The notes under the pieces: model-generated
Seen by the model: only the letters and a program-made list of their open reading frames with translations
Told to the model about the DNA's origin: nothing
Databases searched by the model: none
Assembly: GCA_002441245.1 (NCBI GenBank)
Contig: DJVP01000008.1
Coordinates: 12,593 to 76,592, forward strand
DNA length: 64,000 nucleotides
From: Candidatus Omnitrophica bacterium UBA6253
GTDB lineage: Bacteria > Omnitrophota > Gorgyraeia > Gygaellales > Profunditerraquicolaceae
Direction of reading: 5' to 3'
Made by a program: the position numbers and the translations under genes
In this document: positions 1-64,000 of the stretch, in pieces
Numbering within the stretch: position 1 is the stretch's first letter
Layout of the letters: each line of letters begins with the position of its first letter

Positions 1-222
1 CTTTCTAAATCCTCCAATTTAGTCACATCGCAGGCTACAGGCAAAACCTGAACTTTAAATTTACCGGCGATCTCTTCGGCGGTTTCCTTTAAAGGGCCCG
101 GGTTACGGGCACCAATAACTAAATTGACCCCCAAACTCGCAGCGGTAGAAGCCAAGGCCTTACCAATGCCACGGCTGGCTCCGGTAACAATCGCTGTTTT
201 TCCTTTCAGATCCAAGCTCATA
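1..222 (-). CDS. SDR-family oxidoreductase, FabG-like ketoreductase. Partial: the C-terminus lies beyond the window start.
   Basis: The reverse-complement translation starts MSLDLKGKTAIVTGASRGIGKALA. It carries the TGxxxGIG Rossmann motif of SDR/FabG. The ATG is at 220-222 and overlaps the MFS gene stop. Confidence 0.8.
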
Positions 223-1354
223 TCTCTCCCCCCATATTCTTATTGTTTACCAAACGGCTTAAATATAATAAGATTAATAACCCCGAACCAAAAACCAAGA
301 AACCTAAAACGAAACTTTTTTGCATAATTAAACCACCTAGGCTTACGCCAATGCCTCCTGAGATAAAACGCACTCCGCTATTTAAACTGGCTGCTTCATT
401 TAAGAGTTCAGCCGGCAAATCTGCAAGCATAGTGGACAAACCCACATGATTAAACGTCCATCCCAGGCCCCAAACAATCATTATCAGGACAAGCAAACTT
501 AAGGGCAGTTTTATTAAAAACGAAAAAATACACATCACCATAAGGGCAATGCCTAAATTAACCACCTTTATCCGACCTACTTTGTCAGCCAAACGGCCGC
601 CCCAAACCTCGCCAAAAATACCGCTTAAGCTGGTTAGGGTAATCAACATACTGATATAAAACTGGTTTAAGTTTAGCTGGGTTGAAAAATACACCCCCAG
701 CCACTGTTGTACAGCATGATAAATTAAACTTATGAGAAAGATATAACTGAATATCTTAATAACCTTTTTATTCCTGAAAGCCTCTAAATAACCAAACCGG
801 AAATTACCTGTATCTTCTTTAAAACTGGGAAGGCAAATATACATAAATATCCAAAGTATAAATCCGCTTAGCGCCGGGATAATAAATATCAGCCTCCAGT
901 TGATTATCCCGCTAAGGAATAACCCTAATAAAGATGCCACAAATGTAGAACCAAAAAACAAGCCTATATATCGGCCGCGTTTTTCCTCATTCAGGCGCCT
1001 GGCGATTAAAATAAGGCCTAGTGGAATAACCGAGGCGCCAAATAACCCCATCATAAATCTGGCAACAAAGAGAGAAGCGATATTCTGAGAGATCCCCGCT
1101 AAAAGATTAGCCAAGGAAAACAGGAATATACAAACCAGCTCGACTTTACGGGCATCAAAGGCGCGCACCAATGGGCCGTAGAAGAATGCCGCCAGCCCAT
1201 ACGGGATCATATACAGCCAGATAATCCTGCCTACCACAAATTGAGAAAGAGCAAAATCAGCTGCAATAGACGGAATTAACGCGGCAGATGCAGCTACATT
1301 AAAAGACAGGACCGCTCCCTCTAAACAAAGGATAATAAATGTAGCCCTCTTCAC
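218..1354 (-). CDS. MFS transporter, candidate exporter
   Basis: 378 aa with about 12 hydrophobic helices and MFS-like loop motifs such as GRIIWLY and RRLNEEKRGR. Confidence 0.8.
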   Translation of the reverse strand: MKRATFIILCLEGAVLSFNVAASAALIPSIAADFALSQFVVGRIIWLYMIPYGLAAFFYGPLVRAFDARKVELVCIFLFSLANLLAGISQNIASLFVARFMMGLFGASVIPLGLILIARRLNEEKRGRYIGLFFGSTFVASLLGLFLSGIINWRLIFIIPALSGFILWIFMYICLPSFKEDTGNFRFGYLEAFRNKKVIKIFSYIFLISLIYHAVQQWLGVYFSTQLNLNQFYISMLITLTSLSGIFGEVWGGRLADKVGRIKVVNLGIALMVMCIFSFLIKLPLSLLVLIMIVWGLGWTFNHVGLSTMLADLPAELLNEAASLNSGVRFISGGIGVSLGGLIMQKSFVLGFLVFGSGLLILLYLSRLVNNKNMGGEI

Positions 1355-1791
1355 CTGGCCGCTTCTTTTTCAATAATCTCTTTAAAAATCTTTAGATTAT
1401 GCTGCGAGCCCTCATTTATGAAACCTTCAACCTGCTGGTCATTAAACTTGGCTTTTTCATCCATATGAAAATGCTGGATCCAGGTTAATTCAATACCTTC
1501 TGGCTTGGGAGTATACAACCAGATAATCTTCATATATTCAAAAGGTAATTTTGGGGCCTCGCGTTCAGCATAAGTGAAATAATTTTCCTTAAAAAGCAGC
1601 CTCCAGGACTGCCAGGACTTATCATCTTCATCCGTGAGGCGAAAAACTATTTTGTTAGCCTCTTTTTTGACCACCTCGGCTTTTTTATACTCTGTGCCGA
1701 ATAACTCTGTCCAACGCGGGATATCATTGGATACATCAAACACTAAATCATAAGGCGCGTTGATAATTATTGAATTGCACGTATGCCCCAT
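1351..1791 (-). CDS. SRPBCC polyketide aromatase/cyclase, TcmN/WhiE-ORFVI-like (Polyketide_cyc2)
   Basis: 146 aa. The N-terminus NSIIINAPYDLVFDVSNDIPRWTELF and the later FEYMKIIWLY and WIQHFHMD closely follow the pattern I recall for TcmN ARO/CYC ([26 protein letters not shown] ... AYMNLHWTY ... WVQEFDM). Confidence 0.7.
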   Translation of the reverse strand: MGHTCNSIIINAPYDLVFDVSNDIPRWTELFGTEYKKAEVVKKEANKIVFRLTDEDDKSWQSWRLLFKENYFTYAEREAPKLPFEYMKIIWLYTPKPEGIELTWIQHFHMDEKAKFNDQQVEGFINEGSQHNLKIFKEIIEKEAAR

Positions 1792-1904
1792 AATATCCTC
1801 CTAATTTTATATTCTTTCAGGCCATATAAAACGGGCGGCTTGGACTAAATTCGAGCCGCGGTGTGCGGAGAGAAACAGCCCAAGACAGGATCCGTTTTAA
1901 TAAA

Positions 1905-2705
1905 TTAATCTACAAGAGCGACAACCCGGGCCCAGGCGGCCCCGGTATTCTTAATCCGAATCGGAAAACAAATAACTTTAAAACCACAACCAGGAAGTTT
2001 CTCTAGATTAGCCAACCTTTCTATATGGATAAACTCCTTCTTGCGGCCGTAAAAATGCGCCGGGTAAAATGTTTTAGGATCATTTGTTTTTAAGAACTCG
2101 CTTAACATAAACCTATAAGGCCGGTCAATGCCCATAGTATCTACGCCGAATATTTTTATACCGGCCCCTAATAGAAACTCTATTGCAGACGGGTCAACCC
2201 CCGGATAATCTGAAAAATATCCTGGCCCACCATAAAGCTTATCCGCGCCAGTATGCAATAATACAATATCCAAAGGCTTAAGCTGGTATTTTATTTCCTC
2301 AAGCGCTGATTTTATATCATGCGCATTAATTACTTCATCTGGTTTTTTATGGGTCAGGTTTAATTTTACGCCGTTTTGATAACAATATTCCAGGGGAATC
2401 TCATCCGCTGTCTTTGATGGCCGGTTTTCTGTCTTTGAGCCATAATGGAAGGAATAATCCAGGTGGGTTCCTATATGCACCGGGGCATGCACAATCTCTA
2501 AAGACAGGAATTCCTTATCAGGCAGTTGCTCTTTCTTAATAATACGCATGCCTAATGCGTGTTTTATCTTGCCCAAAATTGTCTTGCCCATGATGACGCG
2601 GTTAAACTTGCCGACTCCGGCTTTATGGCTAACGCGCTCGATATCCACCTTGTGCACTTCAAAGGCCTTCTCGTCAATGGGCAGGCTCAGGTCAATAATC
2701 TTCAT
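1905..2705 (-). CDS. Cyclase-family protein (PF04199, 'putative cyclase', kynurenine formamidase-like fold)
   Basis: 266 aa. It has the HAPVHIGTHLDYSFH metal-binding His motif and the C-terminal GVDTMGID typical of this family. Confidence 0.75.
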   Translation of the reverse strand: MKIIDLSLPIDEKAFEVHKVDIERVSHKAGVGKFNRVIMGKTILGKIKHALGMRIIKKEQLPDKEFLSLEIVHAPVHIGTHLDYSFHYGSKTENRPSKTADEIPLEYCYQNGVKLNLTHKKPDEVINAHDIKSALEEIKYQLKPLDIVLLHTGADKLYGGPGYFSDYPGVDPSAIEFLLGAGIKIFGVDTMGIDRPYRFMLSEFLKTNDPKTFYPAHFYGRKKEFIHIERLANLEKLPGCGFKVICFPIRIKNTGAAWARVVALVD

Positions 2706-2932
2706 TTCGCTAATTTTGACTGTATAGTGCTGGCGATATCATTTATTGTTGAATTCTTGGTTATCTCTTTAATGTTAAGCTTTACCCCGAATGACTTCTC
2801 CAGGGCAATTACCGATTCCACCATTTCAGTAGAATCAACCCCGATGCTATTTTGCAAAGAAACATCGTCTTTGAGTTCTTCAATCTTTACTTTCAATAAA
2901 CTTGCTAATACTTCTTTAACTTTATCCTTCAT
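2702..2932 (-). CDS. Acyl carrier protein
   Basis: 76 aa, acidic, with GVDSTEMVE matching the ACP phosphopantetheine-attachment motif (DSL/DST). Its stop overlaps the cyclase gene start. Confidence 0.8.
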   Translation of the reverse strand: MKDKVKEVLASLLKVKIEELKDDVSLQNSIGVDSTEMVESVIALEKSFGVKLNIKEITKNSTINDIASTIQSKLAK

Positions 2933-2941
2933 CTACTCCTC

Positions 2942-4402
2942 CTATATCTGCACTTCGCCCTTGGTCGCGGCGGCTTCCCATTTATTAATACCGTTCATAA
3001 CATCCTGAAAGCAAAGTTTGGCCAGCGGATCAAAATTACTCTCCATAATACGGTTTATCCTTCCAGGCTTTGAAAAAAACTCACGCATACACCAAGAACC
3101 CAGCCTCCCTAAATCTTCCGTAGAAAGATGGTCTGTAGGGATTACCGGATGGAGAAAATCCCATTGGCTAAAGTCAACCTTCTTGGGATCGATCCAGTTT
3201 TTCTTTAAAGCAATCCTCCACATCGGAGAATTCGGGGCAGGAGTGACATAACCTACCCACAGGACATCCGGGTCCACCTGGTCAGTAAACTCAAAACGCT
3301 GTTTGACAATTTCTTCGGTATCATAATCAAAACCCATCATAATATCGGCGACAATTGCGATATCATTTTTACGAAACATCTCTATGGTTTTATTGATCTG
3401 GTCAATGGTAATGCCTTTGGCTATTTTCTTAAGCTCTGATTGAGTGGTAACCTCAATGCCAAAAACACCCATAAATAAACCGTTCTCTTTCATCAAAGGC
3501 AGGATAGATTCGCAATTAACCCAATCAATAGCCCGGCCTAAAGATACCCACTTAATCGGGTTATTAGATGCTTTCTTAAGTTCGCAAAATTTCTGCACTC
3601 TTTTAGGATCTACATTAAAATTATCATCCTGGATAACCACCACCTTAACCCCGTATTTTCTATGCAAAAGATTCAGTTCTTCCATTACCCTTTCTGGAGA
3701 TTTGGCGCGCCATTTTAAGAAATCCGATGGGGAGCGCGGGTCAAACTGGTCCCATTCATAACAAAAGGTACAGGCTGAAGGGCATCCTCGGGATGTAACC
3801 ATATCTACGAATGGTTTCCAATAAGTATGGCCTACATATTTATCCATCGGGAACAAATCATACGCCGGCAAAGGAAGTTTATCCAGATCTTGCATAAGCG
3901 GCTTATGCGGCCCCATAACAATTTTCCCATCAATACGGCAAGTAGCCCCGCCCACGTCGCCAAGCGGCTTATTTTTATCTATTGCCTCAATTAAATCCCC
4001 AAAGGATTCCTCCTCGCCCATAACCACAAAATCAACCGCGGGATTCTCCTCCAGCGTAGGCACAGGCATTGCCGAATACCATAACCCGCCAAAAATTATT
4101 TTTGTCTTAGGTAAAACTTTTTTAATCCCTATGGCCGCGTCTTTAAAATGACGCAAGACTCCATAGCCGCCATAACCGTGCAGCTGTTCACCCATAACTA
4201 CGATATCGGGATTCTTCATTTTTACCTGCTCAACCAGTTGTTCCATGGGTATTTGATCGGCCTTTCCGTCAATAACAGCTACATCTTCATAGCCTCTTTC
4301 ACGCACATACGCAGCCCAATGCGCATATAACTGGTTTGGAGATCTATGTATTCCATGAGTTGCCCAGGCACCGACTTTCGGCATAACAAATAATATCTTC
4401 AT
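2942..4402 (-). CDS. B12-binding-domain radical SAM protein, class B, candidate C-methyltransferase
   Basis: 486 aa. An N-terminal cobalamin-binding-like domain is followed by the radical SAM core CPSACTFCYEW (CxxxCxxC). Confidence 0.85.
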   Translation of the reverse strand: MKILFVMPKVGAWATHGIHRSPNQLYAHWAAYVRERGYEDVAVIDGKADQIPMEQLVEQVKMKNPDIVVMGEQLHGYGGYGVLRHFKDAAIGIKKVLPKTKIIFGGLWYSAMPVPTLEENPAVDFVVMGEEESFGDLIEAIDKNKPLGDVGGATCRIDGKIVMGPHKPLMQDLDKLPLPAYDLFPMDKYVGHTYWKPFVDMVTSRGCPSACTFCYEWDQFDPRSPSDFLKWRAKSPERVMEELNLLHRKYGVKVVVIQDDNFNVDPKRVQKFCELKKASNNPIKWVSLGRAIDWVNCESILPLMKENGLFMGVFGIEVTTQSELKKIAKGITIDQINKTIEMFRKNDIAIVADIMMGFDYDTEEIVKQRFEFTDQVDPDVLWVGYVTPAPNSPMWRIALKKNWIDPKKVDFSQWDFLHPVIPTDHLSTEDLGRLGSWCMREFFSKPGRINRIMESNFDPLAKLCFQDVMNGINKWEAAATKGEVQI

Positions 4403-4447
4403 TTCTTCTCCTTTTTAACTGCTCAACGATTTTAATTTACCTGCATG

Positions 4448-5683
4448 CTATATACTGCCTTTTTCGACTACCAGGGCTGAATTGATCCCGCCGCGGCCGC
4501 GCGAGACAATCAAAGATTTATTTACCTTATATTCCCTGGCTTGCTTAGCCACATAATTTATGTCTCTTAGAACCGGAGTATCCAGATTCAATGTCGGAGG
4601 AATCAAACTATGTTCCATAGACAAAAGTGCAATAATCATATCCAGCGCTCCGGATGCTCCAAGAAGATTACCGAACATGGATTTCGGGCAACTCACAGGA
4701 ATATTTTTCAGGGCGTCTGCGAAAACTAACCTCAGCGCCTTGATTTCAGAATTATCCCAAAGATCAACTGCCAGCCCATCCAAACTTATATAGCCGATAT
4801 CTTCAGGTTTAGCTTTAGCGTCATTAAGCGCCATATTTATAGCCCGCGCCAATTCCTTGCCATCGGAAGCAGGATTAATCCTATCTACTCCGTCGCAAGT
4901 TGTACCATATCCGCTGATAAACCCCAGAATATTTGCCCCCCTGCTCCTGGCTCTCTGGATATTCTCCAACACCACAATACCCGAGCCCTCGCCGATGACA
5001 AAACCGCTGCGGCCTTTATCAAACGGCCGGTATGCAGCTTGAGGATCATCATTGCGGGTAGAAAGCGCCCCATATGTATTGCAACATAATAAGGCGTAAG
5101 GAGTAACCGGCGCTTCCATTCCTCCAGCTAAAATCAGGTTCAATTTGTTTTTATACAAAACCTTCCTGGCATAACCTAATGCCATAAGGGAACTTGCCCG
5201 GTCACTGACCATGGTCTTGCTGAATCCCTTTATGCCATAATAAATAGATACCTGGCCTTGGGGGGCAGCGGGAAACCAGGCAGAAGCCATATAAGGAGAA
5301 ACCCCCTCCCGACCTTCTAAATACAAATCCCTTAATTCTGTCTCGGCGTAAAGCCAGCCGCCGATGGCATTGCCCAAAAATATGCCAACAAGATTCGGAT
5401 CCTCATTTTTAATATCTATACCCGCATCCTGCAAGGCTAATTCTGAAGCAACCAGCGCCATATGCGAAAAGGCATCGATCTTCTTAAGCAGCCTTTCGGA
5501 TATATGGCTATACTTTTCCAAATCATCAATTTGCCCTGCTATGTGCGCCGGGTATTTTGAAGCATCAAAACGCGTAATTTCCTTAATAAAGGAACGGCCG
5601 CTTTTAATATTCGCCCAAAACTGCCGCTTACCAATACCCGAAGGGCTGACTACCCCTATCCCTGTAATTGCTATCTTTTCCAT
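4448..5683 (-). CDS. Ketosynthase-like protein without a catalytic triad (KS-beta or chain-length-factor-like partner)
   Basis: 411 aa with a thiolase fold. The active-site stretch TMVSDRASSLMALG has no Cys. The His positions read YISLDGLAV and GNLLGASGALD, so both His are lost. Its start overlaps the stop of the upstream KS at 5683. Confidence 0.8.
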   Translation of the reverse strand: MEKIAITGIGVVSPSGIGKRQFWANIKSGRSFIKEITRFDASKYPAHIAGQIDDLEKYSHISERLLKKIDAFSHMALVASELALQDAGIDIKNEDPNLVGIFLGNAIGGWLYAETELRDLYLEGREGVSPYMASAWFPAAPQGQVSIYYGIKGFSKTMVSDRASSLMALGYARKVLYKNKLNLILAGGMEAPVTPYALLCCNTYGALSTRNDDPQAAYRPFDKGRSGFVIGEGSGIVVLENIQRARSRGANILGFISGYGTTCDGVDRINPASDGKELARAINMALNDAKAKPEDIGYISLDGLAVDLWDNSEIKALRLVFADALKNIPVSCPKSMFGNLLGASGALDMIIALLSMEHSLIPPTLNLDTPVLRDINYVAKQAREYKVNKSLIVSRGRGGINSALVVEKGSI

Positions 5684-6945
5684 TACCCACCGAACCTTTT
5701 AAAAATTAAAGAAGAGTGTATCCCGGAAAAACCACTGCTGGTTTTAAGGATCATGTTTACCTTTTTCTCGATTGCCTGATTAGGTATATAATACAAATCA
5801 CATTGAGGGTCTTTTTCCTCCTGGTTTATTGTAGGAGGAAGGATATTTTTCTCAAAAATCATGCTGGCAATGGTCATCTCAATGGCATTTGCCGCAGCCA
5901 AGGGGTGACCAATCATAGATTTAAATGAACTGATGGGCAGCTTATAAGCATACTCCCCGAAAATCGCCTTGTAAGCACTGGTCTCAAAGATATCATTCAT
6001 CCGCGTGCTTGAGCCATGGGCATTAATATAATCAATATCCGCAGGTTTAACATCAGCGTCTTTTAGTGCCAGGGCAATGCAGGTTTCCATGGCTTGGCCA
6101 TCAGAAGGAAGGTCAGTCATATGAAAGGCATTACAGCTAGTGCCAAAGCCTAAAACTTCGCAATAAATCGGCGCGTTACGTTTTAGGGCATGGTTTAATT
6201 CCTCAAGCACCAGGAGCCCCGCCCCTTCACCTAAAACGAACCCATCCCGCTTATTATCAAATGGCCGCGATGCTTTTTGAGGCTCGTCATTATGCACAGA
6301 TAAAACATTCACTACATCAAATGCACCAAAGGTAATCGGAGTAAGCGGCGCCTCTGCTGCTCCGCAAATCATTATATCCTGTTCGCCATCCTGGATAGTC
6401 TCTAAACCAAACCCTAAAGAATCCGTGCCGGCAGTACATCCTGTAGAAATAGTATTGCAGATTCCCTTTAAGCCAAAACGTGCGCTGATTTCTATTGAAG
6501 GGGTATTAAACATCGCCGCGTCATAAAGGTCAGGCCGCACAAGAGCCGGCTCAATTGGCTTCTTGCCATCTTCGGTAACTAAAGCAAACTCTTCTTCCAT
6601 ATACTTAGTGCCGCAAATCGCATTTGCCAGACAAACTCCCACGCGCTGCGGATCTTCTTTTGAAAAATTTAATTTACTATCTTCAACCGCCATTTTACCG
6701 GCGGCTACTCCAAACTGAACATAGCGGTCCATACGTATAGCTTCTTTGTGGCTTAAGCCCAGCTTAAAAGGGTCGAAATCCCTGACCTGAGAGGCAATTT
6801 TTGTATTAAAAACCGATACATCAAAACCCTCGACTAAACGCACCCCAGATTTGCCGCCTGAAAAACCATCCCAGGCATTCTTTTTACCAATGCCGTTAGG
6901 AGAAATTATTCCAATACCAGTAATAACTACTCTGCGTTTAGACAT
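5683..6945 (-). CDS. Beta-ketoacyl synthase (KS-alpha or FabF-like) with an intact Cys-His-His triad
   Basis: 420 aa. It has ISTGCTAGTDSLGFG (Cys), INAHGSSTRMND (His) and SMIGHPLAAANAIE (His). Confidence 0.9.
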   Translation of the reverse strand: MSKRRVVITGIGIISPNGIGKKNAWDGFSGGKSGVRLVEGFDVSVFNTKIASQVRDFDPFKLGLSHKEAIRMDRYVQFGVAAGKMAVEDSKLNFSKEDPQRVGVCLANAICGTKYMEEEFALVTEDGKKPIEPALVRPDLYDAAMFNTPSIEISARFGLKGICNTISTGCTAGTDSLGFGLETIQDGEQDIMICGAAEAPLTPITFGAFDVVNVLSVHNDEPQKASRPFDNKRDGFVLGEGAGLLVLEELNHALKRNAPIYCEVLGFGTSCNAFHMTDLPSDGQAMETCIALALKDADVKPADIDYINAHGSSTRMNDIFETSAYKAIFGEYAYKLPISSFKSMIGHPLAAANAIEMTIASMIFEKNILPPTINQEEKDPQCDLYYIPNQAIEKKVNMILKTSSGFSGIHSSLIFKRFGG

Positions 6946-6948
6946 AAA

Positions 6949-7554
6949 TTATTTATTCTCCTTCACTCTTTTGACCTTAAAAATAATATTCCCGCCGTCA
7001 GGGCAGGTAACCGTATCAATTGAATCCGGGTCATTCATAAAGAAAAACTTTGCCCCGAAGTTTAAGGCAAACAATGCCGGGAACGCTGTATGAAAAGCCG
7101 CCCCGCAGAAACCAGGTATACATTTTAAACCTTGCGTCTCCCATTTATCGCCAACCTTATATCCAAAACTGCATCTGCCTTTTGCCTTAACCACTTCAAT
7201 AATCATCTTCTTAGGATTAGGGCCTTTGTGATCCGGATCACGGGGGATCACCTCAAGTTTGCCTTGCCTATCCAGGACTTCTGCCTTAAACTCCAATTTC
7301 CCTCCATCAGGGCAGGTAACTAATAACGAGCGCTGATTATCGCGGAACCCGAATTTCGCCCCGAAGCTTAAAGCGTATATTACCGGAAAAAGCGCATGCG
7401 CCAGGCCTAAACAAAAATGCTCCGGCGCATGGGTGAAATCCTCTAGGAAAATTTCATCCCCAACCTTGTACCCATGATAGCATTCACCAAAAACCTGGCT
7501 GACCGTAAGCTTTAATCTTGGGAAAGGAGTATTCACAGCTCTATTTTCGCTCAT
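6949..7554 (-). CDS. Tandem-domain TIGR04076-like protein, function unknown
   Basis: 201 aa made of two homologous halves of about 95 aa each: CYHGYKVGDE...FCLGLAHALFPV...FGAKF...VTCPDGGKLEFK and CSFGYKVGDK...FCGAAFHTAFPA...FGAKF...VTCPDGGNIIFK. Confidence 0.5.
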   Translation of the reverse strand: MSENRAVNTPFPRLKLTVSQVFGECYHGYKVGDEIFLEDFTHAPEHFCLGLAHALFPVIYALSFGAKFGFRDNQRSLLVTCPDGGKLEFKAEVLDRQGKLEVIPRDPDHKGPNPKKMIIEVVKAKGRCSFGYKVGDKWETQGLKCIPGFCGAAFHTAFPALFALNFGAKFFFMNDPDSIDTVTCPDGGNIIFKVKRVKENK

Positions 7555-8564
7555 TTTAATTTGGCAACTTTTTGAATTCTTTCAAATAACTCAGCTTTAC
7601 TATAAAACTTTTTACTTTTCTCAACCTCATGCACCATATCAACCAAGACGCTATTTAAAGGCGACTGAATATTATTTTTCCCGGCAAGACGCACAAATTC
7701 CCCGTTGATATAATCAATTTCTGAATTGCGCCCTCGCATAATACTTTGCAATATAGAGCCATAAAGCGGCTCCTTACTCAAATTTCTCATGGTTTGTGAA
7801 AAGATTTCTGCTGCTTGAGCAATCGGCAAAGAGGTTAACTTAACAACATTCTCCACAGGAAAACCCGGCAGGGAAACTAATTTTATGCCTGCCTTATCAA
7901 CAACACCAAGCGCCTCTTTCCAGATAGCAATACTTATATGGCTTATATCGTGGTCACTAAAAACCTCCTGCATGCTCTTACCTAATATCCCCGGCAGGCA
8001 GTTGTTAGCATTAGCGAATATTTTTAAAAACTTCATCCCGGTAATATCCTCGGCTATTATAACGGGAAATGCCTTATTTAAAACACGGCTTAAATCCGGT
8101 AATACTTCTGGATGCCTTCCATCAAAAGGCCAACCTATTATCCAGGGTCCTTCAAAATTATGCACCAGCTTGGCCGACTCCAAATAAGTGGAGCCGAACA
8201 TAACAATACTGGAAACTATATTTTCTTTAGGCAGTAATTTCGCAACAATGCTGTCCGCCTGCACGCCATTCTGGATAGTCAGAATTAATGCATTGCGAAT
8301 AAGGCTTAAGTTATTTTTTATGGCGTATTCAATATCCTGGGTTTTAGTCGCCAGGATCACTAGCTCCGGAGCATAATTAAGCTGTTCGGAAATATTGATC
8401 TTGACCCTAAAGGTTCCCCGTACACCGGATATCTGCAGTCCGTTTATTTTTATAGCTTCTATTGAATTCGTCCGGCCGACTAAAGATACATCCTGGCCTT
8501 CTAATTTAAGATAAGCGGCCACAAGACAGCCAATCGCACCCGAACCAATAACCCCTATATGCAT
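7551..8564 (-). CDS. Ketopantoate-reductase-family (PanE/ApbA) NAD(P)-dependent oxidoreductase
   Basis: 337 aa. N-terminal MHIGVIGSGAIGCLVAAYL Rossmann motif, with length and C-terminal domain typical of 2-dehydropantoate 2-reductase family ketoreductases. Confidence 0.7.
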   Translation of the reverse strand: MHIGVIGSGAIGCLVAAYLKLEGQDVSLVGRTNSIEAIKINGLQISGVRGTFRVKINISEQLNYAPELVILATKTQDIEYAIKNNLSLIRNALILTIQNGVQADSIVAKLLPKENIVSSIVMFGSTYLESAKLVHNFEGPWIIGWPFDGRHPEVLPDLSRVLNKAFPVIIAEDITGMKFLKIFANANNCLPGILGKSMQEVFSDHDISHISIAIWKEALGVVDKAGIKLVSLPGFPVENVVKLTSLPIAQAAEIFSQTMRNLSKEPLYGSILQSIMRGRNSEIDYINGEFVRLAGKNNIQSPLNSVLVDMVHEVEKSKKFYSKAELFERIQKVAKLK

Positions 8565-8566
8565 AG

Positions 8567-8845
8567 TTAACTCTGGCCTTCAGGAAAGCCGTATTTCTTG
8601 TAATCAAATCCATTTTGCTCTAAAAGACGGACCATCATGCTGTAAAAAGGCGATGGCACGTCAGAAAAAAAGGCGCTGACCACATCCTGCTCCTCTACCT
8701 GGGAGGATTTACGCAAAAGGGCATTATTTTGCGCCTGCTGAATAACCACTGACTCAGTAATCCGGCGGTGAAATACGGGGATCTTGGATATCAACAGTTT
8801 AAACTTTTCTTCAGTTTTAGTTTCCCAAACCATAACTGGCCTCAT
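8567..8845 (-). CDS. Hypothetical small protein, first ORF downstream of the PadR gene
   Basis: 92-aa ORF with no recognisable motif. It sits 3 nt upstream of the PanE-like gene. Confidence 0.35.
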   Translation of the reverse strand: MRPVMVWETKTEEKFKLLISKIPVFHRRITESVVIQQAQNNALLRKSSQVEEQDVVSAFFSDVPSPFYSMMVRLLEQNGFDYKKYGFPEGQS

Positions 8846-8880
8846 TAGGAATAAAAGTTACATCCGGGATGTTAATTTCA

Positions 8881-8902
8881 ATATAGTAAAATTTTACTAT
8901 AT
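8881..8902. promoter_or_regulatory. 22-bp perfect palindrome ATATAGTAAAATTTTACTATAT, a candidate operator
   Basis: An exact inverted repeat seen in the sequence. It lies between a sigma70-like promoter and the first cluster ORF, directly downstream of the PadR gene. Confidence 0.4.
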
Positions 8903-8913
8903 TTTATTTGATT

Positions 8914-8942
8914 ATTTTATAATCTAGCGCCATTTTTGTCAA
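8914..8942 (-). promoter_or_regulatory. Sigma70-like promoter: TTGACA, 17-nt spacer, TAAAAT
   Basis: Minus-strand read TTGACA AAAATGGCGCTAGATTA TAAAAT, with the -35 at 8937-8942 and the -10 at 8914-8919. This is sequence inspection only. Confidence 0.3.
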
Positions 8943-9029
8943 GCAAGAAATTGGGCACCTTATAGTTTTTGTCTGGCGAAATCCTGCCGAGTTTACGAAA
9001 CAGGACAAGCCCCTTTCAAGGATGAAAGA

Positions 9030-9545
9030 CTAAATCTCCTTGAGCAACGTATTAAGAAATTCCGATTCTGCCTGAAGCAGGCAAAGGTTGTGTTTCAGTA
9101 TGCGCAATAATGAAATTGAATTCTTCAGCTTCCTGGTTTTAAGTGTTTCTTCTATACTAGAGGATATCTTCTTTAATATCGTAAGCCTAGCAGCCAGGCG
9201 CCGACGGCTTAAAGCAGGTTTTAGATAATCCAGGAAATATAAACTTAGGTCTAAGCTGAATTGCGGACGTTTAAAGTTAAGCAGGCTTTTATTCAACAAT
9301 TCATCAAAGCGGTCTTTGCCTTTTTTGGTAAGGCGATAAACAAACCGCTCCGGCCTCTTGCCTTCTTTGCCGGCATGTTTATCAAGCAGGCCTTTTTTCT
9401 CTAAGACTTTCAATGGATAATATATGGATTTTAAATCAACCCCGGCAAAAAGAGAAAGGATTTGGCGTATCTTGATCTTAATTTCATAACCATGCCTGGG
9501 GCTTTGACGCAATAAACCTAATAATAAAAACTCCTGCTCAATCAT
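9030..9545 (-). CDS. PadR-family transcriptional regulator
   Basis: 171 aa. The N-terminal winged-helix stretch LLLGLLRQSPRHGYEIKIKIRQ...YYPLKVLEKKGLL is PadR-like. Confidence 0.85.
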   Translation of the reverse strand: MIEQEFLLLGLLRQSPRHGYEIKIKIRQILSLFAGVDLKSIYYPLKVLEKKGLLDKHAGKEGKRPERFVYRLTKKGKDRFDELLNKSLLNFKRPQFSLDLSLYFLDYLKPALSRRRLAARLTILKKISSSIEETLKTRKLKNSISLLRILKHNLCLLQAESEFLNTLLKEI

Positions 9546-10489
9546 CCGGTAATACCTATATCCCTGAATTTCTTATACCTTAATTTAAGCAATTCATCGC
9601 CATCAAGGCCTTCCAGTTCTTTTAAATTTCTTATGATCGCCTCTTTTACGTTCTGGGTTATTTTTGCAGGATCACGATGCGCCCCGCCTAACGGCTCAGG
9701 AATTACTTCGTCAATAATCCCCATATTTAATAAATCTGGACCGGTTAGCTTTAAAACTTCAGCTGCCTGGGGCGCCTTTGCACCATCCTTCCAAAGGATT
9801 GCCGCACAGCCCTCCGGAGAAATCACTGAATAATATGAGTTTTCCAAAACTGCTACACGATCTGCCACTCCCACGCCAAGGGCGCCTCCGGAGCCCCCCT
9901 CTCCAATAACAATTACCATAATCGGAACTCTAATACACATCATTTCCCGCAAATTAAGCGCGATTGCATGTGATTGCCCGCGTTCCTCTGCGCCAATACC
10001 GGGATAAGCTCCCGGCGTATCAATAAAAACTACAACCGGTAATTGAAACTCTTCGGCCAGCTGCATAACACGCAGCGCCTTACGGTAACCTTCGGGATGC
10101 GCACAACCAAAATTACGCTTAAGGTTTTCTTTGGTATCGCGGCCTTTTTGATGGCCTATAACCACAACCTTCCTTTTATCGATCTTAGCCAGGCCACAAA
10201 CCATTGCCTTATCATCGCTAAAAAGACGGTCACCATGCAGCTCCATAAAATCCGACATAATCATATTTATGTAATCCAGGGTATAGGGCCGCAGAGGATG
10301 CCGGGCAAGCTGTACCTTCTGCCAGGCAGTAAGATTGCTATAGGTATCTTTTCTTAAATGCTCCAGCCTTTCTTCGAGTTTCTTGACTTCAGAGGATAGA
10401 TCAATTTTCTTCTCGGAGATAAAGGTTTTAAGCTCCTGGATCTTTTTCTCTAACTCAATAATGGGTTTTTCAAAATCTAGTCCGGCCAT
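9542..10489 (-). CDS. accA: Acetyl-CoA carboxylase carboxyltransferase alpha subunit
   Basis: 315 aa. N-terminal LDFEKPIIELEKKIQELK, the carboxyltransferase fold GGSGGALGVGVADRV, and a C-terminus typical of AccA. Confidence 0.9.
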   Translation of the reverse strand: MAGLDFEKPIIELEKKIQELKTFISEKKIDLSSEVKKLEERLEHLRKDTYSNLTAWQKVQLARHPLRPYTLDYINMIMSDFMELHGDRLFSDDKAMVCGLAKIDKRKVVVIGHQKGRDTKENLKRNFGCAHPEGYRKALRVMQLAEEFQLPVVVFIDTPGAYPGIGAEERGQSHAIALNLREMMCIRVPIMVIVIGEGGSGGALGVGVADRVAVLENSYYSVISPEGCAAILWKDGAKAPQAAEVLKLTGPDLLNMGIIDEVIPEPLGGAHRDPAKITQNVKEAIIRNLKELEGLDGDELLKLRYKKFRDIGITG

Positions 10490-10494
10490 AAGAA

Positions 10495-11307
10495 TTATTC
10501 GACTATCGTAACCTCTGTTCCTGTGGGAATAATATTATAAAGTTCCTCTACATCTGAGTTACTCAAACGAACACAGCCCTGAGTCACCTGCTTTCCTAAT
10601 TCTTTAGGCTCTATGGTACCATGGATTCCGTATCCAGCCAGGTCAAATCCCATCCAACGCGTACCCAGCACATTCTCCGGGCTTCCCGCAGGCACTACTG
10701 CCCCAGCTCTAAACCAGGTAGGATTAGCAAGCTTATTAATAATCTTGAATACGCCTACGGGAGTGCAACTATCTTTCCCTGTAGATACAACATAAGTCTT
10801 TATCACCTCTTCGTCACTTTTAAGCAACATGATATTTTGGGATTTATCTACCAGTATGCTGAAAGGTGCATTCCATATCTTTATTTTACGCCCGGGGATT
10901 ATCAGCGAATCGCTGATATTATTGCTTTTCATAATAAGCTCAGGGGTAGTTTTATGTTCACGGGCGATCTTATTAAGGGTATCCCCAGATTTTATCTGAT
11001 AGATTATGCTCTTGGGGGTAATTGCCGGAGAGAATAACAATTTAATGTTTATCTCCTCCGACTTCTTTTGCCAAAGAGCTACCTCGGGGGACTCCGTAAA
11101 GTCATTCACTAATTTTTGATATATCGACTTGGCCTCGAGTAACTCACCTTTAGCCTCAAACTGCCGCGCCTGGTTAAGTAAATTATGAACGGACGGACGA
11201 TTACTTGCCAGCTTAATTATGTCTGCGGGCCTTTTCAATATCAGGACAATAAAAATACCCGCTATCGCTATTGCTGCCAGAATTACAATTAAGAATTTCT
11301 TATTCAC
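10495..11307 (-). CDS. LysM-domain L,D-transpeptidase (YkuD family)
   Basis: 270 aa with an N-terminal membrane anchor. The LysM segment is YQIKSGDTLNKIAREHK. The catalytic stretch is GIHGTIEPKELGKQVTQGCVRL, with the His and Cys of YkuD. Confidence 0.8.
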   Translation of the reverse strand: MNKKFLIVILAAIAIAGIFIVLILKRPADIIKLASNRPSVHNLLNQARQFEAKGELLEAKSIYQKLVNDFTESPEVALWQKKSEEINIKLLFSPAITPKSIIYQIKSGDTLNKIAREHKTTPELIMKSNNISDSLIIPGRKIKIWNAPFSILVDKSQNIMLLKSDEEVIKTYVVSTGKDSCTPVGVFKIINKLANPTWFRAGAVVPAGSPENVLGTRWMGFDLAGYGIHGTIEPKELGKQVTQGCVRLSNSDVEELYNIIPTGTEVTIVE

Positions 11308-11320
11308 CTAGGCCTCCGTT

Positions 11321-11779
11321 TTATCTCTGCCCTGACCAGGATACCAGGGCAATAACAATACCTAAAAACAACCCCATGATAACTTCTACGGGTGTATGCC
11401 CAATGAGCTCGCGCAGGCGCATCTCCTGAATCTTGCCCTGCCAATAAATATCATCCATAATCTTATTTAGGATACCTGCTTGTTTGCCTGTAGAGCGGCG
11501 GACGCCTTGGGCATCAAACATAACCACAATGGCAAACGCAAAGGCTAAAGCAAAATATACGCTGTCAAAACCGCAATCCATCCCTATGCTCATTGCTAAG
11601 CATGAAGCCCCTGCTGCATGCGCGGACGGCATACCGCCGCTGCCTATAAACAGACGAAAATCAAATTTCTTTTTACGCAATACCCCAATGCCCACCTTAA
11701 TCGTCTGAGCAATCAGCCAGGCAGAAATAGTGGTCATCAGAATCTTGTTCCTGTATATTTCTACAAAAAAATCTTTCAT
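11321..11779 (-). CDS. Divergent PAP2-family membrane protein (DUF212)
   Basis: 152 aa. SGGMPSAHAAGASCLAMSIG is characteristic of the 'divergent PAP2' family. Confidence 0.7.
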   Translation of the reverse strand: MKDFFVEIYRNKILMTTISAWLIAQTIKVGIGVLRKKKFDFRLFIGSGGMPSAHAAGASCLAMSIGMDCGFDSVYFALAFAFAIVVMFDAQGVRRSTGKQAGILNKIMDDIYWQGKIQEMRLRELIGHTPVEVIMGLFLGIVIALVSWSGQR

Positions 11780-12357
11780 TATTCCTTGGTTTGAGCCGGA
11801 ACCACTTCAATTTTAATCTTTTCCTGGATAACCGGCTGGCCATTTCTTATCAAAAACCCGTGGTTTCCTTCAGTTAGCGATGCGCGAACTTTGCGTTTTG
11901 CGGCCCTTAATTCCCTTATTGCTTTCTTGAGCTCAACAACGGAGCTTAATTTGGCCTTAAATTGTTCATTTTCCGCATAAATACGCTTATGCTGGTCTAT
12001 TAAAACCTTATTCTCGGCCTTTAATATAGAAAATTTGGCGCTTGTGTTATCAAGATTGCCCTGTATTCTAGCCTTATCCTGAAAAAGGCGCGCAATCTTA
12101 TTCTTACTTGCCTTTAAATAATTCAAGAGTCCGGAGTTTTTTAACGCCAGGCGCTCTTTTAGTTCTTTTTCCTTCCCCAATTCCTGCAATAAGTTTTGTT
12201 TCTCTTTTACTAATACAGCAACCTCATCTTGCGCTTTGGTTAGGCTATCTTGAAGCCTGCACCTTGCCTTTAATTCACTTAGGTACCTGACCATGCTAAA
12301 AACAGTGATACTTAACAACAAAATGGTCAATATGTTCTTAACAGCACCTTTACTCAT
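11779..12357 (-). CDS. Membrane-anchored coiled-coil protein, hypothetical
   Basis: 192 aa. An N-terminal TM helix is followed by long heptad-like K/E/L-rich sequence. Confidence 0.4.
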   Translation of the reverse strand: MSKGAVKNILTILLLSITVFSMVRYLSELKARCRLQDSLTKAQDEVAVLVKEKQNLLQELGKEKELKERLALKNSGLLNYLKASKNKIARLFQDKARIQGNLDNTSAKFSILKAENKVLIDQHKRIYAENEQFKAKLSSVVELKKAIRELRAAKRKVRASLTEGNHGFLIRNGQPVIQEKIKIEVVPAQTKE

Positions 12358-12603
12358 AGGGTTATATTATATAATCTGCCGACTAAAAAGCAAGCACTTT
12401 ATAGCCTTATCTAGCGCAGTCTTTGTAATGGTTAGCGAACATAGGCAAGCTATTTTCTCCTAAAAACAAGTTAGATTATTCAGTATCAAACGTCTATAGT
12501 CTTAGGTTAGATAACCATGGCATGGCTTCCGATAGCCTACTAAGCCACAGGCCGGAGGGCCGTGGTTCGGTATCTGATAGCCTAAGCCAAAAACGGAGGA
12601 AAG

Positions 12604-14133
12604 ATGATCTCAAAAACTAACAGCTTTGGCCTTATTGGTTTAGAGGCTTATCCGGTTGAAATAGAGATTGATGTATCCAAAGGCCTTCCGGCAGTAACCC
12701 TGGTTGGACTAACAGATACAGCCATCAAAGAAAGCAAGGAAAGAGTACGCTCGGCAATCAAAAACTCAGGATTTCAATGGCCCACACAAAGAATAACTGT
12801 AAACCTGGCCCCTTCTGACATCAAAAAAGAGGGGGCCTGTTTTGACCTAGCCATTGCTCTGGGAATCCTGGCTTCAACCGGGCAGATTAACGGGGACCTT
12901 CTTAAAAACTATATTTTCTTAGGAGAATTATCCCTGGATGGGCAAATTAGGCCGGTGCGCGGAATATTAGCCATTAGCTTAGCCATGGCCAATTCACCTG
13001 TTAAAAATCTCGTACTTCCGGCAGAAAATGCCAAAGAAGCCGGGATAGTTCCTAATTTATCCGGTTGGCCGCAAAATAATCTAAAGGAAACGGTACAGTT
13101 CCTAACAGACCTCCTGCCTAGGCAGCCTTTTAAGGCTACTCCGGAACAAACGCTAAGGATCAATACAAATTATGCTTTGGATTTCTCTGAAGTCAAAGGT
13201 CAATACTTTGCTAAAAGGGCGCTTGAAGTAGCTGTTTCAGGAGGACACAATATTGTTTTAATCGGCCCTCCTGGCAGCGGGAAGACTATGCTCGCAAAAA
13301 GAATTCCTACGATCATGCCCAGTTTGACTTTAGACGAAGCCCTGGAGATAACCAAAATCCACTCTGCAGCTGGCACATTATTGAACAAGGATGGATTTAT
13401 GGGAACCAGGCCATTCCGCTCTCCGCATCATAGTATTTCAGATATCGCTTTAATCGGCGGCGGCAGCATACCTAAGCCAGGAGAAATAAGTTTAGCGCAT
13501 TACGGGGTCTTATTCCTGGATGAACTACCGGAGTTTAGCCGTAAAGCCCTTGAAACACTAAGACAGCCCTTGGAAGATAACTTAATTTGTATCAGCCGCA
13601 TAAAACGCACGCTAATCTTCCCTGCTTGCTTTATTTTAGCCGCCGCGCTCAACCCCTGCCCCTGTGGAAATTATTTTAACCAGCGAGAAACCTGTCATTG
13701 CCATCCCACGAAAATCAAAAATTACCTGGGTAAAATTTCCGGCCCCCTGCTTGACAGAATCGATATACACATCGTGGTCCCGCAGATAAAATACCATGAA
13801 TTATCAAATGTAAAAGAAGCAGAATCCTCGGAAACAATCAGGCGGCGCGTAGAGAACGCACGGGCAATACAACATAAAAGATTCAAATCTGCGGGGATAT
13901 TCTGTAATTCCCAGATGCCTAACAAACTAATCAAAGAATACTGTTTTTTAGACAAGCAGGCACAAGAATTACTGCGCATGGCCATATCAGAACTAGGGCT
14001 CTCGGCAAGGGCTTATGATAAAATCTTAAAAGTAGCAAGGACAATCGCAGATTTAGATCAAAAAGAAGTCATTTCTCAAGAGCATATCGCGGAGGCAGTA
14101 CAATACAGATCCCTGGATAAAAAACAAATTTAG
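12604..14133 (+). CDS. comM: YifB/ComM-family Mg-chelatase-like AAA+ ATPase
   Basis: 509 aa. Lon-like N-terminal domain, Walker A GPPGSGKTM, and the Zn-finger-like CPCGNYFNQRETCHCH typical of ComM/YifB. Confidence 0.9.
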   Translation: MISKTNSFGLIGLEAYPVEIEIDVSKGLPAVTLVGLTDTAIKESKERVRSAIKNSGFQWPTQRITVNLAPSDIKKEGACFDLAIALGILASTGQINGDLLKNYIFLGELSLDGQIRPVRGILAISLAMANSPVKNLVLPAENAKEAGIVPNLSGWPQNNLKETVQFLTDLLPRQPFKATPEQTLRINTNYALDFSEVKGQYFAKRALEVAVSGGHNIVLIGPPGSGKTMLAKRIPTIMPSLTLDEALEITKIHSAAGTLLNKDGFMGTRPFRSPHHSISDIALIGGGSIPKPGEISLAHYGVLFLDELPEFSRKALETLRQPLEDNLICISRIKRTLIFPACFILAAALNPCPCGNYFNQRETCHCHPTKIKNYLGKISGPLLDRIDIHIVVPQIKYHELSNVKEAESSETIRRRVENARAIQHKRFKSAGIFCNSQMPNKLIKEYCFLDKQAQELLRMAISELGLSARAYDKILKVARTIADLDQKEVISQEHIAEAVQYRSLDKKQI

Positions 14134-14136
14134 CTG

Positions 14137-15405
14137 TTATTTGGAAAATGCTTCCGTCAATATAACATTGGCGATATTTTCAGCCAAAAGCGCGTTACCC
14201 TTTTTTGTACAATGGCCAAAATCACCCCCAGACATATCCAGAAATAATTCTCCAAATCCCTCTTTCTTAACAGCCTCTTTAAATACTCTCTCGTTATCTA
14301 CAAAAATAACCCCCTTTTCGTCATTTTCAAATATCTTCCTTAAGGGGCCTAAACTACGCATGGGATACTGTACACAAACTAACCTTATTCCCCTCCTGCT
14401 TAGTATCTCTTTAAATTTACGATAGCTGTTGACTGTAACGGGGTTATAATATCCCAATCTCGGACCATTTGCTGCATTACCAGTATATCCTTTTGCCAAT
14501 TCTGGCTCACCCATTTCTTCATACAATACTGACATTGCCCCATATGCACGGTAATTTTCAGGATATAAACTTATGATTTTCTTAAATAATTCTTCAGCTT
14601 TGGAGTATTCCCCCTGAACCCGGTAAATCCATCCTAACCCAATGTACGCGAAATTATTTCCTGGATTTAGTTCTATGGCCTTCTTGAATAATTCTTCAGC
14701 CTGTGGATATTTGCCCTGGGTTTGATAAAGGTGCCCTAACCCGCTATACGCATCATCATTTTTGGGATTTAGTTCTATGGCCTTCTTGAATAATTCTTCA
14801 GCCTGTGGATATTTGCCCTGGGTTTGATAAAGGCGTCCTAATTTAAGATAGTTATTGTCATTTTCTGGTTTTAGCAATGCCAGTCCATATATATCTTGCT
14901 TCTTTAGCTTCTTTATAATACGCATATACAAAAGCCTCATCAATCTATAGATCCTCCAATGCCGGAATACAGTAGCATTAACTTCGGGTATGCCTTTATA
15001 GTATTTTATCCCCATGTCATTATTGCCTGCCATCACAATCACCATATTGGGTTTGTAGGTATCGAGGTTTTGTTGCAGCTGCGAAAGTATCACCACGGTA
15101 TTTATTCCTACGATACCCTTATCTATCACACTGAATCTTATACCGACATTGCGCTTGTTTAGGATATCTTCCAAAGGCCCTGGATATTGCCCAGCCGTAG
15201 TTGATTCACCCAAACACATAATACGATAAACACCGTTTTGTTTTATAGCTTGCACATTCCTATATTCTTGCCTATATAATAAAATAAGCCCTCCCAGGCG
15301 TATTCCTATTTCTAACAATATTATAGAAAAGAATAATCCGCATATTATAACTGCTATCTTTTTTTGTAAAGACGCTCTGGTTTTGTAAATATTATTGTGG
15401 TGCAT
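14137..15405 (-). CDS. Membrane-anchored SGNH/GDSL hydrolase with embedded TPR repeats
   Basis: 422 aa. SGNH block I is CLGESTTAG, block III is GNND and block V is DFGH. About five TPR units sit between blocks III and V. Confidence 0.6.
   Translation of the reverse strand: MHHNNIYKTRASLQKKIAVIICGLFFSIILLEIGIRLGGLILLYRQEYRNVQAIKQNGVYRIMCLGESTTAGQYPGPLEDILNKRNVGIRFSVIDKGIVGINTVVILSQLQQNLDTYKPNMVIVMAGNNDMGIKYYKGIPEVNATVFRHWRIYRLMRLLYMRIIKKLKKQDIYGLALLKPENDNNYLKLGRLYQTQGKYPQAEELFKKAIELNPKNDDAYSGLGHLYQTQGKYPQAEELFKKAIELNPGNNFAYIGLGWIYRVQGEYSKAEELFKKIISLYPENYRAYGAMSVLYEEMGEPELAKGYTGNAANGPRLGYYNPVTVNSYRKFKEILSRRGIRLVCVQYPMRSLGPLRKIFENDEKGVIFVDNERVFKEAVKKEGFGELFLDMSGGDFGHCTKKGNALLAENIANVILTEAFSK
14665..14832. 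repeat. Exact tandem duplication, one TPR unit of the SGNH/TPR gene
   Basis: The 67-nt string gatttagttctatggccttcttgaataattcttcagcctgtggatatttgccctgggtttgataaagg occurs twice with a 101-nt period. It encodes LGHLYQTQGKYPQAEELFKKAIELNP twice. Confidence 0.85.
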
Positions 15406-15489
15406 AAGTAATTCGATTATACCACTTCCATCACAAAGTAGTAGGGCTTTATAGCAAAACAGCTGCTAATGTTCACTTATATATTGTTT

Positions 15490-15575
15490 TAGGTTTACAG
15501 TAAAGGAATTATTTCTCAAAGGCAAATTGCGGAGGCAGTTTAATACAAATTCCCGGCAATAAAGATTATTTTGTA
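15490..15575 (+). repeat. Decayed copy of the comM 3' end
   Basis: atttctcaaaggcaaattgcggaggcagtttaatacaaattcccggcaataaagattatttt aligns at about 75% identity to comM 14071-14133 (atttctcaagagcatatcgcggaggcagtacaatacagatccctggataaaaaacaaattt). It translates in frame to ISQRQIAEAV* versus ISQEHIAEAVQYRSLDKKQI*. Confidence 0.6.
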
Positions 15576-16627
15576 ACAACTTCAATGTTTATGCTTGTGC
15601 TGGCAGTCTGGCCTTTTTCGTCTTTTACCGTAAGCGTGGCGGTAAAAATACGGCTGCCGTAAGTAGTACTCCAGTAAGTATTAGCCGGATTCTTTTTCGT
15701 AGAGGTATCGCCGTCGCCAAAATCCCAGGAGTAAGAAACTATTCTTCCGGCCGGAGAACTGGATTTAACGCCATTAAAATTTACCTGGAGCGGGGAAAAT
15801 CCTTTAGTTGGCTTAGCAAGAACCACTGCATGCGGCGGCTCAAGCTTTACCAGTTCAACAACAGGCAACACCTTCTTTTCCTCTGCAACTATTTGTCTTT
15901 CCGGCTCAGGGCTTAATACTTTTTGAACCTTTTCAGGTTCAATAGAAGCTACTGGAGCCTGCTCAACAACAGGAGCTGCTGGAATCCCTGCGACAGGTGC
16001 CGTAACTACATTAACATCCCCTACAACTATTTGTTTTGCCGGTTCAATATTTACCGGCTGGACTTTTTCAGGCTCAATAGGAACTGTGGCAGAAGTAGGC
16101 TGCGCAACAACAGGAGCTATTGCTTCCGGGACAGGGGGCCCTTTTCGCGCAGTTTCTTTTTCCAAATCTTCGTCTATATAAGCCTTGAGTTTGGCCTTTA
16201 AATCATTTACCCTGGATTTTTCCAGCTCATCCTTTTGCTCATCGAGCCGGTCAGCTTTCTCCTTGTATTGAGGATTACGGTTATATTTATAATCCGCAAC
16301 AGCAACAAACGGCCAACGTAAAATTCCCCCTATAAAATCTACAGCCATTGCCGGAGGATCCCAAAAAAGCTCTTTAAAACGGGCTTCTATCTGGCCCATT
16401 TTCTTATAATAATATTCAACTGTAGCGCGCCTTCGGTTAAAACGCTCTTTTGCCAGGGCAAGTTCAGGCACAGAGTTGCCTTGTCCAATCGTATATTCCG
16501 GAATCTGCTTGCCATCGTAGAATACTACATATCCTTTATCATAGGGAGAAGCTCCTTTCTGAAATTTATAAGTAGCGCACCCGGATAATAAAAGAGATAA
16601 AACCAATAACAACCCTATCCTTCTCAC
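15566..16627 (-). CDS. Lipoprotein with a Pro/Ala/Val-rich repeat region and a C-terminal PKD domain
   Basis: 353 aa. Lipobox LLLSGC after the signal peptide. The repeat region reads PEKVQPVNIEPAKQ...IEPEKVQKV. The C-terminus VSYSWDFGDGDTS...TATLTVKDEKG is PKD-like. Confidence 0.65.
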   Translation of the reverse strand: MRRIGLLLVLSLLLSGCATYKFQKGASPYDKGYVVFYDGKQIPEYTIGQGNSVPELALAKERFNRRRATVEYYYKKMGQIEARFKELFWDPPAMAVDFIGGILRWPFVAVADYKYNRNPQYKEKADRLDEQKDELEKSRVNDLKAKLKAYIDEDLEKETARKGPPVPEAIAPVVAQPTSATVPIEPEKVQPVNIEPAKQIVVGDVNVVTAPVAGIPAAPVVEQAPVASIEPEKVQKVLSPEPERQIVAEEKKVLPVVELVKLEPPHAVVLAKPTKGFSPLQVNFNGVKSSSPAGRIVSYSWDFGDGDTSTKKNPANTYWSTTYGSRIFTATLTVKDEKGQTASTSINIEVVTK

Positions 16628-16645
16628 CTTATTTGCTCCTTTTAT

Positions 16646-17206
16646 CTAATCCCGCTTCATTAAAGCTAATGCCTCAGAGCGGGTCTTTTGGTTCTCTTTA
16701 AAGATACCCCGTACAGCACTGGTTACTGTCATTACCCCAGGCTTCCTTACGCCGCGCATAGACATACAAAGATGCTCAGCCTCAATTACCACCATTACCC
16801 CTAAAGGATTTAATTTTCCCATAATAATCTCGGCAATCTGAGTAGTCAGGCGCTCCTGAACCTGCGGCCGGCGGCTCAATATATCAACCACCCGGGCAAG
16901 CTTACTTAAACCCGTGACCCTGCCATTCTTGGGAATATAAGCGATATTTACCCTGCCGGTAAAAGGCAAAAGGTGGTGTTCGCAGACAGAATATAAGGGG
17001 ATCCCGCGTAACAATATAATTTCATGGTGCTTTTGCTCAAGTATAACCTCCAACTCTTTTTCCGGATCCTGCTTTATTCCGGAAAATATCTCTTCATACA
17101 TATCGGCAACCCGGCTCGGAGTCTCCAACAAATCTTTTCTTTTGGGATTCTCGCCAATGGCTTCCAATATCTGGCGGACCGCTTTTTCAATTTTAATTTT
17201 ATTCAT
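16646..17206 (-). CDS. folE: GTP cyclohydrolase I
   Basis: 186 aa. Has the [11 protein letters not shown] and HLCMSMRGV motifs of FolE. Confidence 0.9.
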
Positions 17207-17284
17207 TTCTTTCTCTAATCCTTATTTTTACAAACCAGCTATAGGGGTTATTATCTAATGAAAACCAGCTTTCTGCAATAGGTT

Positions 17285-18688
17285 TTATTTACCAATGCAG
17301 AAATCAGAAAAAATCCTGTCCAGGAGATCCTCCGTTAAATCCCTTCCCAGAATTTTATCTAAATTAAAACTGGCATCCTTTAAATCCTGCGTAAGGAATT
17401 CTAACGGAAGTTTATCAGTCAAGACGGATACGGCATTATTGAGCAATTTCTGAGCTTCTTTGAGCGCGCTGATATGCCTTAAATTACTCACCAGCATAAG
17501 TTCCGGGCCAGGCAACTTGCCCTGATAAACAAATTCACAAAGCGCATCTTCAAGCAGGTTGATATTTTTTCCCTTCTTGGCGGAAATTTCAACTACTGTC
17601 TGGAACACCTTAAAAATCTCCTTTTTCCTGAGCTTCGCCTTTAAATCAATTTTATTGATTACCGCAACCGCCCGCTTATTTTTTATTTCTTTAATCAGTT
17701 TTCGGTCGCTATCTTCTAATTTTCTGCTTGCGTCAAATAAAATAATTACCAGGTCTGCTGAACGTATATGCGTCTTTGCCCGGCCAACAGCTTTCTTTTC
17801 AACAATATCACGGGGTTTTAAAATCCCCGCAGTATCCACAATCCTCACCGGAATACCCTTTATATCAATCACTTCTTCAATTGAATCACGGGTAGTTCCG
17901 GCGACAGAAGTTACTATGGAACGTTCTTTTTTGGTTAGGGCATTTAAAAGAGAGGATTTACCCACATTTGGTTTTCCGCAGATAACTACGTGTATCCCAT
18001 CACGCAATATCCTGCCGGTTCTGGCGCTTTCCAGCAACTTGTTTAACTGAAACCTGACCGTATTAAGATCTTGGGATATTTTTACCATATCCTGTTTTTT
18101 AAGGTCTTCTTCGGGAAAATCAATATTCGCCTCTAAAATTACCAGCGTATTTAACAAGGCCTGGCGTAGCTTAGCTATTTCTTTTGACAGGCCTCCTTTT
18201 AGCTGTTCCAGGCCTATTTTTAAGGCAGAATCAGTCTTTGCGCGGATAATATCAATAACTGCCTCTGCCTGAGCCAAATCAATCCTGCCATTTAGAAATG
18301 CCCGTCTGGTAAATTCACCTGGAGAAGCCAGGCGGCAGCCATTCTCTAACACTAAATCCAGGACTTTACGCAAGGCAACAACTCCTCCGTGGCAATTTAT
18401 CTCCACAACATTCTCCCTGGTATAAGAATGCGGAGAACGCATTATCGTAAGGATAACCTCATCAAGTATCTGACCCCCATGGATTATCTTACCATAATGC
18501 ATAGTATAGGTTTTAAACCCTGATGGCTTTGCCTCATTTTTGCCAACGAATACGCTATCGGCAATAGCCAATGCCCGCGGCCCGCTTAAACGCACAATCC
18601 CTACTGCTCCTTCTCCAGAGGCAGTAGAAATTGCGGCAATTGTATCATTGAGGTTATCTATAAGCATCTCTAAATTCACCAACCACAA
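17285..18688 (-). CDS. mnmE: tRNA modification GTPase MnmE (TrmE)
   Basis: 467 aa. G-domain GKPNVGKSSLLNAL and the C-terminal CIGK motif. Confidence 0.9.
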   Translation of the reverse strand: MWLVNLEMLIDNLNDTIAAISTASGEGAVGIVRLSGPRALAIADSVFVGKNEAKPSGFKTYTMHYGKIIHGGQILDEVILTIMRSPHSYTRENVVEINCHGGVVALRKVLDLVLENGCRLASPGEFTRRAFLNGRIDLAQAEAVIDIIRAKTDSALKIGLEQLKGGLSKEIAKLRQALLNTLVILEANIDFPEEDLKKQDMVKISQDLNTVRFQLNKLLESARTGRILRDGIHVVICGKPNVGKSSLLNALTKKERSIVTSVAGTTRDSIEEVIDIKGIPVRIVDTAGILKPRDIVEKKAVGRAKTHIRSADLVIILFDASRKLEDSDRKLIKEIKNKRAVAVINKIDLKAKLRKKEIFKVFQTVVEISAKKGKNINLLEDALCEFVYQGKLPGPELMLVSNLRHISALKEAQKLLNNAVSVLTDKLPLEFLTQDLKDASFNLDKILGRDLTEDLLDRIFSDFCIGK

Positions 18689-19970
18689 ATAAAGATCCAG
18701 TAACTAATATTAAATCCATCTTACCTGCAATTTTCAAAGCAAGTTTCTTTGCCTCTTTTACTCCAGCGGTTAAAAACACCTCTCCCCTTTTATCGATGAG
18801 GTATCTCTTTAAGTCTTCAGGTTTTACTGCCCGCGGATTATCAGCGCGTGTTAAGATAATTTTATGCGCCAGGCCGCAAAGCTGGCTAAGTATCCCTTTA
18901 ACATCTTTATCAAGCGAAACACCAAGCACTAATATCAGCTTCTTGTATTTAAAAATGTCTTTGACTGCTGATTTTAAAACCATGGCGGATGCGGCATTCT
19001 GGGCGCCATCAACTACGATATAAGGCTTACGCCAAAGCACCTCCAGCCGGCCAGGCCAAAGAGTATTATAGAGCCCTTTTCTCACGCAATCAACACTGAC
19101 TTTATAACCGTAAGCGCCTAAAGCTTCAATTATGCCAACGGAAAGAGTGGCATTAATCAGCTGGTGCCCGCCTAAAAGATTAATCCGTAAATTAGTATAA
19201 TTGTTATTTACCCCTTTTATTAAAAAATGTCTGCCTTTAGTAAAATATTCTATCTCTTTGCCAACCGTAAGGAGTTTTGCCTGCATGCCAGAGGCCGCAT
19301 TCTTGATAACAAGCGCTGCCTCTTTTTCCTGAGGAGAAGAAACAACAATTGCCTTCTGTTTTATAATTCCTGCTTTTTCTCCGGCGATACGGGTTAAAGT
19401 TTTGCCCAGATATCGGGTATGTTCATAGCTTATCGGGGTTATGGCGCAGACCAGGCTTTTTACGACATTAGTCGCATCCAGCCTGCCGCCCATGCCGGTT
19501 TCCATTACTACAAAATCCACTTTTTTTTCTTTAAAGTACAGCAAGGCCAATGCGGTATAAACCTCAAAAAAAGAAAGTTTGCCGAATCTTTTTATAACCG
19601 GTTTTAAGAAATTAACCAGGCGGATAAGATATTTCCTGGATATGGTGCCTTCAAATGGCAAAAGGGTACTTGCTTCGGTAGGCTTAAGAATACGGATACG
19701 CTCCCTGAAATCCGATAAATGCGGAGAGGTATACAGGCCAACGGAGAAACCTGCCTGCCTTAAAATGTAGGCGCAAAAAGCACATGTAGAACCCTTGCCT
19801 TTAGAGCCAGCGATATGAATAACTTTAAGTTTATCCTGGGGATTACTGATTAACTGTAAAAAGCTTCTGATTCTTTTAAGGCCGAGGGATTTTTTATAGG
19901 AATAACGGTTTATTCTTTCGTAATCAACAAGAGATTCCAGATATTTAACCGCTGAGTGATATCCATCCAT
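18654..19970 (-). CDS. folC: Bifunctional folylpolyglutamate synthase / dihydrofolate synthase
   Basis: 438 aa with a Mur-ligase fold. P-loop IHIAGSKGKGST. Confidence 0.85.
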   Translation of the reverse strand: MDGYHSAVKYLESLVDYERINRYSYKKSLGLKRIRSFLQLISNPQDKLKVIHIAGSKGKGSTCAFCAYILRQAGFSVGLYTSPHLSDFRERIRILKPTEASTLLPFEGTISRKYLIRLVNFLKPVIKRFGKLSFFEVYTALALLYFKEKKVDFVVMETGMGGRLDATNVVKSLVCAITPISYEHTRYLGKTLTRIAGEKAGIIKQKAIVVSSPQEKEAALVIKNAASGMQAKLLTVGKEIEYFTKGRHFLIKGVNNNYTNLRINLLGGHQLINATLSVGIIEALGAYGYKVSVDCVRKGLYNTLWPGRLEVLWRKPYIVVDGAQNAASAMVLKSAVKDIFKYKKLILVLGVSLDKDVKGILSQLCGLAHKIILTRADNPRAVKPEDLKRYLIDKRGEVFLTAGVKEAKKLALKIAGKMDLILVTGSLFVVGEFRDAYR

Positions 19971-21532
19971 TAATGCCTGAAGTGCCTTATGCCGGTTACG
20001 ACCATGGCAATTTTATATTTATCGCAGGCATCAATAATCTTCTGGTCAGCGATAGAACCACCTGGCTGGATTATCGCCTGAGCACCTGCCTTATGCGCCC
20101 AAGAGATCGCGTCCTCCTTCGGAAAAAACGCATCCGAAGCCATGCAGCAACCTTTACTCAAATTAGCGGATTTCTTTTTGGCAATCATCACTGAATCTAC
20201 ACGGGACATTTGGCCGGCGCCAATACCTACAGTCCTTGTCCCTTTGGTAAAAACAATGGCATTGGATTTAACATGCTTAGCTACCTTCCAACCAAAGATC
20301 AAGCTTTCCATTTGAGCCTTTGTTGGCCTTTTCTTAGTAACCACCTTAAGGTTACTTAAATCAAGAGCAAGCAGATCCTTTTCCTGTAAAAGCATTCCGC
20401 CACTGACACGTTTAAATTCCAGTTCAGCAATAACACTTAAGTCATCCAACTCCAATAGGCGCAGGTTTTTCTTGTTTTGGAATAATTTTAAAGTCTCTTT
20501 ATCATAAGCAGGAGCAATAATGCATTCAAGAAAACCGCTCTTAGCCACAACCTTGGCAGTGGATAAATCCATTTTCCTGTTTAATGCCACAATCCCGCCA
20601 AAGGCAGAAAGCTGGTCGCACTTCCAGGCATTTAAGTAAGCCTTATGCAAAAATTTGTCTTCGGCAGCTCCGCAAGGGTTGTTATGTTTAACGATAACCG
20701 CGGCCGGGTTTTTGAATTCTTTCAGCAATTCAAAAGCAGAATTTAAATCTAAAATATTATTGAATGAAAGTTCTTTCCCTTGCAACTGACGGGCATTAAC
20801 CAGGCCTTTTGTTTTGCCTTTTTCTTTGTAAAAGGCAGCCTGCTGATGGGGATTCTCGCCATAACGCAGACCCTGGACCTTTTCAAAAGATAAATCTAAT
20901 TCAGCAGGAAAACTATCTTTGGTTTTATGGATTTTAAAATAACTGCTCAAATAATTATATATGGCAGCATCATATTTACTAGTACGGGCATAAGCCTCAA
21001 TACCTAATTCGCGCATCAAATCTTCAGAGAGAGAACCATTATTCTTTTCCAATTCAGCAATTACCTGGGCATAACGCTCAGGTTCGCAAATTACCGCTAC
21101 AGACCGATGATTTTTTGCCGCTGAACGCAACATAGACGGTCCACCAATATCTATATTTTCAATAACCTCATTAATGCTTACCCCTGGCTTTCGGACAGTT
21201 TTCTCAAAAGGATAAAGATTGACCACAACCAAATCAATAAGCCCGATACCTTGTTCTTCCAATACCCGCATATGCTCACGGTTATTACGTAAGGCAAGCA
21301 GGCCTCCATGAATCTTAGGATGCAATGTTTTAACCCTTCCATCGAGCATCTCGGAAAATCCGGTATAAACAGAAACATCCTTGACCGGGATATTATTTTC
21401 ACGCAGCAGCTTTGCCGTACCCCCCGTAGAGATAATCTCCACGCCAAATTTCTTCAATGTTTCAGCCAAATCCAGGATACCAGTCTTATCCGACAAACTG
21501 ATAAGCGCCCGCTTGATCTTGACCATTATCAT
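19970..21532 (-). CDS. purH: Bifunctional AICAR transformylase / IMP cyclohydrolase
   Basis: 520 aa. N-terminal MGS-like ALISLSDKTGI...STGGTAK. The C-terminal AICARFT domain ends IRHFRH. Confidence 0.9.
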   Translation of the reverse strand: MIMVKIKRALISLSDKTGILDLAETLKKFGVEIISTGGTAKLLRENNIPVKDVSVYTGFSEMLDGRVKTLHPKIHGGLLALRNNREHMRVLEEQGIGLIDLVVVNLYPFEKTVRKPGVSINEVIENIDIGGPSMLRSAAKNHRSVAVICEPERYAQVIAELEKNNGSLSEDLMRELGIEAYARTSKYDAAIYNYLSSYFKIHKTKDSFPAELDLSFEKVQGLRYGENPHQQAAFYKEKGKTKGLVNARQLQGKELSFNNILDLNSAFELLKEFKNPAAVIVKHNNPCGAAEDKFLHKAYLNAWKCDQLSAFGGIVALNRKMDLSTAKVVAKSGFLECIIAPAYDKETLKLFQNKKNLRLLELDDLSVIAELEFKRVSGGMLLQEKDLLALDLSNLKVVTKKRPTKAQMESLIFGWKVAKHVKSNAIVFTKGTRTVGIGAGQMSRVDSVMIAKKKSANLSKGCCMASDAFFPKEDAISWAHKAGAQAIIQPGGSIADQKIIDACDKYKIAMVVTGIRHFRH

Positions 21533-21568
21533 TCCCCCTCTTGATAAAAATTATTTTCCCCGCATAAA

Positions 21569-22270
21569 TTACTTATTAAAACGGAAATTAACTAAATCTC
21601 CGTCCTGCATAATATATTCCTTTTGCTCAAGGCGCATCTTTCCTGCCTGCTTTGCCTGGGTCTCTCCGCCAGATTGGATGAAATCAGAAAAACTTATAAT
21701 TTCAGCCCGGATAAACCCCTGCTGAATATCAGAATGAATTGCCCCTGCAGCTTCCCAGGCAGTAGTTCCTTTCTTGATTAACCATGCCCTGTTTTCTTTA
21801 TCTCCCACGGTAAGAAAACAGATAAATCCGCTTTGCGCTAAAGTCTTAACCAACAGGTCGCCTATATTCCCTGGCTCTTCTTTATCTATCAATACCACTG
21901 GTTTAATAGTAAACAGGCCGTAACCGGAAATAAGCTCTTTATCTTCATTGGATAACCCGACGGTAGAAACAAATTCTTCTTTTTCCAGGGCCCCTTTCAT
22001 TTTATTTAATACTTCTTTTTCTTTCTCCTCCGGTTGCCTGCTTAAACGGGTTTCCACAAAATCTAAATCCCTCAAAATCAAATCCGTTTTGGCATCCTTC
22101 GGGGCAATGATCACATCCGACTCTAAAGCTGCGTCCTCGCCAGCTACCTCTACCTGTGCATAAGTCTTCTTCTTGGCCTTGACCAACTTGTCCGCCTGGT
22201 CGAGCTTGTCATCTTTTATGTTGTGCTTACCTAAAGTAATCTCCGTTATTGCAAATGCGCTTATTTTCAT
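21569..22270 (-). CDS. YchF (Obg-like ATPase)-related protein with only the helical insertion and C-terminal TGS domains; no G domain
   Basis: 233 aa. The C-terminus RAWLIKKGTTAWEAAGAIHSDIQQGFIRAEIISFSDFIQSGGETQAKQAGKMRLEQKEYIMQDGDLVNFRFN aligns with the YchF TGS domain. There is no P-loop, and only 10 nt separate it from the upstream gene. Confidence 0.6.
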   Translation of the reverse strand: MKISAFAITEITLGKHNIKDDKLDQADKLVKAKKKTYAQVEVAGEDAALESDVIIAPKDAKTDLILRDLDFVETRLSRQPEEKEKEVLNKMKGALEKEEFVSTVGLSNEDKELISGYGLFTIKPVVLIDKEEPGNIGDLLVKTLAQSGFICFLTVGDKENRAWLIKKGTTAWEAAGAIHSDIQQGFIRAEIISFSDFIQSGGETQAKQAGKMRLEQKEYIMQDGDLVNFRFNK

Positions 22271-22280
22271 AATTATTAAG

Positions 22281-24242
22281 TTAGTGGCTAACTTCCTCGT
22301 GTTTTTTGGTGGACTGATACTGGTTGATAATTGGCAAGGCTAATTTTTGCGGCAGGTTTTCGTAGTGAGACAGGTGCATCAAGTATGAACCGCGCCCAGC
22401 GGTGATTGAACGCAGGTCGTTGGTATACTTAAACATTTCCGATAAAGGCACCTGGGCCTTTACGAGTTGCGTTTTACCCTTAATCTCCATTCCTATAATC
22501 CGTCCGCGCCGGGAATTAATATCACCGGTAATGGCGCCTAAACATTCTTCGGGGATAGTAACCTCTATTTCCATGATTGGTTCTAATAAGGCCGGGCCGG
22601 CCTCGCTTACCGCTTTTCTTAAGGCCATCGCCCCTGCGATCTGAAAGGCCATGTCTGAAGAATCGACTTCATGGTATGAACCGTCTACCAAGGTAACCCG
22701 CACATCTTCTAACGGATACCCCGCAACCGCCCCTTCGCTGGCTGCCTGGCGCACGCCTTTTTCAACAGATGGGATAAAATTACGAGGGATTGCGCCCCCG
22801 AATATTTTATCCACAAACTCTAACCCCTTGCCTCTTTCTAAAGGCTGTATTTCAATAGTACAATCACCATACTGGCCCCGACCTCCGGATTGCCTTTTAA
22901 ATTTCCCCTGGACCCTTGCGCTTTTAGTAATCGTTTCTTTGTATGAAACCTTGGGAGTTCCCAATTCAACAGTAACATTGAATCTTTTTTTCATCCTGGC
23001 AACCATAACATCAAGGTGTAAATCTCCTAACCCGGAAATAATCAGTTCCTTGGTCTGTATATCATGAGAAACCTTAAATGTCGGATCATCCGTAGTCAAT
23101 TTATGCAAGGCCACGGCAATCTTTTCTTCATCCTCACGGGATTTAAGTTTTACCGATGCCGAGATCGACGGTTCCGGAAAAGATAAACGTTCGAACAAAA
23201 ATTGTTCCTTCTCTTGAGCCAAGGAATCAGAAACGCCGGTTTCTTTAAGTTTAGGGATAGCTATAAGGTCCCCACAGGAAGCCCCATCTAAACCCCTTTG
23301 TTCCCTACCCTGCAAAATATTAATCTGGCCGATCCTTTCTTTAGTCTTTTTGTTCACGTTATAAAAACTGGAGTTGGAACCAAGCGTTCCGGAAAAAACA
23401 CGCAACAGCGAAAGCTGCCCTACGTAAGGATCGGAAATATTCTTAAAAACAAAGGCTGAAAAAGGAGCTTCTTCCTTTAAAACCAGCTCCTTTATTTCAT
23501 CTGCTTTTAAGGGGTTGATGGCAATTACAGGAACCCTGTCTAAAGGGCTGGGGAAATACTGCAATATATCATCCAGCAAATCTTTGATTCCTTTATCCGT
23601 AAGCGCAGAACCAACAACTACCGGAAAAAGTTTACGCTTATAGACTGCTGCGGCCAACCCGCCCTTAATTTCGTCTATCGATAACCTTAATACTGAAAGA
23701 TATTTCTCCAGAAGGCTATCATCACTTTCAGCGATGGCTTCCATCAAAAGCGGATCTTCCAAAGACTCAATAATTACGCAGTTTTTAGAAAAACTTGATT
23801 TTAACTCTGCCAGCACCTTATTGGCATCAGCGCCTTCTTTGTCAATTTTATTAATGAATATCAAACAGGGGAGGCCTGCTGCTTCAACCATCTGCCAAGC
23901 ACGCTCCGTACCTACCTGTATGCCGCTTGCAGCATCCATAACAATAACTGCACTGTCTACTGCGCGCAACCCCGCGATGGTCTCACCAAAGAAATCTGCG
24001 TAGCCGGGAGTATCAATAACCTGGATACGACAACCTTCATAATCACAAAAGAGCAAGCTTAAATTTATGGAATTTTTTCTTTCAATCTCATCAAAACTGT
24101 AATCGCTTACCGTAGAACCATCTTCCACCTTTCCCTTGCGATTAACAGTTTTTGTAAAATAAAGCAGGCTTTCGGCGAGCGTGGTCTTGCCTGACTGGGC
24201 ATGCCCTAAGAGGATAAAATTTCTTTTATTCTTAGCATCCAT
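22281..24242 (-). CDS. EF-G-family translational GTPase paralog
   Basis: 653 aa. G1 is LGHAQSGKTTL, then DTPGYADF and NKID. EF-G-like domains II-V follow. Confidence 0.8.
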   Translation of the reverse strand: MDAKNKRNFILLGHAQSGKTTLAESLLYFTKTVNRKGKVEDGSTVSDYSFDEIERKNSINLSLLFCDYEGCRIQVIDTPGYADFFGETIAGLRAVDSAVIVMDAASGIQVGTERAWQMVEAAGLPCLIFINKIDKEGADANKVLAELKSSFSKNCVIIESLEDPLLMEAIAESDDSLLEKYLSVLRLSIDEIKGGLAAAVYKRKLFPVVVGSALTDKGIKDLLDDILQYFPSPLDRVPVIAINPLKADEIKELVLKEEAPFSAFVFKNISDPYVGQLSLLRVFSGTLGSNSSFYNVNKKTKERIGQINILQGREQRGLDGASCGDLIAIPKLKETGVSDSLAQEKEQFLFERLSFPEPSISASVKLKSREDEEKIAVALHKLTTDDPTFKVSHDIQTKELIISGLGDLHLDVMVARMKKRFNVTVELGTPKVSYKETITKSARVQGKFKRQSGGRGQYGDCTIEIQPLERGKGLEFVDKIFGGAIPRNFIPSVEKGVRQAASEGAVAGYPLEDVRVTLVDGSYHEVDSSDMAFQIAGAMALRKAVSEAGPALLEPIMEIEVTIPEECLGAITGDINSRRGRIIGMEIKGKTQLVKAQVPLSEMFKYTNDLRSITAGRGSYLMHLSHYENLPQKLALPIINQYQSTKKHEEVSH

Positions 24243-24284
24243 ATCGCGCCCCTTTTTAGGAAGCAGGTACAGCTAGCCTAATAA

Positions 24285-25472
24285 CTATTCCAGGTAGGTA
24301 TAAATCTTGCCTTTATAATTACGCAGCACATATTTACCCTTGGCTTGAGAAAGAATATAATTCGGACCTATAGGAATCTTTCCGCCTCCACCCGGTCCAT
24401 CAATCACATAAGTCGGAACGGCATAACCTGAAGTATGACCGCGTAATTTCTCAATAATATTGATCCCGGTGGCTACAGGAGTGCGGAAATGCTGTGTACC
24501 CCTGACCGGATCGCACTGGTAAATATAATACGGCCTTACCCTTATCTGCAAAAGATCATGTACCAGGCGCCTCATAATATACGGCCGGTCATTAATCCCC
24601 TTGAGAAGTACTGACTGGCTGCCTAAAGGTACACCGGATTCCGAGAGCATATCACAGGCATTTTTACAGCGCTTGGTAATCTCTTTCGGATGATTAAAAT
24701 GTATACTCATCCAGATAGATGAATATTTCTTGAGCATATTCACTAGTTTATCCGTAATGCGCTGTGGAAGAGTAACCGGTATACGCGTGCCTATCCTTAA
24801 TAATTCAACGTGAGATATATCGCGAATTCTTGAAATCAGAGACTCCAAAACTTCATCCTCTAAAATAAGCGGATCGCCTCCTGAAATTAACACATCTCTT
24901 ATCTTGCGATTAGTTTTTATATATTCTATTGCCGCGTCAAATTTAGTTTCAGGGTTTAGCTCTTTTATTTCATGGTCTCCGACCAAACGTCTTCGGGTAC
25001 AATGCCGGCAATACATAGCGCAATGATCTGTAGCCAATAATAAAACCCTGTCTGGATACCGATGCACCAAATGAGGTACAGGAGAATCCCGGTCTTCAGC
25101 GCAAGGATCAGCCATCTCATGCGGGGAAACGGCGAATTCATCGCTAACCGGCACAGATTGCCTCCTTATAGGGCAATTCGGATCATCAACATCTATCAAG
25201 CTTGCCCAATAAGGAGTAATAGCCATAGCCAATCTCCCTCTGGCCTTATCAATCCCCTTTTCTTCCTGAGGAGTAAGCTTTATAATTTGAGTTAATTCTT
25301 CTTTGGTGCAAATCCTGTGCTTGAGCTGCCAATGCCAATCTTCCCAATCTAAAGGATTGACATCTTTATAAAGAGAAATTTGCTGATAATCCCGTGAACG
25401 CTTTGGCGGCCGCGGAATAACCGGTGTCTCAATCTGTACTTTTTGGCTTTCTAAACTTGAAGGATTGCTCAA
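24285..25472 (-). CDS. KamA-family radical SAM aminomutase (lysine 2,3-aminomutase-like)
   Basis: 395 aa. The CAMYCRHCTRRR CxxxCxxC cluster is in the KamA context, with the PLP-region GGDPL. Confidence 0.8.
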   Translation of the reverse strand: MSNPSSLESQKVQIETPVIPRPPKRSRDYQQISLYKDVNPLDWEDWHWQLKHRICTKEELTQIIKLTPQEEKGIDKARGRLAMAITPYWASLIDVDDPNCPIRRQSVPVSDEFAVSPHEMADPCAEDRDSPVPHLVHRYPDRVLLLATDHCAMYCRHCTRRRLVGDHEIKELNPETKFDAAIEYIKTNRKIRDVLISGGDPLILEDEVLESLISRIRDISHVELLRIGTRIPVTLPQRITDKLVNMLKKYSSIWMSIHFNHPKEITKRCKNACDMLSESGVPLGSQSVLLKGINDRPYIMRRLVHDLLQIRVRPYYIYQCDPVRGTQHFRTPVATGINIIEKLRGHTSGYAVPTYVIDGPGGGGKIPIGPNYILSQAKGKYVLRNYKGKIYTYLE

Positions 25473-26470
25473 TTTAGCCTTTTCCTTTCTGAGGCGCTTA
25501 TGAGTATTGCCTCAATAAGATCATCATATGCCATCCCTGCAGCATAAGCCATTATCGGAAAGTTAGATTCCTTGGGATCTAACCCCGGCAAGGGATTAAT
25601 CTCTAACACGTAAGGCGTATTAGTTTTATCCAAACGGATATCAGTGCGCGAAATATCCAAGCAGCCTACAGCGCGATGCGTGCGCAAAGCTACATCTTTG
25701 ACCTTCTCCTCAACATCTTTATCCAAGCGCGCAGGGCAATGAAATTCAGGGACTAATCCTAGTTCAGTATTGCCCTGAAATTCTTTCATTTTCCAGGAAT
25801 AAAAATATTCTCCGCTTTCTTTGCAATTAGAAAAGTCAATCTCCAGGATAGGCAGTACGCGTGTTTTTCCATTCTCCAAAATTCCCACCGTCAATTCTTT
25901 GCCTTCAATAAATTCCTCAACTAGGGCCTCTTGCCGGTATATATTTATACACTCTTTGACTTTTTTAAAAAGATCGTCTTTGCCATTGACCACATTTGTC
26001 TTATTTATACCCTTGGCCGATCCTTCGCAATTAGGCTTGACGATTAGCGGAAAAACCAGGTCTGCGGACAATTCTTCATCACCTTTTACAAAAAGCTGAA
26101 AATTAGGAGTAGGGATCCCCTCTGCCTTTAATATCTTTTTAGTTAAAGCTTTATTTAAGGCCAACGCTAACGAAAATGTATTGGATCCAGTATAAGGTAT
26201 ATTTAAATAATCGAGCACTGCAGGAACCTCGGATTCGCGGAAACGCCCATGCTTGCCTTCAGCTATATTAAAAACCATGTCCACGCTATTTTTCTTAAAA
26301 TAGGAAAACAGCGCCGGATACTCAACATCAATCCCCTCAACAGAATGCCCCTTATTCTTAAGCGCGCTGATCACAGAATTAATTGTCTCTTCGGAGTCAT
26401 ATTCAGAAAAATAATCAACCGGTTTCAAAGGATCCTTTTTTTTCAGGTTATAGGTCAAGGCAACTTTCAT
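25469..26470 (-). CDS. D-alanine--D-alanine-ligase-family ATP-grasp enzyme
   Basis: 333 aa with Ddl-like N-terminal, central and ATP-grasp C-terminal domains (EINPLPGL). It overlaps the KamA start by 4 nt. Confidence 0.7.
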   Translation of the reverse strand: MKVALTYNLKKKDPLKPVDYFSEYDSEETINSVISALKNKGHSVEGIDVEYPALFSYFKKNSVDMVFNIAEGKHGRFRESEVPAVLDYLNIPYTGSNTFSLALALNKALTKKILKAEGIPTPNFQLFVKGDEELSADLVFPLIVKPNCEGSAKGINKTNVVNGKDDLFKKVKECINIYRQEALVEEFIEGKELTVGILENGKTRVLPILEIDFSNCKESGEYFYSWKMKEFQGNTELGLVPEFHCPARLDKDVEEKVKDVALRTHRAVGCLDISRTDIRLDKTNTPYVLEINPLPGLDPKESNFPIMAYAAGMAYDDLIEAILISASERKRLN

Positions 26471-27460
26471 TTAATTTAAACCATTGCGGATAATGGCGCT
26501 ATTTAAAATCTTACCGACCATCTGTTCATAGGTGATGCCGATATTCTGGGCAACAAGCATAAAAACATCCTCGGTAGACAGAGAAGGCAATGGGTTAATC
26601 TCTAAAACATAAGGGTTACCGTTATTATCAACCCTGAAATCCACCCTGCCAAAATCCCGGCATTCTACACCGTTATAAACCCGTAAAGCTAAATCATTTA
26701 ATTTCTTTTTTAGTTCATGATTAATTTTAGCCGGACATATATACTCCAACCTGTCGGAAGTAATCCGCGCAAATGTATAGAACTTATCGTTTAATTTTAA
26801 TTTTCCGTCTATTTTAATCTGAACTACAGGCATAATTTCAGGATTTTCATTGCCAACAATAGCAACGGTGAATTCCTGCCCAGAGATAAATTCTTCAACC
26901 AAAGCCGGCTGCTTATATGTCTTAGTAATAAAATCAACCTGTTTTTTAAGTTCTTCCATATTTTCTACGCGAGAACTTTCACTCAATCCTTTTGATGAAC
27001 CTTCAAAACGCGGCTTTACAATTAACGGGAACTTACAGCGGGCATGATCAACCAAGGCATCCGCAGAGTTAACTTCAAAAAAATTTGGAGTAGGTATTCC
27101 TTCTGCGATAAAAATCTTCTTAGCCATAACTTTATCCAGTGTAAGCCCCAAGGTTAAAGCATCTGCCCCCACGAAGGGGATTTGCGCCATTTCAAGTAAA
27201 ACAGGAACCTGAGATTCACGGTTCCTGCCGGTAAGCCCTTCGGAAATATTAAAAACAATATCCACTCCCAGATTATCCATTTTCTCCAGCAGGTTAGTGG
27301 CATTACCTATTTTTTTCACCTTAAAGCCGTTTGCCGCAATAGCCTTACCGATAATATCAATAGTAGTAGGATGATCAAACTCCGCATTGGCATCCAGCGG
27401 ATCTCCTTTTTTAAACTTATAATCTGTTTTCAAGTCATAGGTTAAACCTACGGTTTTCAT
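26471..27460 (-). CDS. D-alanine--D-alanine-ligase-family ATP-grasp enzyme, tandem paralog
   Basis: 329 aa with the same architecture as 25469..26470 (EINPLPSL). It is directly adjacent to that gene. Confidence 0.7.
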   Translation of the reverse strand: MKTVGLTYDLKTDYKFKKGDPLDANAEFDHPTTIDIIGKAIAANGFKVKKIGNATNLLEKMDNLGVDIVFNISEGLTGRNRESQVPVLLEMAQIPFVGADALTLGLTLDKVMAKKIFIAEGIPTPNFFEVNSADALVDHARCKFPLIVKPRFEGSSKGLSESSRVENMEELKKQVDFITKTYKQPALVEEFISGQEFTVAIVGNENPEIMPVVQIKIDGKLKLNDKFYTFARITSDRLEYICPAKINHELKKKLNDLALRVYNGVECRDFGRVDFRVDNNGNPYVLEINPLPSLSTEDVFMLVAQNIGITYEQMVGKILNSAIIRNGLN

Positions 27461-27796
27461 AATATTTACTTCATCCTATCCCGTATCACAAGATACGACT
27501 ATCAAAAAAATAAGGGCCCGATTCGCTTGCAATAATGAGCCCTTTAGACATCTATCTAATTTTTCCCAACTTAGTTTATCCAACCTCCTAAATAAACATT
27601 TAAACATTATATTTATATTATTTTTTATCATAATATCCTGTTATTGTCAAGTATTTTTTGTGCTTGTTTCCCGACGATAAAATAATATTTATAGCATATT
27701 TGTAATTTTAGTTTTTATTTTCTCACAACTAGTAGCCCTGGGCCCTTTAAACTGTTCCTAAAACAGCTTTTAAGCTACTAATGTTTAATTATTTGT

Positions 27797-27825
27797 TTGA
27801 CTTGTTTATTATTTTAAAATAGAAT
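27797..27825 (+). promoter_or_regulatory. Possible leaderless promoter: TTGACT, 17-nt spacer, TAGAAT
   Basis: -35 at 27797-27802 and -10 at 27820-27825. The ATG at 27834 is only 8 nt downstream, so the transcript may be leaderless. Sequence inspection only. Confidence 0.2.
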
Positions 27826-27833
27826 TACTCATA

Positions 27834-28955
27834 ATGCAGTATCTAGTTTTAGTCCTGATATTTATCCGGCCGTTTATCTCCTCCCTGGCTTACCCCTGGG
27901 AGAATTCAGTATATTCTCTTGCGCTCATAGCCATACTTTTATTCTGGCTTATAAGAAGCAGCGTCTCACTTGAAAGGCTAAAAAAGCTGTCCCTGCCGAT
28001 TATTGTTTTCGTTCTTGCCATATCCTTATCCTCTTATTTTTCAGTAAATAAGATTAAAAATGCCGCAGAATCATATAAATACTTGAGCGGGATATTGCTT
28101 ATCCTGACCCTGCCAAGCTTAACAGAAAAATTCAGGAAACGCTACATCGCAGGGATATTAACCTGCTGCATGGTTATCAGCATACTGGCAATATATCAGT
28201 ATTTTATTGGTTTCTCGCATTTACGTAATTTCATAAATACACAAAACATAACCGCTCCTTTTATCTTAGATTACCTGCGGCAAAAAAGGGTCTTTTTTCC
28301 TTTTGTTACTCCGGGAACACTTGCGGGTTATCTGGTCATGGTCGCCCCGCTCATACTCTTATATAAAAGAAGAGCTTGGCTTTTTATCCCCCTACTATGC
28401 GCTTTATTCCTTACTCAATCCCTGGGTGCTTTCATCAGCTTGTTTCTAACTGCTATGGTCTATGTATTGTTAAAAAATGATTTTAAAAAAATAAGGGGAA
28501 TTTTTATGCTAGGATTTCTAGTTCTATTTATCCCTCTAATATTCTTTATGAGGATTTCATCCGGGAAGGAACACCTTAGCCCGCTATTCTCTGTATTTAT
28601 GCGTATTAACTACTGGCAAGACACCATTGGAATAATCAAAATGCACCCGTTCCTCGGGGTGGGGATGGGTAATTTTAATCTGGCCTATTCACGTTACGCG
28701 CATAACTCCTTCCTGCAATTATGGGCGGAGACTGGTTTAATCGGGATAGTGTCGTTATTTTGGCTAATTTATGCGATCCTGGTAAACAGCGTTGGCAAAC
28801 TTAAAAACCTTGCTGGCGATAAAGAAACCCTTATTCTTGCTACTTGCCTGGCAGCATTTATCTTCCACAATTTATGGGATTTTAGCTTCTTCCTCCCAGA
28901 GGTAAGTTTAATTTGGTGGGCAATCCTAGGCCTGCTTTCCAAGCCTAAATCTTAG
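27834..28955 (+). CDS. O-antigen ligase / O-antigen polymerase family membrane protein (Wzy_C domain)
   Basis: 373 aa, polytopic. The motif HNSFLQLWAETGLIG is typical of WaaL/Wzy_C. Confidence 0.65.
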   Translation: MQYLVLVLIFIRPFISSLAYPWENSVYSLALIAILLFWLIRSSVSLERLKKLSLPIIVFVLAISLSSYFSVNKIKNAAESYKYLSGILLILTLPSLTEKFRKRYIAGILTCCMVISILAIYQYFIGFSHLRNFINTQNITAPFILDYLRQKRVFFPFVTPGTLAGYLVMVAPLILLYKRRAWLFIPLLCALFLTQSLGAFISLFLTAMVYVLLKNDFKKIRGIFMLGFLVLFIPLIFFMRISSGKEHLSPLFSVFMRINYWQDTIGIIKMHPFLGVGMGNFNLAYSRYAHNSFLQLWAETGLIGIVSLFWLIYAILVNSVGKLKNLAGDKETLILATCLAAFIFHNLWDFSFFLPEVSLIWWAILGLLSKPKS

Positions 28956-29865
28956 AAAAGCACCTTAATTTACGTAAAAATATCTTTGCTACCTTAGGCC
29001 GGAAAAATAAGACATATCCCCAGGCGAAAAAATCATACAATATCATTGGGATAAAGTGTATAAGAAGATTCAAAAGATTTGCATTTTTAAATATGGTAAA
29101 ATAGCGGTTTTTAATCAAATCGCCGTGCAATTCATCATTCAGATATCTACGCGCAATGGGTGCGCCTAACCCGCAATCAGGGCGGAATGACCCTCCGCGT
29201 GCATGAAACGCCTTTGCCGCGGGGATATAATAAGCCTTCCATCCGCAATTATTAGCCCTCCAAGAAATATCCAGATCTTCATAAAACATGCGAAAATCAT
29301 GATCAAAATAATCCTGCCCCTGTCTGATATCTTCCAGCATTTTCCTGCGATAAAAAGCTACCGCGCCGCTTACTCCAAAGATGAAGCCGGACTTTTCAAA
29401 TTTACCTGTATCTTTCCGGCCATACCCTCTTTCTTTGGCTGAATACCAAAGGCTTAAAAATAACCCGGTACTATCCAAAGTCGCGCCATCCATGCGCAAG
29501 ATCTTACCTCCAACCATCCCCACGTTATCGCTTATCAAAAAACCATTAAGCGCCTGGTAAATGAAATTCTGCCCTAAAACTACGTCGTCATTAAGACAAA
29601 GGACGAATTCGCCATGGCTTAATTTTATTCCTTTGTTTAACGATATACCATAGCATAGATTCTGCGGGCTTGAGTATAATCTTGCGGAAGGGAATACCTC
29701 TTTAATCTTAGCAGAAAAGTTTGATCTAAGCGAATTATCAATAACAATAACTTCCAGGTTGGGATAATTCTGCGCCTTTACAGACTCAAGGCATCGGCTT
29801 AAATAATCCTTTGAGCCGACGGTTACAATGATGATACTAACCAATATATCAGTATTGTTCTCCAT
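28945..29865 (-). CDS. Family 2 glycosyltransferase
   Basis: 306 aa. N-terminal VSIIIVTVGSKDYLSRCLESVKAQNYP and the DxD-like NDDV. Confidence 0.8.
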   Translation of the reverse strand: MENNTDILVSIIIVTVGSKDYLSRCLESVKAQNYPNLEVIVIDNSLRSNFSAKIKEVFPSARLYSSPQNLCYGISLNKGIKLSHGEFVLCLNDDVVLGQNFIYQALNGFLISDNVGMVGGKILRMDGATLDSTGLFLSLWYSAKERGYGRKDTGKFEKSGFIFGVSGAVAFYRRKMLEDIRQGQDYFDHDFRMFYEDLDISWRANNCGWKAYYIPAAKAFHARGGSFRPDCGLGAPIARRYLNDELHGDLIKNRYFTIFKNANLLNLLIHFIPMILYDFFAWGYVLFFRPKVAKIFLRKLRCFSKI

Positions 29866-31348
29866 GGTTCTTTTCTATGCGCTCAATTGCATCCCGATAG
29901 AAAATTACCTCCCCCCGGGAAGAACCCAGCCACACCTCCAGGACTACTTTATCTGGATATTCTTTTATTATCTTTGCCTGTAAGTGCCGTCCATTCTTCA
30001 AATAAATCACGTCTTTCTGCTCCGAGTACGTTTTTACTTTAGGCAAAGATTGTTTATCTAGCCTGGATATTTCATTATCTATAAAGTCTTCACCCGTAGA
30101 AAGTTGCTTTGCTTTTTCCAATGCCTTTAAAGCTAAATCCGTATTTTGCATTTTTTCATTTATTTTAGACAAGGTTAGATAAGCCTGCCGATAACGGGGG
30201 TAGGAATCTATCACGCCATTTATAATCTCCCTGGCTTTTTCAGATTCGCCAATCCCATTTAAAGCGTGGGCATAATTATTAAGCAAAACTGGATTATCAG
30301 GATTATTTCTAAGTTCCTGCTGGCAATAACGTGCTTCTTTCTGATACTCTAAGACAGCCTGGGCACGATTATCTAAAGCATAATAAATATCTGCCAAATC
30401 ATTATACAAGTTAGGATAGTCATTCTTTAATACGATCAGCTTGCTGTATTCCGAGATTGCTTGGTTAAACATCTTATTATCGCGATAGAGGCTGCCTAAG
30501 CTATAAATATAATCCGCGTTATCCGGCTCCAGACTTACTGCTTTTTTTAAATAAGCAATTGCTTCTGCATATCGCTCCAGGTGCATTAACGCCAGGCCCA
30601 AATCATTATAGATAGCGGCGTCATTATTATTTAAGGCGAGTGCATCCTTGGCAAAAGATAATTCTTTTTTAAAGTCTCCTTTTTTAAAATACACCTGACT
30701 GAGTAATTTATGCGCATAATGAAACTGCGGGTCTATTAAGAGGGTTTTTTTCAGGCTGGCTTCGGCATTATCATAATCTTTAACGCAAAAGTAATAATAA
30801 CCCAGGGTATACTGGGCTACGGCAAAATCAGGACATGATTTAAGCGCCTCTTTTAAAAGAGATATTGCTTCTGTGCTCTTGTCCGCCAAAAGCAACTCCG
30901 TGCTCTTGTTCAGGGTAGAGACTACAAAGGCATAACAGCATTCCTGCGAAGATTGGATGACATCTGGATTATTCGGGGTATTATTCCGTGCCCGGCTAAT
31001 GACACTCAAGGCTTCAGCATGGTTGCCTTTTTGAGAATACATTTCTGCCAAGGATTTATAAGCTTTTACACAGAGAGGGTCTATGCTTAAGACTTTATTG
31101 TATTCATCCGCCGCTTTATCATAATCCTGGATATCTCTATATGCCTCCGCTAATCCCATATGAGCCAACCAGGATTGCGGATTTATTTTAAGGGCATTCC
31201 CATAGGATTCTATTGCTTCTTTGTATAGAGCTCTCCCTGAATAATCATTGCCCTGATTATAAAAAAAAGCCTCAAGTTTTCCCCGGGCCAGATATAAAAA
31301 GATAACTAAAACTACTAGAAGCAACAAATATTCAATTATTTTTTTCAT
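29849..31348 (-). CDS. TPR-repeat protein with an N-terminal membrane anchor
   Basis: 499 aa. Many 34-aa TPR units with the A..Y......Y..A...Y...L..P pattern. Confidence 0.7.
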   Translation of the reverse strand: MKKIIEYLLLLVVLVIFLYLARGKLEAFFYNQGNDYSGRALYKEAIESYGNALKINPQSWLAHMGLAEAYRDIQDYDKAADEYNKVLSIDPLCVKAYKSLAEMYSQKGNHAEALSVISRARNNTPNNPDVIQSSQECCYAFVVSTLNKSTELLLADKSTEAISLLKEALKSCPDFAVAQYTLGYYYFCVKDYDNAEASLKKTLLIDPQFHYAHKLLSQVYFKKGDFKKELSFAKDALALNNNDAAIYNDLGLALMHLERYAEAIAYLKKAVSLEPDNADYIYSLGSLYRDNKMFNQAISEYSKLIVLKNDYPNLYNDLADIYYALDNRAQAVLEYQKEARYCQQELRNNPDNPVLLNNYAHALNGIGESEKAREIINGVIDSYPRYRQAYLTLSKINEKMQNTDLALKALEKAKQLSTGEDFIDNEISRLDKQSLPKVKTYSEQKDVIYLKNGRHLQAKIIKEYPDKVVLEVWLGSSRGEVIFYRDAIERIEKNHGEQY

Positions 31349-32643
31349 CTTATAATTTTATCTGCTACCCGCCTGCCATCAAGTATCGCCTCTTCCATGG
31401 ACATATATTTCCAGCTTCCATAGCGGCCACAAGCAATTATATTATTGTGCGATAAAAACTCTCCTATTGCCGCCGTAGCCTGGAGATAATATTTGTCGTA
31501 AATAGGATAACCGTATTTTATATCATTTATATCTAAAACGGACACCCTGTTCTTCTTGCCCAGGATTCCACGGGTCTTAAGGCCGTTAATTATTTTCGGA
31601 ATAATTTTATTTTTATTAACCGGCCTGTTTTTAGAATATGCGACCTCGGTATATATGGCACTCTTTCCACTAGGAACGGTATTATTAGAAAAACTGTGGA
31701 AAAAACCAACCCTAAAGAAAACAGTATCCTTATGCGGAAAATATATCCAATGCCTGCCTTCTTGGCAGCCCCCTTCTACCCCAAGATTAAGATTAAATAT
31801 CGAATTCCAGCGTAATTTCTTAAACATATCCATAATATTCCCGGGTAGAGGCCGGATTATTTTTGCCAGTTCAGGCAATGGTATTGTTGAAATCAAAGTA
31901 TCAAACTTAATTTTTTCCTTGCCCGCGACATTTAATTCCTTTTTCTGAATATCAATTGCGCTAATTCCAAACCCTTTGTGTACATTGCAAAGCTGCTGCT
32001 CAAATGCCAGGGGAAGCTGTCCTATGCCTGCCTGCCGGGGATACCAAAAAGTAGCATTGTAACCAAAGTGATGTTTGTTTTCCGCAAAAAACCCCTCAAT
32101 AACTTCAGAAGGCCTGGGCACAGGTATAAAATTATCCGTCCAAGCAGAAATCATTTTATCTAAAGGGACTGTCCAGAATTTCTCATTGTAAGGTATCATA
32201 AAATGCCTGGCTATACCTTTGCCAAATGTAATATTTATCCATTTTAATAAATTATCCGGGGTATTATCTTGATAAGTCTGGCTGGCCTTTAAGAATTCAA
32301 ATAGGCATTCTTTGGCTATTGGCCTGGGCAATGCGCAAAGATTCGCCTGAAAAGGATACCGGCTGAATATGCCAAAGCTATTAACCCAGGCACTCCTTTT
32401 ATGGGAGACCAAATTACCCTTTAACAACATCCTTACCAACTGCAGGGTATATTTATTTCTGAAATGCAGGAGATGGCCGTCACAATCAAAAATAAAACCT
32501 TTGATCTTTTTAGAGCGGCACAGTCCACCTACGGCAGGCTCTTTTTCAAACACAGAGCATTCTATTTTCTTCTTCTGAAGATGCCAGGCTGCGCTTAATC
32601 CCGCAAGCCCTGCCCCTAAAATAACGATTTTCTTATTGCTCAT
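31345..32643 (-). CDS. FAD-dependent oxidoreductase, possibly UDP-galactopyranose-mutase-like
   Basis: 432 aa. VILGAGLAGLSAA dinucleotide-binding motif. FDCDGHLLHF resembles the Glf motif region. Confidence 0.45.
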   Translation of the reverse strand: MSNKKIVILGAGLAGLSAAWHLQKKKIECSVFEKEPAVGGLCRSKKIKGFIFDCDGHLLHFRNKYTLQLVRMLLKGNLVSHKRSAWVNSFGIFSRYPFQANLCALPRPIAKECLFEFLKASQTYQDNTPDNLLKWINITFGKGIARHFMIPYNEKFWTVPLDKMISAWTDNFIPVPRPSEVIEGFFAENKHHFGYNATFWYPRQAGIGQLPLAFEQQLCNVHKGFGISAIDIQKKELNVAGKEKIKFDTLISTIPLPELAKIIRPLPGNIMDMFKKLRWNSIFNLNLGVEGGCQEGRHWIYFPHKDTVFFRVGFFHSFSNNTVPSGKSAIYTEVAYSKNRPVNKNKIIPKIINGLKTRGILGKKNRVSVLDINDIKYGYPIYDKYYLQATAAIGEFLSHNNIIACGRYGSWKYMSMEEAILDGRRVADKIIR

Positions 32644-33619
32644 CTGTATCTATTTTAATCAGCTTCCAAAATAAAATAATACTGAAGAAGAACATGGCTA
32701 TAACAATACCAGTTGCCCAAAAATTGCTCACTTTTATTAAAACCACTCCCGCCAGGGAGAAAAGGAAACAAAACAAAAACATGAGCAAAATAGTCTTTAT
32801 GGGGCTGGCAGCGGAAAGCCTTATCCTAAATGCGATATGATCATTGCTTTTTTTAAAAGGCATCTTTCTTTTTATTACCCTAAAAATAATAAGTAGCAGC
32901 GTGTCTATGATGGGGAGCCATAAGATTACTATCGGGCTTAATAAGGCAAGGGCGTTATCTTTGGAGGCATAACGCAAAACCAAGGTAATGGCGCAAATCA
33001 TAAACCCTAAAAAGTGGCTTCCGGAATTTCCTAGATATACACTTGCCGGAGGTAAGTTAAAAACCAGGAACCCAAAAGTTACCGCACATAAAATAAGAGA
33101 GAGGATCTGCATATTTAAATCCGGATTAAGAAAAGCTATAGCTAATAAGGAACTGCTTACAATGAAAGCGGTGCCAGCAGCTAAGCCGTCCATAATATCC
33201 AGTAGGTTAAAAGCATTGGTAATCCCTAAAATCCAGAAAAATGTAACTACGGCATTGCCCCAAAAACCCAAATACATAATATCAGTCATTATTCCAAAGG
33301 AGATCAGCAAAACTGCGCATAGAGACTGAACTAAGAATTTTTGCAGGATAGACAATTCCTTTAAATCATCCAATATGCCAAAGAATAACATCAAAAGCGA
33401 TACTCCTAGTACTGCAAGTATTTTAGCCCCCGCAGCACCAAACACATACACGCCTAAACAAGAAGAAAACACAAAAGCAACCCCTATCCCTATCCCCCCA
33501 ACCGAAGAAATACCTTTTGTTTGCAGTATTCTATATTTTAAAGAAACCTTTGCCAGTAAAAATATGCACAGCATGCTGGATATCAAAGCACCGGATAAGA
33601 CAATCAGGTATTTAAGCAT
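32633..33619 (-). CDS. WecA/MraY-family polyprenyl-phosphate sugar-1-phosphate transferase
   Basis: 328 aa, polytopic. NAFNLLDIMDGLAAG matches the NxxNxxDGxDGL motif. Confidence 0.8.
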   Translation of the reverse strand: MLKYLIVLSGALISSMLCIFLLAKVSLKYRILQTKGISSVGGIGIGVAFVFSSCLGVYVFGAAGAKILAVLGVSLLMLFFGILDDLKELSILQKFLVQSLCAVLLISFGIMTDIMYLGFWGNAVVTFFWILGITNAFNLLDIMDGLAAGTAFIVSSSLLAIAFLNPDLNMQILSLILCAVTFGFLVFNLPPASVYLGNSGSHFLGFMICAITLVLRYASKDNALALLSPIVILWLPIIDTLLLIIFRVIKRKMPFKKSNDHIAFRIRLSAASPIKTILLMFLFCFLFSLAGVVLIKVSNFWATGIVIAMFFFSIILFWKLIKIDTDEQ

Positions 33620-34784
33620 TTTTTCCCTTAAAGAACAGCTCCAAATAAAGTTGAGTGGTATTTCTGAGCATAGTATCTAACGAATACTCTCTAGATTCCA
33701 ATGTTGAACTGGAAAATTGAGCAAACTTTTTTCTCAGATAAGGCTTCATTAATAACTCTTCTAATCTTTTCTGCAAAGTATTTATATCGTGGGGCTTGGC
33801 TAAATACCCTGTTTTCCCCTGCAAGACAACTTCACTAACCCCTCCGGTATCAGTAGCTACTACCGGCACCCCCATAGCCATGGCCTCCAAAACAGCAATC
33901 GGTAATCCCTCCCATAACGAAGTCAAAACAAAAATATCCAAACAAGATAGGATTGAAGCAACGTCATTGCGCCAGCCTGTTAAAATAACTTGCTCTTTTA
34001 GATTAAGCTTGCTTATCAGCGTACAAATCTCTTTACGCATGACTCCATCACCGACTAAAATGAATTTAGTATTAGGAAACCTTCCTTTAACGGCATTGGC
34101 CAACCTTATAAAATCCAAAGGGGCTTTCTGAGGCTTAAAACAAGCGACCATGCCAATAATTAAATCTTCTCCAGATAAAGCAAACTCTTTTCTTACCTGA
34201 TAAGCCGCCTCTGTGTTATTTTTAAACTCCTTATAATCTATGGCATATCTTATTAACTCGCATTTATCCTGCCTGCAAATTAACTGCTGAGCAGCACGTT
34301 TTTTATCCCACTGAGAAACAACGATTATCGCGCTAGAGAAACATGCACAGATATTCTCCAGAAATAGATAAAAATAATAGGCCAGGCATGATTGATAACC
34401 ATGGAAACTCCATCCATGGACAGTGTGGATAATTGTCTTTACCCCGGATGCCTTGGCCGCTAATCTCCCTAAAATGCCGGCCTTAGAACTATGCGTATGG
34501 ACTATATCTATGCTGTTATTTCTTATAAAACGATATATAAAAAATAATGCCAATATGTCTTTGGCAGGACGGATTTCTCGCTCAAGAAACTTGCAGCGTA
34601 TTAATCTCAATCCGGGGATATTTTTTGCCGCCTCAATCAATAAACCATCATAAGCAGTGATAATATACGGATTAAATCTTTCCTTATCTAGCTGGCGGAC
34701 AAGACTTAAAAGCTGCTTTTGGGCCCCTCCTAGCTCCAACTTTGTAATTACATAAAGCAGATTGATTTTCCGGCAGGAACCCAT
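33612..34784 (-). CDS. Family 4 (GT-B) glycosyltransferase
   Basis: 390 aa. EGLPIAVLEAMAMGVPVVATDTGG is the GT4 E-x7-E region. Confidence 0.8.
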   Translation of the reverse strand: MGSCRKINLLYVITKLELGGAQKQLLSLVRQLDKERFNPYIITAYDGLLIEAAKNIPGLRLIRCKFLEREIRPAKDILALFFIYRFIRNNSIDIVHTHSSKAGILGRLAAKASGVKTIIHTVHGWSFHGYQSCLAYYFYLFLENICACFSSAIIVVSQWDKKRAAQQLICRQDKCELIRYAIDYKEFKNNTEAAYQVRKEFALSGEDLIIGMVACFKPQKAPLDFIRLANAVKGRFPNTKFILVGDGVMRKEICTLISKLNLKEQVILTGWRNDVASILSCLDIFVLTSLWEGLPIAVLEAMAMGVPVVATDTGGVSEVVLQGKTGYLAKPHDINTLQKRLEELLMKPYLRKKFAQFSSSTLESREYSLDTMLRNTTQLYLELFFKGKNA

Positions 34785-34903
34785 TCGATTATTATATTAC
34801 TTTTGGAATAAAACCGCAAGTTTATTAAGGAGTTACGGAGTTCATCTTACTAATTAACAACCTTAAACCTTGTAATAAAAACTGGCATGCATATTAATAA
34901 AAA

Positions 34904-35569
34904 TTATAGCAAAAAAGCTTCTGGCGGGTAAGATTCTTGACAATCTGCCAGGATAACATTCATACTGGATAAATCTTTAATTAATTGCTCGATATTAGTA
35001 AAAATGAAGCTATTTATTCCAAGGCAAGCAGCACTGTTTACCAGTTCGGGGCGGTCATCGATATAAAATATATTTTCCGGCAAAACCCCTAATTCCTTAA
35101 TCGCCTTCTGGTAAATTATCTTATCCGGTTTAGCCGCGCCAACTTCAAAGGATAAAAATAACCTTTCGAAAAGATTGAAAATCGGGAAGTTATTTTTAAT
35201 ATACCTATAATGTAGAATATTGGTATTAGAAAGCAGGCCGATACGGTATTTTTTCTTAAGACGATTGGCAATGTGATAGACGGCTCGGTTTTTTTGACTA
35301 AAAAAGAAGACTTCATTCCAGATGGAAACAAAAGACTCATATCCTAGCCTTAGACCCAACATCTCTTTTGCCTGTTTATAAAACTCTCCAGATGAAAGCC
35401 CTCCTTTTTCAAAAGAATTAGTTATCTCTGAATCAAAGAACACCTTAAGAATTTCATCGGGGTTTTTACCGCAAAAGGCCGAGATTCTTTCTGTTGCCGG
35501 CCTAAAGTCCAGATCCACCAAGACATTGCCCAAGTCGAAAAGAATAACTTTTATTCCTGCCTCGGGCAT
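34904..35569 (-). CDS. HAD-family hydrolase
   Basis: 221 aa. Motif I is ILFDLGNVLVD, followed by a C-terminal DD motif. Confidence 0.7.
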   Translation of the reverse strand: MPEAGIKVILFDLGNVLVDLDFRPATERISAFCGKNPDEILKVFFDSEITNSFEKGGLSSGEFYKQAKEMLGLRLGYESFVSIWNEVFFFSQKNRAVYHIANRLKKKYRIGLLSNTNILHYRYIKNNFPIFNLFERLFLSFEVGAAKPDKIIYQKAIKELGVLPENIFYIDDRPELVNSAACLGINSFIFTNIEQLIKDLSSMNVILADCQESYPPEAFLL

Positions 35570-35572
35570 TTG

Positions 35573-36556
35573 CTAATTACCTTTATCTGTGTTCTTTTTG
35601 AATAAATCCAGGAACCGGTCCTCGTGCTCTTTATAAACATTCCACTTATCCAGTTCCACCTTTAGCTCGCTGGCTTTAGAAATATCGAGGCGGCTTTCCT
35701 CAAAAAGCTTTTCTATTTTTTCTTTCACTGAAACCGGCAATTTAGTAAGTTGGCTTAAAGTTTTCTTGATCAACTCAACCTCTTCTTCGCCGATAGGCAA
35801 AGACTGGCCAGAATTGCCAAGCTTCAAATAATCCAACAACTTATTGATTTCATTTTCCATCGCCTGAGCCTGTTCTTTCAGCGGCTGCACATTTATCTGC
35901 ATATTTAATATTTTCCCTAAACCAAGAAGCACTGCGGCTGAAGCTTTAGGATTTTCAATCTGAATAGTATAAAGAGGTATATCTCCAAGTAGGCAAAATC
36001 CCTTTAGACCGGCCTTTTTAGCCATACCCAAAAACAAACCATTCATTCCGCTAATCTGACCGTCTTCTAAAACGCCAAAATTATGTTTACTCAGACTTTC
36101 TTTTGTCTCCCGATCTGTTGCTACAAACCAAAGCCGTGAATCCTGTGTATGATCGGTTGCCTGGGGCATAGAAGCAAAACTTACGATCATCTCTACGCCT
36201 AAACTCTTAGCTAAATCAATAATTACCTTTGCATAACTATCCGCCTTAGCTAAGTCCGGCTGGGCATTGCTCAAGAAAATAACCAGGTCATTTTTTCCTG
36301 ATCCCGGGCGTTTTGAAGCAGGATTTTTCCAGTAATAAAATTTTCCCTGGGGCAAAAGAGGAGTTTCTAATATTCCAGACTGGACTACACTGCCGGTTAA
36401 ATAAAAGAATTCCTCCGGCTGGATCTGTGCAAACTCCTGGGCCTTTAACTCCTCGATTAGATACGAGGCAGCTTTAAACGCCACTTCGCCCATCCCTGGC
36501 CAGGCAACAATAAGATATGGCTTCTTGAGCCGTGGTTTCTTGGATATTTTTAGCAT
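35573..36556 (-). CDS. PAC2-family protein (proteasome-assembly-chaperone-2-like)
   Basis: 327 aa. N-terminal YLIVAWPGMGEVA and overall organisation recall the PAC2 family. Confidence is low to moderate. Confidence 0.45.
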   Translation of the reverse strand: MLKISKKPRLKKPYLIVAWPGMGEVAFKAASYLIEELKAQEFAQIQPEEFFYLTGSVVQSGILETPLLPQGKFYYWKNPASKRPGSGKNDLVIFLSNAQPDLAKADSYAKVIIDLAKSLGVEMIVSFASMPQATDHTQDSRLWFVATDRETKESLSKHNFGVLEDGQISGMNGLFLGMAKKAGLKGFCLLGDIPLYTIQIENPKASAAVLLGLGKILNMQINVQPLKEQAQAMENEINKLLDYLKLGNSGQSLPIGEEEVELIKKTLSQLTKLPVSVKEKIEKLFEESRLDISKASELKVELDKWNVYKEHEDRFLDLFKKNTDKGN

Positions 36557-36582
36557 TCTGCTGTCTCCTTATATTTTAATGA

Positions 36583-37728
36583 TCAGTTAAATTTATAATT
36601 CCTTAAAAAAGATACCAAAACCCGGGCGCCTTTATATAGGTTACTTAAGCGTGCATATTCATCTGCTACATGTGCGCAACCTTCTGTACCAAAACCTGTA
36701 GCCACAGCCGGAATATTCTTCAACTTGAAAAAAGTTATTACTGTTGCCCCCTCTGAACCGCTGATACGCGGGTTAATCTTTAAATTTTTCATTGCGCAGG
36801 CTAGCCCTTTAACCAAAGGATGCCCGGGATTAATGCTGTAAGGAGCCTGGATTCCCTGAATCTCAATTCTAAAATTACTAGTATATTTAGAGATAGTTGT
36901 TCTTAAATAATCTAAAATCTTTTTCTCCGACATCCCCGGGAGAAACCTGAAATCCATCCCAATCTCGCACCAATCACTGACTACATTTACTTTATCTCCG
37001 CCGTTTACAGTGCCTATGTTAATTGTGGGTTGATGTAAATATCTATTCTTCTTATATTTAATCTCCTGCTTCTTCAGCTCTACAATTATTTTAGCTGCGA
37101 TGTCTATCGCATTAACTCCTAACCATGGATAGGCCCCATGGGCTTTCTTGCCTTTTATATAGACCTTAAGATGAATTAGACCCTTTTGAGTAACCACAAT
37201 CTCAAAATCATCTGCGTCTAAGACCACCGCTGCATCTGGCTTCAAAATATTCCGCTCAAGTAAAGGTATCAACCCTAAAGATGAACCGCTTTCCTCATCG
37301 GCAGTAGCAGCAAAAACTAAATCGTAATCGAGTTTTATGCCATCTTCAATTATTGAGTTAAATGCTTCTAGGCAACTGGCTAAATTACCCTTACAATCTG
37401 TTGCACCTAACCCATAAATCCTATCTCCAATAATTTTAGCATCAAAAGGATTTGTTTTCCAGCTTTTGCCGGCTGGAACAGTATCCAGGTGCGGAGTAAG
37501 TAGGAGAGATTTCCCATGGCATCCTCCCTTAAGAGTGGCTAAAACATTAACCCTCTTCTCGCTGAATGCATAAGTTTTGGTTTTAAGGCCTAGGGATTTT
37601 AAATAAGCGCTGACAAAACCAGAAATCTTATGCTCATTGCCAGGGGGATTTTGCGAATCCAGAGAAATTAATTTCTGAATTGTCTGTATCAGGCGTCTTT
37701 TATTGACCATTAAGCGGGCAAATCTCAC
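36583..37728 (-). CDS. M20-family metallopeptidase (ArgE/DapE-like deacylase)
   Basis: 381 aa. HLDTVP and GATDCKG metal-binding motifs. Confidence 0.8.
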   Translation of the reverse strand: MRFARLMVNKRRLIQTIQKLISLDSQNPPGNEHKISGFVSAYLKSLGLKTKTYAFSEKRVNVLATLKGGCHGKSLLLTPHLDTVPAGKSWKTNPFDAKIIGDRIYGLGATDCKGNLASCLEAFNSIIEDGIKLDYDLVFAATADEESGSSLGLIPLLERNILKPDAAVVLDADDFEIVVTQKGLIHLKVYIKGKKAHGAYPWLGVNAIDIAAKIIVELKKQEIKYKKNRYLHQPTINIGTVNGGDKVNVVSDWCEIGMDFRFLPGMSEKKILDYLRTTISKYTSNFRIEIQGIQAPYSINPGHPLVKGLACAMKNLKINPRISGSEGATVITFFKLKNIPAVATGFGTEGCAHVADEYARLSNLYKGARVLVSFLRNYKFN

Positions 37729-38338
37729 ATTTGGGATTCTGTTTACGGCAATAATCTTTACCCAGTTTTACTAAAAGGGCGTGATATTCATTAAATAGTT
37801 TTGCATCATTTTTAAGATTACCCATAAAAATATCCTGAGCTTGTCCATAAGTAGCATTTTCTGCTAAAATGCGGTGACGGGAAAATATCCTTTTCGTATA
37901 AGCATCAATCACAAATACAGGCTTATTTAATGCATAAAGCAGGATTGAATCAGCGGTTTCCGGGCCGACCCCCTTAACCGCTAGTAATTGGCTGCGCAAG
38001 GCTGCTAAATCTTGAGAGCCCATACGTCTTATATCAGCCGAGTAAAATCTAAAGAAAAACCTAAGAAAATTTTTTATCCTTTCCGCCTTAATATTGTAAT
38101 ACCCGGAGCTTTTAATTAAATTCCCAAGCCTGCGGGATGAAAGTCTTAAAAGCCCTTTGGGATTCAAACATTTTCTCTCTTTAAGGGCAAAGATTGCTTT
38201 CTCTACATTAGCCCAATTAGTATTCTGCGTAAGAATTGCCCCTATAATCACTTCAAAACTACTATCTGCGGGCCACCAGTGCTGCGGGCCAAAATCAGAG
38301 TAAAGCCGTAAGAAGATTCGGTTTAATCTGCGCTTCAT
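37700..38338 (-). CDS. Endonuclease III-family HhH-GPD DNA glycosylase
   Basis: 212 aa. The HhH segment is VKGVGPETAD with the Asp further on. There are C-terminal Cys residues. Confidence 0.7.
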   Translation of the reverse strand: MKRRLNRIFLRLYSDFGPQHWWPADSSFEVIIGAILTQNTNWANVEKAIFALKERKCLNPKGLLRLSSRRLGNLIKSSGYYNIKAERIKNFLRFFFRFYSADIRRMGSQDLAALRSQLLAVKGVGPETADSILLYALNKPVFVIDAYTKRIFSRHRILAENATYGQAQDIFMGNLKNDAKLFNEYHALLVKLGKDYCRKQNPKCEICPLNGQ

Positions 38339-40269
38339 TATTTAAGCTCTAAAGGATTAATGCCGTAATAGGCAAAAATAGTATAAGCGGTTCCTGAAAC
38401 TGAACCAGTATGTTTACCTTTTGGCGTCATCCACCCATGCCCTGTATCTACATAATCCTGCGTGGCATAAGGCAGACATCCTTCACCCTGTCCAGATGGA
38501 GAGGGGCTGGAAATAATCATTTTACCTAACTGCCCGAGATAATTATCCGCTTTGTTCTGATAAACAGCAGCTTTGTCTGCTTCTCCTTTTTTAAGATAAT
38601 AATCTGCCATAATCTTAAATGACACAACCATCTGGGCTGTCCATTCACTTGAAACCACGCCCCCCCGGGAAACATTACGTTGCGGCGCGAAATCAAACCC
38701 CTGAATTTTAACTACCTGCCCACCCGGTCGGCTGAAATTAACCTCTACGCTGCAATTTTCTTCAACAAACTCCATAATCTTATCCGGGTCCATACCTATA
38801 CTCTTAAGCTTTGCCGGACCGATGGCAGCAATTGACCAGGCATAAGTATCTGTGGCAATAGTAGAATCACCTTTGCCGCGCTTAACCGGCAGGTCTTGCC
38901 TGTCATAAGTATGTTGCACCAACCAGCTTAGTGTTTTTTCCGCTGCCTGCTCATATTTATCCATATTAGTCACCCTGGCGAGCATTTTATAAAAAGCATA
39001 AGCATCCAAATGGTGTTCTGTAGAATACCAGCTCATCTGCGGCCCCCCGCGGATACCATTATCGGAATCAGAATTTTGTAACTTGATTATATTCTGGGCG
39101 ATCTCTTCTGCTATCCTTAAATATTTCTTATCACCGGTTGCCTGGGTATATTGAACGATAGAAAGCCCAAGCCAAATATTCGGCCCGCAATGCAACACAA
39201 ATTCCGCAGGAGCTCCATCATCAACATAATAAGCATTAAGAAACCACCCATCTTCCCGCTTGGCATCATTAGCAAAAAAATCAAGAATTTTCTTTGCACG
39301 GGAAAAATCTGAAAATTTATTATAAACTTGTATAAGCAAAGCCTGGTCATATAGAAATGCCCAACTGGCAATATCTTTATCTCCCTCAAAACTCATTACC
39401 AGGCCCGTACGAGGATTCTGACGAACCTTAAACCATTGATACATTTTATCCAAATTCGCTTTTTCCAAAACCACCTTTTTAGTCTCAAGGCGCAGCGATT
39501 CTGCTTGGACTGCCTTCTCATTTAATTGCAGGGCAACCAGCTTTGCCTGCAGGAGATCTCTTTCCTGGACAAGTTTTAAGATTACGCCATTTAATTCTTT
39601 TGTATTATCAACTACAGCTAAAGAGACCGATTCACTTTTCTTTTCAGAAACAGACTTAATTTGTGAAGCCAGCGTTTTGATCTTAACTTGCAAGACGGTT
39701 CTTTCCTGGGCTATCTGTTCTAGCTGCTGCTTCACAAGTTTGGACTCCTGCAATACCCCGACAAGCTCCTCAACAAGCATCTTATTCTTATGGGTCAGCT
39801 GTATATTTAAATATGCGCCAAACCCCAGAGATAAACTTAAAATTAAAATGGAGAGGGCTACAAAGGGAAGAAAAAGTTTCTTTGCCCAGGCATAACGTAT
39901 AAGCATATAATTCTGCCCCGGGTTAATCTTTTCATAATCCAGCCCCAGAAGATAGCGCTTTGTTAAACCGCCAATTTCTTTGGTCCAGGCCAAAGAAACC
40001 GATGCGCATACTGACTTTCCGCTCAATGGGATATCAATCTCTATAGCAAGTTTAACTTTTTTCTCCTGAATTAATTTGATCAACTCGGGCGAAAGATCAT
40101 TTACCGAAAGACAGATACCGCCATGCCCGATGTTATTAGTGAATCCTTGAACCCAAGGAGAAAGAGACTGTTTGCTATCTAAGCTTTCTAAACGGAACTG
40201 CACCGGCAAAACAGTATCCAAACGTATATATTTTCTGCGCTCTGCGCCTAAATTACTATGTTTCTTCAT
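38338..40269 (-). CDS. PilZ-domain, TM, coiled-coil, (alpha/alpha)6-barrel glycosidase-like fusion protein
   Basis: 643 aa. N-terminal RRKYIRL...DLSPELIK/NIGHGGI is PilZ-like (RxxxR ... D/NxSxxG). One TM helix and a coiled coil follow. The roughly 330-aa C-terminal domain has a six-hairpin glycosidase-like composition. Confidence 0.5.
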   Translation of the reverse strand: MKKHSNLGAERRKYIRLDTVLPVQFRLESLDSKQSLSPWVQGFTNNIGHGGICLSVNDLSPELIKLIQEKKVKLAIEIDIPLSGKSVCASVSLAWTKEIGGLTKRYLLGLDYEKINPGQNYMLIRYAWAKKLFLPFVALSILILSLSLGFGAYLNIQLTHKNKMLVEELVGVLQESKLVKQQLEQIAQERTVLQVKIKTLASQIKSVSEKKSESVSLAVVDNTKELNGVILKLVQERDLLQAKLVALQLNEKAVQAESLRLETKKVVLEKANLDKMYQWFKVRQNPRTGLVMSFEGDKDIASWAFLYDQALLIQVYNKFSDFSRAKKILDFFANDAKREDGWFLNAYYVDDGAPAEFVLHCGPNIWLGLSIVQYTQATGDKKYLRIAEEIAQNIIKLQNSDSDNGIRGGPQMSWYSTEHHLDAYAFYKMLARVTNMDKYEQAAEKTLSWLVQHTYDRQDLPVKRGKGDSTIATDTYAWSIAAIGPAKLKSIGMDPDKIMEFVEENCSVEVNFSRPGGQVVKIQGFDFAPQRNVSRGGVVSSEWTAQMVVSFKIMADYYLKKGEADKAAVYQNKADNYLGQLGKMIISSPSPSGQGEGCLPYATQDYVDTGHGWMTPKGKHTGSVSGTAYTIFAYYGINPLELK

Positions 40270-40351
40270 ATTTCCTATCTTTCATTTTAAATTTAACAGT
40301 CCGCATATATTATTTTAACCAGATTCCTTCGTGAATTCAACTCCAATATTG

Positions 40352-41173
40352 CTAAACTATCTCTAACCCTAGGATATTATCAATTTTAAATATACGCTCC
40401 TCTTTTTTTAAGCAGCAGAATCCAATTAAATATTTACTTTTTGTATCCTGGCGGATTTCCTTGGGGATTACCTCCCTCAAGGAGATACCTGCATCTTTTG
40501 TAGACAAATATTTTATCTTTAGGCGAGACTTTAAATTAATCGCTTTCTCAATCTGGGATATTTTTAAAAAAGTGGCGCTTCCCAAAGATTGCGGATTAAA
40601 TGCAAAGAGGCTGGAAAAACTGGGAAAATCCGCAATTCCTTTCTCCTGACAAACATCTTTAAGCTTATTAAAAACTTCCCAGGCTATTTCAACATCAGAA
40701 AAGGCGCGGTGCTGCTGCCGGTCCTTAATCCCCAGCTTATCAGCAATAAACCAAAGCGCATAACGCTGTTGATTGGGCATAAGGCGTTTTGCTATAGTCA
40801 ATATATCAAAGGATATCTGGTTGGCTAATGCCGGAAACCCTATAATTTTTAATTCGTTATTCAAGAAATTTAAATCAAACTCTACATTGTAGGAACACAG
40901 ATAACTGCCTTGTATAAAATCCAGGAATTTAGGCATCACTATCTCTATGCCCGGAGCATTCTTCAGCATTTCCTGGGTGATTTTATTTACCGCAAAGGCT
41001 TGCGGAGAAATTTCTTTTTCCGGATTAACTAAAGCGTCAAATTTAGCAAGTTTCTCCCTACCCCTGACTCTTAAGCCTGCTAACTCAACTATGCGGTCTC
41101 CGGAACCGGGGTTAAGCCCTGTGGTCTCAGTATCAAATATAGTAAACTCTATCTCGTCAATATGTTTAGACAT
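40352..41173 (-). CDS. DEDD-family 3'-5' exonuclease (DnaQ/epsilon-like) with a C-terminal extension
   Basis: 273 aa. The Exo I motif is FTIFDTETTGL, and an H-x4-D motif follows later. Confidence 0.75.
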   Translation of the reverse strand: MSKHIDEIEFTIFDTETTGLNPGSGDRIVELAGLRVRGREKLAKFDALVNPEKEISPQAFAVNKITQEMLKNAPGIEIVMPKFLDFIQGSYLCSYNVEFDLNFLNNELKIIGFPALANQISFDILTIAKRLMPNQQRYALWFIADKLGIKDRQQHRAFSDVEIAWEVFNKLKDVCQEKGIADFPSFSSLFAFNPQSLGSATFLKISQIEKAINLKSRLKIKYLSTKDAGISLREVIPKEIRQDTKSKYLIGFCCLKKEERIFKIDNILGLEIV

Positions 41174-42062
41174 CTCTGGTAGCGATATAGGCGGTGATCA
41201 GACGTTCCGGCTTATAAGAAAGCTTCACTTTACGTAAATTATCTAAACCTGAATCATCCATAATATTAATATAATTATAGTTTTTTAGTCCCCCGCTAAA
41301 CTTGCAGAAAATAAACTGCGCCAATCCTTTAATGGAAAGATCAGTCACTTCATAAAGTATGCAAAATGTGTCATTATTCAATTTATACCCAAAGGTAAAT
41401 CCCTTTATATTTTCATCAACCTTGACTGTTATACCTTTTAAATCCAGCTGCTCATAATTGGATAATGCCTCTTTAATCACTTTGCGGTTATCCTCAAGCA
41501 TGCCGCAATAAAAATCTTCATCGCAATGCGCTTTACGCTCTTCTATCCAATTATCGAATAAACTTAAGCAACCGGCCTCATCTTTTAATTTAAGCGTTGA
41601 AACTTCAAAGTTATAATGTTTAATAAAATAATTGTATGATGCTCGCTGAGATTTAAATTTATTCCCCCTAAGATTGGCCAGCTCGCTTCTTGAACAAAGA
41701 TAGTCAGGGTATTTCTGACGACAAAGATAGCCTGAGGCACGATAATATTCCAAATCCTCCTGTCCGATATTTTCAATGCGTGAGATATCTTTATTTTTGT
41801 TAATGCCATCCATAATCACAAATGACTGTTTTATTGCCAGGAGGCAAGGTTTTTCCCCTAGTGGCGGCAAGTACATAAAGCAACCGACCTTATCACGAAA
41901 AAATACACAGAGGCTGTTTTCAACTAATGTCCATTGGATATCAAAAATGGCTCGCCAAATATAGGTATTGGCAAAAGAAAAAGAGGCCAACTCATGCCTG
42001 GCAAAGGCAAGATGCTTATTAAACAACCCCTGGTCTCTTAAGGTTAATTTATTTAATTTCAT
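41166..42062 (-). CDS. DUF2156-family protein (MprF/lysyl-phosphatidylglycerol synthase C-terminal-like, GNAT/Fem-like fold)
   Basis: 298 aa and soluble. Its length and pattern are consistent with stand-alone DUF2156 proteins. I assigned it from memory of the family, not by an HMM. Confidence 0.5.
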   Translation of the reverse strand: MKLNKLTLRDQGLFNKHLAFARHELASFSFANTYIWRAIFDIQWTLVENSLCVFFRDKVGCFMYLPPLGEKPCLLAIKQSFVIMDGINKNKDISRIENIGQEDLEYYRASGYLCRQKYPDYLCSRSELANLRGNKFKSQRASYNYFIKHYNFEVSTLKLKDEAGCLSLFDNWIEERKAHCDEDFYCGMLEDNRKVIKEALSNYEQLDLKGITVKVDENIKGFTFGYKLNNDTFCILYEVTDLSIKGLAQFIFCKFSGGLKNYNYINIMDDSGLDNLRKVKLSYKPERLITAYIATRDV

Positions 42063-42558
42063 GGGGCAATTTTAATTCGGCAACCTCTCTTACCTCTTCA
42101 TAGGCCTGGACGATCTGGGGGTTATCTTTCAATATCTCCAATTGTCCCGGAGAATTAAGGTATCCGGAAAGATAAGCGATATAATCCTTGGCCTCCTGGC
42201 TATTTATTTTTTCACAAACATAAGGGCAATTTAAATCAACGGTCAAAAGTAATTTATCTTTACGTAAATTAATCAAAAAAGGGTACAGTTGGCATTCGAA
42301 TGGCCGCATATCATAAATTCTGCACATATTATTCGAGGCACCTAAAAACGGGCATATAAAATCTGCACCATCGGGATTAGGTATTGGTTGTATACGCCGA
42401 TCAATAGAAATAGAGGCAGCAGGAATGCCTTCTTTATCCAGTAACCCCTGGATTTCCTCATCCAAAAGACATGGGCTCCATACTGAATTAGCTTCTTTAA
42501 AGCGGCAACAACCCTGGCATTTAAGACAAAACTCCTGCGGGACGAATTGTTTAATCAT
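42049..42558 (-). CDS. YkgJ-family cysteine-cluster protein (PF03692)
   Basis: 169 aa. CLKCQGCC is followed by CPF...C..Y..RP..C, the YkgJ Cys pattern. Confidence 0.65.
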   Translation of the reverse strand: MIKQFVPQEFCLKCQGCCRFKEANSVWSPCLLDEEIQGLLDKEGIPAASISIDRRIQPIPNPDGADFICPFLGASNNMCRIYDMRPFECQLYPFLINLRKDKLLLTVDLNCPYVCEKINSQEAKDYIAYLSGYLNSPGQLEILKDNPQIVQAYEEVREVAELKLPHEIK

Positions 42559-42875
42559 TTTACAAGACTCCCCAATTTAAGCTTTTTATCAGGGCTAAGA
42601 ATAGCCAAAGCATTCTCATCAGAGCCGGCTAAAATCATCCCCTGGCTTTCTACTCCGCGCAAGATTGCCGGCTCAAGGTTATCTACTAAAACTACCTGTT
42701 TGCCCAAAAGCTCTTCCTTAGGATAAAAGTTCCTGATCCCGGCAACCACCTGTTTCTGCCTATCTCCTAAATCCAAGGTTAAAATCAACAATTTATCCGC
42801 ATTCGGATGATCGTTAACCTCTTTTATCTCTGCTATTCTCAAATCTAGTTTCCTAAAATCATCAATGGTTGCCAT
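42555..42875 (-). CDS. tRNA-binding protein (Trbp111/CsaA-like OB-fold; MetRS C-terminal-like)
   Basis: 106 aa. LDLRIAEIKEVNDHPNADKLLILTLDLGD...GMILA matches the tRNA-binding EMAP-like domain. Confidence 0.75.
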   Translation of the reverse strand: MATIDDFRKLDLRIAEIKEVNDHPNADKLLILTLDLGDRQKQVVAGIRNFYPKEELLGKQVVLVDNLEPAILRGVESQGMILAGSDENALAILSPDKKLKLGSLVK

Positions 42876-42887
42876 TTTAACTCCTCT

Positions 42888-44401
42888 CTAGAATTTTAAC
42901 TCTACATAAAACTCAAACTGGTAGGCATTGTTTGCCGATCCATCGCCGCGCAAATAAGGACTAAATAAACTCCCGTCTGTATCATCGCGTTTTTCTTTAT
43001 AGAATTTCCCGGGATAAAACACCCACCCAGGAAACCAATGGTCATATGCTCGCTTGCCTTATAATCAATATAAATATCCACCTCATAACCTAAATCCCGG
43101 GAAAGGTATTTTCCTTGACCATCTAAAGTCCCCACGGGCCGGCTAAAGGAACTCAAATAATATCCATAAAGACTTATACAAAGCTTATCCGTAAAATTAT
43201 AGTCGAATCCGACTGAAGGCATAATCAGGTTTTCAAAATCCCCCGAAGAAAACGTACCCGGGCGCGGGACTCCATAATTTAAGCCATAGCCACCTCCCAT
43301 TGCTACAATGGGAAGCATATCTACATTACTGCTGCTTATCGTATCCCCTAAATTCATATTAGTAGGGGAATAATAGCTAAAGGCGCGATTCTTGCTTCCG
43401 GGATACAAAGTATCCTTGTTTTCCGCCATTTCCGGAGTAGTCTTATTTCCGGAACAAAGCAGGAATTGCAACTCCGGGACGAAGTTGCCAAAGGTGTAAT
43501 CTAACCCGGAATAAAACATGTACCCTGTATGCCGAATATCCTTATAATCACTATCCTGACTCTGGGCATAACCAAAGTTATGCGCAGCTTCTAATTTTAA
43601 TGTAAAATCATCGGCTGCATACTCCCAGGCAGTCCCAAAAGTACCCAGCAAGTCTCTTTTTATGCGAGCAGTAAAAAGATTGTCTCTTTTGCCATTAGAA
43701 GTATAATCTGCCAGCATGCCTACATACGGCCAAAAGGTCTGTTTGCCCACGGCAATCTTAACATCTGTGGCAAAAAAATTAGCCGCATTGGGTTCATATT
43801 TTTGCCCCTGCTCTTCTTCCTGTTTAATATGGGGTCCTAAATGATTTTTATAAACTAAATCTGGGCGGCAATAATAAAGTCGCCAAAAATAATTTTGCGC
43901 CTCTTGATAAAGGCTGACTCCGTAATTTTCATAACCGCCATTTAGACTAAAGCCATTTCCTACTTCATAAACATACATCCCGGTCTTAAGGCCAAAATTG
44001 CCCCAAAGTTTATTATCTAACCAAAGCTCCTCAACCTGAGGCAGTAATTCTGTGTTACGGTATTTCTCTACCCTTCCTCCGGAGTTAATCAATGTGTTAT
44101 GAATAAAAATTGGAGCGCTGTAATCGTATGGCCCGTTACGTTCCAGCTTAATATAAAATTTATTTCCTGAATCTTTAAAATCAGCACTGAAGGCAAAACT
44201 ATAATCAATGCCTAAATAAACAGTGTGGTCATCTTTATTATGGCTGTCTAAATCTACTACGTTCTTAAAACTTACCAGGTCCGCGCGAAAGTAAGTATCT
44301 ATCCCCAAAGCTAATTGTTCCGTATTAAACAATTCATAGCTATGTGCCTTGGCTATAAGATTAAGGATTATAATCAAAGAAAGTAAAACTTTCTTTATCA
44401 T
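42888..44401 (-). CDS. Outer-membrane beta-barrel protein; apparent frameshift near its 3' end
   Basis: Has a signal peptide and an aromatic-rich alternating sequence. The annotated frame ends ...PTSLSFM. The +2 frame over the last 150 nt reads ...SPYLRGDGSANNAYQFEFYVELKF*, which is a classic OMP C-terminal beta-signal. Confidence 0.5.
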
Positions 44402-44519
44402 CTTCCGGGTTTACCGGGGGAATTTGTATCTAAAAACTTAAGATTATGGTAACACTTACGGCGGGAAAACTCAAGGCAAAAGACGCCTTAAGAAAACCTT
44501 AATAGGAGGGGAAAAAATA

Positions 44520-44598
44520 TGGCGGGGCCGACGAGATTTGGACTCGCGATTTCCTCCGTGACAGGGAGGCGCCTTAAACCAGACTAGGCCACGACCCC
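44520..44598 (-). tRNA. tRNA-Asp (GTC) with an encoded CCA
   Basis: Manual cloverleaf. Acceptor GGGGTCG pairs with CGGCCCC (including one G-U). D-arm GCCT/AGGC. Anticodon arm CCTCC-CTGTCAC-GGAGG. T-arm GCGAG-TCCAAAT-CTCGT. Discriminator G, then CCA. Confidence 0.65.
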
Positions 44599-44672
44599 CG
44601 CAAATATTTAAATTTTAGGATTTATTATACTTTCTTTTAAACTAAAGTCCACTACTTATTTTTACTGTTTAA

Positions 44673-44749
44673 TGGTGGGCGATAGAGGAGTTGAACCCCT
44701 GACCTTCTGAATGTAAATCAGACGCTCTAACCAACTGAGCTAATCGCCC
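44673..44749 (-). tRNA. tRNA-Val (TAC) with an encoded CCA
   Basis: Manual cloverleaf. Acceptor GGGCGAT pairs with ATCGCCC. D-arm GCTC/GAGC with loop AGTTGGTTA. Anticodon arm TCTGA-TTTACAT-TCAGA. T-loop TTCAACT. Discriminator A, then CCA. Confidence 0.8.
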
Positions 44750-44817
44750 CAAGATTTAAGTTTTTATACTTTCGATTAGTGAAATCCTCGCAGGAGATGA
44801 ACTAATCGCCCCAGGTT

Positions 44818-45276
44818 TTATAATCCAGATAACTTTCCCAGGATAATTAATGTAAAAACCATTACAAAAAGCGCAACCGTTTCAACAATGCCTATAACAG
44901 CCAGGTAATTTCCGAAACCCTTGCCGGTCTCACCCATAGCATCGCAGGCACAGGCAGCGCATTTACCTTGAAAATAAGCAGAAAACCCTATAGCCAAGCC
45001 GGCAAAAGCTCCTATGCCCCAAAGATATTGCCCTTTATTGGCCAACTCGACCATTTTAGTCATTACAATATTACCATAAATTGTCTGCGTAAGAGGCGCA
45101 CCGACCAAGGCAACCAGTAAAAACGAAGCGCTTTTGTTCTGGTTAAAATTTTTCTTCCATGCCCCTATCGCCGCCATCCCTGCTACGCCTGTGCCTGCGG
45201 CAGAGCCCAAAGCCGAAAGGCCAAGCACTAATTCTAGCCCCAAATCCTTAAACTGCATTAAAGTTCCTGCTTCCAT
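44818..45276 (-). CDS. atpK: V/A-type ATPase subunit K (proteolipid c)
   Basis: 152 aa with four TM helices. Gly/Ala-rich with a conserved Glu in the last helix. Confidence 0.8.
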   Translation of the reverse strand: MEAGTLMQFKDLGLELVLGLSALGSAAGTGVAGMAAIGAWKKNFNQNKSASFLLVALVGAPLTQTIYGNIVMTKMVELANKGQYLWGIGAFAGLAIGFSAYFQGKCAACACDAMGETGKGFGNYLAVIGIVETVALFVMVFTLIILGKLSGL

Positions 45277-47060
45277 TTTAATTCTCCTTCTTTCTTGCAG
45301 AACGGTTTATAAGCAAAGCCATCCCAAGCAACATTTGCGTGGCTGCAAAACTCCAGCACATTAAGCCTTACACCATGGACCAAAACCGACATCGGCCCTA
45401 AAATAATATTAAGCATATGGCCGCTGACAATAACCAAAGCAGCCATAACTATAGTTAAAAAATCTCCTTTTTGGATTATTCCGGCAGCCATAGCGTTAAA
45501 AGCATCTGCGATAGCTACAGTTGCCAACCCCACTGCAAAAAGACGTATATAGGAAACTACGTCCGTAAAATTATTTACCAGGCTTAAGGCTATTTTTCCC
45601 AAACCTGCTCCGAGCGTTTTAAAGATATTCTTTTGCGGGCTGCTAAAGAATAAAACCAAAACCAATCCTGCCACAATCAACCAGCTCCCGAATGACGGGA
45701 AGGATTCGCTTAAAAGCAGGTTTTTTGCCAGGAAAAATACTGCCCAGATAATGGAAATCCATCCTATCTCCGCCAAAGCCGATAAATCCGGAGCCTTCAA
45801 TGCCGCCCTCCAGCCATGAGCCAAAGATAAATGTAAGGCACCAATAAAAAAACATAACCCTTGGACAAATGACGCATTGAGCAGAACCGGAACCAAGGGC
45901 TTTATCCCCAGGCTTAACAACCATTCCTGGCCAAAGAACGTAGCGGTCAATAACCCCCATATAATAGCGCAAAAACTTAGGATATAAAAGAGAAAAAAGG
46001 TGCCTTTATCTTTAGTTTTATATCCAATTTTCCTATGAACCCAAAAGGTAAGCAACAGATAAACCGCTCCGTATCCGGCATCACCAATAAGTATGCCAAA
46101 GAAAAGGCTGAAAAATATAATAAAAAGTGGGCTGATATCAATCTCCCTGTACCCGGGAACAAGTTCTAATAATCTTAGTACCGGTCTTATAAGTGCGATC
46201 CAGGCAGGATTACGCACCAGGGTTGGCACAGAATCCTCCTTATCGGGCTCTAAAGTTAAGATTCCCCATCCGTTTTGCTTTGCCTGTTTAAAGAGCATAC
46301 CTTCTGCCTCAACCGGGATATAACCTTTCAGGTAGGTAATCTCATTTACCTGTCCCATACCCTTTAATACTGAATAGAAATCTTTTTGATTCAAAAGAAA
46401 TCCCTCAGCACTAACAAGGTCATTATTATAAATCAAATACTCGGATAATTCTTCTCTTATGTTTACCATGATCTTGGCATCTTCGCTAAGCCTGTTTTTC
46501 ATCCCGGATAATGAGGCCCTAGGTAATTCCAGCTCCTTAAAACCAATATTAATATCTTCTTGCGCTACAACTAAACAATTCACTAACGCACCCTGTGTAG
46601 AAATCTTTTTTAAAAGTAAGCCTGGCTGTAAATTATTAACCTTATCCTTGGGGATCTGAACAAACTTAATAAAAATGTTCCTTTCCCGCAGGGCATTTAT
46701 TTGAGCGGGATCAAAATCACCCCAAGGCTCCCATAAATCTATCCGGTTATTCAAAGTTACCGAATATTCTTTTAGTTGGTTGTATCTTTTCTGTAAATCA
46801 ATTATGTGGCGGCAAACAGTTTGCAAATCACCTGACTTATGGATTATATATTTTGATGGATGCTTCTGTCCTGCTGAAGATAAAATAGACCTCGCCTGCT
46901 CAATCAAGCTTAACTTTTCGCTGATCTCATTAAGTTCAAGCCCTGAAGGAGTGTGCTCATGTTCGACATGCACAACCCCCAAGGTGCCTAAACTTTCCAA
47001 AGCGGCATGCGCCTGGTTCTCTTGAATGAGCAAAAAAACTTTTTTCATTTTAACAATCAT
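45258..47060 (-). CDS. atpI: V/A-type ATPase subunit I (a subunit)
   Basis: 600 aa. A soluble N-terminal half is followed by a polytopic C-terminal half with a conserved Arg-containing helix. Confidence 0.8.
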   Translation of the reverse strand: MIVKMKKVFLLIQENQAHAALESLGTLGVVHVEHEHTPSGLELNEISEKLSLIEQARSILSSAGQKHPSKYIIHKSGDLQTVCRHIIDLQKRYNQLKEYSVTLNNRIDLWEPWGDFDPAQINALRERNIFIKFVQIPKDKVNNLQPGLLLKKISTQGALVNCLVVAQEDINIGFKELELPRASLSGMKNRLSEDAKIMVNIREELSEYLIYNNDLVSAEGFLLNQKDFYSVLKGMGQVNEITYLKGYIPVEAEGMLFKQAKQNGWGILTLEPDKEDSVPTLVRNPAWIALIRPVLRLLELVPGYREIDISPLFIIFFSLFFGILIGDAGYGAVYLLLTFWVHRKIGYKTKDKGTFFLFYILSFCAIIWGLLTATFFGQEWLLSLGIKPLVPVLLNASFVQGLCFFIGALHLSLAHGWRAALKAPDLSALAEIGWISIIWAVFFLAKNLLLSESFPSFGSWLIVAGLVLVLFFSSPQKNIFKTLGAGLGKIALSLVNNFTDVVSYIRLFAVGLATVAIADAFNAMAAGIIQKGDFLTIVMAALVIVSGHMLNIILGPMSVLVHGVRLNVLEFCSHANVAWDGFAYKPFCKKEGELKWKQEL

Positions 47061-47674
47061 GCCAGCGCCTCTTCTAAAACCAGATCTTCAATCTTTCTCT
47101 TGGCAATTTTACTGCGGCCTACGGCATTAGCCATCTGATCACCGATATAAATCTTAATTAACCGGATATTTTCCTCGGCCAGCGGAATTTTTACCTTCTC
47201 AAAAAGATTCACTCTTTGCGTAGTCACCCGCAATTCCTGCCGTAAAATATCAATCCCTTCTTGGAGCAATAGGATTTTCTTATTTAAAACAATTACTTCT
47301 CTTAAAGCCAAAATCGCCGCATCCAGCCATAAAGGCATAAGGAATAAATCATATTCTTGATCGCTGAATTCTAACGCATCAAATACAGGAATATCAACAC
47401 CGGCAATATTCTTTTGATGGGTAATTATTCTTTCTGTTTTTAAGAACAGTTTGATCTTTACCTCAGGTTCGGCCAACAAACCAGCCCACAAAATAATCGC
47501 CTGTCTTTTTTTGGTCAGTGTTTGTTTTATGTCCCGAAGGGCTAAATTTTGTTGTAGAATTTCTAACTGCAACTGCTGTTTTTTCAATTGCAAGGTAGGA
47601 AGATATCGTTGGAACTGTTTTAATGCATCACGCTGCCTTTTTAATTCGCCTTTGGTAAGCTTGATTTTTGCCAT
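47057..47674 (-). CDS. atpD: V/A-type ATPase subunit D
   Basis: 205 aa coiled-coil protein. The N-terminus KIKLTKGELKRQRDALKQFQRYLPTL is typical of NtpD. Confidence 0.85.
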   Translation of the reverse strand: MAKIKLTKGELKRQRDALKQFQRYLPTLQLKKQQLQLEILQQNLALRDIKQTLTKKRQAIILWAGLLAEPEVKIKLFLKTERIITHQKNIAGVDIPVFDALEFSDQEYDLFLMPLWLDAAILALREVIVLNKKILLLQEGIDILRQELRVTTQRVNLFEKVKIPLAEENIRLIKIYIGDQMANAVGRSKIAKRKIEDLVLEEALA

Positions 47675-48969
47675 TATTTTTGCGGCCAGAATTTTTCAAT
47701 GATTGAAAGCTTTATACCGGTTTCCTCGGGAGTAAAACAATCAGCAAGAATCTGCCAACCCAGATCCAGGGCTTTTTCTAAGGGGATATTTACCTTAAGC
47801 GACATCATATTTTTTTCAAAAAGCGCCCCGTATTTAAGCAGTTTTTGATCCCAGGCGCTCATTTGAAAACCCATAGACTGTTTCTCCAGGGTCTCACGGT
47901 AACTGGCAAAAAGCTGGATCATCGTATCCATAATCGTACGGTGATCAGCCCGGGTCTTCCCGTTAACCTGTTGCTTCAGGCGGCTTAAAGACCCAAAAGG
48001 TTCGATCACCCCGGATTTTAAATAAAACTGCCCTTCGGTAATGTAACCGGTATTGTCTGGTACAGGATGCGTAACGTCATCACCAGGCATGGTTGTTGCA
48101 GAAAGAATAGTGATTGAACCAGCTCCTTCAAAATCAACTGCTTTTTCATATCTTGCGGCGAGCTGGCTATAAAGATCTCCGGGGTAACCGCGGTTAGAAG
48201 GGACTTGTTCCATGGTAATCGAAATTTCTTTCAGGGAATCGGCAAAATTGGTCATATCCGTCAACAAAACTAATACCCGCTTGCCTTTTAGGGCAAAGTC
48301 CTCGGCTACCGCTAAACTAATATCCGGCACCAGCAAACATTCTACAGTCGGGTCAGCTGCAGTATGCATAAAAAATACGCACCGGGAAAGTGCCCCGTGG
48401 GAATTTAACGTCTCTTTAAAAAAGAGATAATCATCATACTTTAATCCCATGCCACCGACAATGATAATATCTACTTCTGCCTGGATAGCGATACGTGCCA
48501 AAAGTTCATTGTAAGGCTCCCCGGCAATTGAAAAAACCGGCAGTTTTTGAGATTCGACAAGAGAATTAAAAACATCAATCATCGGAATACCAGTGCGGAT
48601 AATCTTATTCGGAATAATCCTTTTAGCCGGATTTACCGAAGGCGCCCCAATATCAATTAAGCCATCGCTTAAAGCCGGCCCATGGTCCAGAGGCACTCCG
48701 CTGCCATTAAATATGCGACCGAGTAAATTTTCACCAGTAGCCACCCGCATTGGAAACCCTAGAAATCTCACCTTATCTCCTGTGGCAATACCGCGCGTGC
48801 CGGCAAAAACCTGCAATGATATTTTTTTAGCATCAATGCGGATCACCTGGGCTAAGGATACGCCACGGCTGGTAGTAATCTGAGCAATCTCGGAATACCC
48901 TACCCCTTCGGCTTCCACGGTAATTACGTCCCCGGCGATTTGAATAATATTGGTATAGGCTTTTTGCAT
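47674..48969 (-). CDS. atpB: V/A-type ATPase subunit B
   Basis: 431 aa with a non-catalytic nucleotide-binding fold. Adjacent to subunit A. Confidence 0.9.
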
Positions 48970-48971
48970 AC

Positions 48972-50720
48972 TTATTTATCCTTCTTGATTTTCTTGCTTT
49001 CCAGCAGGGTTACGATTTGAGACTCAACTTTTTTAAATTCCTGGCTATTATATTCAGCGGAATTCCAGGTACGCATAAGCTGACGCAAGGTTTGAAAAAA
49101 AAGCAAAGCAGACGCCTTATCTTGCAGATTATACTCTCCATCCAATACCGAAGAAATAAATTCCAATAAATAAATCTGCCTTTCTTTAGAAGTAGCTTCA
49201 TCTACGTTATCAAAGGCATTCTGCTGCAAATAAACAAAGTCAAAAAAATCTCCTTTGAGGTATTCAATATAATCCGCAAGCGCGGTCCCTTCTTCACCTA
49301 TAACTTTCATCATTTGGGCAATTTCGTTACCGCGATTCAAAATTGATTGATACTTTTCTTTATATTCCGGTTTAACAAAACCGGCGTATTTACTCCAGCT
49401 AATCAAAGGATCGATGGCCGGATACTTCCTGGCATCTGATCGTTCGCGGGAAAGCCCATGAAAGGCACCGACAACCTTAAGCGTGGCCTGCGTCACCGGC
49501 TCCTCAAAATTTCCTCCAGCAGGGCTAACCGCTCCTCCAATAGTTACCGATCCGGTTTCTCCTGACCGTAGCCTGACTACTCCGGCGCGTTCGTAAAAAG
49601 AAGCTATCCGGCTTTCCAGATATGCCGGAAATGCCTCTTCTCCCGGGATTTCCTCGAGGCGTCCGCTCATTTCACGCATTGCCTGTGCCCAACGAGAAGT
49701 CGAATCCGCCAATAATAAAACATTTAATCCCATCTGGCGATAATATTCAGCAATGGTTACAGCCGTATATACACTGGATTCCCGGGCAGCCACAGGCATA
49801 GAACTGGTGTTACAAATAATTACCGTACGGTCAATTAAAGGCTTCTTTGTACGAGGGTCTATTAATTCAGGAAAAGTCCTTAATGTTTCTACTACTTCCC
49901 CGGCACGTTCGCCGCAGGCGGCGATAATCACGATATCCACTTCGGCGTGGCGGCTGACTAATTGCTGCAAAACTGTTTTGCCGGCTCCGAATGGACCAGG
50001 AGTACAATAAGTACCCCCGCGGTTAATCGGAAAGAGCGAATCAATCAAACGCATCTTGGTAACCAGCGGCTCGCTCGGCCTTAATTTTTCCGCATAGGCG
50101 CAAATCGGCATCTTTACCGGCCAGATCTGCTGCAAAAAGACATCATGCAATATTCCGGAGCTGTCTTTAAGCTGGGCAATAACCTGTTTTAAATTATACT
50201 TACCCGGGGCGGCAATACTGACCACCTCTAAACTGCCGCTTAAATCAAAGGGGGCCATAATATAATGTTTAAAAATCTTTTCCGGTACAAAACCTAACCA
50301 ACTACCCGCTAATACCTTATCTTGCGGTTTGACAAGTGGGCTAAATTCCCACTGCGTTTCATCAGGCAAAGCCTCAAGGTAAACTCCTCTTTTTAAGAAA
50401 AATCCGCATTTTTTGGCTAAAGCCGGAAGAGGATTCTGTAAGCCATCAAAGATCTGGCCTAATAATCCCGGGCCCAATTCTACGCAGAGAAGCTCGCCGC
50501 TAAATTCCACCGCATCCCCTGCCTTCAAACCTTGCGTGCTTTCATAAACCTGCATCTCAGCCTGATTCTGACGCACGCGGATCACTTCAGCCTTTAAACG
50601 CTCCTGGCCGTGAATAACATAGGCTACTTCATTTTGAATAATTTGCCCTTCGATCTGAGCGGTAACCATATTGGCATTAACTTTAATTATTCGTCCGGTT
50701 CTTATTTTTTCCATGGTCAA
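48972..50720 (-). CDS. atpA: V/A-type ATPase catalytic subunit A
   Basis: 582 aa. Walker A GPFGAGKT, and a non-homologous insert typical of A subunits. Confidence 0.9.
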
Positions 50721-50721
50721 T

Positions 50722-51252
50722 TTAATTTAAAAGTGCAGTATTTAACAAATGTTCCCTGTCTGCTGTTTGGATTTTTTCCCAACGCTCCAGGATCTTAAGT
50801 TTTAACCCGTAAATCAGTAAAAAATCAAAATCAAAATAGTGCCCTTGGTTCAAATCTTCCAGGAAATTCCATCTGGCTTGATCAAGAATCATCTCCGCTT
50901 CCAATATCGAGGTACTCCGGTAAGCAATCATCGCTGTATGGCTGATCTGGGCCTGCGCTGAATCCGGAAAGCGCAAGAATTTTAAAGGGTCAATTTTTTT
51001 CCGGGTTGCCCTAGCATGCACCAATTCATTTCTAAGCGCAATCTCAAAACTAACCCACTGTTTTAAACTATTGCTTACCGGAACATCTAAAGAATAACTG
51101 TTCTGTCCGCAGGTATTGCGCAAAATTTCAAGCTCCTTCTCAGGTATTAAATTCTTACATTTGTTAAAGAAATCCTCCAAACTAAATGGTAATTTAGCTG
51201 AAAAATTCAGTACGGGTAAACTGGAAATCAAATATATGTAATAAGCAGACAT
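50722..51252 (-). CDS. Hypothetical protein inside the V-ATPase operon (DUF2764-like position)
   Basis: 176 aa with no ATPase subunit motif. It sits between subunits E and A. Confidence 0.4.
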   Translation of the reverse strand: MSAYYIYLISSLPVLNFSAKLPFSLEDFFNKCKNLIPEKELEILRNTCGQNSYSLDVPVSNSLKQWVSFEIALRNELVHARATRKKIDPLKFLRFPDSAQAQISHTAMIAYRSTSILEAEMILDQARWNFLEDLNQGHYFDFDFLLIYGLKLKILERWEKIQTADREHLLNTALLN

Positions 51253-51855
51253 TTATTCGGGTTTTAAAATTTTACCTAGTTCCGGCTTAAGGCATCCGGA
51301 GATATAGTCACTCAGGGCTTGCCCGCTAAAATCAAAGATAGATTTACCGGCATCAAAACTGATGATAAAACCACTCTCAATCGTATCGGCAGATTTCAAA
51401 ACTATGTTTTTTTTAGTTTCGGAAATTAGTTGCTTTAAAAACCCCTGCCCTAACTTATCCTTATCAAGTGGATTTAAGGAAACCACGACCTGCGACCCCA
51501 GATCCAGTGGCGTATTCTTAATCAACGAAGCGATAATTTTAGACAGCTCTTCAACAGTTAGGGCAAGCCGCAGATCCAGCTTAATCAACCGTTCCAACAT
51601 AGCAATAATCTCCTGCCTTAGGCTAATTAACATATCCCTGCCTGCCTGCTCTAAAGCCGAACGGGTAGAGTCATCCGTCTTCTTGGCTTGATTGTTTGCC
51701 TGCTCAATAATTTTTTGGGCCTGGATTTTTGCCTCTGAAATTATTTTTAAAGCGTCTTTTTCGGCATCGGTTTTTATCTGGGCAGCCTGAGTCTGCGCTA
51801 CCTGAATTCCTTCTGTTTGAATCTTTGCGATTAAATCTTTAATTTCCTGCGCCAT
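51253..51855 (-). CDS. atpE: V/A-type ATPase subunit E
   Basis: 200 aa. An N-terminal long helix rich in A/Q/K/E, and a globular C-terminus. Confidence 0.8.
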   Translation of the reverse strand: MAQEIKDLIAKIQTEGIQVAQTQAAQIKTDAEKDALKIISEAKIQAQKIIEQANNQAKKTDDSTRSALEQAGRDMLISLRQEIIAMLERLIKLDLRLALTVEELSKIIASLIKNTPLDLGSQVVVSLNPLDKDKLGQGFLKQLISETKKNIVLKSADTIESGFIISFDAGKSIFDFSGQALSDYISGCLKPELGKILKPE

Positions 51856-52534
51856 ATAAATCTCCTAACAGTTTTTCTGTTTGCAGTAACGGGTCAGGCG
51901 CCTTTAGAACCGGCCTGCCAATTACCAAAAAATCGCTGCCGGATTTAACTGCCTGACTTACCGTGGTTATTCTTTTTTGGTCATCCCGCTTGGATTCATC
52001 CGGACGAATTCCCGGAGTAACCATGATAAAATTATTTTTAATTTTACGCCGCAAAATTATGCCTTCCTGCGCAGAACAAACCACTCCGTCTAACCCGCAA
52101 GCTATCCCCTGCTTTGCTAATTTTAGAACCTCTCGGTGGTTAGTCTTTTGGCTGGTGAGAACAGTAACCCCGATCAATAAAGGTGGAGGGTTTTTTAATG
52201 CACTTGCCTGCTCTTTAGCTGACTCCACCGCAGCCTTTAACATTTCCTGCCCGCCGGAAATATGCAAGGTAAGCATTTTTACCTTAAGCCTTACCGCAGC
52301 AGCTACCGCTTGAGCAACGGTATTAGGGATGTCAAAATACTTAAGATCTAAAAAAACCTCAGCCCCTTTTTTATGCAATAGGTCAATAATCTTTGGCCCA
52401 TAAGCCGTAAAAAGATGGCTGCCGACCTTAAAAAACCTTATCTTAGGATAAAGTTTTTCCACAAAATTCTCAGCCTCTTCTAATGTATTTACGTCTAAGG
52501 CTAAAATTATCTCGGGCGAACTTAATCTTTGCAT
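51839..52534 (-). CDS. pyrF: Orotidine-5'-phosphate decarboxylase
   Basis: 231 aa. Has the ILALDV and FLDLKYFDIPNT motifs. Confidence 0.9.
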   Translation of the reverse strand: MQRLSSPEIILALDVNTLEEAENFVEKLYPKIRFFKVGSHLFTAYGPKIIDLLHKKGAEVFLDLKYFDIPNTVAQAVAAAVRLKVKMLTLHISGGQEMLKAAVESAKEQASALKNPPPLLIGVTVLTSQKTNHREVLKLAKQGIACGLDGVVCSAQEGIILRRKIKNNFIMVTPGIRPDESKRDDQKRITTVSQAVKSGSDFLVIGRPVLKAPDPLLQTEKLLGDLYGAGN

Positions 52535-53457
52535 GCCTTTAATCTTCCGGTGATATTACTCAAACTCAAGATACCATTATCAGCCATATACTGCCTTAAT
52601 CCAGAGATAATTTCCAAACTTGCTTTCGGATTAATAAAGTTTGCGGTTCCCACGCTAACGGCTGTGGCGCCGGCAATAATAAATTCCAGGGCGCTTTCCG
52701 TGTCCATTATACCACCCATGCCGATAATGGGAATCTTAATCTTATTATAAACCTCCCAAACCATCTTCACCGCTATCGGCCTGATCGCCGGACCGCTTAA
52801 ACCGCCCTCCCAAGCACCCAGCATAGGAATACGCTTATGCACATCTATACTCATCCCGCTAAGTGTATTAATTAAAGCTAAGGCGTCGCTGCCGGCTCCT
52901 TCCGCAGCCATGGCGATATCAGATATACAAGTAACATTGGGAGACAGTTTGGTAATCAGAATCTTTGATGTTAACTTACGCACTAGGCTAACTAATTCAA
53001 AAGTAGCTTGGGCATCTTGAGAAATTAATCTATCTTTTTGTAAGTTAGGGCAGGAAATATTCAACTCAATCGCCGAAACCGCGTCCATTTTATCCAGCTT
53101 GCTAACCAGAACAGAAAACTCTTCCGGGCTATCTTCTGCGGCAATACTTACAATAACCGGGATACCCAGCTTCTTTAAAAATGGCAGCTTTTCCTCTATA
53201 AACACATCTATACCGGGATTCTCTAATCCGATAGAGTTAAGCATGCCCGAAGGAGTCTCGCAAGTCCGCGGAGGCAGATTTCCGATCCGAGGCTTTACAG
53301 TAATAGTTTTAGTAACTATGGCCCCGAGTTTCTTCAGGTCGATCAACCCCTTAAACTCCTCGGCATAACCAAAAGTTCCAGAGGCAACCATTACCGGGTT
53401 CTTCAAATCAAGATTCCCGATATTTACGCTGATATCCGGTTTGATATTCTTTACCAA
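52522..53457 (-). CDS. pyrD: Dihydroorotate dehydrogenase catalytic subunit (class 1B)
   Basis: 311 aa TIM-barrel flavoprotein. Has the NISCPN motif. Adjacent to pyrK. Confidence 0.9.
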   Translation of the reverse strand: MVKNIKPDISVNIGNLDLKNPVMVASGTFGYAEEFKGLIDLKKLGAIVTKTITVKPRIGNLPPRTCETPSGMLNSIGLENPGIDVFIEEKLPFLKKLGIPVIVSIAAEDSPEEFSVLVSKLDKMDAVSAIELNISCPNLQKDRLISQDAQATFELVSLVRKLTSKILITKLSPNVTCISDIAMAAEGAGSDALALINTLSGMSIDVHKRIPMLGAWEGGLSGPAIRPIAVKMVWEVYNKIKIPIIGMGGIMDTESALEFIIAGATAVSVGTANFINPKASLEIISGLRQYMADNGILSLSNITGRLKACKD

Positions 53458-54242
53458 ATTAACTCCTTGCCCAAGAAAACCGGGCCATCTTTACAAACTC
53501 TTTTATATCCTGCTCTAGTCGGTACAACACAACCTAAACATGCACCAAATCCGCAAGCCATGTGTCTCTCCAGGGAAAGCTGACTGGCAATATTATTCTC
53601 ACAGGAAAGTTGGGCAACAGCTTTTAACATCGGCTGTGGGCCGCAGGCATATATATTTATAGGCCTATCCGCCGGGGATTTTTTTAATAAGATTTCTTTT
53701 AAAAGATCCGTAACTTTGCCCTTAAACCCGAGAGAACCGTCATCGGTAGCGATGATTAATTTACAACCCAAAGCCTTGAACTCCCTCAAACAGAGAACCT
53801 GTTCTTTTTTCCTTGCTCCAACCAAAACCAGCGGACTGATAAATTTAATTTTCTCAGTCAGAAAAACTAAAGGCGCCACCCCCATACCCCCGGCAACTAA
53901 AACAGCTTGGGAAGAATCCGGTTTTGCGGTTTTGCGGAGATATTCAAAACCATTACCCAGGGGACCGATGATATCTAAAAGATCGCCAGGTCTTTTCTCA
54001 GACAAAATCTGAGTACCTCGGCCGACAACTTCATAAAGAAGCCTTACCCCTGACTTACTTACGTTATGAATACTGATCGGCCTTCTTAATAACGGATCCG
54101 TTCCATGATTAACCTTAACCTCGATAAACTGCCCCGGTACGGCGTTTCGGGCAATTAACCTGGATTCAAACTCTAAATGCCAATAATTATCTTTGAGTTT
54201 TTTATTAGAAATTATTCTAACTTTTACCTGCAGCTTTTCCAT
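53451..54242 (-). CDS. pyrK: Dihydroorotate dehydrogenase electron-transfer subunit
   Basis: 263 aa with an FNR-like fold. The C-terminal Fe-S Cys cluster is CGFGACLGC. Confidence 0.85.
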   Translation of the reverse strand: MEKLQVKVRIISNKKLKDNYWHLEFESRLIARNAVPGQFIEVKVNHGTDPLLRRPISIHNVSKSGVRLLYEVVGRGTQILSEKRPGDLLDIIGPLGNGFEYLRKTAKPDSSQAVLVAGGMGVAPLVFLTEKIKFISPLVLVGARKKEQVLCLREFKALGCKLIIATDDGSLGFKGKVTDLLKEILLKKSPADRPINIYACGPQPMLKAVAQLSCENNIASQLSLERHMACGFGACLGCVVPTRAGYKRVCKDGPVFLGKELIW

Positions 54243-54924
54243 CTCTTTTAGTTGTCCAATTACTCAGTAAAATTATAAAAATTACAAATAAAACAAATGT
54301 CAGGAACAACCAGGAGGATTGGCGGATGTAAAACCCAAACCCCTCCCTGGTAATATCCTCCCAGGATTCCACTAACAGGGTCAGTAAAAGAAGCGCTAAA
54401 ATGGAGCCAATTTCTTTTTTAAACCAAGATATTTTTATCGGCAAATATTCACTTATATCCAATTTAATTATTGTAAATAAGGACGGTAGTATGCGCGGCA
54501 CTTTCCTGCAATAATCTTTATATGACTCGGGAAATACAGCTAAAAGTTTTTTTTCTTCTTTATATATAAGCTTTATATAGCGTATAATAAAAACTGCAAT
54601 GAAGATTACCACAGCCCACCACTTAAACACCGCCAGCACCACACCCAGGCCGATTAAGAATATACCCAGGTACATAGGATTGCGCACAATTTGATAAGGC
54701 CCATCCTGTATTAATGCCTGGCTTTCGCAAGAATGTTCTGCTTTATAGCCACGGGCGGAAACGCGGATTATTTGACCTAACAGAATGCAGGAAAATCCCA
54801 GGATCTCCACATATTCCTCTATGCCTCCAGAAATGTTGTTGCGAAAGAAGATGCTGGGAAAGAATACAACTAAAATTGCCGCGCAAGCCATGATAATTCC
54901 GTTAATTTTAAGCCGTTTTTTCAT
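54217..54924 (-). CDS. Isoprenylcysteine carboxyl methyltransferase (ICMT/PEMT)-family membrane protein
   Basis: 235 aa, polytopic. The motif is VRNPMYLG. Confidence 0.7.
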   Translation of the reverse strand: MKKRLKINGIIMACAAILVVFFPSIFFRNNISGGIEEYVEILGFSCILLGQIIRVSARGYKAEHSCESQALIQDGPYQIVRNPMYLGIFLIGLGVVLAVFKWWAVVIFIAVFIIRYIKLIYKEEKKLLAVFPESYKDYCRKVPRILPSLFTIIKLDISEYLPIKISWFKKEIGSILALLLLTLLVESWEDITREGFGFYIRQSSWLFLTFVLFVIFIILLSNWTTKRDGKAAGKS

Positions 54925-54927
54925 ATT

Positions 54928-55746
54928 TTACATTTGGCACTTAGGACAAAAATATGTGCCTCTGCCTCCCTGAGTAATTTTTTTGATTTTGCTATTGCAA
55001 ACAAAACAAGGTTGATCTTGCCTGCCATAAACACGGTGGAATTTAACATAATCCCCCTTCTTGCCAGAAAGCCGCACATAGTCATCAATAGAAGAGCCAC
55101 CATGTTTAATCGCCTTGCTTAAGACCTTTTTGATTTCTTTATATACCGCCTTCTTTTCTCCCTCGCTTAAACTTTGTGCCGACCTGGCCGGATCAACCTT
55201 GGCCCGGAATAAGATTTCCGATGCATAGAGATTACCAATCCCGGCAATAAACGACTGCTCCATAAGCAAAGGCTTGATTTTTGTTTTCTTTTTAAAAAGC
55301 ATATCCTTAAAATCGCCATAAGTCAAATCAAATGGCTCAGGGCCGAGGCTTTGGATAAATTTTATCTTTCCCCAATCATCAACTAAACGTAATTCCCCGA
55401 ATAGGCGCTGGTCATTAAAATCTAAAATTTTTCCCCCGGAGAGATGAAAAACTACACGGCTGTTTTTGGCTTTACCCGAATTGCTCAATTTTTGCCTAAG
55501 CACCAGCTGCCCGGTCATCTTTAAGTGTATAGTCAAAGCTGAGCCATTAGATAACTCTAAAATTAAAAGCTTGCCCCGGCGTAAGATATTTTTTATAACT
55601 AATCCCTCAAGGGACTTTTTAAATACAGGAGGGGAGGGTTCCCGTATAACCATAGGGTTATACACGCAAACTTTTTTGATTTTTGCGCCTAAGATTATCT
55701 TCTGCAAATCCCTCTTGATTGTCTCTACTTCCGGCAACTCCGGCAT
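54928..55746 (-). CDS. mutM: Formamidopyrimidine-DNA glycosylase
   Basis: 272 aa. N-terminal MPELPEVE, and a C-terminal zinc finger CFVCNSKIKKITQGGRGTYFCPKCQ. Confidence 0.9.
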   Translation of the reverse strand: MPELPEVETIKRDLQKIILGAKIKKVCVYNPMVIREPSPPVFKKSLEGLVIKNILRRGKLLILELSNGSALTIHLKMTGQLVLRQKLSNSGKAKNSRVVFHLSGGKILDFNDQRLFGELRLVDDWGKIKFIQSLGPEPFDLTYGDFKDMLFKKKTKIKPLLMEQSFIAGIGNLYASEILFRAKVDPARSAQSLSEGEKKAVYKEIKKVLSKAIKHGGSSIDDYVRLSGKKGDYVKFHRVYGRQDQPCFVCNSKIKKITQGGRGTYFCPKCQM

Positions 55747-55755
55747 ATTCTTTAC

Positions 55756-58700
55756 CTATTTAACCTTCTTGCCTTTAATTTTATGATACTCCTGCAAAGA
55801 TTTCACGCTTAAATCTTTTTTCATAAACATTTCAATCCCGCTTACCGTTGCCTGGGCCCCAAAAATCGTAGTGGTGTAAGGTATATTATAAAGAATTACC
55901 TGCGAACGTATTTTTACCTCATCCTGGCGGGGTATTCTTCCTGACGGCGTGTTAATAACCATTTGTATCTTACCGTCTTTCATCAAATCCAAGATGTTCG
56001 GTCTGCCCTCGGTGATTTTGGGTAGCACCTTAGCCGGAATATTATTTTTCTCCAACACTGAAGCTGTTCCGCTGGAGGCAAAAAGGTTAAATCCTAAATC
56101 TTTTAGCTTTTTGGCAATAGCAATCACATCTCTTTTGTCCCGGTCATGTACAGAAATAAATACGTTACCTTTTCTGGGAATCTTCTGCCCTGCAGCAATC
56201 TGACTTTTGATGTAAGCACTGGAAAAATCTGTATCGATCCCCATAACCTCACCAGTAGATTTCATCTCCGGCCCCAACATAACATCTACTCCGGGAAAAC
56301 GGTTAAAAGGAAAAACCGATTCTTTCACTGCTATATGCTTGGGGATCAGCTCTTCGGCAAAACCCAAATCTTTTAGCTTTTTACCCAGCATAACTTTGGT
56401 TGCTAACTTTGCCAGAGGCACTCCGATAACCTTAGAGACTAAAGGCACAGTCCGCGATGCGCGGGGGTTAACTTCCAATATATATACCTTGGCATCTTTA
56501 ACCGCATATTGCACATTCATTAATCCCACGATATTAAGTTCTTTGGCCAAGCGATAAGTAGCCTCCCTTATCTTTTTTAAAATATCAGGAGACAAGGTAT
56601 AGGTAGGAAGGGACATCGCCGCATCTCCTGAATGCACCCCTGCCTGTTCAATATGTTCCATAATCCCGCCAATAACAAAAGTTTCGCCATCGCCTATTAA
56701 ATCTACATCCACTTCAATAGCATCTTCCAGGAATTTATCTATTAATATAGGATGCTCTCCAGAAACCTCTGCCGCCTCTTTAATAAATCTTTCCAGGAGT
56801 TCTGCGTCATAAACAATTTCCATGGCCCGTCCGCCCAATACATATGACGGCCTGACTAACACGGGATAGCCAATATTGCTAGCCACTTTCTGAGCTTCTT
56901 CAAAAGTAAATACCGTGCCGCTGTTTGGCTGCAATAAACCCAACTTATCGATCATATGCTTAAAACGTTTGCGGTCCTCGGCGATATCGATACTTTCAGA
57001 GCTGGTTCCTAAAATATTTACACCAGCCTCTCTTAAAGCCACTGCCAGATTAATCGGAGTCTGTCCGCCAAACTGCACAATTACCCCTATCGGCTTTTCA
57101 ATTTCAATAATGTTCATAATATCTTCGAATGTAAGCGGCTCAAAATAAAGACGGTCGGAAGTATCATAATCAGTAGAAACTGTCTCAGGATTACAGTTAA
57201 CCATGATACTATCTACGCCTTCCTCTTTAAGGGCATAGGCAGCATGACAGCAGCAATAATCAAACTCAATTCCCTGTCCAATCCTGTTTGGGCCGCCACC
57301 CAAAATTATTACCTTTTTATTCCTGCTTGGCCTGGCCTCATCCTTAGTTTCTTGTGTCGAATAAAAATACGGCTGCTTAGCATTAAATTCTCCGGCACAA
57401 GTATCTACTAATTTATAAACTGCTCTTGAATTATTCTTTTTACGCAATTGTCTCACCTTTTCCTCCTTGGCATTCAGCAGAAAAGCAAGCTGGATATCGG
57501 AAAATCCGTCTGCTTTTGCCTGCACCAATAACTCCTGTGGTATATTTGGCTCGTCTTCTATCTTCTTGTTTTTATAACGCTTGATTTCCTCTTCCAGCTC
57601 CACCAGCTGTTTCATGTTATCAAGAAACCAGCGGTCAATATGGCTTAACCTGTAAATTTCATCGAGGCCTAAACCGGCCTTCAACGCATAACGTATATAA
57701 AAAAACCTCTCATCATTGGGGATAGAAATTTTATCTTTAATCTGCTTAAGCAAAACGCTGTCCGCTTTTTTAAGCATTTCATCGCTGATCTTATCCTTGC
57801 CGTCAGCGCCAAATCCGTACCGCTTTATTTCAATTGACCGCATACCTTTTTGCAGGGCCTCTTTAAAGTTCCTGCCGATGGACATTGCCTCTCCGACAGC
57901 CTTCATAGAAGTATTCAATACCCTTTCCGCATACGGAAATTTCTCAAAAGTAAACCTGCATATTTTAAATACGCAGTAATCCACTGTCGGTTCAAAAAAT
58001 GAAGTGGTCTTACTGGTGACCTGATTCATTACTTCGGGCAAGGTTAAGCCTACTGCTAACTTTGTTGCAATCCTGGCAATAGGCACTCCTGTGGCCTTCG
58101 ATGCCAAAGCCGAAGAGCGGGAAAGCCGTGGGTTAACTTCAATAATAACAATCTTGCCGTTATCAGGATTCTGCCCAAATTGAATATTGGCACCTCCTCC
58201 TGATATACCGATTTTTCGAATAATCTTTTTACAGAGGTTGACAAAATTAATATACTCCTCGGGGGTCAGGGTTTGGGCAGGAGCAACAACAATACTATCT
58301 CCGGTATGTACACCCATAGGATCAACGTTCTCCATAGAGGTAACCATAATCACATTGTCAGCGCAGTCGCGCATTACCTCAAATTCAATCTCTTTCCAGC
58401 CTAAAACCGACTGCTCTACTAAAATCTGGTGGACCGGGCTGGCTTCGATCCCCTTAGCCAAAAAAGATTCCAGTTCCTCTTTATTATATGCTATAGCCCC
58501 TCCACTACCGCCCAAACAGTAAGCAGGACGTAAGATCAATGGGAACCCGATATCTAACCCAATTCTCATCCCCTCTTTAACACTCGTAGCAATCCCGCTT
58601 TTAGGAACCTCCACTTCAATCTCTTGCATTGCCTTTTTAAAAAGATTCCTGTCCTCGGCGCAAGAGATAGCCCCCACAGAAGAGCCTATAGACTCAACTC

Positions 58701-59058
58701 CGTATTTTTTAAGCACGCCATGTTTCATTAAAAAAAAGGCCAGGTTTAATCCTGTTTGCCCTCCAAGAGTCGGCAATATGGCATCTGGCCGTTCCTTAGC
58801 GATTATTTTCGTAAGCACATCAACGGTAAGCGGTTCAATATAAGTAACATCAGCCATTCCCGGATCTGTCATAATCGTTGCCGGGTTAGAATTTACTAAA
58901 ACAGTGCGATACCCTTCCTCCCTTAAAGCCTTACAGGCCTGAGAACCGGAATAATCAAACTCGCATGCCTGGCCTATAACTATCGGCCCGGAACCAATTA
59001 TTAAAATTTTCTTTATATCTTTACGCCTTGGCATATCTATCTCCTTATGCGCAAACAC
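55756..59058 (-). CDS. carB: Carbamoyl-phosphate synthase large subunit
   Basis: 1100 aa. Duplicated ATP-grasp halves plus an MGS-like C-terminal domain. Confidence 0.95.
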
Positions 59059-59074
59059 ACAAACGCAATACTTG

Positions 59075-60145
59075 TCAGCGCTGAGCGCTTAATAATTTAT
59101 TAAATTTAACCAACATAGGATTCACCTGGTCGAAACCAGCAGATACCGGATTATATTGCACACCGATTAATTTTAAACTTTTACTCTCTATCTCTTCAGG
59201 AGTATGATCATTTAAATTATGGGCAGTAACCTTTAACCCTTTAACCTTACATAATGCATCATAATCCATAACATAACCATGATTTTGAACAGTAATTTCC
59301 CCTTTAAATGAGCCAGGCCTGGCTAGCGGATAATTTGCCCCCCGATGCCCTAATTTTAGCCGGATTAACCCTACCCCTAAAGCAGCTGCTAAAACCTGAC
59401 AGCCTGTAGCGACTCCTAGTATAGGTAATTTACCAAGAAGTGGTTTTATGTTTTGCGCTACCCGGGTTAACTCTGGATCATTTTCCGGGCCGCTCGAAAT
59501 AACTATACCCTTGGGGTTGATTGATAAAATTTGTTTTACGCTGGCATTATAAGGGAAAATATTTAAAGAGTATCCCAATGCCTCTAATTGCCTAAGCAAG
59601 CCATTAGTTACCCCCATGTCCAAAACCGTCAACCTCTCTCCTTTGCCTATAATTTTTAACTTAGAAACCGAAATTTCCGGCAGAAGAGTTTGCGCAGGCT
59701 GTCTTTTAATTTGGTTTATCTTCTCCACTAATTTTTTGGGGTCAAACTCCTTAGTAGAAATCACCCCAAACAACGGCCCCTTTTCCCTTAAATGCACAGC
59801 CAGGGTGCGGGTATCAAGGCCATAAATTGTAAAAGCATTTTTTTCTTTTAAAAAATCACCCAGGCTTGACTTTGCCTGAAAATTAGAATAAATCCGGCTC
59901 GTTTCTTTAACTACCAGTCCACTTACCCAAACCTTGAGCGATTCATTAAATTTTGGAGCTGTTCCATAATTACCAATTAACGGGTAAGTAAGCACAAGTA
60001 TCTTCCCGGCATTAGCAGGGTCTGTGATCATCTCCTGGTATCCCACTACAGAAGTATTTAAAATTACCTCTCCGAAGCATTCTGAGTTTAAATCGCTATT
60101 TGCGTTAAAACTTTTACCATCTTCTAAAACTAAGATTGCCTTCAT
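59075..60145 (-). CDS. carA: Carbamoyl-phosphate synthase small (glutamine amidotransferase) subunit
   Basis: 356 aa. GATase catalytic Cys in [10 protein letters not shown], plus His-containing C-terminal motifs. Confidence 0.9.
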
Positions 60146-60287
60146 GGCTTAATCTCTCCTATCTGCCATTATTGTCATATTTTAACCAGTTTAAGCTATT
60201 ATATAAACCACTTTAGCCACTTTATTAGCTATTTTATGGGTTATTTACTCCACATATCTTTAATTAGTTCTTATTCCTGCCACTTAT

Positions 60288-60359
60288 TGCGCCTGGCAGG
60301 AATTGAACCTGCACCACCAGCTTCGGAGGCTAGTGCTCTATCCGTTGAGCCACAGGCGC
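60288..60359 (-). tRNA. tRNA-Arg (CCG), no encoded CCA
   Basis: Manual cloverleaf. Acceptor GCGCCTG pairs with CAGGCGC. D-arm GCTC/GAGC with loop AACGGATA. Anticodon arm CTAGC-CTCCGAA-GCTGG. T-arm GCAGG-TTCAATT-CCTGC. Discriminator A. Confidence 0.75.
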
Positions 60360-60367
60360 GCTATTCC

Positions 60368-61606
60368 TTAGAACAAATCGAGCTGCTGTTCATGTTTTGC
60401 TTCAGGCTCGTCTTTGTCAAATATTGAAATTATCCCATATTCTCCATCATAACCGGGTTTTATGCTTACTCTTCCTGTGCGCATCCTCATAATACCTTCA
60501 ACAACTTTAACCGGTAACTTCTTAGATAAATCCTCTCTGGAAGCTCGCATCAATATATCAAACTCTGTGCCAAAATTTGCTAAGTAGCTTCGATAATCTC
60601 TTTCTACTCCTACACTAGTCTTGGCAACACCTTTTGTCTCCGCAATTATCTGATCCAGAGAAATAAGATTTTTAAAGGGGATGGCATTATCCGGGACAAA
60701 CCCTTCTTTCCGGTCAGCTAATTTTTCAACACGGTTAACTACACCTACAGTCACATATTTACCGCACTTAGGGCATCTTCCGTTATGGGCCTTGGTTTCC
60801 TGGGGGGACCAGCGGATCCCGCAAAGCCTATGGCCGTCAAAATGATATTTTCCTTCTTCGGGGAAAAATTCTATGGTATAAAGAAATCTTTTTTTATCCT
60901 TTGTTTTCAGAACCTCTCTTATAGTTTTATAATCCAGCTCGCAATTAAAGACATTTGCCTCGCGGCCAATCCTTGAAGGAGAATGCGAATCACTATTAGA
61001 AATTAGAGTAAACCTGTCTAAAGCACTCAAACGCCAATTCATTGTCGGATCGCTTGAAAGCCCAGTCTCCAGCGCAAATATCTTTTCTGTCTGCGCCTCA
61101 AAACAATCTTCAATCTTATCAAAACCCGACATAGAGCCGAATACAGAAAACCAAGGGGTCCAAATATGCCCGGGTACAATCATGCAGTTTTCATCTATAT
61201 CAAATACAATGCGTGCTAACTCTGCCGCATCTAAACCCAGTATCGGCCGGCCGTCGCTAGCCAGGTTGCCTATTCTGCCCAATCTTTCATTAATCTTATC
61301 TACGCTTTTAAATGAGGGGCTGAAAATTAAATTATGGATACGGTAGGTACGTCCATTCTTGGAGTAGATACTGCTTACTTCGGCAGTAAGCATAAAATAT
61401 ATCCCTGCGTGTTTGTATAAACCATTGCCGCAATCCTCTAATGTATGTTTCAACTCTTCCAGCCAGAGATGATGCGTAAAATCCCCAGTACCCATAAGAG
61501 TAACGCCTTTTAGTTTGGCCCATTCCGACAAATGTTTAACATCCATATCGCGGCTGGTTGCCCGGGAGTATTTGGAGTGAATATGAAAATCAGCTATAAA
61601 TTCCAT
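60368..61606 (-). CDS. PHP-domain protein with a C-terminal zinc ribbon (endonuclease Q / TIGR00375-like)
   Basis: 412 aa. N-terminal FIADFHIHSKYSRATS is the PHP motif I. Later His/Asp motifs follow. The C-terminal zinc ribbon is CPKCGKY. Confidence 0.55.
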   Translation of the reverse strand: MEFIADFHIHSKYSRATSRDMDVKHLSEWAKLKGVTLMGTGDFTHHLWLEELKHTLEDCGNGLYKHAGIYFMLTAEVSSIYSKNGRTYRIHNLIFSPSFKSVDKINERLGRIGNLASDGRPILGLDAAELARIVFDIDENCMIVPGHIWTPWFSVFGSMSGFDKIEDCFEAQTEKIFALETGLSSDPTMNWRLSALDRFTLISNSDSHSPSRIGREANVFNCELDYKTIREVLKTKDKKRFLYTIEFFPEEGKYHFDGHRLCGIRWSPQETKAHNGRCPKCGKYVTVGVVNRVEKLADRKEGFVPDNAIPFKNLISLDQIIAETKGVAKTSVGVERDYRSYLANFGTEFDILMRASREDLSKKLPVKVVEGIMRMRTGRVSIKPGYDGEYGIISIFDKDEPEAKHEQQLDLF

Positions 61607-61608
61607 AT

Positions 61609-62883
61609 TTATATTTTATATACTACCTTACCGTTGCAAATCGTATACTCAACCAATCCTTTTACTGTTCTTCCTATAAAGGGTGAGTTTTTTGATTTTG
61701 AAACAATATTTTTTTTCTCAAGAACAAATTCTTTATCCGCATCCACAATAACTAGATCCCCATCAGCACCAACACTTAAAGTACCCTTGTTAATTCCTAA
61801 TATCTTTGCAGGATTTAACGCTATCTTTTCAACCAATTCTATCCAGTTTAATACTTTTTTATCAATCAACTCCATAATGCTGACGGATACCCCGGACTCA
61901 AGGCCGATCTTGCCGAATTCCGCGCGCTCAAATTCAATATCTTTTTCATTCTCCGTATGCGGGGCATGGTCTGAAGCAATTGCATCAATGGTCCCGTCTT
62001 TTAATCCCTGCTTAATCGCTTCAAGGTCTTCCGGACTTCTCAAAGGGGGATTCATTTTCATATTTGTATCATAACCCAAAAGTGCATCATCTGTAAGGGA
62101 AAAATAGTGAGGGGCGGTTTCACAAGTAACCTTTATGCCTTTTCTCTTGGCCCTAGCAATTATTTCCACCGATTCCCGGCAGCTAATGTGGGCGATATGC
62201 ACAGCTGCGTTGGCTTTTTCCGCCAACTCGACATCCCGCGCCACCCTATTGTACTCTGACTCATTGGAAATTCCGCGCAAGCCAAGACGCGTAGAATTAA
62301 ATCCCAGGTTAATTACCCCTTTACCGGAAAGCTTCTTATCTTCACAATGGCAAATAGTCAAAATAGCAGATTGCCTGGCTTTTTTAAATGCCTCGAGCAT
62401 TAAAACATCGCTATCTACAGAACATCCATCATCAGATATTGCATAAGCGCCATTTTTCTTTAAAGCTGCAATATCGCTTAATTCTTTGCCCATCCGGCCT
62501 TTGGTAATTGTGCCGCAAATAAGCACGTTAACTTTTGCGCCTTCTCTTATTATCTCTTTTAATAATTCAATAACCTCTATGCAATCTACGGCCGGATTGG
62601 TATTGGGCATAGCTAAAACAGTAGTTACCCCACCCTTGGCCGCAGCAGAAGTCCCCGTGGCTACGGTTTCCTTATCCTCCCTCCCCGGCTCACGCAAATG
62701 CACATGCATATCAACAATACCCGGCACGACAATTCTACCTGTCGCATCAATTATGGTATCTGCCTGTGACTTAATATCATCAGCTACTATGGCTATTTTT
62801 TTATTTTCAATTAAAATGTCCAAAACAGCATCGATTTTATTTGCCGGATCAATCACTCTTCCGTTTTTAATTAGTATGCTCAT
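61609..62883 (-). CDS. pyrC: Dihydroorotase
   Basis: 424 aa. The amidohydrolase metal-binding motif is DMHVHLREPG. Confidence 0.9.
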   Translation of the reverse strand: MSILIKNGRVIDPANKIDAVLDILIENKKIAIVADDIKSQADTIIDATGRIVVPGIVDMHVHLREPGREDKETVATGTSAAAKGGVTTVLAMPNTNPAVDCIEVIELLKEIIREGAKVNVLICGTITKGRMGKELSDIAALKKNGAYAISDDGCSVDSDVLMLEAFKKARQSAILTICHCEDKKLSGKGVINLGFNSTRLGLRGISNESEYNRVARDVELAEKANAAVHIAHISCRESVEIIARAKRKGIKVTCETAPHYFSLTDDALLGYDTNMKMNPPLRSPEDLEAIKQGLKDGTIDAIASDHAPHTENEKDIEFERAEFGKIGLESGVSVSIMELIDKKVLNWIELVEKIALNPAKILGINKGTLSVGADGDLVIVDADKEFVLEKKNIVSKSKNSPFIGRTVKGLVEYTICNGKVVYKI

Positions 62884-63811
62884 ATTTTTGCTTCCCTGGC
62901 TTGGGCCACTAAGAATAAAACCGCCATGCGTACGGCAATGCCATTGGTTACCTGATCTAAAATAACCGAATTTTTTCCGTCTGCTACCCCGCTGGACATT
63001 TCAATCCCCCGATTAATCGGTCCAGGATGCATAACAACAATGTCTTTTTTAACCTTGGTTAATCTCTCTTCGGTAATTCCGAATTTTTTATAATAATCCA
63101 GTTGTTCCGGGAACGCCGCGCATTCATCCCGCTCAAACTGCATCCTCAAAACATTCACGGCATCGGTGTTTTTCAAAACTTCATCTATATTGCTTGATGT
63201 CTTTACCCCGGTCTTCTCTATTCCAACCGGAAGCAGCATCTCCGGAGCACACACAGTAACATTAGCCCCTAACTTAGTCAGGCCCCAGATATTGGAGCGG
63301 GCAACCCGTGAATGCGCTATATCGCCTACAATGGCTACGTTTAACCCTTTGATTTTACCTAGCTTTTCTTTCAGCGTGAACATATCAAGTAAGGCCTGAG
63401 TAGGATGTTCATGCCAGCCATCTCCTGCATTAACTACGCTGATATCTAATACACTTGCCAGCATATTTGCCGCCCCTGAACAATTATGCCGTATAATAAT
63501 TATATCCGCTTTAAGCGCCTGAATATTTTTACCGGTATCAATTAAGGTTTCCCCTTTTCTGACACTTGAGGTTTCTGTGGCGATATTAATAACGTCCGCG
63601 GAAAGCCGCTTAGCTGCTACCTCAAAAGATACGCGGGTACGCGTAGATGGTTCATAAAAAAGATTTACTGCGGTCTTGCCGCGCAAGGCAGGCACTTTTT
63701 TAATCTCTCGCGTAGAAACCTCCTTAAAAGACTCCGCAGTTTCAAGGATCAGTCCTATCTCTTCCGGCGTCAAATATTCAAGCCCTAAAAGGTCTTTTCT
63801 TGTCCAAAGCA

Positions 63812-63812
<1 letters not shown>
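62880..63812 (-). CDS. pyrB: Aspartate carbamoyltransferase catalytic subunit
   Basis: 310 aa. Has STRTR and HPTQ motifs. The C-terminus is typical of ATCase. Confidence 0.9.

Positions 63813-64000
<188 letters not shown>

Follow-up and report, generated by a model that had tools for sequence, protein, structure and literature searches.

The region at the left end of the window (the whole 64,000-nucleotide stretch of Omnitrophota DNA that was analysed) is likely one operon encoding an aromatic type II polyketide synthase (PKS) of an 'ancestral', clostrubin-like kind, which is now a vertically inherited, constrained Omnitrophota trait. Vertical inheritance, near-unchanged retention and anaerobe-specific helper enzymes are unusual for an aromatic type II PKS operon. 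A preliminary description had recognized here a type II PKS-like cluster outside the actinobacteria, comprising paired KS-alpha and KS-beta, an ACP and cyclases of the ARO/CYC type, and this assignment holds. All three of the tests that the description had set against it leave it standing.

Results

All open reading frames listed in that description for positions 1–9545 are present at the coordinates it gave, all on the minus strand, and its domain calls were confirmed by profile matches (Table 1). The genes are, as described, mostly overlapping: junctions are overlaps or very short gaps, the KS-alpha and KS-beta genes have one base in common (TAATG), and ATGA or GTGA overlaps join PanE/TIGR04076, ACP/cyclase, SRPBCC/MFS and accA/PadR. 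A twelfth small gene, orf92, is real, being conserved in 63 loci (median identity 71%) and present in 36/36 complete loci. The window's left edge cuts the operon, which extends ∼3 kb beyond it. In the off-window continuation (locus L001) the SDR gene is followed by those for a secreted CBM_11-like protein, a 137-aa protein and an Amidohydro_2 protein, after which a PNP_UDP_1 phosphorylase gene usually comes next. The SDR identity of the first reading frame is upheld, while its end is corrected from 222 to 221. The block as a whole is not a chance assembly, since it is colinear in 36/36 fully covered Omnitrophota species loci.

Table 1. Features of the operon and its upstream flank (window coordinates).
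Feature	Position	Strand	Evidence
SDR/FabG-like reductase, N-terminal 73 of 258 aa	1..221	-	translation identical to L001 SDR
MFS transporter, 12-TM drug/H+ antiporter-like	218..1354	-	MFS_1 PF07690, 147.8 bits
TcmN/WhiE-type aromatase/cyclase, monodomain, SRPBCC fold	1351..1791	-	Polyketide_cyc, weak in Pfam, 28.9 bits
PF04199 'cyclase', OxyN-type second cyclase, metal-dependent fold	1905..2705	-	PF04199, 98 bits
Discrete ACP	2702..2932	-	PP-binding PF00550, 45.4 bits
Class B cobalamin-binding radical SAM enzyme, BchE/HpnJ-like	2942..4402	-	PF02310 + PF04055
KS-beta/chain-length factor (CLF), Arg type	4448..5683	-	ketoacyl-synt; motif DRASS
KS-alpha	5683..6945	-	ketoacyl-synt; Cys-His-Lys-His intact
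Tandem TIGR04076 protein	6949..7554	-	TIGR04076, 101.9 bits, two stretches
PanE/ApbA-family NAD(P)H ketoreductase	7551..8564	-	PF02558 + PF08546
92-aa protein (orf92), operon's first gene	8567..8845	-	weak DUF2621 match, 7e-5
Perfect 18-bp palindrome ATAGTAAAATTTTACTAT, candidate operator	8883..8900	.	13 nt after -10 box
Sigma-70-like promoter TTGACA-17-TAAAAT	8914..8942	-	11/12 consensus match
PadR-family regulator, long type	9030..9545	-	PF03551; TIGR03433, 38 bits
AccA	9542-10489		domain match

The catalytic residues of KS-alpha are intact, as had been claimed, and its STGCTAG and HMT motifs are those of reference KS-alpha sequences. KS-beta does lack catalytic residues (Cys is replaced by Arg, the first His by Asp and the second by Asn; Lys is kept), and judged by their sequences the two form an active KS-alpha translationally coupled to a catalytically dead Arg-type CLF. 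A phylogeny of both KS proteins had been called for; in a neighbour-joining tree (200 bootstraps) KS-alpha fell inside the type II PKS KS-alpha clade (98.5%) and KS-beta inside the CLF clade (100%), with FabF sequences outside both. Internal resolution of the tree was weak, the Omnitrophota and a Deltaproteobacteria-labelled MAG grouping with clostrubin and Bacillus at only 58%. The best PDB matches of KS-alpha were AntD (370 bits), Act KS-alpha (369.8 bits) and B. subtilis FabF (361 bits, the top FabF score), and a Streptomyces CLF query gave 221 bits to KS-beta versus 107 bits to KS-alpha. The nearest named relatives of KS-beta are ClrB (43% identity) and the CLFs of Ktedonobacter (40%) and Archangium (39%), with which, as with Azospirillum and Bacillus CLFs, it has in common a DRAS motif that places Arg where the Cys would be. 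It lacks the Gln found in actinobacterial CLFs, so decarboxylative priming may proceed differently. The phosphopantetheine site of the ACP, read from its sequence, is DS(T) in GVDSTEMV; the operon contains neither a malonyl-CoA:ACP transacylase gene nor a phosphopantetheinyl transferase gene.

That the region is an ordinary housekeeping FAS module, its two KS being FabF/FabB paralogues, is exceedingly improbable. Both KS match the FabF model TIGR03150 strongly (462 and 378 bits), accA lies upstream in the UBA6253 genome and the block is highly conserved. However, both scores fall short of the FabF cutoff (493.75), the catalytic Cys and His residues are missing from KS-beta, accA adjoins in only 28 loci and the phylogeny sets both KS outside FabF. 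Searches of the window and of 1.23 Mb of flanking DNA from 80 species gave no FabH, FabD, AcpP, FabZ or FabI homologues; FabD, FabH, FabZ and FabI were absent beside the cluster in every one of the 80 species loci, which bears out the reported lack of ordinary FAS neighbours. As far as sequence analysis goes the FAS module is rejected on these scores, the dead KS-beta, the missing Fab neighbours and the phylogeny.

The PadR gene ends an upstream housekeeping operon, overlapping accA by 4 nt. Both genes had been placed directly upstream of the cluster; neither is a conserved part of it, as their adjacency is not conserved (accA 28 and PadR 34 of ∼57 loci); for the same reason the argument that accA supplies malonyl-CoA is weak. 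The palindrome is the sole conserved intergenic element, the surrounding intergenic DNA not being conserved, and it occurs once in the window. Its 16-bp core is exact in 58/60 species loci with flank, and off by one uncompensated base in the two others. PadR adjoins in only 34/57 loci, while the palindrome is present in 55/57; PadR is a candidate for the protein that binds it. The promoter is the top-scoring site in 12.7 kb; since promoter-like sites overall are no more numerous than shuffle expectation, its support is its position beside the palindrome.

A relative was found in 179 species genomes, the best 80 of which are all Omnitrophota, and at least 80 Omnitrophota species retain the operon with hardly any change. 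Core enzymes are 80–90% identical, a conservation equal to or above that of AccA: median identities are 90% for the radical SAM enzyme (over 67 loci; the operon's most conserved gene), 87% for the SDR and 85% for KS-alpha, versus 81% for AccA and 66% for a Mg-chelatase-like protein. Their divergence follows that of flanking housekeeping genes, with rho values of 0.73–0.90 (KS-alpha, KS-beta, TIGR04076) and 0.45–0.59 (radical SAM). Within an Omnitrophota lineage the operon is a trait under strong constraint. Because it is inherited vertically and conserved like neighbouring housekeeping genes, the term 'secondary metabolite' may not suit it.

The SRPBCC protein had been expected to group with polyketide ARO/CYC proteins, and it significantly matched only seven PDB chains, all of them polyketide cyclases of the TcmN and WhiE types, led by TcmN ARO/CYC (2rez, E 6.8e-23) and including WhiE (3tvr, 3.8e-21); one further match was non-significant. 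Ten residues of the TcmN pocket are kept (W28, F32, Y35, W65, S67, R69, W95, W108, Q110 and N136, TcmN numbering). Orthologues of the PF04199 protein (42–46% identity) adjoin KS/CLF pairs in Clostridium, Bacillus, Priestia, Paenibacillus and three MAG lineages. PF04199 proteins of 35–40% identity occur outside PKS clusters too, so co-occurrence is the basis for assigning the cyclase role; this cyclase position is named OxyN in PMC7693217. The Amidohydro_2 protein is closest to aryl-carboxylate decarboxylases (LigW, 1.1e-27) and is LigW/gamma-resorcylate-decarboxylase-like.

The radical SAM enzyme scored 208 bits on the BchE model, 156 on HpnJ and only 69 on the ladderane model TIGR04072 (cutoff 360), all below cutoff. 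It is central to an alternative that we consider unlikely, a ladderane-like or some other specialized fatty-acid/lipid pathway. Here an acyl chain would be assembled by a heterodimer of a KS and a dead KS, using an ACP of its own, and then converted by the B12-radical SAM enzyme into an unusual lipid of the lineage's membranes. The concept fits anammox Cluster I, with its FabF2/FabFmut heterodimer, amxACP, B12-radical SAM enzyme and clade-wide conservation (preprint 10.64898/2026.05.19.726425); PMC9902471 reports 'ladderane' clusters, and their expression, in MAGs of Omnitrophota and Desulfobacterota, and the antiSMASH 'ladderane' rule probably classes such clusters as ladderane. Lineage-wide, vertical, housekeeping-level conservation and a dispensable MFS gene also suit a lipid, and the copy in the Deltaproteobacteria-labelled MAG adjoins MMPL and DUF1329 lipid-transport-like genes and carries a phytoene-desaturase-like flavoprotein. 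Against this, the ladderane pair 9s5h_B/C gave only 281/205 bits with KS-alpha and 215/186 with KS-beta, versus 370 and 268 for Act KS-alpha/CLF, both KS lie in PKS clades, and no FabZ-type dehydratase or enoyl reductase was found in the operon or its surroundings. Moreover, acyl-lipid synthesis has no role for a TcmN-type aromatase with its pocket residues kept, or for an aryl-acid decarboxylase homologue.

The SDR (best NCBIfam match 3-ketoacyl-ACP reductase, 155 bits, below cutoff) is kept in 36/36 complete loci, and a PanE-like reductase holds the same position in the Deltaproteobacteria-labelled MAG (51% identity) and in locus L102 (40%). That both are invariant operon members would suit a highly reducing type II PKS of the ishigamide, aryl-polyene or cispentacin type, in which an iterative KS/CLF and two ketoreductases give a reduced polyene or alicyclic acid lacking aromatic rings, as would partial NCBIfam cispentacin matches (AmcF, 167 bits, KS-alpha; AmcB, 31 bits, ACP), both below cutoff. 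We nevertheless assign this very little probability: the operon has no dehydratase, Iga11 (6kxd_A) matches KS-alpha with only 241 bits compared with 370 for aromatic KS-alpha proteins, the ARO/CYC, OxyN-type cyclase and aryl decarboxylase homologue are all there, and the product of the closest characterized cluster is the aromatic clostrubin.

A point against the aromatic reading is that the operon has two reductases, although the chains taken by monodomain TcmN-type cyclases are usually unreduced. The MFS gene had been assigned an export function as part of the cluster; it is real, and 37% identical to a copy in the Deltaproteobacteria-labelled MAG cluster, but it is no obligatory member, being present in 28/36 complete loci and absent in 8, and export is therefore optional.

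Discussion

We propose that in this aromatic PKS the KS/CLF pair would join malonyl units into an ACP-bound, unreduced poly-beta-keto chain, with malonyl transferase and phosphopantetheinyl transferase supplied from elsewhere in the genome. The TcmN-type cyclase would close and aromatize the first ring and the PF04199 cyclase a later one, and the Amidohydro_2 enzyme would remove a terminal aryl carboxylate. The BchE-like B12-radical SAM enzyme, PanE-like reductase and SDR could tailor the rings without oxygen, and the tandem TIGR04076 protein may be a direct partner of the ACP and minimal PKS, perhaps via a Cys3-bound metal. Transcription would start at the strong promoter and be gated by a palindrome-binding regulator (PadR where adjacent).

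The most likely product is a cyclized aromatic polyphenol, tailored without oxygen. It probably serves a core physiological function as a polyphenol or quinone-like pigment or a redox-active compound, rather than being a strain-specific antibiotic. Protection against oxygen or oxidants, which is reported for clostrubin, or electron shuttling might be such roles, purely by inference from conservation and the clostrubin analogy.

The clostrubin cluster of Clostridium beijerinckii is the nearest characterized relative. It has in common with the operon, in the same order, the KS-alpha (48% identity), CLF (43%), ACP, PF04199 cyclase (45%), SRPBCC cyclase (41%) and Amidohydro_2 decarboxylase-like protein (34%). 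The preliminary description could match the combination to no characterized cluster, a view overturned by these six components and by the presence of TIGR04076 as well. The TIGR04076 protein consists of two ∼90-aa repeats with three invariant Cys in each, and a fold search with its AF2 model (pLDDT 77) gave no confident match. It recurs in five lineages and is a recurring partner of the clostrubin-like PKS class, not an oddity. In clostrubin ClrC it is fused to the ACP. The Deltaproteobacteria-labelled MAG and L102, from a third MAG, have the order PanE, TIGR04076 twice, KS-alpha, KS-beta, ACP, cyclase, SRPBCC and Amidohydro_2, as in the Omnitrophota, and KS-CLF-ACP-TcmN-OxyN is the ancestral architecture according to PMC7693217.

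Gene content of the operon

The open reading frames named in the preliminary description are all present where it had placed them, all on the minus strand, and its domain assignments were upheld by Pfam and NCBIfam. Adjacent genes of the operon overlap or are separated by a few bases, and the KS-alpha stop and KS-beta start codons overlap by one base (TAATG). The SDR gene at the window edge is also present, but only as positions 1-221, which encode the first 73 residues of a 258-aa protein. The operon runs beyond the window: in L001, the same contig taken from public assemblies, the SDR gene is followed by genes for a secreted CBM_11-like protein, a 137-aa protein (orf137) and an Amidohydro_2 protein, and these in turn by a PNP_UDP_1 phosphorylase and an MtnA-like isomerase.

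Genes of the operon and its upstream neighbours in the window, with the databases supporting each assignment
Feature	Coordinates	Strand	Support
MFS transporter	218-1354	-	Pfam/NCBIfam
SRPBCC / Polyketide_cyc	1351-1791	-	Pfam, weak, 28.9 bits
PF04199 cyclase (putative)	1905-2705	-	Pfam/NCBIfam
ACP, 76-aa PP-binding protein with DST motif	2702-2932	-	Pfam + sequence
B12-binding radical SAM enzyme (rSAM)	2942-4402	-	Pfam/NCBIfam
Ketosynthase KS-beta	4448-5683	-	Pfam/NCBIfam
Ketosynthase KS-alpha	5683-6945	-	Pfam/NCBIfam
Tandem TIGR04076 protein	6949-7554	-	NCBIfam
PanE/ApbA reductase	7551-8564	-	Pfam/NCBIfam
orf92, 92 aa, first gene of the operon	8567-8845	-	
PadR	9030-9545	-	Pfam/NCBIfam
AccA	9542-10489	-	Pfam/NCBIfam

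The protein encoded by orf92 weakly matches (27% identity, E 6e-6) the C-terminal end of a U32-family ORF in a Paenibacillus PKS cluster (L100:19910-20164), which hints that it may be a detached domain of U32-family proteins. The remainder of the window is housekeeping, as had been described, and includes V-type ATPase, purine, pyrimidine and cell-envelope genes. Amid these genes, near the V-type ATPase operon (44818-51855), lie three long ORFs of 643, 499 and 412 aa (38338-40269, 42902-44401 and 60368-61606) with no Pfam match at E <= 1e-8. Positions 24285-27460 hold a lysine-2,3-aminomutase-like radical SAM gene followed by a tandem pair of paralogous D-Ala-D-Ala-ligase-type ATP-grasp genes.

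A KS-alpha/CLF pair distinct from fatty-acid ketosynthases

KS-alpha retains an intact Cys-His-Lys-His set and has the motifs STGCTAG and NAFHMT in common with AntD and the actinorhodin and Streptomyces KS-alpha proteins, whereas FabF has TACA(T/S)G. In a search of PDB sequences AntD (370.4 bits) and actinorhodin KS-alpha (369.8 bits) both scored above every FabF (361.4 bits for the highest), and KS-alpha is 41-44% identical to the Act and Streptomyces KS-alpha proteins. The active site of KS-beta is lost, with Arg in place of Cys, Asp in place of the first His and Asn in place of the second. A Streptomyces protein annotated 'ketosynthase chain-length factor' scored 221 bits against KS-beta and 107 against KS-alpha, while a Streptomyces KS-alpha scored 381 bits against KS-alpha and 260 against KS-beta.

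The residue of KS-beta at the CLF position is Arg (VSDRASS) rather than Gln. Gln at the CLF active site is a hallmark of actinobacterial CLFs, where it belongs to the priming decarboxylase. The same Arg occurs in the CLFs of Ktedonobacter, Archangium, Azospirillum and Bacillus and in ClrB, the CLF encoded by the clostrubin cluster (Clostridium beijerinckii / C. puniceum). The Gln therefore marks an actinobacterial subgroup and not the entire CLF family. The 120 matches listed in homologue searches with KS-beta and with the TIGR04076 protein are all Omnitrophota orthologues. A search for KS-beta relatives among 1.84 billion cluster representatives was crowded by giant type I PKSs; the closest single-domain relative outside Omnitrophota was a protein from a Deltaproteobacteria-labelled MAG (58% identity), followed by the metagenome proteins P0251 (45%) and P0249 (44%), ClrB (43%), a Ktedonobacter racemifer CLF (40%) and an Archangium protein (39%). 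Most of these closest relatives outside Omnitrophota carry the motif DRAS(S/G), with Arg at the Cys position.

In a neighbour-joining rather than maximum-likelihood tree (411 columns, Kimura-corrected p-distances, 200 bootstraps), the Omnitrophota KS-alpha falls in a KS-alpha clade with 98.5% support, and KS-beta and the Streptomyces CLF in a CLF clade with 100% support. FabF of E. coli and B. subtilis and four intact-triad proteins treated as FabF-like lie outside both clades, although this FabF set is not itself monophyletic (14.5%). Homologues of FabH, FabD, AcpP, FabZ and FabI were found neither in the window nor in 1.23 Mb of flanking sequence from 80 related species, in agreement with the earlier view that no fatty-acid synthesis genes adjoin the operon. 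The preliminary description had allowed that both ketosynthases might branch among FabF/FabB and that the neighbourhood might be a fatty-acid module; given the placement of the pair and the absence of such neighbours, neither is the case. A housekeeping FAS II operon was accordingly rejected, since both ketosynthases also score below the TIGR03150 cutoff, as was a highly reducing type II PKS of the ishigamide or aryl polyene kind, since the operon has no dehydratase domain, Iga11 scored 241 bits, and aromatic cyclases are present. With KS-alpha and CLF in their respective clades, a discrete ACP and a TcmN-type ARO/CYC, the cluster was correctly recognized from the outset, and on sequence grounds the region is a genuine type II PKS cluster.

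Putative cyclases and decarboxylase, and the radical SAM enzyme

The assignment of the SRPBCC protein as a TcmN/WhiE-type ARO/CYC was borne out by both structure-database matches and pocket residues. Its sole significant matches among PDB sequences are TcmN ARO/CYC (E 6.8e-23) and WhiE-type polyketide cyclases. Ten pocket residues of TcmN (W28, F32, Y35, W65, S67, R69, W95, W108, Q110 and N136) are all kept in the operon protein and in the copies from the Deltaproteobacteria-labelled MAG and the clostrubin cluster, and the loop that bears T54 and W63 in TcmN numbering is five residues shorter.

The PF04199 protein belongs to a type that the dendrubin paper (PMC7693217) names an OxyN-type cyclase and makes part of the ancestral architecture KS-CLF-ACP-TcmN-OxyN. 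The gene order KS-alpha, KS-beta, (rSAM), ACP, PF04199, SRPBCC matches this ancestral architecture of a monodomain TcmN plus OxyN. Orthologues with 42-46% identity lie beside seven other KS/CLF pairs, from Clostridium, Bacillus, Priestia, Paenibacillus and three MAG lineages. Remoter family members also occur outside PKS clusters, so it is from this co-occurrence that we infer a cyclase. The off-window Amidohydro_2 protein is closest to non-oxidative aryl-carboxylate decarboxylases, namely LigW (1.1e-27), gamma-resorcylate decarboxylase (1.7e-23) and ACMSD, a similarity that fits removal of a terminal aromatic carboxylate.

The rSAM protein is BchE/HpnJ-like, with scores of 208 and 156 bits, respectively, both below cutoff. 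Against the ladderane model TIGR04072 it scored 69 bits, where the cutoff is 360. An anammox ladderane cluster was rejected on this score and on the lack of a FabZ homologue, and the anammox ladderane KS pair (9s5h_B/C, 281 and 186 bits) likewise scored below Act KS-alpha/CLF.

TIGR04076 as a probable PKS component

The clostrubin cluster of C. beijerinckii (L095) contains a fusion of TIGR04076 to an ACP. Residues 5-81 of the 175-aa ClrC (L095:11260-11787) match TIGR04076 with 42.7 bits (cutoff 33) and residues 98-152 are an ACP; the protein is named a 'TIGR04076 family protein' in NCBI and an acyl carrier protein in UniRef, and a search with it returned three proteins only. The locus has one more TIGR04076 ORF, unfused, 4 kb downstream (L095:15656-15946). 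In the cluster of the Deltaproteobacteria-labelled MAG TIGR04076 forms a tandem protein, another MAG (L102) carries it twice, in separate ORFs immediately upstream of KS-alpha, and in a Paenibacillus type II PKS cluster it adjoins the PF04199 cyclase gene. Through the ClrC fusion and these recurrent associations the domain is linked to the minimal PKS and the ACP of such clusters, and TIGR04076 seems to belong to the machinery of anaerobe type II PKSs. A family of unknown function gains a context, from an ACP fusion and co-occurrence in five PKS lineages. Across nine domains from these five lineages three Cys residues, a K-x-G motif, a Pro and an Asp are invariant, which suggests that the domain carries a metal site. 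Searched against PDB sequences, the TIGR04076 profile gave matches at chance level only.

A conserved palindrome upstream of the operon

The 184-bp gap between PadR and orf92 contains a near-consensus promoter-like site (TTGACA-17-TAAAAT, 8942-8914), the highest-scoring one in 12.7 kb. Thirteen bases past it is a perfect 18-bp palindrome, ATAGTAAAATTTTACTAT (8883-8900), which in the Omnitrophota species loci (L007-L086) is found about 3.2 kb upstream of KS-beta. The 16-bp core of the palindrome is unchanged in 58 of the 60 species loci with enough flank, and the other two have one uncompensated substitution each. The corresponding intergenic sequences are all distinct (60 of 60), with no conserved part besides the palindrome, and such retention amid variable DNA indicates a functional site. 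Its ability to fold as an RNA hairpin would suit an RNA element; however, the single uncompensated changes in the two variants favour a protein-binding site over an RNA role, and an Rfam scan of positions 1-13000 found no riboswitch or other RNA family. Most simply, then, the palindrome would be an operator.

PadR is a candidate for the protein that binds it. The PadR gene adjoins the operon in 34 of 57 loci, and the palindrome is present even in loci without an adjacent PadR gene. In the window PadR overlaps accA by 4 nt and closes the upstream housekeeping operon. The accA gene had been linked to the cluster in the preliminary description; it is adjacent in 28 of about 57 loci, and as its adjacency is not conserved it was rejected as a cluster member and is regarded as context only.

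Distribution and descent

The names carried by identical proteins assign the window to a Candidatus Omnitrophota MAG. When one genome per GTDB species was scanned, 179 genomes contained a KS-beta relative, and the best 80 of these 179 relatives are all from Omnitrophota, with 77-95% identity. Several TPA MAGs (L011, L020, L023, L028 and others) are labelled 'uncultured Planctomycetales', yet their operons (80-92% identity) and flanks match Omnitrophota MAGs, and the tags on these operon-bearing records are probably a taxonomy-label issue. The operon is colinear in all 36 loci with full coverage. Nine of its genes are present in every one of these complete loci, and the others are rSAM and Amidohydro_2 (35 of 36 each), PNP_UDP_1 (34), orf137 (33), MFS (28) and the CBM_11-like gene (21).

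Median identity to the window is 90% for rSAM, 87% for SDR, 85% for KS-alpha, 84% for TIGR04076, 81% for KS-beta and 80% for SRPBCC; among flanking genes it is 81% for AccA, 78% for DUF212, 70% for LysM/YkuD and 66% for a Mg-chelatase-like protein. Divergence of the cluster genes tracks that of the flanks, with Spearman rho of 0.73-0.90 for KS-alpha, KS-beta and TIGR04076 and 0.45-0.59 for rSAM, which is the pattern of vertical descent under strong purifying selection rather than of a mobile antibiotic cluster.

The PNP_UDP_1 phosphorylase (86% median identity) and MtnA-like isomerase genes lie 3' of the operon (L001:17452-18767). The same pair, followed by a class II aldolase, is found in the Deltaproteobacteria-labelled MAG (L091:18456-21278). 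The top scores of the phosphorylase are to uridine or purine phosphorylase, below cutoff. The phosphorylase/isomerase/aldolase set resembles 5'-deoxyadenosine/MTA salvage (the 'DHAP shunt') and could recycle a radical SAM by-product.

Proposed pathway and significance

We propose that the KS/CLF pair would build an unreduced poly-beta-keto chain on the ACP, that the TcmN-type and OxyN-type cyclases would fold and aromatise it, and that the Amidohydro_2 enzyme would decarboxylate the cyclised chain. The B12-rSAM enzyme and the PanE-like and SDR reductases would carry out tailoring without O2, and a malonyl transferase and a PPTase would have to be provided in trans. Export of the product may fall to the MFS protein, which is dispensable. 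Given conservation at a housekeeping level, we favour a physiological polyphenol or quinone-like compound over a competitive antibiotic. Clostrubin has reportedly a part in oxygen tolerance, and by analogy the operon product could be protective or redox-active.

A combined reading, which we think unlikely as a whole, is that of a lineage-essential, redox-active aromatic polyketide made without oxygen by hitherto undescribed TIGR04076 and BchE-like rSAM enzymology, salvage genes included. The polyketide could then serve these Omnitrophota as a core metabolite, either a quinone-like electron carrier or a pigment protecting against oxidants. TIGR04076, with a metal bound by its three Cys (Cys3), would act as partner to the ACP/minimal PKS in anaerobe type II PKSs generally, and the BchE-like cobalamin radical SAM enzyme would catalyse ring oxidation, cyclisation or C-methylation of the polyketide independently of oxygen. 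PNP_UDP_1 and MtnA, with the aldolase in the Deltaproteobacteria-labelled MAG, would recycle the 5'-deoxyadenosine left by a radical SAM step running at high flux.

Type II PKSs are usually viewed as patchy, fast-evolving actinomycete antibiotic clusters, and Omnitrophota are an uncultured, largely anaerobic phylum. The PKS described here behaves as a core gene set: it is vertically inherited, colinear in each complete locus, conserved to the same degree as AccA and preceded by a nearly invariant putative operator. Such behaviour suggests that an aromatic polyketide has a physiological role in these bacteria. Type II PKSs outside actinobacteria are already documented; the interest lies in a core-like gene set of an uncultured lineage, in TIGR04076 as an apparent PKS component and in oxygen-independent tailoring. 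Candidates for such tailoring (B12-rSAM, HemN-like rSAM and U32 proteins) recur in clusters of this class and bear on the ways in which polyphenols can be modified in the absence of O2, and on the ancestral form of type II PKSs. The operon is also a defined 11-kb target for heterologous expression.

In a 2023 CLF catalogue Candidatus Omnitrophica is one of 14 phyla with KS-CLF matches, with no further analysis (PMC10132072), and Omnitrophota and Desulfobacterota MAGs are reported to contain 'ladderane' clusters called by antiSMASH, with evidence of their expression (PMC9902471). Owing to its KS and B12-rSAM content the operon is likely to be included in these calls, which may in part be an annotation artefact. 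A literature search found no paper describing the operon, its conservation, its operator or the TIGR04076 link.

Comparison with known systems

Anammox ladderane Cluster I comprises amxFabF2/amxFabFmut, amxACP, amxFabZ, PDH and a B12-radical SAM enzyme. The operon resembles it in the logic of a KS paired with an inactive KS, a dedicated ACP, a cobalamin radical SAM enzyme and clade-wide conservation in a PVC-related lineage. It differs in its KS lineage and rSAM family, in lacking FabZ and in having aromatic cyclases and an aryl decarboxylase homologue.

With the actinorhodin, tetracenomycin and WhiE systems the operon shares a coupled KS-alpha/CLF, a discrete ACP and TcmN/WhiE-type ARO/CYC. 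The whiE cluster, whose product is a pigment and not an antibiotic, is also conserved within its genus. Unlike actinobacterial type II PKSs, the operon has Arg and not Gln in its CLF, contains no oxygenases, TcmI or SnoaL cyclases or didomain ARO/CYC, and has a B12-radical SAM enzyme and a PanE-type reductase for tailoring.

Other clusters with this class of CLF contain different candidates for oxygen-independent tailoring. In the Paenibacillus cluster these are a pair of HemN-like radical SAM genes and a Peptidase_U32 protein (L100:15666-20173), in L097 a U32 protein together with a B12-rSAM of 695 aa (L097:7412-8572 and L097:1-1515), and in a Chitinivibrionales MAG a B12-rSAM (L101:4977-6431). 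UbiU/V, the ubiquinone hydroxylases that work independently of O2, belong to the U32 family.

The Deltaproteobacteria-labelled MAG clusters (L091/L093) and L102 have the gene order of the operon (PanE, two TIGR04076 domains, KS-alpha, KS-beta, ACP, PF04199, SRPBCC, with Amidohydro_2 further on). In L102 the TIGR04076 ORFs are split, an FMN reductase and two amine oxidases are present, and no rSAM was seen in the 11 kb available. The Deltaproteobacteria-labelled MAG cluster is 37-63% identical overall, or 48-63% without ACP, PF04199 cyclase and MFS (KS-alpha 63%, KS-beta 58%, TIGR04076 56%, SRPBCC 54%, rSAM 51%, PanE 51%, PNP_UDP 50%, Amidohydro_2 48%). Its rSAM gene lies upstream of PanE, and it lacks orf92, SDR, the CBM_11-like gene, orf137 and the palindrome. 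Its extra genes include a flavin amine-oxidase/desaturase and the PNP_UDP_1, MtnA, IF-2B and class II aldolase set. On either side of its PKS core is a gene of the aldehyde:ferredoxin oxidoreductase family (tungsten/molybdopterin; L091:4887-6860 and 14213-16192), and MMPL and DUF1329 genes lie upstream, all of which are absent from the Omnitrophota operon.

ClrB and the wexrubicin CLF have been placed in one ancestral clade (PMC7693217). The clostrubin locus has, in the same order as the operon, KS-alpha (48%), CLF (43%), ClrC, PF04199 (45%) and SRPBCC (41%), with Amidohydro_2 (34%) further along in both. The two systems are alike in an Arg-type CLF, a monodomain TcmN-type SRPBCC, two TIGR04076 domains and an anaerobic host. 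The TIGR04076 domains are arranged differently: the clostrubin cluster has one joined to the ACP and one in an ORF of its own, whereas the Omnitrophota operon has the two fused to each other. The clostrubin cluster lacks the B12-radical SAM enzyme, PanE-like reductase, SDR and orf92 of the operon, and has CMD, DUF362, DUF169, two PPTases, FrsA-like hydrolases and KSIII of its own. The relatives of the clr CLF named here belong to two Clostridium species only, whereas the Omnitrophota operon is inherited vertically across at least 80 species.

Follow-up and report, generated by a model that had tools for sequence, protein, structure and literature searches.

The 411-aa protein encoded at 4448..5683 on the minus strand of the window (the whole stretch of 64,000 nucleotides analysed here, from Candidatus Omnitrophica bacterium UBA6253) is very probably the chain-length factor (CLF, KS-beta) of a deep-branching, non-actinobacterial type II aromatic polyketide synthase (PKS) of the kind found in clostrubin producers; its heterodimer, its role in setting chain length and the product are predictions. 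The open reading frame is a genuine full-length ketosynthase (KS) homologue gene, and the Pfam ketoacyl-synt N (4e-45) and C (3e-26) domains together span residues 1-367 of its product. The score of this protein against the TIGR03150 fabF model of NCBIfam was 378 bits, under the cut-off of 493.75, and with the Cys-His-His triad also gone it is not a FabF by the equivalog criteria of that model. The CLF gene was found to be the fifth in a compact minus-strand operon of ten genes, with intergenic gaps of -4 to +113 nt and the following features.

8883..8942, minus strand: putative promoter, including the palindrome below; -35 box TTGACA at 8942-8937, 17-nt spacer, -10 box TAAAAT at 8919-8914
8883-8900: perfect 18-bp palindrome ATAGTAAAATTTTACTAT, after the putative promoter and ahead of the operon
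8567..8845, minus strand: first operon gene, 92-aa protein with weak DUF2621 similarity; homologue in the Nitrospirota cluster (44% identity)
7551..8564, minus strand: ApbA/PanE-family NAD(P)-dependent reductase, kept in the Nitrospirota (L083) and L086 cassettes
6949..7554, minus strand: tandem TIGR04076-family protein, two repeats of ~90 aa, each ending in a TCPDGG motif
5683..6945, minus strand: active KS (KS-alpha type), 420 aa; Cys170/His310/Lys342/His347; motif STGCTAGTDSLG
4448..5683, minus strand: probable CLF (KS-beta), ATG start, 411 aa; triad positions R162/D302/N339, Lys334 retained
2942..4402, minus strand: B12-binding radical SAM enzyme, BchE/HpnJ-like; under all equivalog cut-offs, weak TIGR04072 match
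2702..2932, minus strand: ACP, 76 aa, attachment motif GVDS (Ser34)
1905..2705, minus strand: PF04199 'putative cyclase', 266 aa, motif HIGTHLDYSFH; 45% identity to the Clostridium cluster cyclase
1351..1791, minus strand: SRPBCC polyketide cyclase/aromatase-like protein (TcmN-type), 146 aa
218..1354, minus strand: MFS transporter, probable exporter, last operon gene; in ~41 of 80 related loci

The ATG of the CLF gene shares one base with the TAA of the KS gene at 5683..6945 (gggTAATGgaa), and this upstream KS carries the motifs STGCTAG, AHGSST and KSMIGH. The first-pass annotation had described 4448..5683 as a ketosynthase homologue translationally coupled to an active KS upstream, and this was borne out by the two Pfam domains, the TAATG overlap and the Cys170, His310, Lys342 and His347 residues of the KS; co-translation with an intact KS-alpha, its STGC motif included, also fits what is expected of a CLF. 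The operon further brings the ACP, the PF04199 cyclase (which we take to belong to the OxyN/DpsY-type cyclase family) and the SRPBCC protein together with the CLF, an arrangement kept in 58-63 of 80 species (best 80 loci), and profile scans of the operon genes returned no FabZ, FabG, FabI or phytoene-desaturase homologue. An Rfam scan of the whole window, examined for a cobalamin or other riboswitch before the operon, gave three tRNAs only. The 16-bp core of the palindrome was found to be exactly kept in 62 of the 80 species.

The register of the catalytic positions was taken from phmmer alignments against Listeria and B. subtilis FabF and from three independent MAFFT alignments, all of which agreed. 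These place Arg162 at the position of the nucleophile Cys (FabF tvtaCat vs. mvsdRas), Asp302 at that of the first catalytic His (His1; FabF inaHgts vs. islDgla) and Asn339 at that of the second (His2; FabF tGHtlg vs. fGNllg), and the catalytic Lys is kept as Lys334. The codons of these residues lie as follows.

5198-5200, minus strand: codon of R162
4778-4780, minus strand: codon of D302
4682-4684, minus strand: codon of K334
4667-4669, minus strand: codon of N339

It had been stated at first pass that all three triad residues are replaced and that neither Cys nor Gln occupies the nucleophile site, and both statements held in the HMM-guided and the MAFFT alignments. The Cys site had been called 'Arg or Ala', of which Arg stood in every alignment and Ala fell; at the His positions the call of Asn at His2 was right (N339), while the Leu given for His1 was one position off, the real residue being Asp302. 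R162, D302, K334 and N339 were invariant in 120 database homologues from Candidatus Omnitrophota (81-100% identity) as well as in 79 orthologues from distinct GTDB Omnitrophota species. Because of this invariance, and of a dN/dS of 0.03-0.06, the replacement of the triad is not a matter of chance.

The sequence of the actinorhodin (act) CLF, recovered by way of a relative that HMMER aligned to chain B of PDB 1TQY, reads alvaeQagg at the Cys site (Gln161), vvfaDgagv at His1, which has become Asp, and vpKtttgRlysg further on, where the Lys is kept and His2 has become Arg. The earlier view that more of the pocket survives in classical CLFs is contradicted by this Gln/Asp/Arg set, in which only the Lys is left. 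Nor is a fully triad-less partner unusual, as had been supposed: a preprint from the Barends laboratory (bioRxiv 10.64898/2026.05.19.726425) gives ActB and Iga12 as triad-less too, and likewise amxFabFmut, whose Cys site is occupied by Val or Thr and whose His sites carry Asn, Glu or Cys. Triad-less partners of the Arg type are also common among 50%-identity representatives. The loss of the triad is thus largely ordinary for a KS partner, CLFs being triad-less by nature, and the CLF described here is an uncharacterised addition to a known family. In canonical CLFs, Gln is conserved at the former Cys position and has been assigned a decarboxylase role in the literature. The 411-aa protein has Arg162 at this position, and not the Gln by which a canonical actinobacterial CLF is recognised; Arg in place of this 'conserved glutamine' is its sole true departure from the canonical CLF picture.

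The search of 50%-identity representatives returned mostly multi-domain megasynthases, with ~30 single-domain matches usable. Arg was noticed at the Cys site in 16 of 29 single-domain relatives (34-57% identity), mostly within a D-R-A-S/G motif, and the same 29 carried D, E, A, H or N at His1 and H, N, S or D at His2. In a second search the relatives of 55-100% identity were mostly R/D/K/N (Cys site, His1, Lys and His2), and subgroups were observed with S/N/K/N in Nitrospirota, R/D/K/H in myxobacteria and R/E/K/H in Clostridium and Leptolyngbya. Lys334 was invariant across the family alignments and the residue preceding the Arg was nearly always acidic; the other states found at the position of Arg162 were Ser (that of the Nitrospirota sister group), Ile, Thr, Met, Lys and Ala. 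Since most members of the non-actinobacterial CLF clade have Arg, the Clostridium CLF included, Gln marks the actinobacterial CLF subgroup and not the whole CLF family. The clade with Arg for Gln includes the experimentally productive Clostridium system.

The best solved relatives of the KS partner were AntD of the Photorhabdus anthraquinone PKS and the actinorhodin KS-alpha, with 370 bits each, and FabFs reached at most 361. For the 411-aa protein the act CLF was the best non-FabF match (268 bits, vs. 235 for the act KS), although by sequence FabFs slightly outscored it (295 vs. 268 bits). In a neighbour-joining tree built on 410 aligned columns, the 411-aa protein, P0121 and the Nitrospirota CLF formed the sister group of the Clostridium and Leptolyngbya CLFs within the clade that holds the act CLF; the four partner KSs clustered with the act KS and AntD as KS-alpha, and the FabFs fell outside. 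In addition, an AWF[PY] motif was invariant in the alignments of the Arg-type relatives and missing from KS-alpha and FabF. Combined together, tree and motif make the placement in the CLF clade moderately strong, the strength being held at moderate because the tree has no support values. The earlier proposal of a non-condensing, KS-fold partner of the CLF type is favoured by this clade position, by AWF[PY], by the translational coupling and by natural KS-CLF fusions. The latter are proteins of ~800 aa in which a Cys-His-His KS at the N-terminus is joined to a triad-less KS-like domain at the C-terminus (e.g., T/D/R/H or R/S/K/D), and therefore lend Rosetta-stone support to a physical pairing of KS and CLF, in the same order as the operon genes.

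The distribution outside Omnitrophota was assembled from four locus contexts (Clostridium, Nitrospirota, Leptolyngbya and L086). In the Clostridium locus the order is KS, CLF, a TIGR04076-ACP fusion, PF04199 cyclase and SRPBCC, and the CLF (P0128, WP_077837155.1) shows 43% identity to the 411-aa protein, with the states R/E/K/H. The named proteins in its 90% cluster come solely from C. beijerinckii and C. puniceum, which both make clostrubin, and P0128 is probably ClrB of clostrubin biosynthesis, as judged from organism and context and not from the accession. Ishida et al. (PMC7693217) assigned ClrB to an 'ancestral' clade of CLFs, and the KS-CLF-ACP-cyclase architecture is regarded as ancestral for type II PKSs (PMC7693217). 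The Nitrospirota MAG carries a DUF2621-like gene, AFOR, ApbA, two single TIGR04076 genes, KS, CLF, ACP, cyclase, SRPBCC and an FMN reductase. At L086 the CLF (58% identity, R/D/K/N) is accompanied by a matching B12-radical-SAM enzyme (51% identity) and an MFS pump, and the Leptolyngbya cluster consists of the core genes, O-methyltransferases and an ABM oxygenase. TIGR04076-homologous domains were present in every related cluster examined. Candidatus Omnitrophica already figured among the phyla with KS-CLF pairs in a 2023 catalogue (PMC10132072).

Two other identities were considered and set aside. An aryl-polyene CLF does not agree with the size of the protein, ApeC being about half as large and having a single thiolase half-domain (PMC8358021), whereas the 411-aa protein has both halves. 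A fatty acid synthase (FAS) CLF of the amxFabFmut type was rejected on an operon without FabZ or the phytoene-desaturase homologue and on nearest relatives that are CLFs of cyclase-bearing PKS clusters.

The AF2 monomer of the CLF had a pLDDT of 89.8 and a pTM of 0.91, and residues 110-140 alone were uncertain. Foldseek of this model against the PDB failed to separate CLF from FabF (TM 0.93-0.95 for the act CLF vs. 0.96 for FabF), all KS structures falling within TM 0.93-0.96. In amxFabFmut a helix-loop-helix at 110-140 is disordered in the homodimer crystal and becomes ordered in the heterodimer, where it lines the substrate tunnel of the partner (bioRxiv 10.64898/2026.05.19.726425); residues 110-140 of the CLF are the same segment, highly conserved yet of low pLDDT, which indirectly favours a heterodimer. 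We propose that translational coupling would supply CLF and KS-alpha at 1:1 and that a pseudo-symmetric heterodimer would form, in which the KS alone would condense and the CLF would perform no condensation. The helix-loop-helix of the CLF (~residues 106-150) would close the end of the KS acyl tunnel, the depth of which would fix the number of malonyl units added to the ACP-bound poly-beta-ketone. The chain would be folded by the PF04199 and SRPBCC cyclases, the product tailored by the ApbA-like reductase, the B12-radical-SAM enzyme and the TIGR04076 protein, and finally exported by the MFS pump. Arg162 would not be part of a catalytic centre; with Asp161, Asp302, Lys334 and Asn339 it most likely makes up a fixed cluster of polar side chains within a dead pocket, which would act as a plug of the vestigial active site. 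MAFFT placed W110/A113/L117 of the 411-aa protein at the gate residues F109/T112/F116 of the act CLF, and one may speculate that the smaller A113 and L117 might permit a longer chain.

Conservation was analysed in the best 80 genome loci, each from a different Omnitrophota species and with a CLF of 76-95% identity. The cassette from the 92-aa gene through the SRPBCC gene was syntenic in ~58-74 of these, and the operon was found in at least 60 Omnitrophota species. The median amino acid identity to the proteins of the window was 90% for the B12-radical-SAM enzyme (the highest in the operon), 84% for the KS, 84% for the TIGR04076 protein, 82.5% for AccA, encoded by a neighbouring housekeeping gene, and 81% for the CLF. 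Pairwise dN/dS was 0.03-0.06 for the CLF, 0.025-0.04 for the KS and 0.03-0.07 for AccA, values that are approximate with dS near saturation. In the 79 species the CLF reading frame was intact and full-length and 42% of its sites were invariant; the most conserved blocks were residues 91-165 and 331-345, and the stretches AWFPAAPQGQVSIYYG and SCPKSMFGNLLGASG, the latter being the vestigial active-site loop, did not vary at all. Such 100% conservation of the loop SCPKSMFGNLLGASG exceeds what a mere plug would need and counts against the plug. Likewise, conservation of the operon at the housekeeping level is atypical for a secondary-metabolite PKS and counts against the reading of the 411-aa protein as an aromatic PKS CLF.

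The slow, AccA-like evolution in Omnitrophota is a hint that the cassette may serve cell physiology and not antibiosis. We tentatively raise the possibility, which we would not yet favour, that the operon is no common antibiotic cluster but a core pathway passed on vertically throughout the phylum Omnitrophota, making a housekeeping aromatic polyketide such as an anthraquinone-like redox carrier, and with cassettes close to it in Nitrospirota and other anaerobes. If this were true, the BchE-like B12-radical-SAM enzyme, the TIGR04076 protein and, in relatives, the aldehyde:ferredoxin oxidoreductase would be oxygen-independent tailoring enzymes replacing the oxygenases of aerobic type II systems, and the Arg-type CLF and the 18-bp candidate operator would belong to a tightly regulated primary-metabolic module.

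The vestigial loop might also serve a residual catalysis other than condensation, either malonyl-ACP decarboxylation (chain initiation) or acyl transfer, in which Arg162 would bind the malonyl carboxylate while Lys334 and Asn339 polarise the thioester. We consider this unlikely. It would agree with the family-wide invariance of Lys334, with the 100% conservation of the SCPKSMFGNLLGASG loop and its D-R-A-S motif in 79 species, with Arg as the majority residue across ~35-100% identity and with the decarboxylase role given to the CLF Gln in the literature. But an essential catalytic role for the Arg is disfavoured because sister lineages tolerate Ser (Nitrospirota), Ile, Thr, Met, Lys or Ala, which makes the Arg dispensable for the function of the family, and the protein has lost the two His residues on which KS-type decarboxylation depends. 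Furthermore, the defunct tunnel of amxFabFhet is closed off from the active site, and it is not expected to draw in ACP (bioRxiv 10.64898/2026.05.19.726425).

A fatty-acid-type KS/CLF heterodimer like the anammox amxFabF2/amxFabFmut pair, making a specialised membrane lipid whose acyl chain is remodelled by the B12-radical-SAM enzyme, seems to us very unlikely, even though a B12-radical-SAM enzyme and an ACP also accompany a pair of FabF homologues, one active and one triad-less, in anammox Cluster I. The housekeeping-like conservation of the operon in at least 60 species would suit a lipid, fabF models gave the top NCBIfam scores for both KS and CLF, and accA adjoins the operon in ~27 loci, but this linkage is missing in most loci. 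Two families of polyketide cyclase (PF04199 and SRPBCC) are encoded in the operon and no FabZ, FabG or FabI, the KS is closest to KS-alpha proteins, and every core gene has a homologue in the aromatic PKS cluster of Clostridium. The unnamed FabF-like heterodimer chains 9s5h_B and 9s5h_C matched the 411-aa protein with 215 and 186 bits, below the 268 bits of the act CLF. A ladderane/FAS-type heterodimer had been weighed as the main reading, prompted by the weak TIGR04072 match and the anammox preprint, and was given up because the operon has two cyclases, the KS sides with KS-alpha and the Clostridium cluster is homologous. Finally, the loss of all three catalytic residues could suggest a decaying KS duplicate without a function of its own, but this is next to inconceivable and already refuted by the selection analysis, a CLF dN/dS of 0.03-0.06, equal to that of the active KS and AccA, ruling out a pseudogene, and the reading frame is intact and full-length in 79 species with 42% invariant sites and a confident AF2 model.

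With the 411-aa protein read as the CLF of an aromatic PKS, the traits of the operon are more intriguing than the loss of the triad, namely its housekeeping-like conservation throughout an anaerobic phylum, the TIGR04076, ApbA and B12-radical-SAM accessories that keep recurring, and the operator-like palindrome. The prevalence of Arg (D-R-A-S) in a deep-branching, mostly anaerobic CLF clade bears on HMM-based detection of CLFs and also on the old debate over a chain-initiation role of the CLF Gln. The KS, CLF, ACP and two cyclases, together with the TIGR04076 protein, the ApbA-like reductase and the B12-radical-SAM enzyme, make up a cassette common to several phyla, and the small, soluble-looking KS-CLF pairs from anaerobes are candidates for the long-standing problem of type II PKS reconstitution.

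When compared with known systems, the 411-aa protein resembles FabF in fold (TM 0.96) and shares 34-38% identity with it, but FabF is a homodimer with its own Cys-His-His and the 411-aa protein scores under the fabF cut-off. ApeC resembles it as a non-catalytic KS partner in a type II system. With amxFabFmut it has in common a triad-less, FabF-like sequence, amxFabFmut being, by its own data, inactive alone and part of a KS/CLF-like heterodimer with the adjacent active homologue, and the two clusters share an ACP and a B12-radical-SAM enzyme. However, the amxFabFmut cluster places the inactive gene before the active one and is fatty-acid-like, including FabZ and a phytoene-desaturase homologue but no cyclases, and amxFabFmut is not the nearest sequence relative of the 411-aa protein. 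The act CLF (ActI-ORF2, 1TQY_B) is alike in having its triad fully replaced with the Lys alone retained, in the change of His1 to Asp in an xDGxxV context, in the acidic residue ahead of the nucleophile position and in the AWF motif (AWFYA vs. AWFPA in the 411-aa protein), besides the sequence match of 268 bits and a structural TM of 0.93-0.95. It differs in Gln161 vs. Arg162 and in Arg vs. Asn at His2, and its system is actinobacterial and aerobic, with an SDR ketoreductase and oxygenase tailoring. The Clostridium locus has its own KASIII, PPTases and hydrolases and lacks the B12-radical-SAM enzyme, the ApbA-like reductase and the DUF2621-like gene; it is a sporadic secondary-metabolite cluster without phylum-wide conservation, and its ClrB-type CLF has Glu at His1 and retains His2 (R/E/K/H), in contrast to R/D/K/N in the Omnitrophota CLF. 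On the side of likeness, the Clostridium CLF has the full-length KS fold, a gene directly behind that of the KS, the Arg in D-R-A-S and the retained Lys, and its cluster shares with ours the TIGR04076 domain, the PF04199 and SRPBCC cyclases and the ACP.

The KS-CLF operon is preceded on the minus strand by a putative, consensus-like promoter, immediately 3' of which lies a perfect 18-bp palindrome, ATAGTAAAATTTTACTAT:

Window 8942-8937 (-35) and 8914-8919 (-10), minus strand: consensus-like promoter before the operon
Window 8883-8900, minus strand: perfect 18-bp palindrome

The 16-bp core of this palindrome was found to be exact in 62 of the 80 Omnitrophota species giving the best genome matches to the CLF, as a single copy per locus and at a constant position, and the non-coding sequence flanking the 18-bp element was not conserved in the Omnitrophota loci. 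The palindrome is probably an operator for some dimeric regulator. A PadR gene (window 9030-9545) neighbours the operon in only about 28 loci.

We further compared the operon with the related KS-CLF loci L083 (a cassette from a Nitrospirota MAG), L086 (CLF 58% identical) and L081, and the following genes were noticed:

Window 2942-4402 (-): BchE/HpnJ-like B12-binding radical SAM enzyme
L086 2366-3832: 51%-identical form of this enzyme, in a related cluster of another lineage
Window 6949-7554 (-): TIGR04076-family protein with tandem domains
L081 11260-11787, L083 3224-3861 and L086 7029-7619: TIGR04076-family domains
L083 376-2277, L086 3851-5824 and L086 13177-15156: aldehyde:ferredoxin oxidoreductase (AFOR) genes

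Of all the operon's genes, the one for the B12-binding radical SAM enzyme evolves most slowly (median identity 90%, dN/dS ~0.02-0.04), and its product scores under all NCBIfam equivalog cut-offs. A possible role for this enzyme is the oxygen-independent tailoring of an aromatic polyketide, by methylation or oxidation. Elsewhere in the window (24285-27460, minus strand), two ATP-grasp genes of the D-Ala-D-Ala-ligase family stand in tandem after a radical SAM gene resembling lysine-2,3-aminomutase, all three within a housekeeping run (EF-G-like, PurH, MnmE, GTP cyclohydrolase I). The long window ORFs 38338-40269 (-, 643 aa) and 42902-44401 (-, 499 aa) gave no Pfam match at E <= 1e-6.

AFOR genes are located within the L083 and L086 cassettes, whereas the Omnitrophota operon has none. 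Among the Nitrospirota-type CLF relatives with S/N/K/N at the Cys/His1/Lys/His2 positions, one protein, P0278, carries Cys (D-C) at the nucleophile position with both His still Asn, which is either a reversion or a Cys kept in an otherwise dead site.

TIGR04076-family domains, of ~90 aa, rich in Cys/His and ending in TCPDGG, are present in each KS-CLF cluster of the window CLF's clade. In the window they are arranged in tandem, in Nitrospirota each of the two has a gene to itself, and in the Clostridium cluster the domain is fused to an ACP; this fusion suggests that the domain works on the carrier-bound chain.

Follow-up and report, generated by a model that had tools for sequence, protein, structure and literature searches.

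What might a KamA-family aminomutase make together with ligases that resemble D-alanine-D-alanine ligase (Ddl)? Three fates of beta-lysine are known: it is acetylated to give an osmolyte, attached to EF-P, or incorporated into antibiotics by NRPS enzymes. We analysed a stretch of 64,000 nucleotides from Candidatus Omnitrophica bacterium UBA6253 (here called the window) in which an aminomutase gene, kamA, lies beside two ligase genes, graspA and graspB. We consider it probable, at roughly 0.6, that the three genes form one module which produces beta-lysine and incorporates it into a small amide. ATP-grasp ligation is thereby suggested as a fourth fate of beta-lysine. We found no published characterisation of a pairing of KamA with Ddl-like ligases, which the ATP-grasp amidoligase survey of Iyer et al. 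2009 may mention.

An earlier note on this DNA had described KamA as followed by two ligases. The three reading frames and their coordinates stand, but all are on the minus strand and transcription runs from GraspA through GraspB to KamA, which is transcribed last. The genes abut or overlap: the GraspA stop codon TAA is immediately followed by the GraspB ATG, and the KamA start shares the letters TTGA with the GraspB stop TGA. An EF-G paralogue and a YchF-like gene continue the same operon with gaps of 10-42 nt; the triad is flanked by Wzy/GT2 genes upstream and EF-G/YchF/PurH downstream. Among the scanned window ORFs (those of 7551..63812) there were no mur or fts genes, and no GNAT was present there or in the operon. 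Canonical ddl, sought in the window and in the triad surroundings of all fetched loci, gave matches only at the positions of GraspA and GraspB. An L,D-transpeptidase is also encoded within the window, and neither efp nor epmA turned up in a general scan of ORFs 7551..63812.

Features of the triad and of the region upstream of it (positions in the window)
Feature	Position	Strand	Description
GraspA	26471..27460	minus	Ddl-fold ATP-grasp carboxylate-amine ligase, 329 aa
GraspB	25469..26470	minus	Ddl-fold ATP-grasp ligase, paralogue of GraspA, 333 aa
KamA	24285..25472	minus	predicted lysine 2,3-aminomutase (radical SAM/PLP), 395 aa, TTG start
Promoter-like element	27620..27650	minus	TTGACA 27650..27645, 17-nt spacer, extended -10 TATGATAAAAAAT 27632..27620
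Conserved leader motif	27552..27588	minus	GGAGG...AAGTTGG(G/A)AAAAATT, primary-sequence conservation in distant Omnitrophota loci
Terminator-like hairpin	27504..27544	minus	AAGGGCTC...GGGCCCTT plus T-run; hairpin 27544..27512, T-run 27510..27504

The identities proposed earlier, a radical-SAM aminomutase and Ddl-like ATP-grasp proteins, were borne out by profile matches far beyond chance, to TIGR03820 for KamA (E=7e-160) and to PF07478 (Dala_Dala_lig_C) for GraspA (E=2e-40) and GraspB (E=5e-37). With 532.3 bits, KamA narrowly passed the cut-off of TIGR03820, the AblA equivalog model (525.4), and stayed under those of the glutamate and arginine aminomutase models and of the EpmB-type model TIGR03821 (254.9 bits against 369.3). 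When aligned to the lysine 2,3-aminomutase 2A5H (E=1e-145), it retained the Fe-S motif CxxxCxxC as CAMYCRHC, the PLP-binding Lys337 (GGGGK) and the carboxylate-binding Arg134; the alignment stops at residue 367 of the 416-residue 2A5H chain, where the window protein ends, leaving about 50 C-terminal residues missing. Both residues that hold the epsilon-ammonium group, Asp293 and Asp330 (Lys/Asn in glutamate 2,3-aminomutase), are kept, as they are in the KamA partners of related loci L083, L086, L089, L090, L092 and P0222. Since this pair, which the earlier note had singled out as diagnostic, is present, the predicted specificity is for lysine, and by its sequence KamA is a lysine 2,3-aminomutase.

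GraspA and GraspB are 39% identical over their full length, in keeping with their earlier description as paralogues. Both scored far under the cut-offs of all Ddl equivalog models, and also under that of the best Ddl model, NF002378 (subfamily cut-off 243), with 205.6 bits for GraspB and 188.6 for GraspA; against TIGR01205 (cut-off 245.65) they reached 170 and 168, respectively. Neither matched PF01820 (Dala_Dala_lig_N), and in precomputed Pfam lists this domain was missing from members of the ligase family and carried by canonical Ddl matches. In a tree, the family formed its own clade, separate from four canonical Ddl sequences. An AlphaFold2 model of GraspA (pLDDT 87.7 overall, below 50 at residues 219-223) had as best matches in the PDB only Ddl structures, at TM 0.78 and 24-27% identity, and in sequence as in fold the ligases come closest to soluble small-molecule ligases. 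GraspA is 60-93% identical across Omnitrophota. Weak, sub-threshold matches to the TTL and RimK Pfam families were also present.

Residues of the active site were compared using the numbering of E. coli DdlB, a reference sequence checked only by its length and by 20 expected residue positions; alignment uncertainty affects the N-terminal and omega-loop regions. The ATP/Mg residues (DdlB K97, K144, E180, E187, R255, D257, E270 and N272) are invariant in GraspA and GraspB orthologues, and the catalytic residues kept in GraspA are K110, K149, E189, E196, R272, D274, E287 and N289. The D-Ala-binding residues E15, H63, E68, Y216, S281 and L282 are replaced in orthologues of both ligases (161 of GraspA, 119 of GraspB); four canonical Ddl controls kept E15, H63, E68, K215, Y216 and L282 in every case and S281 in three. 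In GraspA the Ddl substrate positions now read D, E, R, I, T, D, V, the changes being to D, E, T/S, D and V for E15, H63, Y216, S281 and L282, and to I for K215. GraspB has D for E15 and E for H63, keeps K215 and has E in place of Y216 in 118 of 119 orthologues; at positions 281-282 acidic residues lie nearby, the alignment there shifting between runs. Judged in this way, the two proteins look catalytically competent yet not Ddl. An acyl-phosphate mechanism is expected for both, because the ATP/Mg catalytic residues and the fold are those of Ddl.

In GTDB species genomes we counted at least 582 stretches coding for a ligase relative, and the best 80 loci examined come from Omnitrophota or from MAGs labelled 'Planctomycetales'. 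KamA follows GraspA at a distance of no more than 3 kb in 95 of 96 sufficiently long related loci, and GraspB is found in 87, being missing from 8 that retain GraspA and KamA; one locus (L096) has a ligase with no KamA nearby. Nearly every Omnitrophota locus retrieved carries the triad, whose chromosomal position amid housekeeping genes is fixed, and a metagenome scan seeded with an Elusimicrobiota member returned mostly Omnitrophota again. Because synteny in Omnitrophota extends over a much larger block than the triad, adjacency of KamA within this phylum alone is weak evidence. Measured against the window, the triad has a median identity of 74-79%, compared with 54-68% for FolC, MnmE and PurH; it is better conserved than its housekeeping neighbours, and the purifying selection on it is unusually strong.

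Gene fusions extend the association beyond Omnitrophota. In 107 protein clusters from archaea and bacteria, a single protein joins lysine-type KamA to a member of this ligase family; the named ones come from Thermoplasmatota, Methanocellales, Woesearchaeota, Nanoarchaeota, Spirochaetales and Deltaproteobacteria. There is also a reverse-order Grasp-KamA fusion family, which has Q293, has lost Arg134 and has as neighbours a GntC/VioD-like PLP enzyme and a further radical-SAM gene. Two ligase domains occur in one protein in about one-third of the best 150 cluster representatives, suggesting that the paired ligases work together. Other arrangements are Grasp-Grasp-GNAT-KamA (L086 and L089), a KamA-Grasp plus a Grasp-GNAT protein adjoining Na+/H+ exchangers (L093), KamA with a double-Grasp and a third Grasp (L083), and, in Elusimicrobiota, a Grasp at 4 kb from KamA (L092). 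The GNATs of related clusters matched RimI-like models below cut-off, and no beta-lysine acetyltransferase model was among their NCBIfam matches. Double-Grasp genes without KamA adjoin S58 (DmpA/BapA-type) peptidases, which fits small products with a free N-terminus bearing a beta- or D-amino acid. Whether the KamA adjacency is conserved had been left by the earlier note to a neighbourhood check; the 95 of 96 loci, together with independent fusions in archaea and bacteria, show that it is. The pairing in many bacteria and archaea points to a widespread pathway for a small beta-lysine-containing compound.

ATP-grasp proteins of 36-40% identity are also encoded on rhizobial plasmids, one of the three viewed having an aminomutase neighbour. 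On this plasmid, from Mesorhizobium sp. AR10, a lysine 2,3-aminomutase gene directly precedes the ATP-grasp gene; panD lies about 2.7 kb upstream, and about 6.5 kb downstream there is a MATE efflux gene. The Mesorhizobium ATP-grasp protein, aligned residue by residue, is without the E74/GRNRES N-domain motif. A 40-aa ORF after the L081/L082 fusion gene was set aside, being known only from two copies of one sequence, and the large genes that follow the ligase in L092 and L096 are mutually unrelated.

In the pathway that we propose, KamA would convert L-lysine to beta-lysine, and GraspA and GraspB would turn a carboxylate into an acyl-phosphate and then couple it with an amine. The gene fusions and conserved neighbourhoods suggest beta-lysine as the ligase substrate. 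Because acidic residues rebuild the ligase pockets in a way that suits diamino-acid substrates, the most likely reaction would be a condensation that joins beta-lysine to itself or to a different amino acid through two distinct amide-forming steps. GraspA is probably the core ligase, since it alone persists where GraspB has been lost. The product may resemble a di- or tripeptide, or may be a short oligomer, and might serve as a cytoplasmic cationic or zwitterionic solute, a role suggested by the one locus beside ion exchangers and by analogy to AblAB. A lysine-type KamA, ligases that are not Ddl and their conserved coupling thus favour the earlier idea of an uncharacterised route to a beta-amino-acid dipeptide or oligomer. 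It is a tentative and rather unlikely extension of this that the enzymes make an undescribed, physiologically central metabolite, such as an oligo-beta-lysine or beta-lysyl peptide polycation replacing polyamines; the fourth fate of beta-lysine would then be common to both prokaryotic domains.

Among known systems, AblA and AblB form the N-epsilon-acetyl-beta-lysine pathway, which yields a compatible solute of methanogens. The first enzyme is shared, as an AblA-type lysine 2,3-aminomutase above the equivalog cut-off, and in both cases the aminomutase gene lies beside one or more predicted beta-lysine-processing enzymes. A GNAT also occurs in related clusters of other lineages (L086, L089 and L093), whereas in the window operon, which has none, two ATP-dependent ligases replace the acetyltransferase. 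EpmB and EpmA, acting on EF-P, likewise combine a KamA-family aminomutase with a nearby-encoded ATP-dependent ligase that uses its beta-lysine; however, the window aminomutase is of the LAM/AblA type and its ligases are ATP-grasp proteins, whereas EpmA is a class II aaRS paralogue. Ligases of the Ddl/VanA type have a common fold (TM 0.78) and ATP/Mg catalytic residues with the window ligases but are only about 24-30% identical to them, which in turn have sub-cut-off scores and no N-domain Pfam match, altered and mostly acidic D-Ala1 and D-Ala2 contact positions, no mur/fts context among ORFs 7551..63812 and relatives fused to KamA in archaea. The NAGGN synthetase Ngg, a GNAT plus ATP-grasp, and carnosine synthase, which makes beta-alanyl-histidine, are ATP-grasp makers of small soluble peptides, one of them using a beta-amino acid; the GNAT fusion of Ngg recalls the Grasp-GNAT protein of L093, but both belong to other ATP-grasp subfamilies and involve neither aminomutase nor beta-lysine. 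Blasticidin S biosynthesis may pair an arginine 2,3-aminomutase with an ATP-grasp ligase. The poly-beta-lysine of streptothricin and nourseothricin is also a beta-lysine oligomer made after a lysine 2,3-aminomutase step; its chain is assembled by adenylating NRPS-type enzymes, according to PMC11641026, which cites Grammel et al. 2002. That NRPS-type assembly, in an actinomycete antibiotic cluster, differs from the ATP-grasp ligases here.

Other readings of the triad are less probable. Beta-lysine or a beta-lysyl peptide could be put on an acceptor at the cell surface, for example a lipid head group, a uronic-acid polysaccharide, or the stem peptide or cross-bridge of peptidoglycan, which would add positive charge to the envelope. 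Such a role has precedent in ATP-grasp ligases that modify peptidoglycan or capsule (D-aspartate ligase and Cj1438), and would be in keeping with the L,D-transpeptidase in the window and with the Wzy_C/GT2/GT4/GT1 polysaccharide cluster that adjoins the triad here and in several relatives, although this cluster is an insertion missing from most relatives. In Omnitrophota, synteny also holds for a stand-alone gene of LPG_synthase_C, the MprF catalytic domain, located 6-14 kb upstream. A distant homologue directly follows a Grasp-KamA fusion in L091, but its protein shares only about 22% identity with that of the window. The soluble small-molecule ligases nearest to GraspA and GraspB, and the frequency of KamA-Grasp fusions in archaea, which are not known to have murein, also make envelope modification unlikely. 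In particular, a variant of the murein stem peptide of the cell wall, one of the roles first suggested, is disfavoured as a general role of the family because fusions are carried by Thermoplasmatota, Woesearchaeota and Nanoarchaeota, archaea not known to have it in their walls. The same archaeal fusions count against the view that GraspA and GraspB are housekeeping Ddl paralogues with KamA beside them by accident. In favour of that view, Ddl is their best-matching family, JGI annotates them as D-alanine-D-alanine ligase and no canonical ddl was found in the triad surroundings of any fetched locus. A COG-level survey (PMC12283558) also lists ddl among the genes conserved in Omnitrophota but cannot tell this family apart from true Ddl. 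Scores under all Ddl cut-offs, the lack of PF01820, the replaced D-Ala-binding residues, a clade apart from the four canonical Ddl sequences and neighbours that are not murF/ftsQ, or any mur/fts gene among ORFs 7551..63812, leave this reading with almost no probability.

The operon also raises the idea of protein modification: the ligases would attach beta-lysine to a translation factor or ribosomal protein, in an ATP-grasp analogue of EpmA/EpmB acting on EF-P or of RimK acting on S6. The EF-G paralogue and YchF-like gene that continue the operon, the strong purifying selection on the triad, its presence in small-genome lineages (Omnitrophota and DPANN archaea) and the sub-threshold TTL and RimK matches are all compatible with it. 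However, many triad-bearing loci are without EF-G, the downstream PurH, FolC and MnmE indicate general housekeeping synteny and no target gene co-varies with the module; given also an aminomutase of AblA/LAM rather than EpmB type and ligases closest to small-molecule enzymes, protein modification seems quite improbable. An antibiotic-like compound containing a beta-amino acid would suit the setting of the reverse-order fusions near their PLP enzyme and radical-SAM gene, and the Mesorhizobium plasmid with its panD and efflux genes. This is very unlikely for the triad of Omnitrophota, which, unlike accessory clusters, is near-universal, fixed among housekeeping genes and very highly conserved, and in the window has no export, resistance or tailoring genes alongside.

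A small beta-lysine-containing amide as the product would matter beyond one genome, given the number of GTDB stretches with a ligase relative and the more than 100 fusion clusters. The D-alanine-D-alanine ligase labels on many members would mislead cell-wall inference, such as COG-based claims for ddl, and the identity of the product would give a function to a large 'Ddl-like' family. The product might also be the natural substrate of the S58 beta-aminopeptidases encoded beside some members.

The region upstream of GraspA suggests how the module may be controlled. The promoter-like sequence CTTGACA-N17-TGTGATAAAAAAT is conserved in about 40 Omnitrophota loci; the TTGACA/TATGATAAAAAAT pair was not listed by a generic promoter scan. 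We infer that the element is a promoter, and the module would thus be driven by a conserved promoter of its own. Searched against Rfam with a lax E-value, the leader gave chance-level matches only and no family. A TTG mini-ORF after GGAGG, encoding MGKIR here and MEKIG or MKK elsewhere before a stop, was not adopted as a leader peptide because its frame and stop vary even in close relatives and its SD-to-start spacing is 13-15 nt. The terminator-like hairpin is the sole consensus structure in the leader alignment, and its arms vary by lineage with complementarity kept (AAGGGCTC/GAGCCCTT, AGGGACTTC/GAAGTCCCT and GAGACAC/GTGTCTC). A leader that ends in such a hairpin suggests control by transcription attenuation, with the hairpin as the putative attenuator. 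Its T-run ends 43 nt before the GraspA ATG in the window; in some loci the ATG is only 8-13 nt past the T-run, which implies read-through transcription.

The genes of the triad, which comprises the Ddl-fold ligases GraspA and GraspB and the aminomutase KamA, lie head to tail on one strand of the chromosomal window. The ATG of GraspB immediately follows the TAA stop of GraspA, and the TTG start of KamA overlaps the TGA stop of GraspB. An earlier note on this DNA gave the coordinates and lengths of these genes correctly but placed KamA before the ligases; in the direction of transcription the ligases come first. The nearest homologues of the genes in the window are named Candidatus Omnitrophota or Omnitrophica.

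Features of the window and of related loci
Locus	Feature	Position	Strand	Length	Remarks
Window	GraspA	27460..26471	minus	329 aa	
Window	GraspB	26470..25469	minus	333 aa	
Window	KamA	25472..24285	minus	395 aa	
Window	Promoter-like sequence, leader and hairpin	27504-27650	minus		Upstream of GraspA
Window	EF-G paralogue	22281-24242	minus	653 aa	Immediately after KamA
Window	YchF-like protein	21569-22270	minus	233 aa	
Window	M20 (ArgE/DapE family), PAC2 (proteasome-assembly-chaperone-like), HAD block	34904-37728	minus		
Window	643-aa protein	38338-40269	minus	643 aa	
Window	LPG_synthase_C (MprF catalytic domain), stand-alone	41166-42062	minus	298 aa	After a CxxCxxCC protein
Window	V/A-type ATPase operon (K/c, I, D, B, A, E and other subunits)	44818-51855	minus		
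L081	Reverse-order Grasp-KamA fusion	8876-12157			
L084	Double-Grasp	8001-11116		669-675 aa (with L085)	No KamA nearby
L085	Double-Grasp	8001-11126		669-675 aa (with L084)	No KamA nearby
L091	Remote LPG_synthase_C homologue	4843-5808			Directly after a Grasp-KamA fusion
L174 (NZ_CP080523.1)	Lysine 2,3-aminomutase and ATP-grasp genes	24072-26429			Aminomutase immediately upstream

KamA scored 532.3 bits against a cut-off of 525.4 for the NCBIfam lysine 2,3-aminomutase equivalog model, and fell below the cut-offs of the glutamate 2,3-aminomutase, arginine 2,3-aminomutase and EpmB models. It aligned with the Clostridium subterminale lysine 2,3-aminomutase (LAM) structure 2A5H at E=1e-145 and ends where the alignment stops, at residue 367 of 416, so that about 50 C-terminal residues are absent. 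The CxxxCxxC motif, Arg134, the PLP lysine, Asp293 and Asp330 (LAM numbering) are all retained. Because it keeps both aspartates, which bind the epsilon-ammonium group of lysine, the specificity-residue check proposed earlier reads as lysine. As far as sequence can establish, KamA converts lysine to beta-lysine.

GraspA and GraspB are 39% identical to each other, and the only strong family matches of both are D-Ala-D-Ala ligases (Ddl). They nevertheless scored 188.6 bits (GraspA) and 205.6 bits (GraspB) against 243, under every curated Ddl cut-off, and a Pfam scan gave no Ddl N-domain match in either. Identity to solved Ddl structures is 24-30%; Ddl structures matched an AlphaFold2 model of GraspA (pLDDT 87.7) at a TM score of 0.78, and nothing else matched better. 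We read pocket residues by alignment to an E. coli DdlB sequence checked only for length and 20 expected positions; this alignment is least secure in the N-terminal region and around the omega loop. No ATP- or Mg-binding residue varies among 161 GraspA and 119 GraspB orthologues. By contrast, the residues that contact D-alanine are replaced in both ligases (E15 by D, H63 by E, E68 by R or K). Y216 becomes T or S in GraspA and E in GraspB, K215 becomes I in GraspA, and S281 becomes D in GraspA, with GraspB acidic at or near that position. Canonical Ddl controls have E15, H63, E68, K215, Y216 and L282 in four of four cases and S281 in three. In a rough neighbour-joining tree the ligase family forms a clade separate from canonical Ddl. 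With invariant ATP and Mg residues and altered D-alanine contacts, both proteins appear to be active carboxylate-amine ligases whose product is not D-Ala-D-Ala. To the extent that sequence alone can tell, these are competent ATP-grasp ligases other than Ddl. The acidic gains in both sub-sites would fit cationic substrates, for instance diamino acids. A published statement that ddl is conserved in Omnitrophota was made at COG level, which cannot separate true Ddl from the GraspA/GraspB family (PMC12283558); the loci that we fetched span only the surroundings of the triad.

Within Omnitrophota, GTDB species genomes and metagenomes yielded 96 loci that reach at least 3.6 kb past GraspA. KamA lies within 3 kb of GraspA in 95 of them. 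GraspB is present in 87, and eight have GraspA and KamA without it. This adjacency alone is weak evidence, because a far longer block is syntenic across the phylum (u643, HhH-GPD, M20, PAC2, HAD, triad, EF-G, YchF-like, PurH, FolC, MnmE). The triad is better conserved than the neighbouring PurH, FolC and MnmE, which suggests that its function matters to the cell.

The strong evidence for a link between KamA and the ligases comes from outside the phylum. KamA is fused to the ligase family in single proteins of 640-880 aa in 107 of the best 120 clusters found with the related protein P0222. All 107 have Arg134, Asp293, Asp330 and Lys337, and most retain the family signature D23, E74 and R81. Named fused members come from Thermoplasmatota, Methanocellales, Woesearchaeota, Nanoarchaeota, Spirochaetales and Deltaproteobacteria. 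A second fusion family has the opposite domain order, Grasp-KamA. Two ligase domains share a single chain in about a third of the 150 best cluster representatives, an arrangement that speaks for joint action of the paired ligases. Unfused clusters include Grasp-Grasp-GNAT-KamA (L086, L089), KamA followed by Grasp (L090), KamA with a double-Grasp and a third Grasp adjoining an amino-acid permease (L083), and, in Elusimicrobiota, a Grasp with KamA 4 kb away (L092); L093 has KamA-Grasp and Grasp-GNAT fusions adjoining Na+/H+ exchangers. Locus L096 has the ligase but no KamA nearby.

The module joins known enzyme families in an uncharacterised beta-lysine pathway. Its first enzyme is also that of the AblA/AblB osmolyte pathway, but the module lacks AblB; it follows the same logic as EpmB/EpmA, whereas its KamA falls below the EpmB cut-off; and its ligases have the Ddl fold but fail the tests that define Ddl. 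Full-text literature searches found no paper in which an aminomutase of the KamA family is connected with an ATP-grasp ligase; a prediction in a 2009 amidoligase survey is possible. The ligases would probably act on beta-lysine or one of its derivatives, since they are fused to or beside a lysine-type KamA in both prokaryotic domains. They might form two different amide bonds, because the pockets of the paralogues are distinct and separately conserved. GraspA could be the core enzyme, and the product might be small and soluble, either a di- or tripeptide or a short oligomer. In related clusters the GNAT suggests capping of one amine, a step that Omnitrophota lack. A cell-wall stem-peptide variant had been among the roles put forward earlier, but for the whole family a role in peptidoglycan is disfavoured because the named fused members include archaea that, to our knowledge, have no murein.

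Upstream of GraspA, about 40 Omnitrophota loci have in common a promoter-like TTGACA-N17-TGTGATAAAAAAT, a leader that carries the conserved motif GGAGG...AAGTTGGAAAAA, and, just before a T-run, a terminator-like G+C hairpin with arms that vary by lineage yet stay complementary. The distance from the T-run to the GraspA ATG is just 8-13 nt in some loci, so the operon must be read through the hairpin. An Rfam search of the leader matched no family, and a leader-peptide reading does not hold up; the element is a candidate attenuator or riboswitch. Many loci, among L007-L034 and others, carry a palindrome, ACAATATATTGT, within the promoter spacer, which lies some 250-290 nt before GraspA, and an extra ACAATAT just downstream of the -10; this looks like the operator of a dimeric repressor.

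The EF-G paralogue scores above one EF-G subfamily cut-off and below the TIGR00484 equivalog cut-off, and is missing from many loci that retain the triad. The YchF-like protein matches YchF only across its C-terminal ~90 residues, its N-terminal 140 residues matching nothing; at 30-93% identity it is conserved across Omnitrophota, following either the EF-G paralogue or KamA. About half of the loci have the M20/PAC2/HAD block no farther than 4.5 kb upstream of the triad; in the window an inserted GT1/GT4/amine-oxidoreductase/TPR/GT2/Wzy polysaccharide cluster parts the two. The 643-aa protein, which has no Pfam match, occupies the same syntenic position in more than 30 Omnitrophota loci at 38-66% identity. 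In Omnitrophota the LPG_synthase_C gene keeps a syntenic place 6-14 kb upstream of the triad, and its remote homologue in L091 is about 22% identical; there may be a link to the transfer of aminoacyl groups to lipids or to the product of the pathway. Pyrimidine biosynthesis genes (pyrF, pyrD, pyrK, carA, carB, pyrC, pyrB) adjoin the V/A-type ATPase operon.

Among the related loci, the reverse-order fusions (P0195, P0291-P0300 and that of L081) have Gln at LAM position 293 and Asp, Asn or Glu in place of Arg134, which suggests that free lysine is not their substrate. The fusion gene of L081 comes after genes for a GntC/VioD-like PLP enzyme and a RaSEA-like radical-SAM protein. Peptidase_S58 genes (DmpA/BapA beta-aminopeptidase family) directly follow the double-Grasp genes of L084 and L085, a pairing that may hint at natural substrates of S58 peptidases. 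L174 lies on plasmid pMspAR10a of Mesorhizobium sp. AR10; its ATP-grasp protein is 37% identical to GraspA and lacks the E74/GRNRES motif, with panD about 2.7 kb upstream and a second ATP-grasp gene and a MATE exporter about 4.8 and 6.5 kb downstream. Its host is a cultured rhizobium and could be a tractable model.

Follow-up and report, generated by a model that had tools for sequence, protein, structure and literature searches.

A YkgJ-type Cys-cluster protein and a DUF2156 protein, encoded side by side in the genome of Candidatus Omnitrophica bacterium UBA6253, form one enzyme of two subunits, since the two are fused as a single protein in many relatives. By analogy with other DUF2156 enzymes, it probably moves an amino acid from a charged tRNA onto a second substrate. 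The complete reading, in which a two-subunit aminoacyl-tRNA-dependent transferase lies in a phylum-wide gene block and is perhaps helped by a Trbp111-like dimer, is given a probability of about one half. The genes were found in a stretch of 64,000 nucleotides, referred to here as the window, for which an earlier note had proposed a translationally coupled trio.

The gene cassette and its conservation

All genes of the cassette lie on the minus strand. The first (42555..42875) encodes a 106-residue OB-fold protein with a PF01588 domain, assigned to the Trbp111 or MetRS C-terminal-domain type and called tRNA_bind below. It is followed by the gene for the 169-residue Cys-cluster protein (42049..42558; PF03692, CxxCxxCC) and by that for the 298-residue DUF2156 protein, a tandem-GNAT member of the 2HQY subfamily (41166..42062; PF09924, LPG_synthase_C). 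The three open reading frames and their overlaps of 4 and 14 nt agree with the ORF list, and these are real genes, with Pfam matches for all three and more than 1000 homologues. A fourth member of the chain, beyond the trio noted earlier, encodes a DnaQ/PolC-exo-like DEDDh 3'-5' exonuclease of 273 residues with a C-terminal WYL domain (40352..41173). None of the four proteins contains a transmembrane segment. A Shine-Dalgarno-like site, GAGAGGAG (42881..42888, minus strand), can be read from the sequence; it precedes the tRNA_bind ATG by 5 nt and follows the stop of the preceding 499-aa gene by 13 nt. Read at the junctions on the same strand are an ATGA stop/start overlap of 4 nt between the tRNA_bind and Cys-cluster genes (42555..42558) and an 8-nt overlap of the DUF2156 stop with the exonuclease gene (41166..41173); the 14-nt overlap of the Cys-cluster and DUF2156 genes (42049..42062, minus strand) marks the site at which relatives have one continuous fused reading frame.

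The overlaps had led the earlier note to call the trio almost certainly co-translated, a claim that overlap alone cannot carry. Among the 53 same-strand neighbour pairs in the window, 25 overlap and 36 are no more than 10 nt apart; unrelated pairs such as the M20 peptidase and HhH-GPD glycosylase genes are among them. Overlap is the norm here, no more than chance expectation and thus uninformative on coupling, and it was discarded as evidence. What does exceed chance is the conservation of overlap lengths across related loci: -4 between tRNA_bind and the Cys-cluster gene in 68/84 loci, -14 between the Cys-cluster and DUF2156 genes in 52/84 split loci, and -8 (42/83) or -17 (14/83) between the DUF2156 and exonuclease genes. 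The frame arithmetic would allow a programmed +1 frameshift at CCC-C, immediately ahead of the DUF2156 ATG, to restore a fused protein; this was discarded because the CCCC motif varies among relatives (CCGC, CCAC, CCTG and others). Promoter-like matches did not rise above shuffled controls and terminator-like matches were weak and scattered inside coding sequence, so that neither marks an end of the operon. A search of Rfam for T-box or riboswitch elements matched only the two tRNA genes. The PADLOC defence models gave no match for the trio and only generic DEDDh/WYL accessory-domain matches for the exonuclease, and membership of an anti-phage defence system was discarded on this result.

A check of co-occurrence across genomes found the trio syntenic in well over 100 Omnitrophota loci, and the cassette is a near-universal signature of this uncultured phylum. 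The DUF2156 subfamily as a whole comprises 188 clusters at E<1e-30 from two phyla. The grouping of the three genes, which hung on a DUF2156 match and on synteny in related genomes, has held on both.

The Cys-cluster protein and its fusion to DUF2156

The assignment of the 169-residue protein to the PF03692/YkgJ family is upheld by an HMM match above cutoff (31.1 bits against 23). The protein shares 27-43% identity with the N-terminal ~170 residues of 65 fusion proteins, and across 66 sequences, split and fused, eight cysteines are invariant (C11, C14, C17, C18, C69, C79, C89 and C111). Most of these fall in two motifs, C11xxC14xxC17C18 and C69...C79RIYxxRPxxC89, which follow the N-terminal CxxCxxCC and C-terminal C...C..Y..RP..C pattern of the YkgJ/PF03692 family; the window subfamily differs from that family in being dedicated to pairing or fusion with DUF2156. 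The AlphaFold2 (AF2) model has a pLDDT of 92.1, and no PDB relative was found by sequence or by fold search.

The YkgJ-type protein had been suggested earlier as a partner of the transferase, and natural CxxCxxCC-DUF2156 fusions now provide a stronger basis for this. Among the best 149 representatives at 50% identity there are 58 fusions, 71 stand-alone proteins and 17 fragments, so that fusions account for 58 of the ~132 full-length representatives of the family. Both PF03692 and PF09924 were present in 9 of 10 long homologues tested. The fusions occur in Omnitrophota and Nitrospirota, and in a neighbour-joining tree fused and split forms interleave. Wherever a locus of the 50-87% identity set could be assessed, the Cys-cluster gene is adjacent or fused to DUF2156; among the distant loci this is so in 54 of 55 assessable ones.

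The eight cysteines would bind Zn or an Fe-S cluster. The module sits in the place that the N-terminal membrane flippase occupies in MprF and an aminoacyl-tRNA synthetase in ErdS, and it probably contributes acceptor binding or a second chemical step. One very unlikely form of such a step is catalysis by the Cys-cluster subunit itself as a FliB/DpdM-like, Fe-S- and SAM-dependent N-methyltransferase, the pair then making an N-methylated aminoacyl product in which the methyl group would go to the amino group delivered by DUF2156 or to an acceptor amine. The eight invariant cysteines and the obligatory coupling to DUF2156 agree with it, FliB has a PF03692-like Cys motif, binds [4Fe-4S] and methylates lysine amines (PMC8598068), and DpdM, called a YkgJ homologue by its authors, methylates the preQ1 amine (bioRxiv 10.1101/2023.04.13.536721). 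FliB illustrates that a [4Fe-4S] cluster can be bound by motifs of this kind; its likeness to the window protein, however, is confined to the Cys motif. The window protein has no detectable DUF3109 similarity, no SAM-binding motif was identified in it, its fold is one without a solved relative, and its cysteines could equally hold structural zinc.

The DUF2156 protein as a presumed transferase

The earlier assignment of the third gene to PF09924 passed the HMM check with a full-length match (102.3 bits against a cutoff of 27.5; model positions 10-297 of 298). The AF2 model (pLDDT 90.1, pTM 0.87) has a tandem-GNAT fold. Foldseek retrieved 2HQY first (TM 0.85), followed by MprF domains (0.57-0.66), Sbb17/Sba18 and FemX, with a probability of 1.00 for 2HQY, the MprF domains and FemX; the fold is thus of the MprF C-terminal or Fem transferase type, as had been proposed. 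The protein is soluble, with a maximum Kyte-Doolittle 19-residue mean of 1.13. The stand-alone DUF2156 protein 2HQY from Bacteroides thetaiotaomicron, of the same length and 27% identical, is the closest solved relative and the only PDB match by sequence (E=1.5e-51, family profile). Family-profile searches at sequence level for MprF, intended to map catalytic residues, found only 2HQY.

In DUF2156 enzymes and related transferases, a positively charged helix, alpha(+), separates GNAT I from GNAT II and serves as the binding site for the acceptor stem of tRNA (PMC8913301; PMC6103681). This hallmark is present and conserved in the window subfamily. In the AF2 model the inter-GNAT helix spans residues 136-149, and over 69 diverse members segment 132-150 has a mean net charge of +3.9, with R140 conserved in 100%, K137 in 96% and K/R148 in 83%. 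The window protein is accordingly presumed, by analogy, to be an aminoacyl-tRNA-dependent transferase.

The tandem-GNAT fold alone does not prove use of aminoacyl-tRNA. An enzyme independent of it, be it an acyl-CoA GNAT acyltransferase, possibly with an RNA or small-molecule target, or a non-catalytic binding protein, is unlikely. Tandem-GNAT acetyl-CoA enzymes (2WPW, VipF, glucosamine N-acetyltransferase) do appear in the fold search at E ~1e-7 to 1e-6, but the aminoacyl-tRNA-dependent transferases (MprF, Sbb17/Sba18, FemX) outrank them. Where GNAT proteins have their pyrophosphate-binding loop, the subfamily has a conserved G246-x-A248, whereas it does not keep the Q/R of the acyl-CoA motif, and the window protein has S243. 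Structural alignments with MprF domains give an identity of only 10-16% and HMMER profiles miss MprF; against this stand the full-length PF09924 match, well above threshold, and the conserved basic inter-domain helix characteristic of aminoacyl-tRNA transferases (PMC6103681).

Several known systems help to place the enzyme. The synthase domain of MprF (4V36, 4V34, 5VRV, 9J8Q) shares with it PF09924, the tandem-GNAT fold and the basic inter-domain helix, used by MprF for the acceptor stem of aminoacyl-tRNA. The window protein differs in having no N-terminal membrane or flippase domain, and a lipid acceptor is unproven for it; in place of the MprF flippase domain (2-14 TM helices), fused relatives carry a soluble N-terminal Cys-cluster domain. 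In fungi, ErgS is a free-standing DUF2156 enzyme that uses Gly-tRNA and ErdS an AspRS-DUF2156 protein that uses Asp-tRNA, both acting on ergosterol (PMC8913301; PMC7334510). Like the window protein, they contain DUF2156 without a flippase and are soluble, and ErdS provides a precedent for an Asp donor; they differ in being eukaryotic, in using a sterol acceptor and in lacking a Cys-cluster module. Recruitment of translation components is known among DUF2156 enzymes, ErdS being an AspRS fusion and LysX a LysRS fusion (PMC8913301; PMC6103681). ErdS channels aminoacyl-tRNA in this way through a fused synthetase, whereas the window has a separate Trbp111-type protein.

FemX and Sbb17/Sba18 are tandem-GNAT aminoacyl-tRNA transferases (fold search E 1e-8 to 1e-7), the latter being the streptothricin aminoacyl-tRNA-dependent peptide synthases. 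They belong to other Pfam families, with TM 0.54-0.62 and no Cys-cluster or Trbp111 partners. They are soluble and act on acceptors other than lipids, which leaves room here too for a glycan, a peptide or a small molecule as acceptor.

In the favoured mechanism, the core consists of the YkgJ-type Cys-cluster protein and the soluble tandem-GNAT DUF2156 protein, and most likely acts as the other enzymes of the DUF2156 family do. The acceptor stem of an aminoacyl-tRNA would dock on the basic inter-GNAT helix, and the aminoacyl group would pass to a second substrate, at either a hydroxyl or an amine. The soluble aminoacyl-tRNA-dependent transferase system of the earlier note is therefore backed in its domains, fold and synteny, whereas its aminoacyl-tRNA dependence and acceptor are features that we infer.

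The tRNA-binding protein, conserved neighbours and biological meaning

The 106-residue protein, which is soluble and acidic, had been assigned earlier to a Trbp111/CsaA type. By sequence it is of the Trbp111 or MetRS C-domain type, with matches to PF01588 (106.8 bits, cutoff 27, E=6.3e-31) and to TIGR00399 metG_C_term (130.8 bits, cutoff 116.65), and its best PDB sequence matches are 1MKH (3e-33) and Trbp111 of Aquifex aeolicus, 1PYB (2.6e-26), within a range of E=3e-33 to 3e-26 for Trbp111 and the MetRS C-domain or beta structures (1MKH, 8VTZ). The CsaA half of the assignment was dropped: the CsaA model TIGR02222 scored 54.5 bits, below its cutoff of 119.65, and CsaA structures matched far more weakly than 1MKH (E=1.9e-10 to 6.6e-8). 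GenBank/NCBI names the protein 'methionine--tRNA ligase subunit beta'; given this name and the MetRS-beta-type match, it may be a housekeeping factor. A phmmer search of the window and related loci with an E. coli MetRS core as the query found no metG. Known Trbp111 and MetRS-C proteins act with aminoacyl-tRNA synthetases, whereas here the gene is coupled to DUF2156 across a phylum.

Across Omnitrophota, tRNA_bind and the exonuclease gene flank the enzyme down to ~33% identity. The tRNA_bind gene is immediately upstream in nearly all near and mid loci; of the 41 distant loci that could be assessed, 35 have it upstream. Two loci (L017 and L072) are without it, and no tRNA_bind-DUF2156 fusion was present among 412 proteins examined. 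The exonuclease gene is directly downstream of DUF2156 in 118/156 loci and is kept in 29/41 distant loci. Its product matches PF00929 (E=4e-32), PF13280 WYL (8e-8) and TIGR00573 (91.8 bits, cutoff 71.5), and the translation contains the ExoI, ExoII and ExoIII motifs, with D14/E16 (FDTETTG), D99 (YNVEFD) and H154/D159 (HRAFSD). Further downstream, pabB/pabC-like genes follow the cassette in 29/36 distant and 19/38 mid loci, with pabB scoring 339-351 bits against TIGR00553 (cutoff 328). These two genes have no obvious link to tRNA. Upstream, a tRNA-Asp(GUC) gene (44520..44598, minus strand) is a recurrent same-strand neighbour of the cassette and is paired with a tRNA-Val(UAC) gene (44673..44749, minus strand). 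In 157 related loci, 60 tRNA-Asp, 54 tRNA-Val and only 4 other tRNA genes were found, those for Asp and Val all upstream of the cassette and on its strand; in 13 loci tRNA-Asp ends 74-185 nt ahead of the first cassette gene. None of the window's other flanking genes is retained in distant loci. An ArfB-like RF-1 gene upstream of tRNA_bind was also considered, and it is not a general partner because it is confined to a single lineage, represented by three loci.

The block in Omnitrophota would thus read (tRNA-Val, tRNA-Asp) ... Trbp111-type - Cys-cluster - DUF2156 - DEDDh exonuclease (- pabB - pabC in most lineages), and the Trbp111-like dimer, translationally coupled ahead of the enzyme, may grip charged tRNA at its elbow and offer it to the enzyme. 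It is possible, with a substantial minority of the weight, that only the Cys-cluster/DUF2156 pair is functional and the rest is an inherited housekeeping 'uber-operon' kept by tight packing and shared expression. The 106-residue protein would then be an ordinary MetRS beta or general Trbp111 chaperone co-transcribed with tRNA genes, the exonuclease a DnaQ-like DNA proofreader, and pabB/pabC would make folate. The MetRS-type matches and name, the recurrent tRNA-Val/tRNA-Asp pair, the fit of the exonuclease to DnaQ-family models and the ubiquity of overlaps in the window all agree with this. Conservation of tRNA_bind in the distant set (35/41) is no higher than that of pabB/pabC (29/36), and of the nine fusion genes looked up, six are solitary, without an adjacent tRNA_bind; these six lie outside the cassette lineage and include all three of the Nitrospirota fusions among the nine and some from Omnitrophota. 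On the other side, the unrelated overlapping neighbours in the window (PilZ-643, HhH-GPD, M20 and PAC2) lose synteny wholly in distant genomes, while tRNA_bind is directly adjacent in 23/41 distant loci. It also stays with the enzyme in three different flanking contexts, beside a fused enzyme (L088, L090 and L093), and in L122, which lacks the Cys-cluster gene, it directly adjoins DUF2156. The pairing of a tRNA-binding protein with a family in which every characterised member uses aminoacyl-tRNA is, moreover, a coherent one. The adjacency claimed for a dedicated tRNA-binding protein is therefore conserved, but so are the exonuclease, pabB/pabC and tRNA genes. With these comparably persistent and six fusions alone, a dedicated tRNA-presenting role is plausible but unproven.

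GluQRS glutamylates Q34 of tRNA-Asp. The acceptor in our system could conceivably be a tRNA-borne or tRNA-related group as well, instead of a membrane lipid, the Trbp111-like dimer holding an acceptor tRNA while the enzyme aminoacylates, with or without N-methylation, a modified base, for instance (pre)queuosine-34 of the tRNA-Asp whose gene recurs just upstream. The enzyme would then be an aminoacyl-tRNA-dependent analogue of GluQRS, and this is the most speculative of the readings.

To our knowledge, every DUF2156 enzyme characterised so far draws charged tRNAs away from translation and uses them to modify lipids; MprF acts in antibiotic resistance and ErdS/ErgS act in fungi. The Cys-cluster-coupled enzyme is a new variant within this family of aminoacyl-tRNA transferases, and it defines a large soluble DUF2156 branch that is obligatorily coupled to a YkgJ-type module and has 2HQY as its closest solved relative. 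It also opens a way to the function of two widespread families, the stand-alone bacterial DUF2156 proteins and PF03692, to which E. coli YkgJ belongs. Should the Trbp111-type protein prove to be a genuine subunit, non-ribosomal aminoacyl-tRNA transferases would have in it their first free-standing tRNA-binding cofactor. If Fe-S chemistry is indeed combined with tRNA-dependent aminoacyl transfer, the pair would be a new two-step modification enzyme of Omnitrophota and Nitrospirota. Being near-universal in Omnitrophota, the cassette therefore probably serves a core trait of envelope or RNA biology in this phylum.

A cassette of four overlapping genes

The window is assigned by source names to an uncultured Candidatus Omnitrophota bacterium. 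The cassette lies on its minus strand and begins with a tRNA_bind gene (42875..42555, 106 aa; PF01588, E=6e-31), followed by a Cys-cluster gene (42558..42049, 169 aa; PF03692 CxxCxxCC, 31 bits versus a 23-bit cutoff) and a DUF2156 gene (42062..41166, 298 aa; PF09924 LPG_synthase_C/DUF2156, 102 bits, model positions 10-297 of 298). A good-quality Shine-Dalgarno sequence, GAGAGGAG, can be read 5 nt ahead of the tRNA_bind ATG; the first two genes overlap by 4 nt (ATGA) and the second and third by 14 nt. The DUF2156 stop shares 8 nt with the start of a fourth overlapping gene (41173..40352, minus strand, 273 aa), which encodes a PF00929 RNase_T/DEDDh exonuclease with a C-terminal WYL domain. None of the four proteins has a transmembrane segment. 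The coordinates and overlaps of the first three genes in the earlier note were exactly reproduced by the ORF listing, with legible junctions, and its family assignments (tRNA_bind, CxxCxxCC and DUF2156) were all upheld by the Pfam scores.

The claim that this trio is almost certainly co-translated was over-confident, since overlap is common throughout the window. Among same-strand neighbour pairs, 25 of 53 overlap and 36 of 53 lie within 10 nt, and the overlapping pairs include unrelated genes such as those for an M20 peptidase and HhH-GPD glycosylase or the HhH-GPD and PilZ proteins. Overlap by itself is therefore not meaningful. Across related loci, the 4-nt overlap between tRNA_bind and Cys-cluster genes is kept in 68 of 84, the 14-nt overlap between Cys-cluster and DUF2156 genes in 52 of 84 loci where these are separate, and an 8- or 17-nt overlap between DUF2156 and exonuclease genes in 56 of 83. 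The segment as a whole is very compact and co-directional: nearly half of adjoining genes overlap, the minus strand carries about 56 of the 58 large ORFs, and the GC skew stays negative from end to end. A promoter and terminator scan gave promoter-like matches at the level of the shuffled controls and weak terminator-like matches dispersed inside coding sequence. By Rfam, no riboswitch or T-box is present, and PADLOC returned no defence-system match for the trio.

The Cys-cluster and DUF2156 proteins, very probably one enzyme

Among 1.84 billion cluster representatives, searched exhaustively, the DUF2156 protein has 3457 relatives, of which 188 reach E<1e-30. Roughly a third of the top 150 have lengths of 420-545 aa and carry the DUF2156 portion at the C-terminus, and an N-terminal PF03692 domain was found by Pfam in nine of ten long homologues tested. 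A purpose-built HMM divided the best 149 representatives into 58 fusions (single CxxCxxCC-DUF2156 polypeptides), 71 stand-alone proteins, 17 fragments and 3 others, two of which resemble fusions truncated at the N-terminus. The Cys-cluster protein of the window aligns over its full length to the N-terminal module of 65 fusions (27-43% identity), and the 14-nt overlap coincides with the point where the two domains meet in the fused proteins. Both Omnitrophota and Nitrospirota have fusions, the latter including a MAG labelled Nitrospira defluvii. A rough neighbour-joining tree intermixes the fused and split arrangements, suggesting that fusion and fission have recurred.

Where the two genes are split, they adjoin in every assessable locus across 80 Omnitrophota species at 50-87% identity and, in a distant clade (~33-48% identity), in 54 of the 55 loci that could be assessed. 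The sole distant exception is locus L122 (4666-7308), in which tRNA_bind directly abuts DUF2156 and is followed by pabB, with neither a Cys-cluster nor an exonuclease gene. Because Rosetta-stone fusions and conserved-neighbour evidence coincide, the two proteins very probably (about 95%) constitute one enzyme, a physical and functional unit. The earlier suggestion that the Cys-cluster protein is a partner of DUF2156 is thus borne out by the fusions and by adjacency in the distant loci. A candidate +1 frameshift site, CCC-C-ATG at the DUF2156 start (window 42062-42066 region, minus strand), was rejected. A +1 slip on the Cys-cluster-frame proline codon would enter the DUF2156 frame and yield the fused protein again; relatives do not keep the motif, so the site is probably coincidental. 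On one Omnitrophota contig (L091), a gene of the MamI family (magnetosome membrane protein, PF26391; 4048-4272) lies near a stand-alone fusion, probably by coincidence.

The AF2 model of the DUF2156 subunit (pLDDT 90.1, pTM 0.87) matched best in the PDB, by Foldseek, to 2HQY (TM 0.85, 27% identity, 298 aa), a functionally uncharacterised, stand-alone DUF2156 protein of Bacteroides thetaiotaomicron that is as long as the window protein. MprF synthase domains came next (5VRV, 4V36, 4V34, 9J8Q and 6LV0; TM 0.57-0.66), followed by the streptothricin aminoacyl-tRNA-dependent peptide synthases Sbb17/Sba18 and FemX, with acetyl-CoA-dependent tandem GNATs ranking below these. As 2HQY is the only structure reachable at the sequence level, the protein represents a separate branch of PF09924 that is still uncharacterised. 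A hallmark of the PF09924 family is a positively charged helix that lies between the GNAT halves and docks the tRNA acceptor stem (PMC8913301; PMC6103681). This helix is present as segment 132-150 (LRGNKFKSQRASYNYFIKHY); across 69 diverse members its net charge averages +3.9, R140 is invariant and K137 is conserved at 96%. MprF is defined by its flippase domain, whereas the lack of transmembrane segments in the cassette proteins means that this domain is absent; the window protein is predicted to work like an MprF synthase domain, yet is not an MprF.

The Cys-cluster subunit is a bona fide PF03692/YkgJ-family member by Pfam, with eight cysteines (C11, C14, C17, C18, C69, C79, C89 and C111) invariant between the window protein and the N-terminal modules of the 65 fusions. 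Its AF2 model is confident (pLDDT 92.1), and no solved relative was found in the PDB by sequence or by fold (best Foldseek E=1.3); it seems that the PF03692 fold has yet to be characterised structurally. The module may bind either Zn or an Fe-S cluster, and could itself be catalytic. Only two functional anchors from the literature exist for the broad YkgJ-like group. In FliB, a related Cys motif holds a [4Fe-4S] cluster required for SAM-dependent lysine N-methylation (PMC8598068), and phage DpdM, called a YkgJ homologue by its authors, methylates the preQ1 amine (bioRxiv 10.1101/2023.04.13.536721).

The tRNA-binding protein and the wider conserved block

The 106-aa protein is assigned by its scores to the Trbp111/MetRS C-domain type: TIGR00399 gives 130.8 bits versus a cutoff of 116.65, and the PDB matches are the Pyrococcus MetRS C-domain (1MKH, 3e-33) and Trbp111 (1PYB, 2.6e-26). 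The CsaA identity also proposed for it was wrong, with TIGR02222 at 54.5 versus a cutoff of 119.65 and CsaA structures at E 1e-10 or worse. The first interpretation of the trio is partly supported: it stands in its families and its Cys-cluster partner, and fails in its certainty of co-translation and its CsaA flavour.

Co-occurrence of the trio extends across related genomes, recurring through Omnitrophota loci down to ~33% identity. In the 50-87% set, nearly every locus has tRNA_bind directly upstream (exceptions L017 and L072); among the distant loci it is upstream in 35 of 41 assessable ones, directly adjoining in 23. None of the window's other flanking genes (499-aa outer-membrane-like protein, 643-aa PilZ-type protein, HhH-GPD, M20 and PAC2) was seen in the distant set. 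In three loci of one Omnitrophota lineage (L088, L090 and L093), tRNA_bind stands next to the fused enzyme in a wholly different neighbourhood, with acyl-CoA dehydrogenase, patatin, DedA and ArfB-like genes upstream and pabB-pabC downstream. The ArfB-like gene, seen only in these loci (L088 4274-4684; L090 4319-4684; L093 4256-4675), encodes an RF-1-domain protein of peptidyl-tRNA hydrolase type (121-139 aa) directly upstream of tRNA_bind and is preceded by the DedA/VTT, patatin and acyl-CoA dehydrogenase genes. The association of tRNA_bind with the enzyme is strong inside Omnitrophota. Beyond the gene block shared across the phylum, the fusion is a lone gene in all three Nitrospirota contexts and in three more fusion contexts (two named Omnitrophota), and no fusion of tRNA_bind to DUF2156 was found among the 412 proteins examined.

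A Trbp111-type working partner that presents tRNA to the enzyme is a tentative reading of this association. Alternatively, the protein may have a housekeeping role, as MetRS beta subunit or tRNA chaperone, and be encoded in the same operon; GenBank names it 'methionine--tRNA ligase subunit beta'. No metG was found in the window or related loci. Genes without obvious tRNA chemistry persist equally across the phylum, so the tRNA link to the enzyme is unproven.

One such gene encodes the exonuclease, which is DnaQ/PolC-exo-like with intact DEDDh catalytic motifs. Counted over all 156 loci, it comes after DUF2156 in 118; among 41 distant loci it lies immediately downstream in 29. Some lineages have the WYL domain (273 aa), whereas the proteins of about 195 aa in others lack it. 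In most Omnitrophota lineages (L045-L156; e.g. L088 7244-9484 and L122 5863-7308), the cassette is directly followed by pabB and a class-IV aminotransferase (pabC-like) gene. A pabB above the TIGR00553 cutoff and a pabC-like gene were found after the cassette in 29 of 36 distant, 19 of 38 mid-range and 3 of 8 fusion loci. Both are absent throughout the 64-kb window and from its own lineage, where their position is occupied by the PilZ-type, HhH-GPD, M20 and PAC2 genes. The PilZ-type gene (38338-40269, minus strand) is kept downstream of the cassette in near relatives only. Its 643-aa product has no significant Pfam match, although its orthologue in related locus L001 has a PilZ domain match; it appears to start with a PilZ-like region, continue with a hydrophobic segment and end in a large C-terminal domain of uncharacterised type.

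Upstream of the cassette are tRNA-Asp(GUC) (44520-44598) and tRNA-Val(UAC) (44673-44749), both on the minus strand. Throughout Omnitrophota the pair is found again ahead of the cassette and on its strand (in 157 loci, 60 Asp and 54 Val genes versus 4 for other tRNAs), and the end of tRNA-Asp lies 74-185 nt from the first cassette gene in 13 loci. Between the tRNA genes and the cassette, the window has a gene (42902-44401, minus strand) for a 499-aa protein with a hydrophobic N-terminus, a sub-threshold Alginate_exp porin match (16 bits) and no NCBIfam match; it is a lineage-specific insertion, since in other lineages tRNA-Asp immediately precedes tRNA_bind. Further upstream, beyond the tRNA genes, comes a V-type ATPase operon (44818-52534, minus strand; subunits K, I, D, B, A and others), whose synteny with the cassette extends to near relatives and a few distant loci. 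The tRNA pair could hint at a donor or acceptor tRNA, or could reflect ancestral synteny.

Proposed activity and significance

The Cys-cluster/DUF2156 enzyme is probably an aminoacyl-tRNA-dependent transferase. The basic inter-GNAT helix would dock the acceptor stem of an aminoacyl-tRNA, and the aminoacyl group would be passed to a hydroxyl or amine held by the other GNAT half or by the Cys-cluster module. A lipid acceptor would have precedent within the DUF2156 family, and a glycan, peptide or small-molecule acceptor would have precedent in FemX and Sbb17. The tRNA genes and tRNA-binding protein point, only speculatively, to a tRNA-borne acceptor group. Asp has precedent as a donor in ErdS (PMC8913301; PMC7334510).

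The individual domains of the cassette are already known and its GenBank annotation is generic. In the titles and abstracts of the 12 papers found to mention DUF2156, no description of the Cys-cluster/DUF2156 fusion or of its Trbp111 association is apparent, and a combined literature search found no paper on Omnitrophota together with MprF or aminoacyl-tRNA transferases. Phylum-wide persistence makes tRNA-Val - tRNA-Asp - tRNA_bind - Cys-cluster - DUF2156 - exonuclease - pabB - pabC look like an ancestral Omnitrophota block, which may be a mixed 'uber-operon'. What is new is a soluble branch of DUF2156 with an obligate YkgJ-type module, set inside this tRNA-flavoured conserved block of the Omnitrophota.
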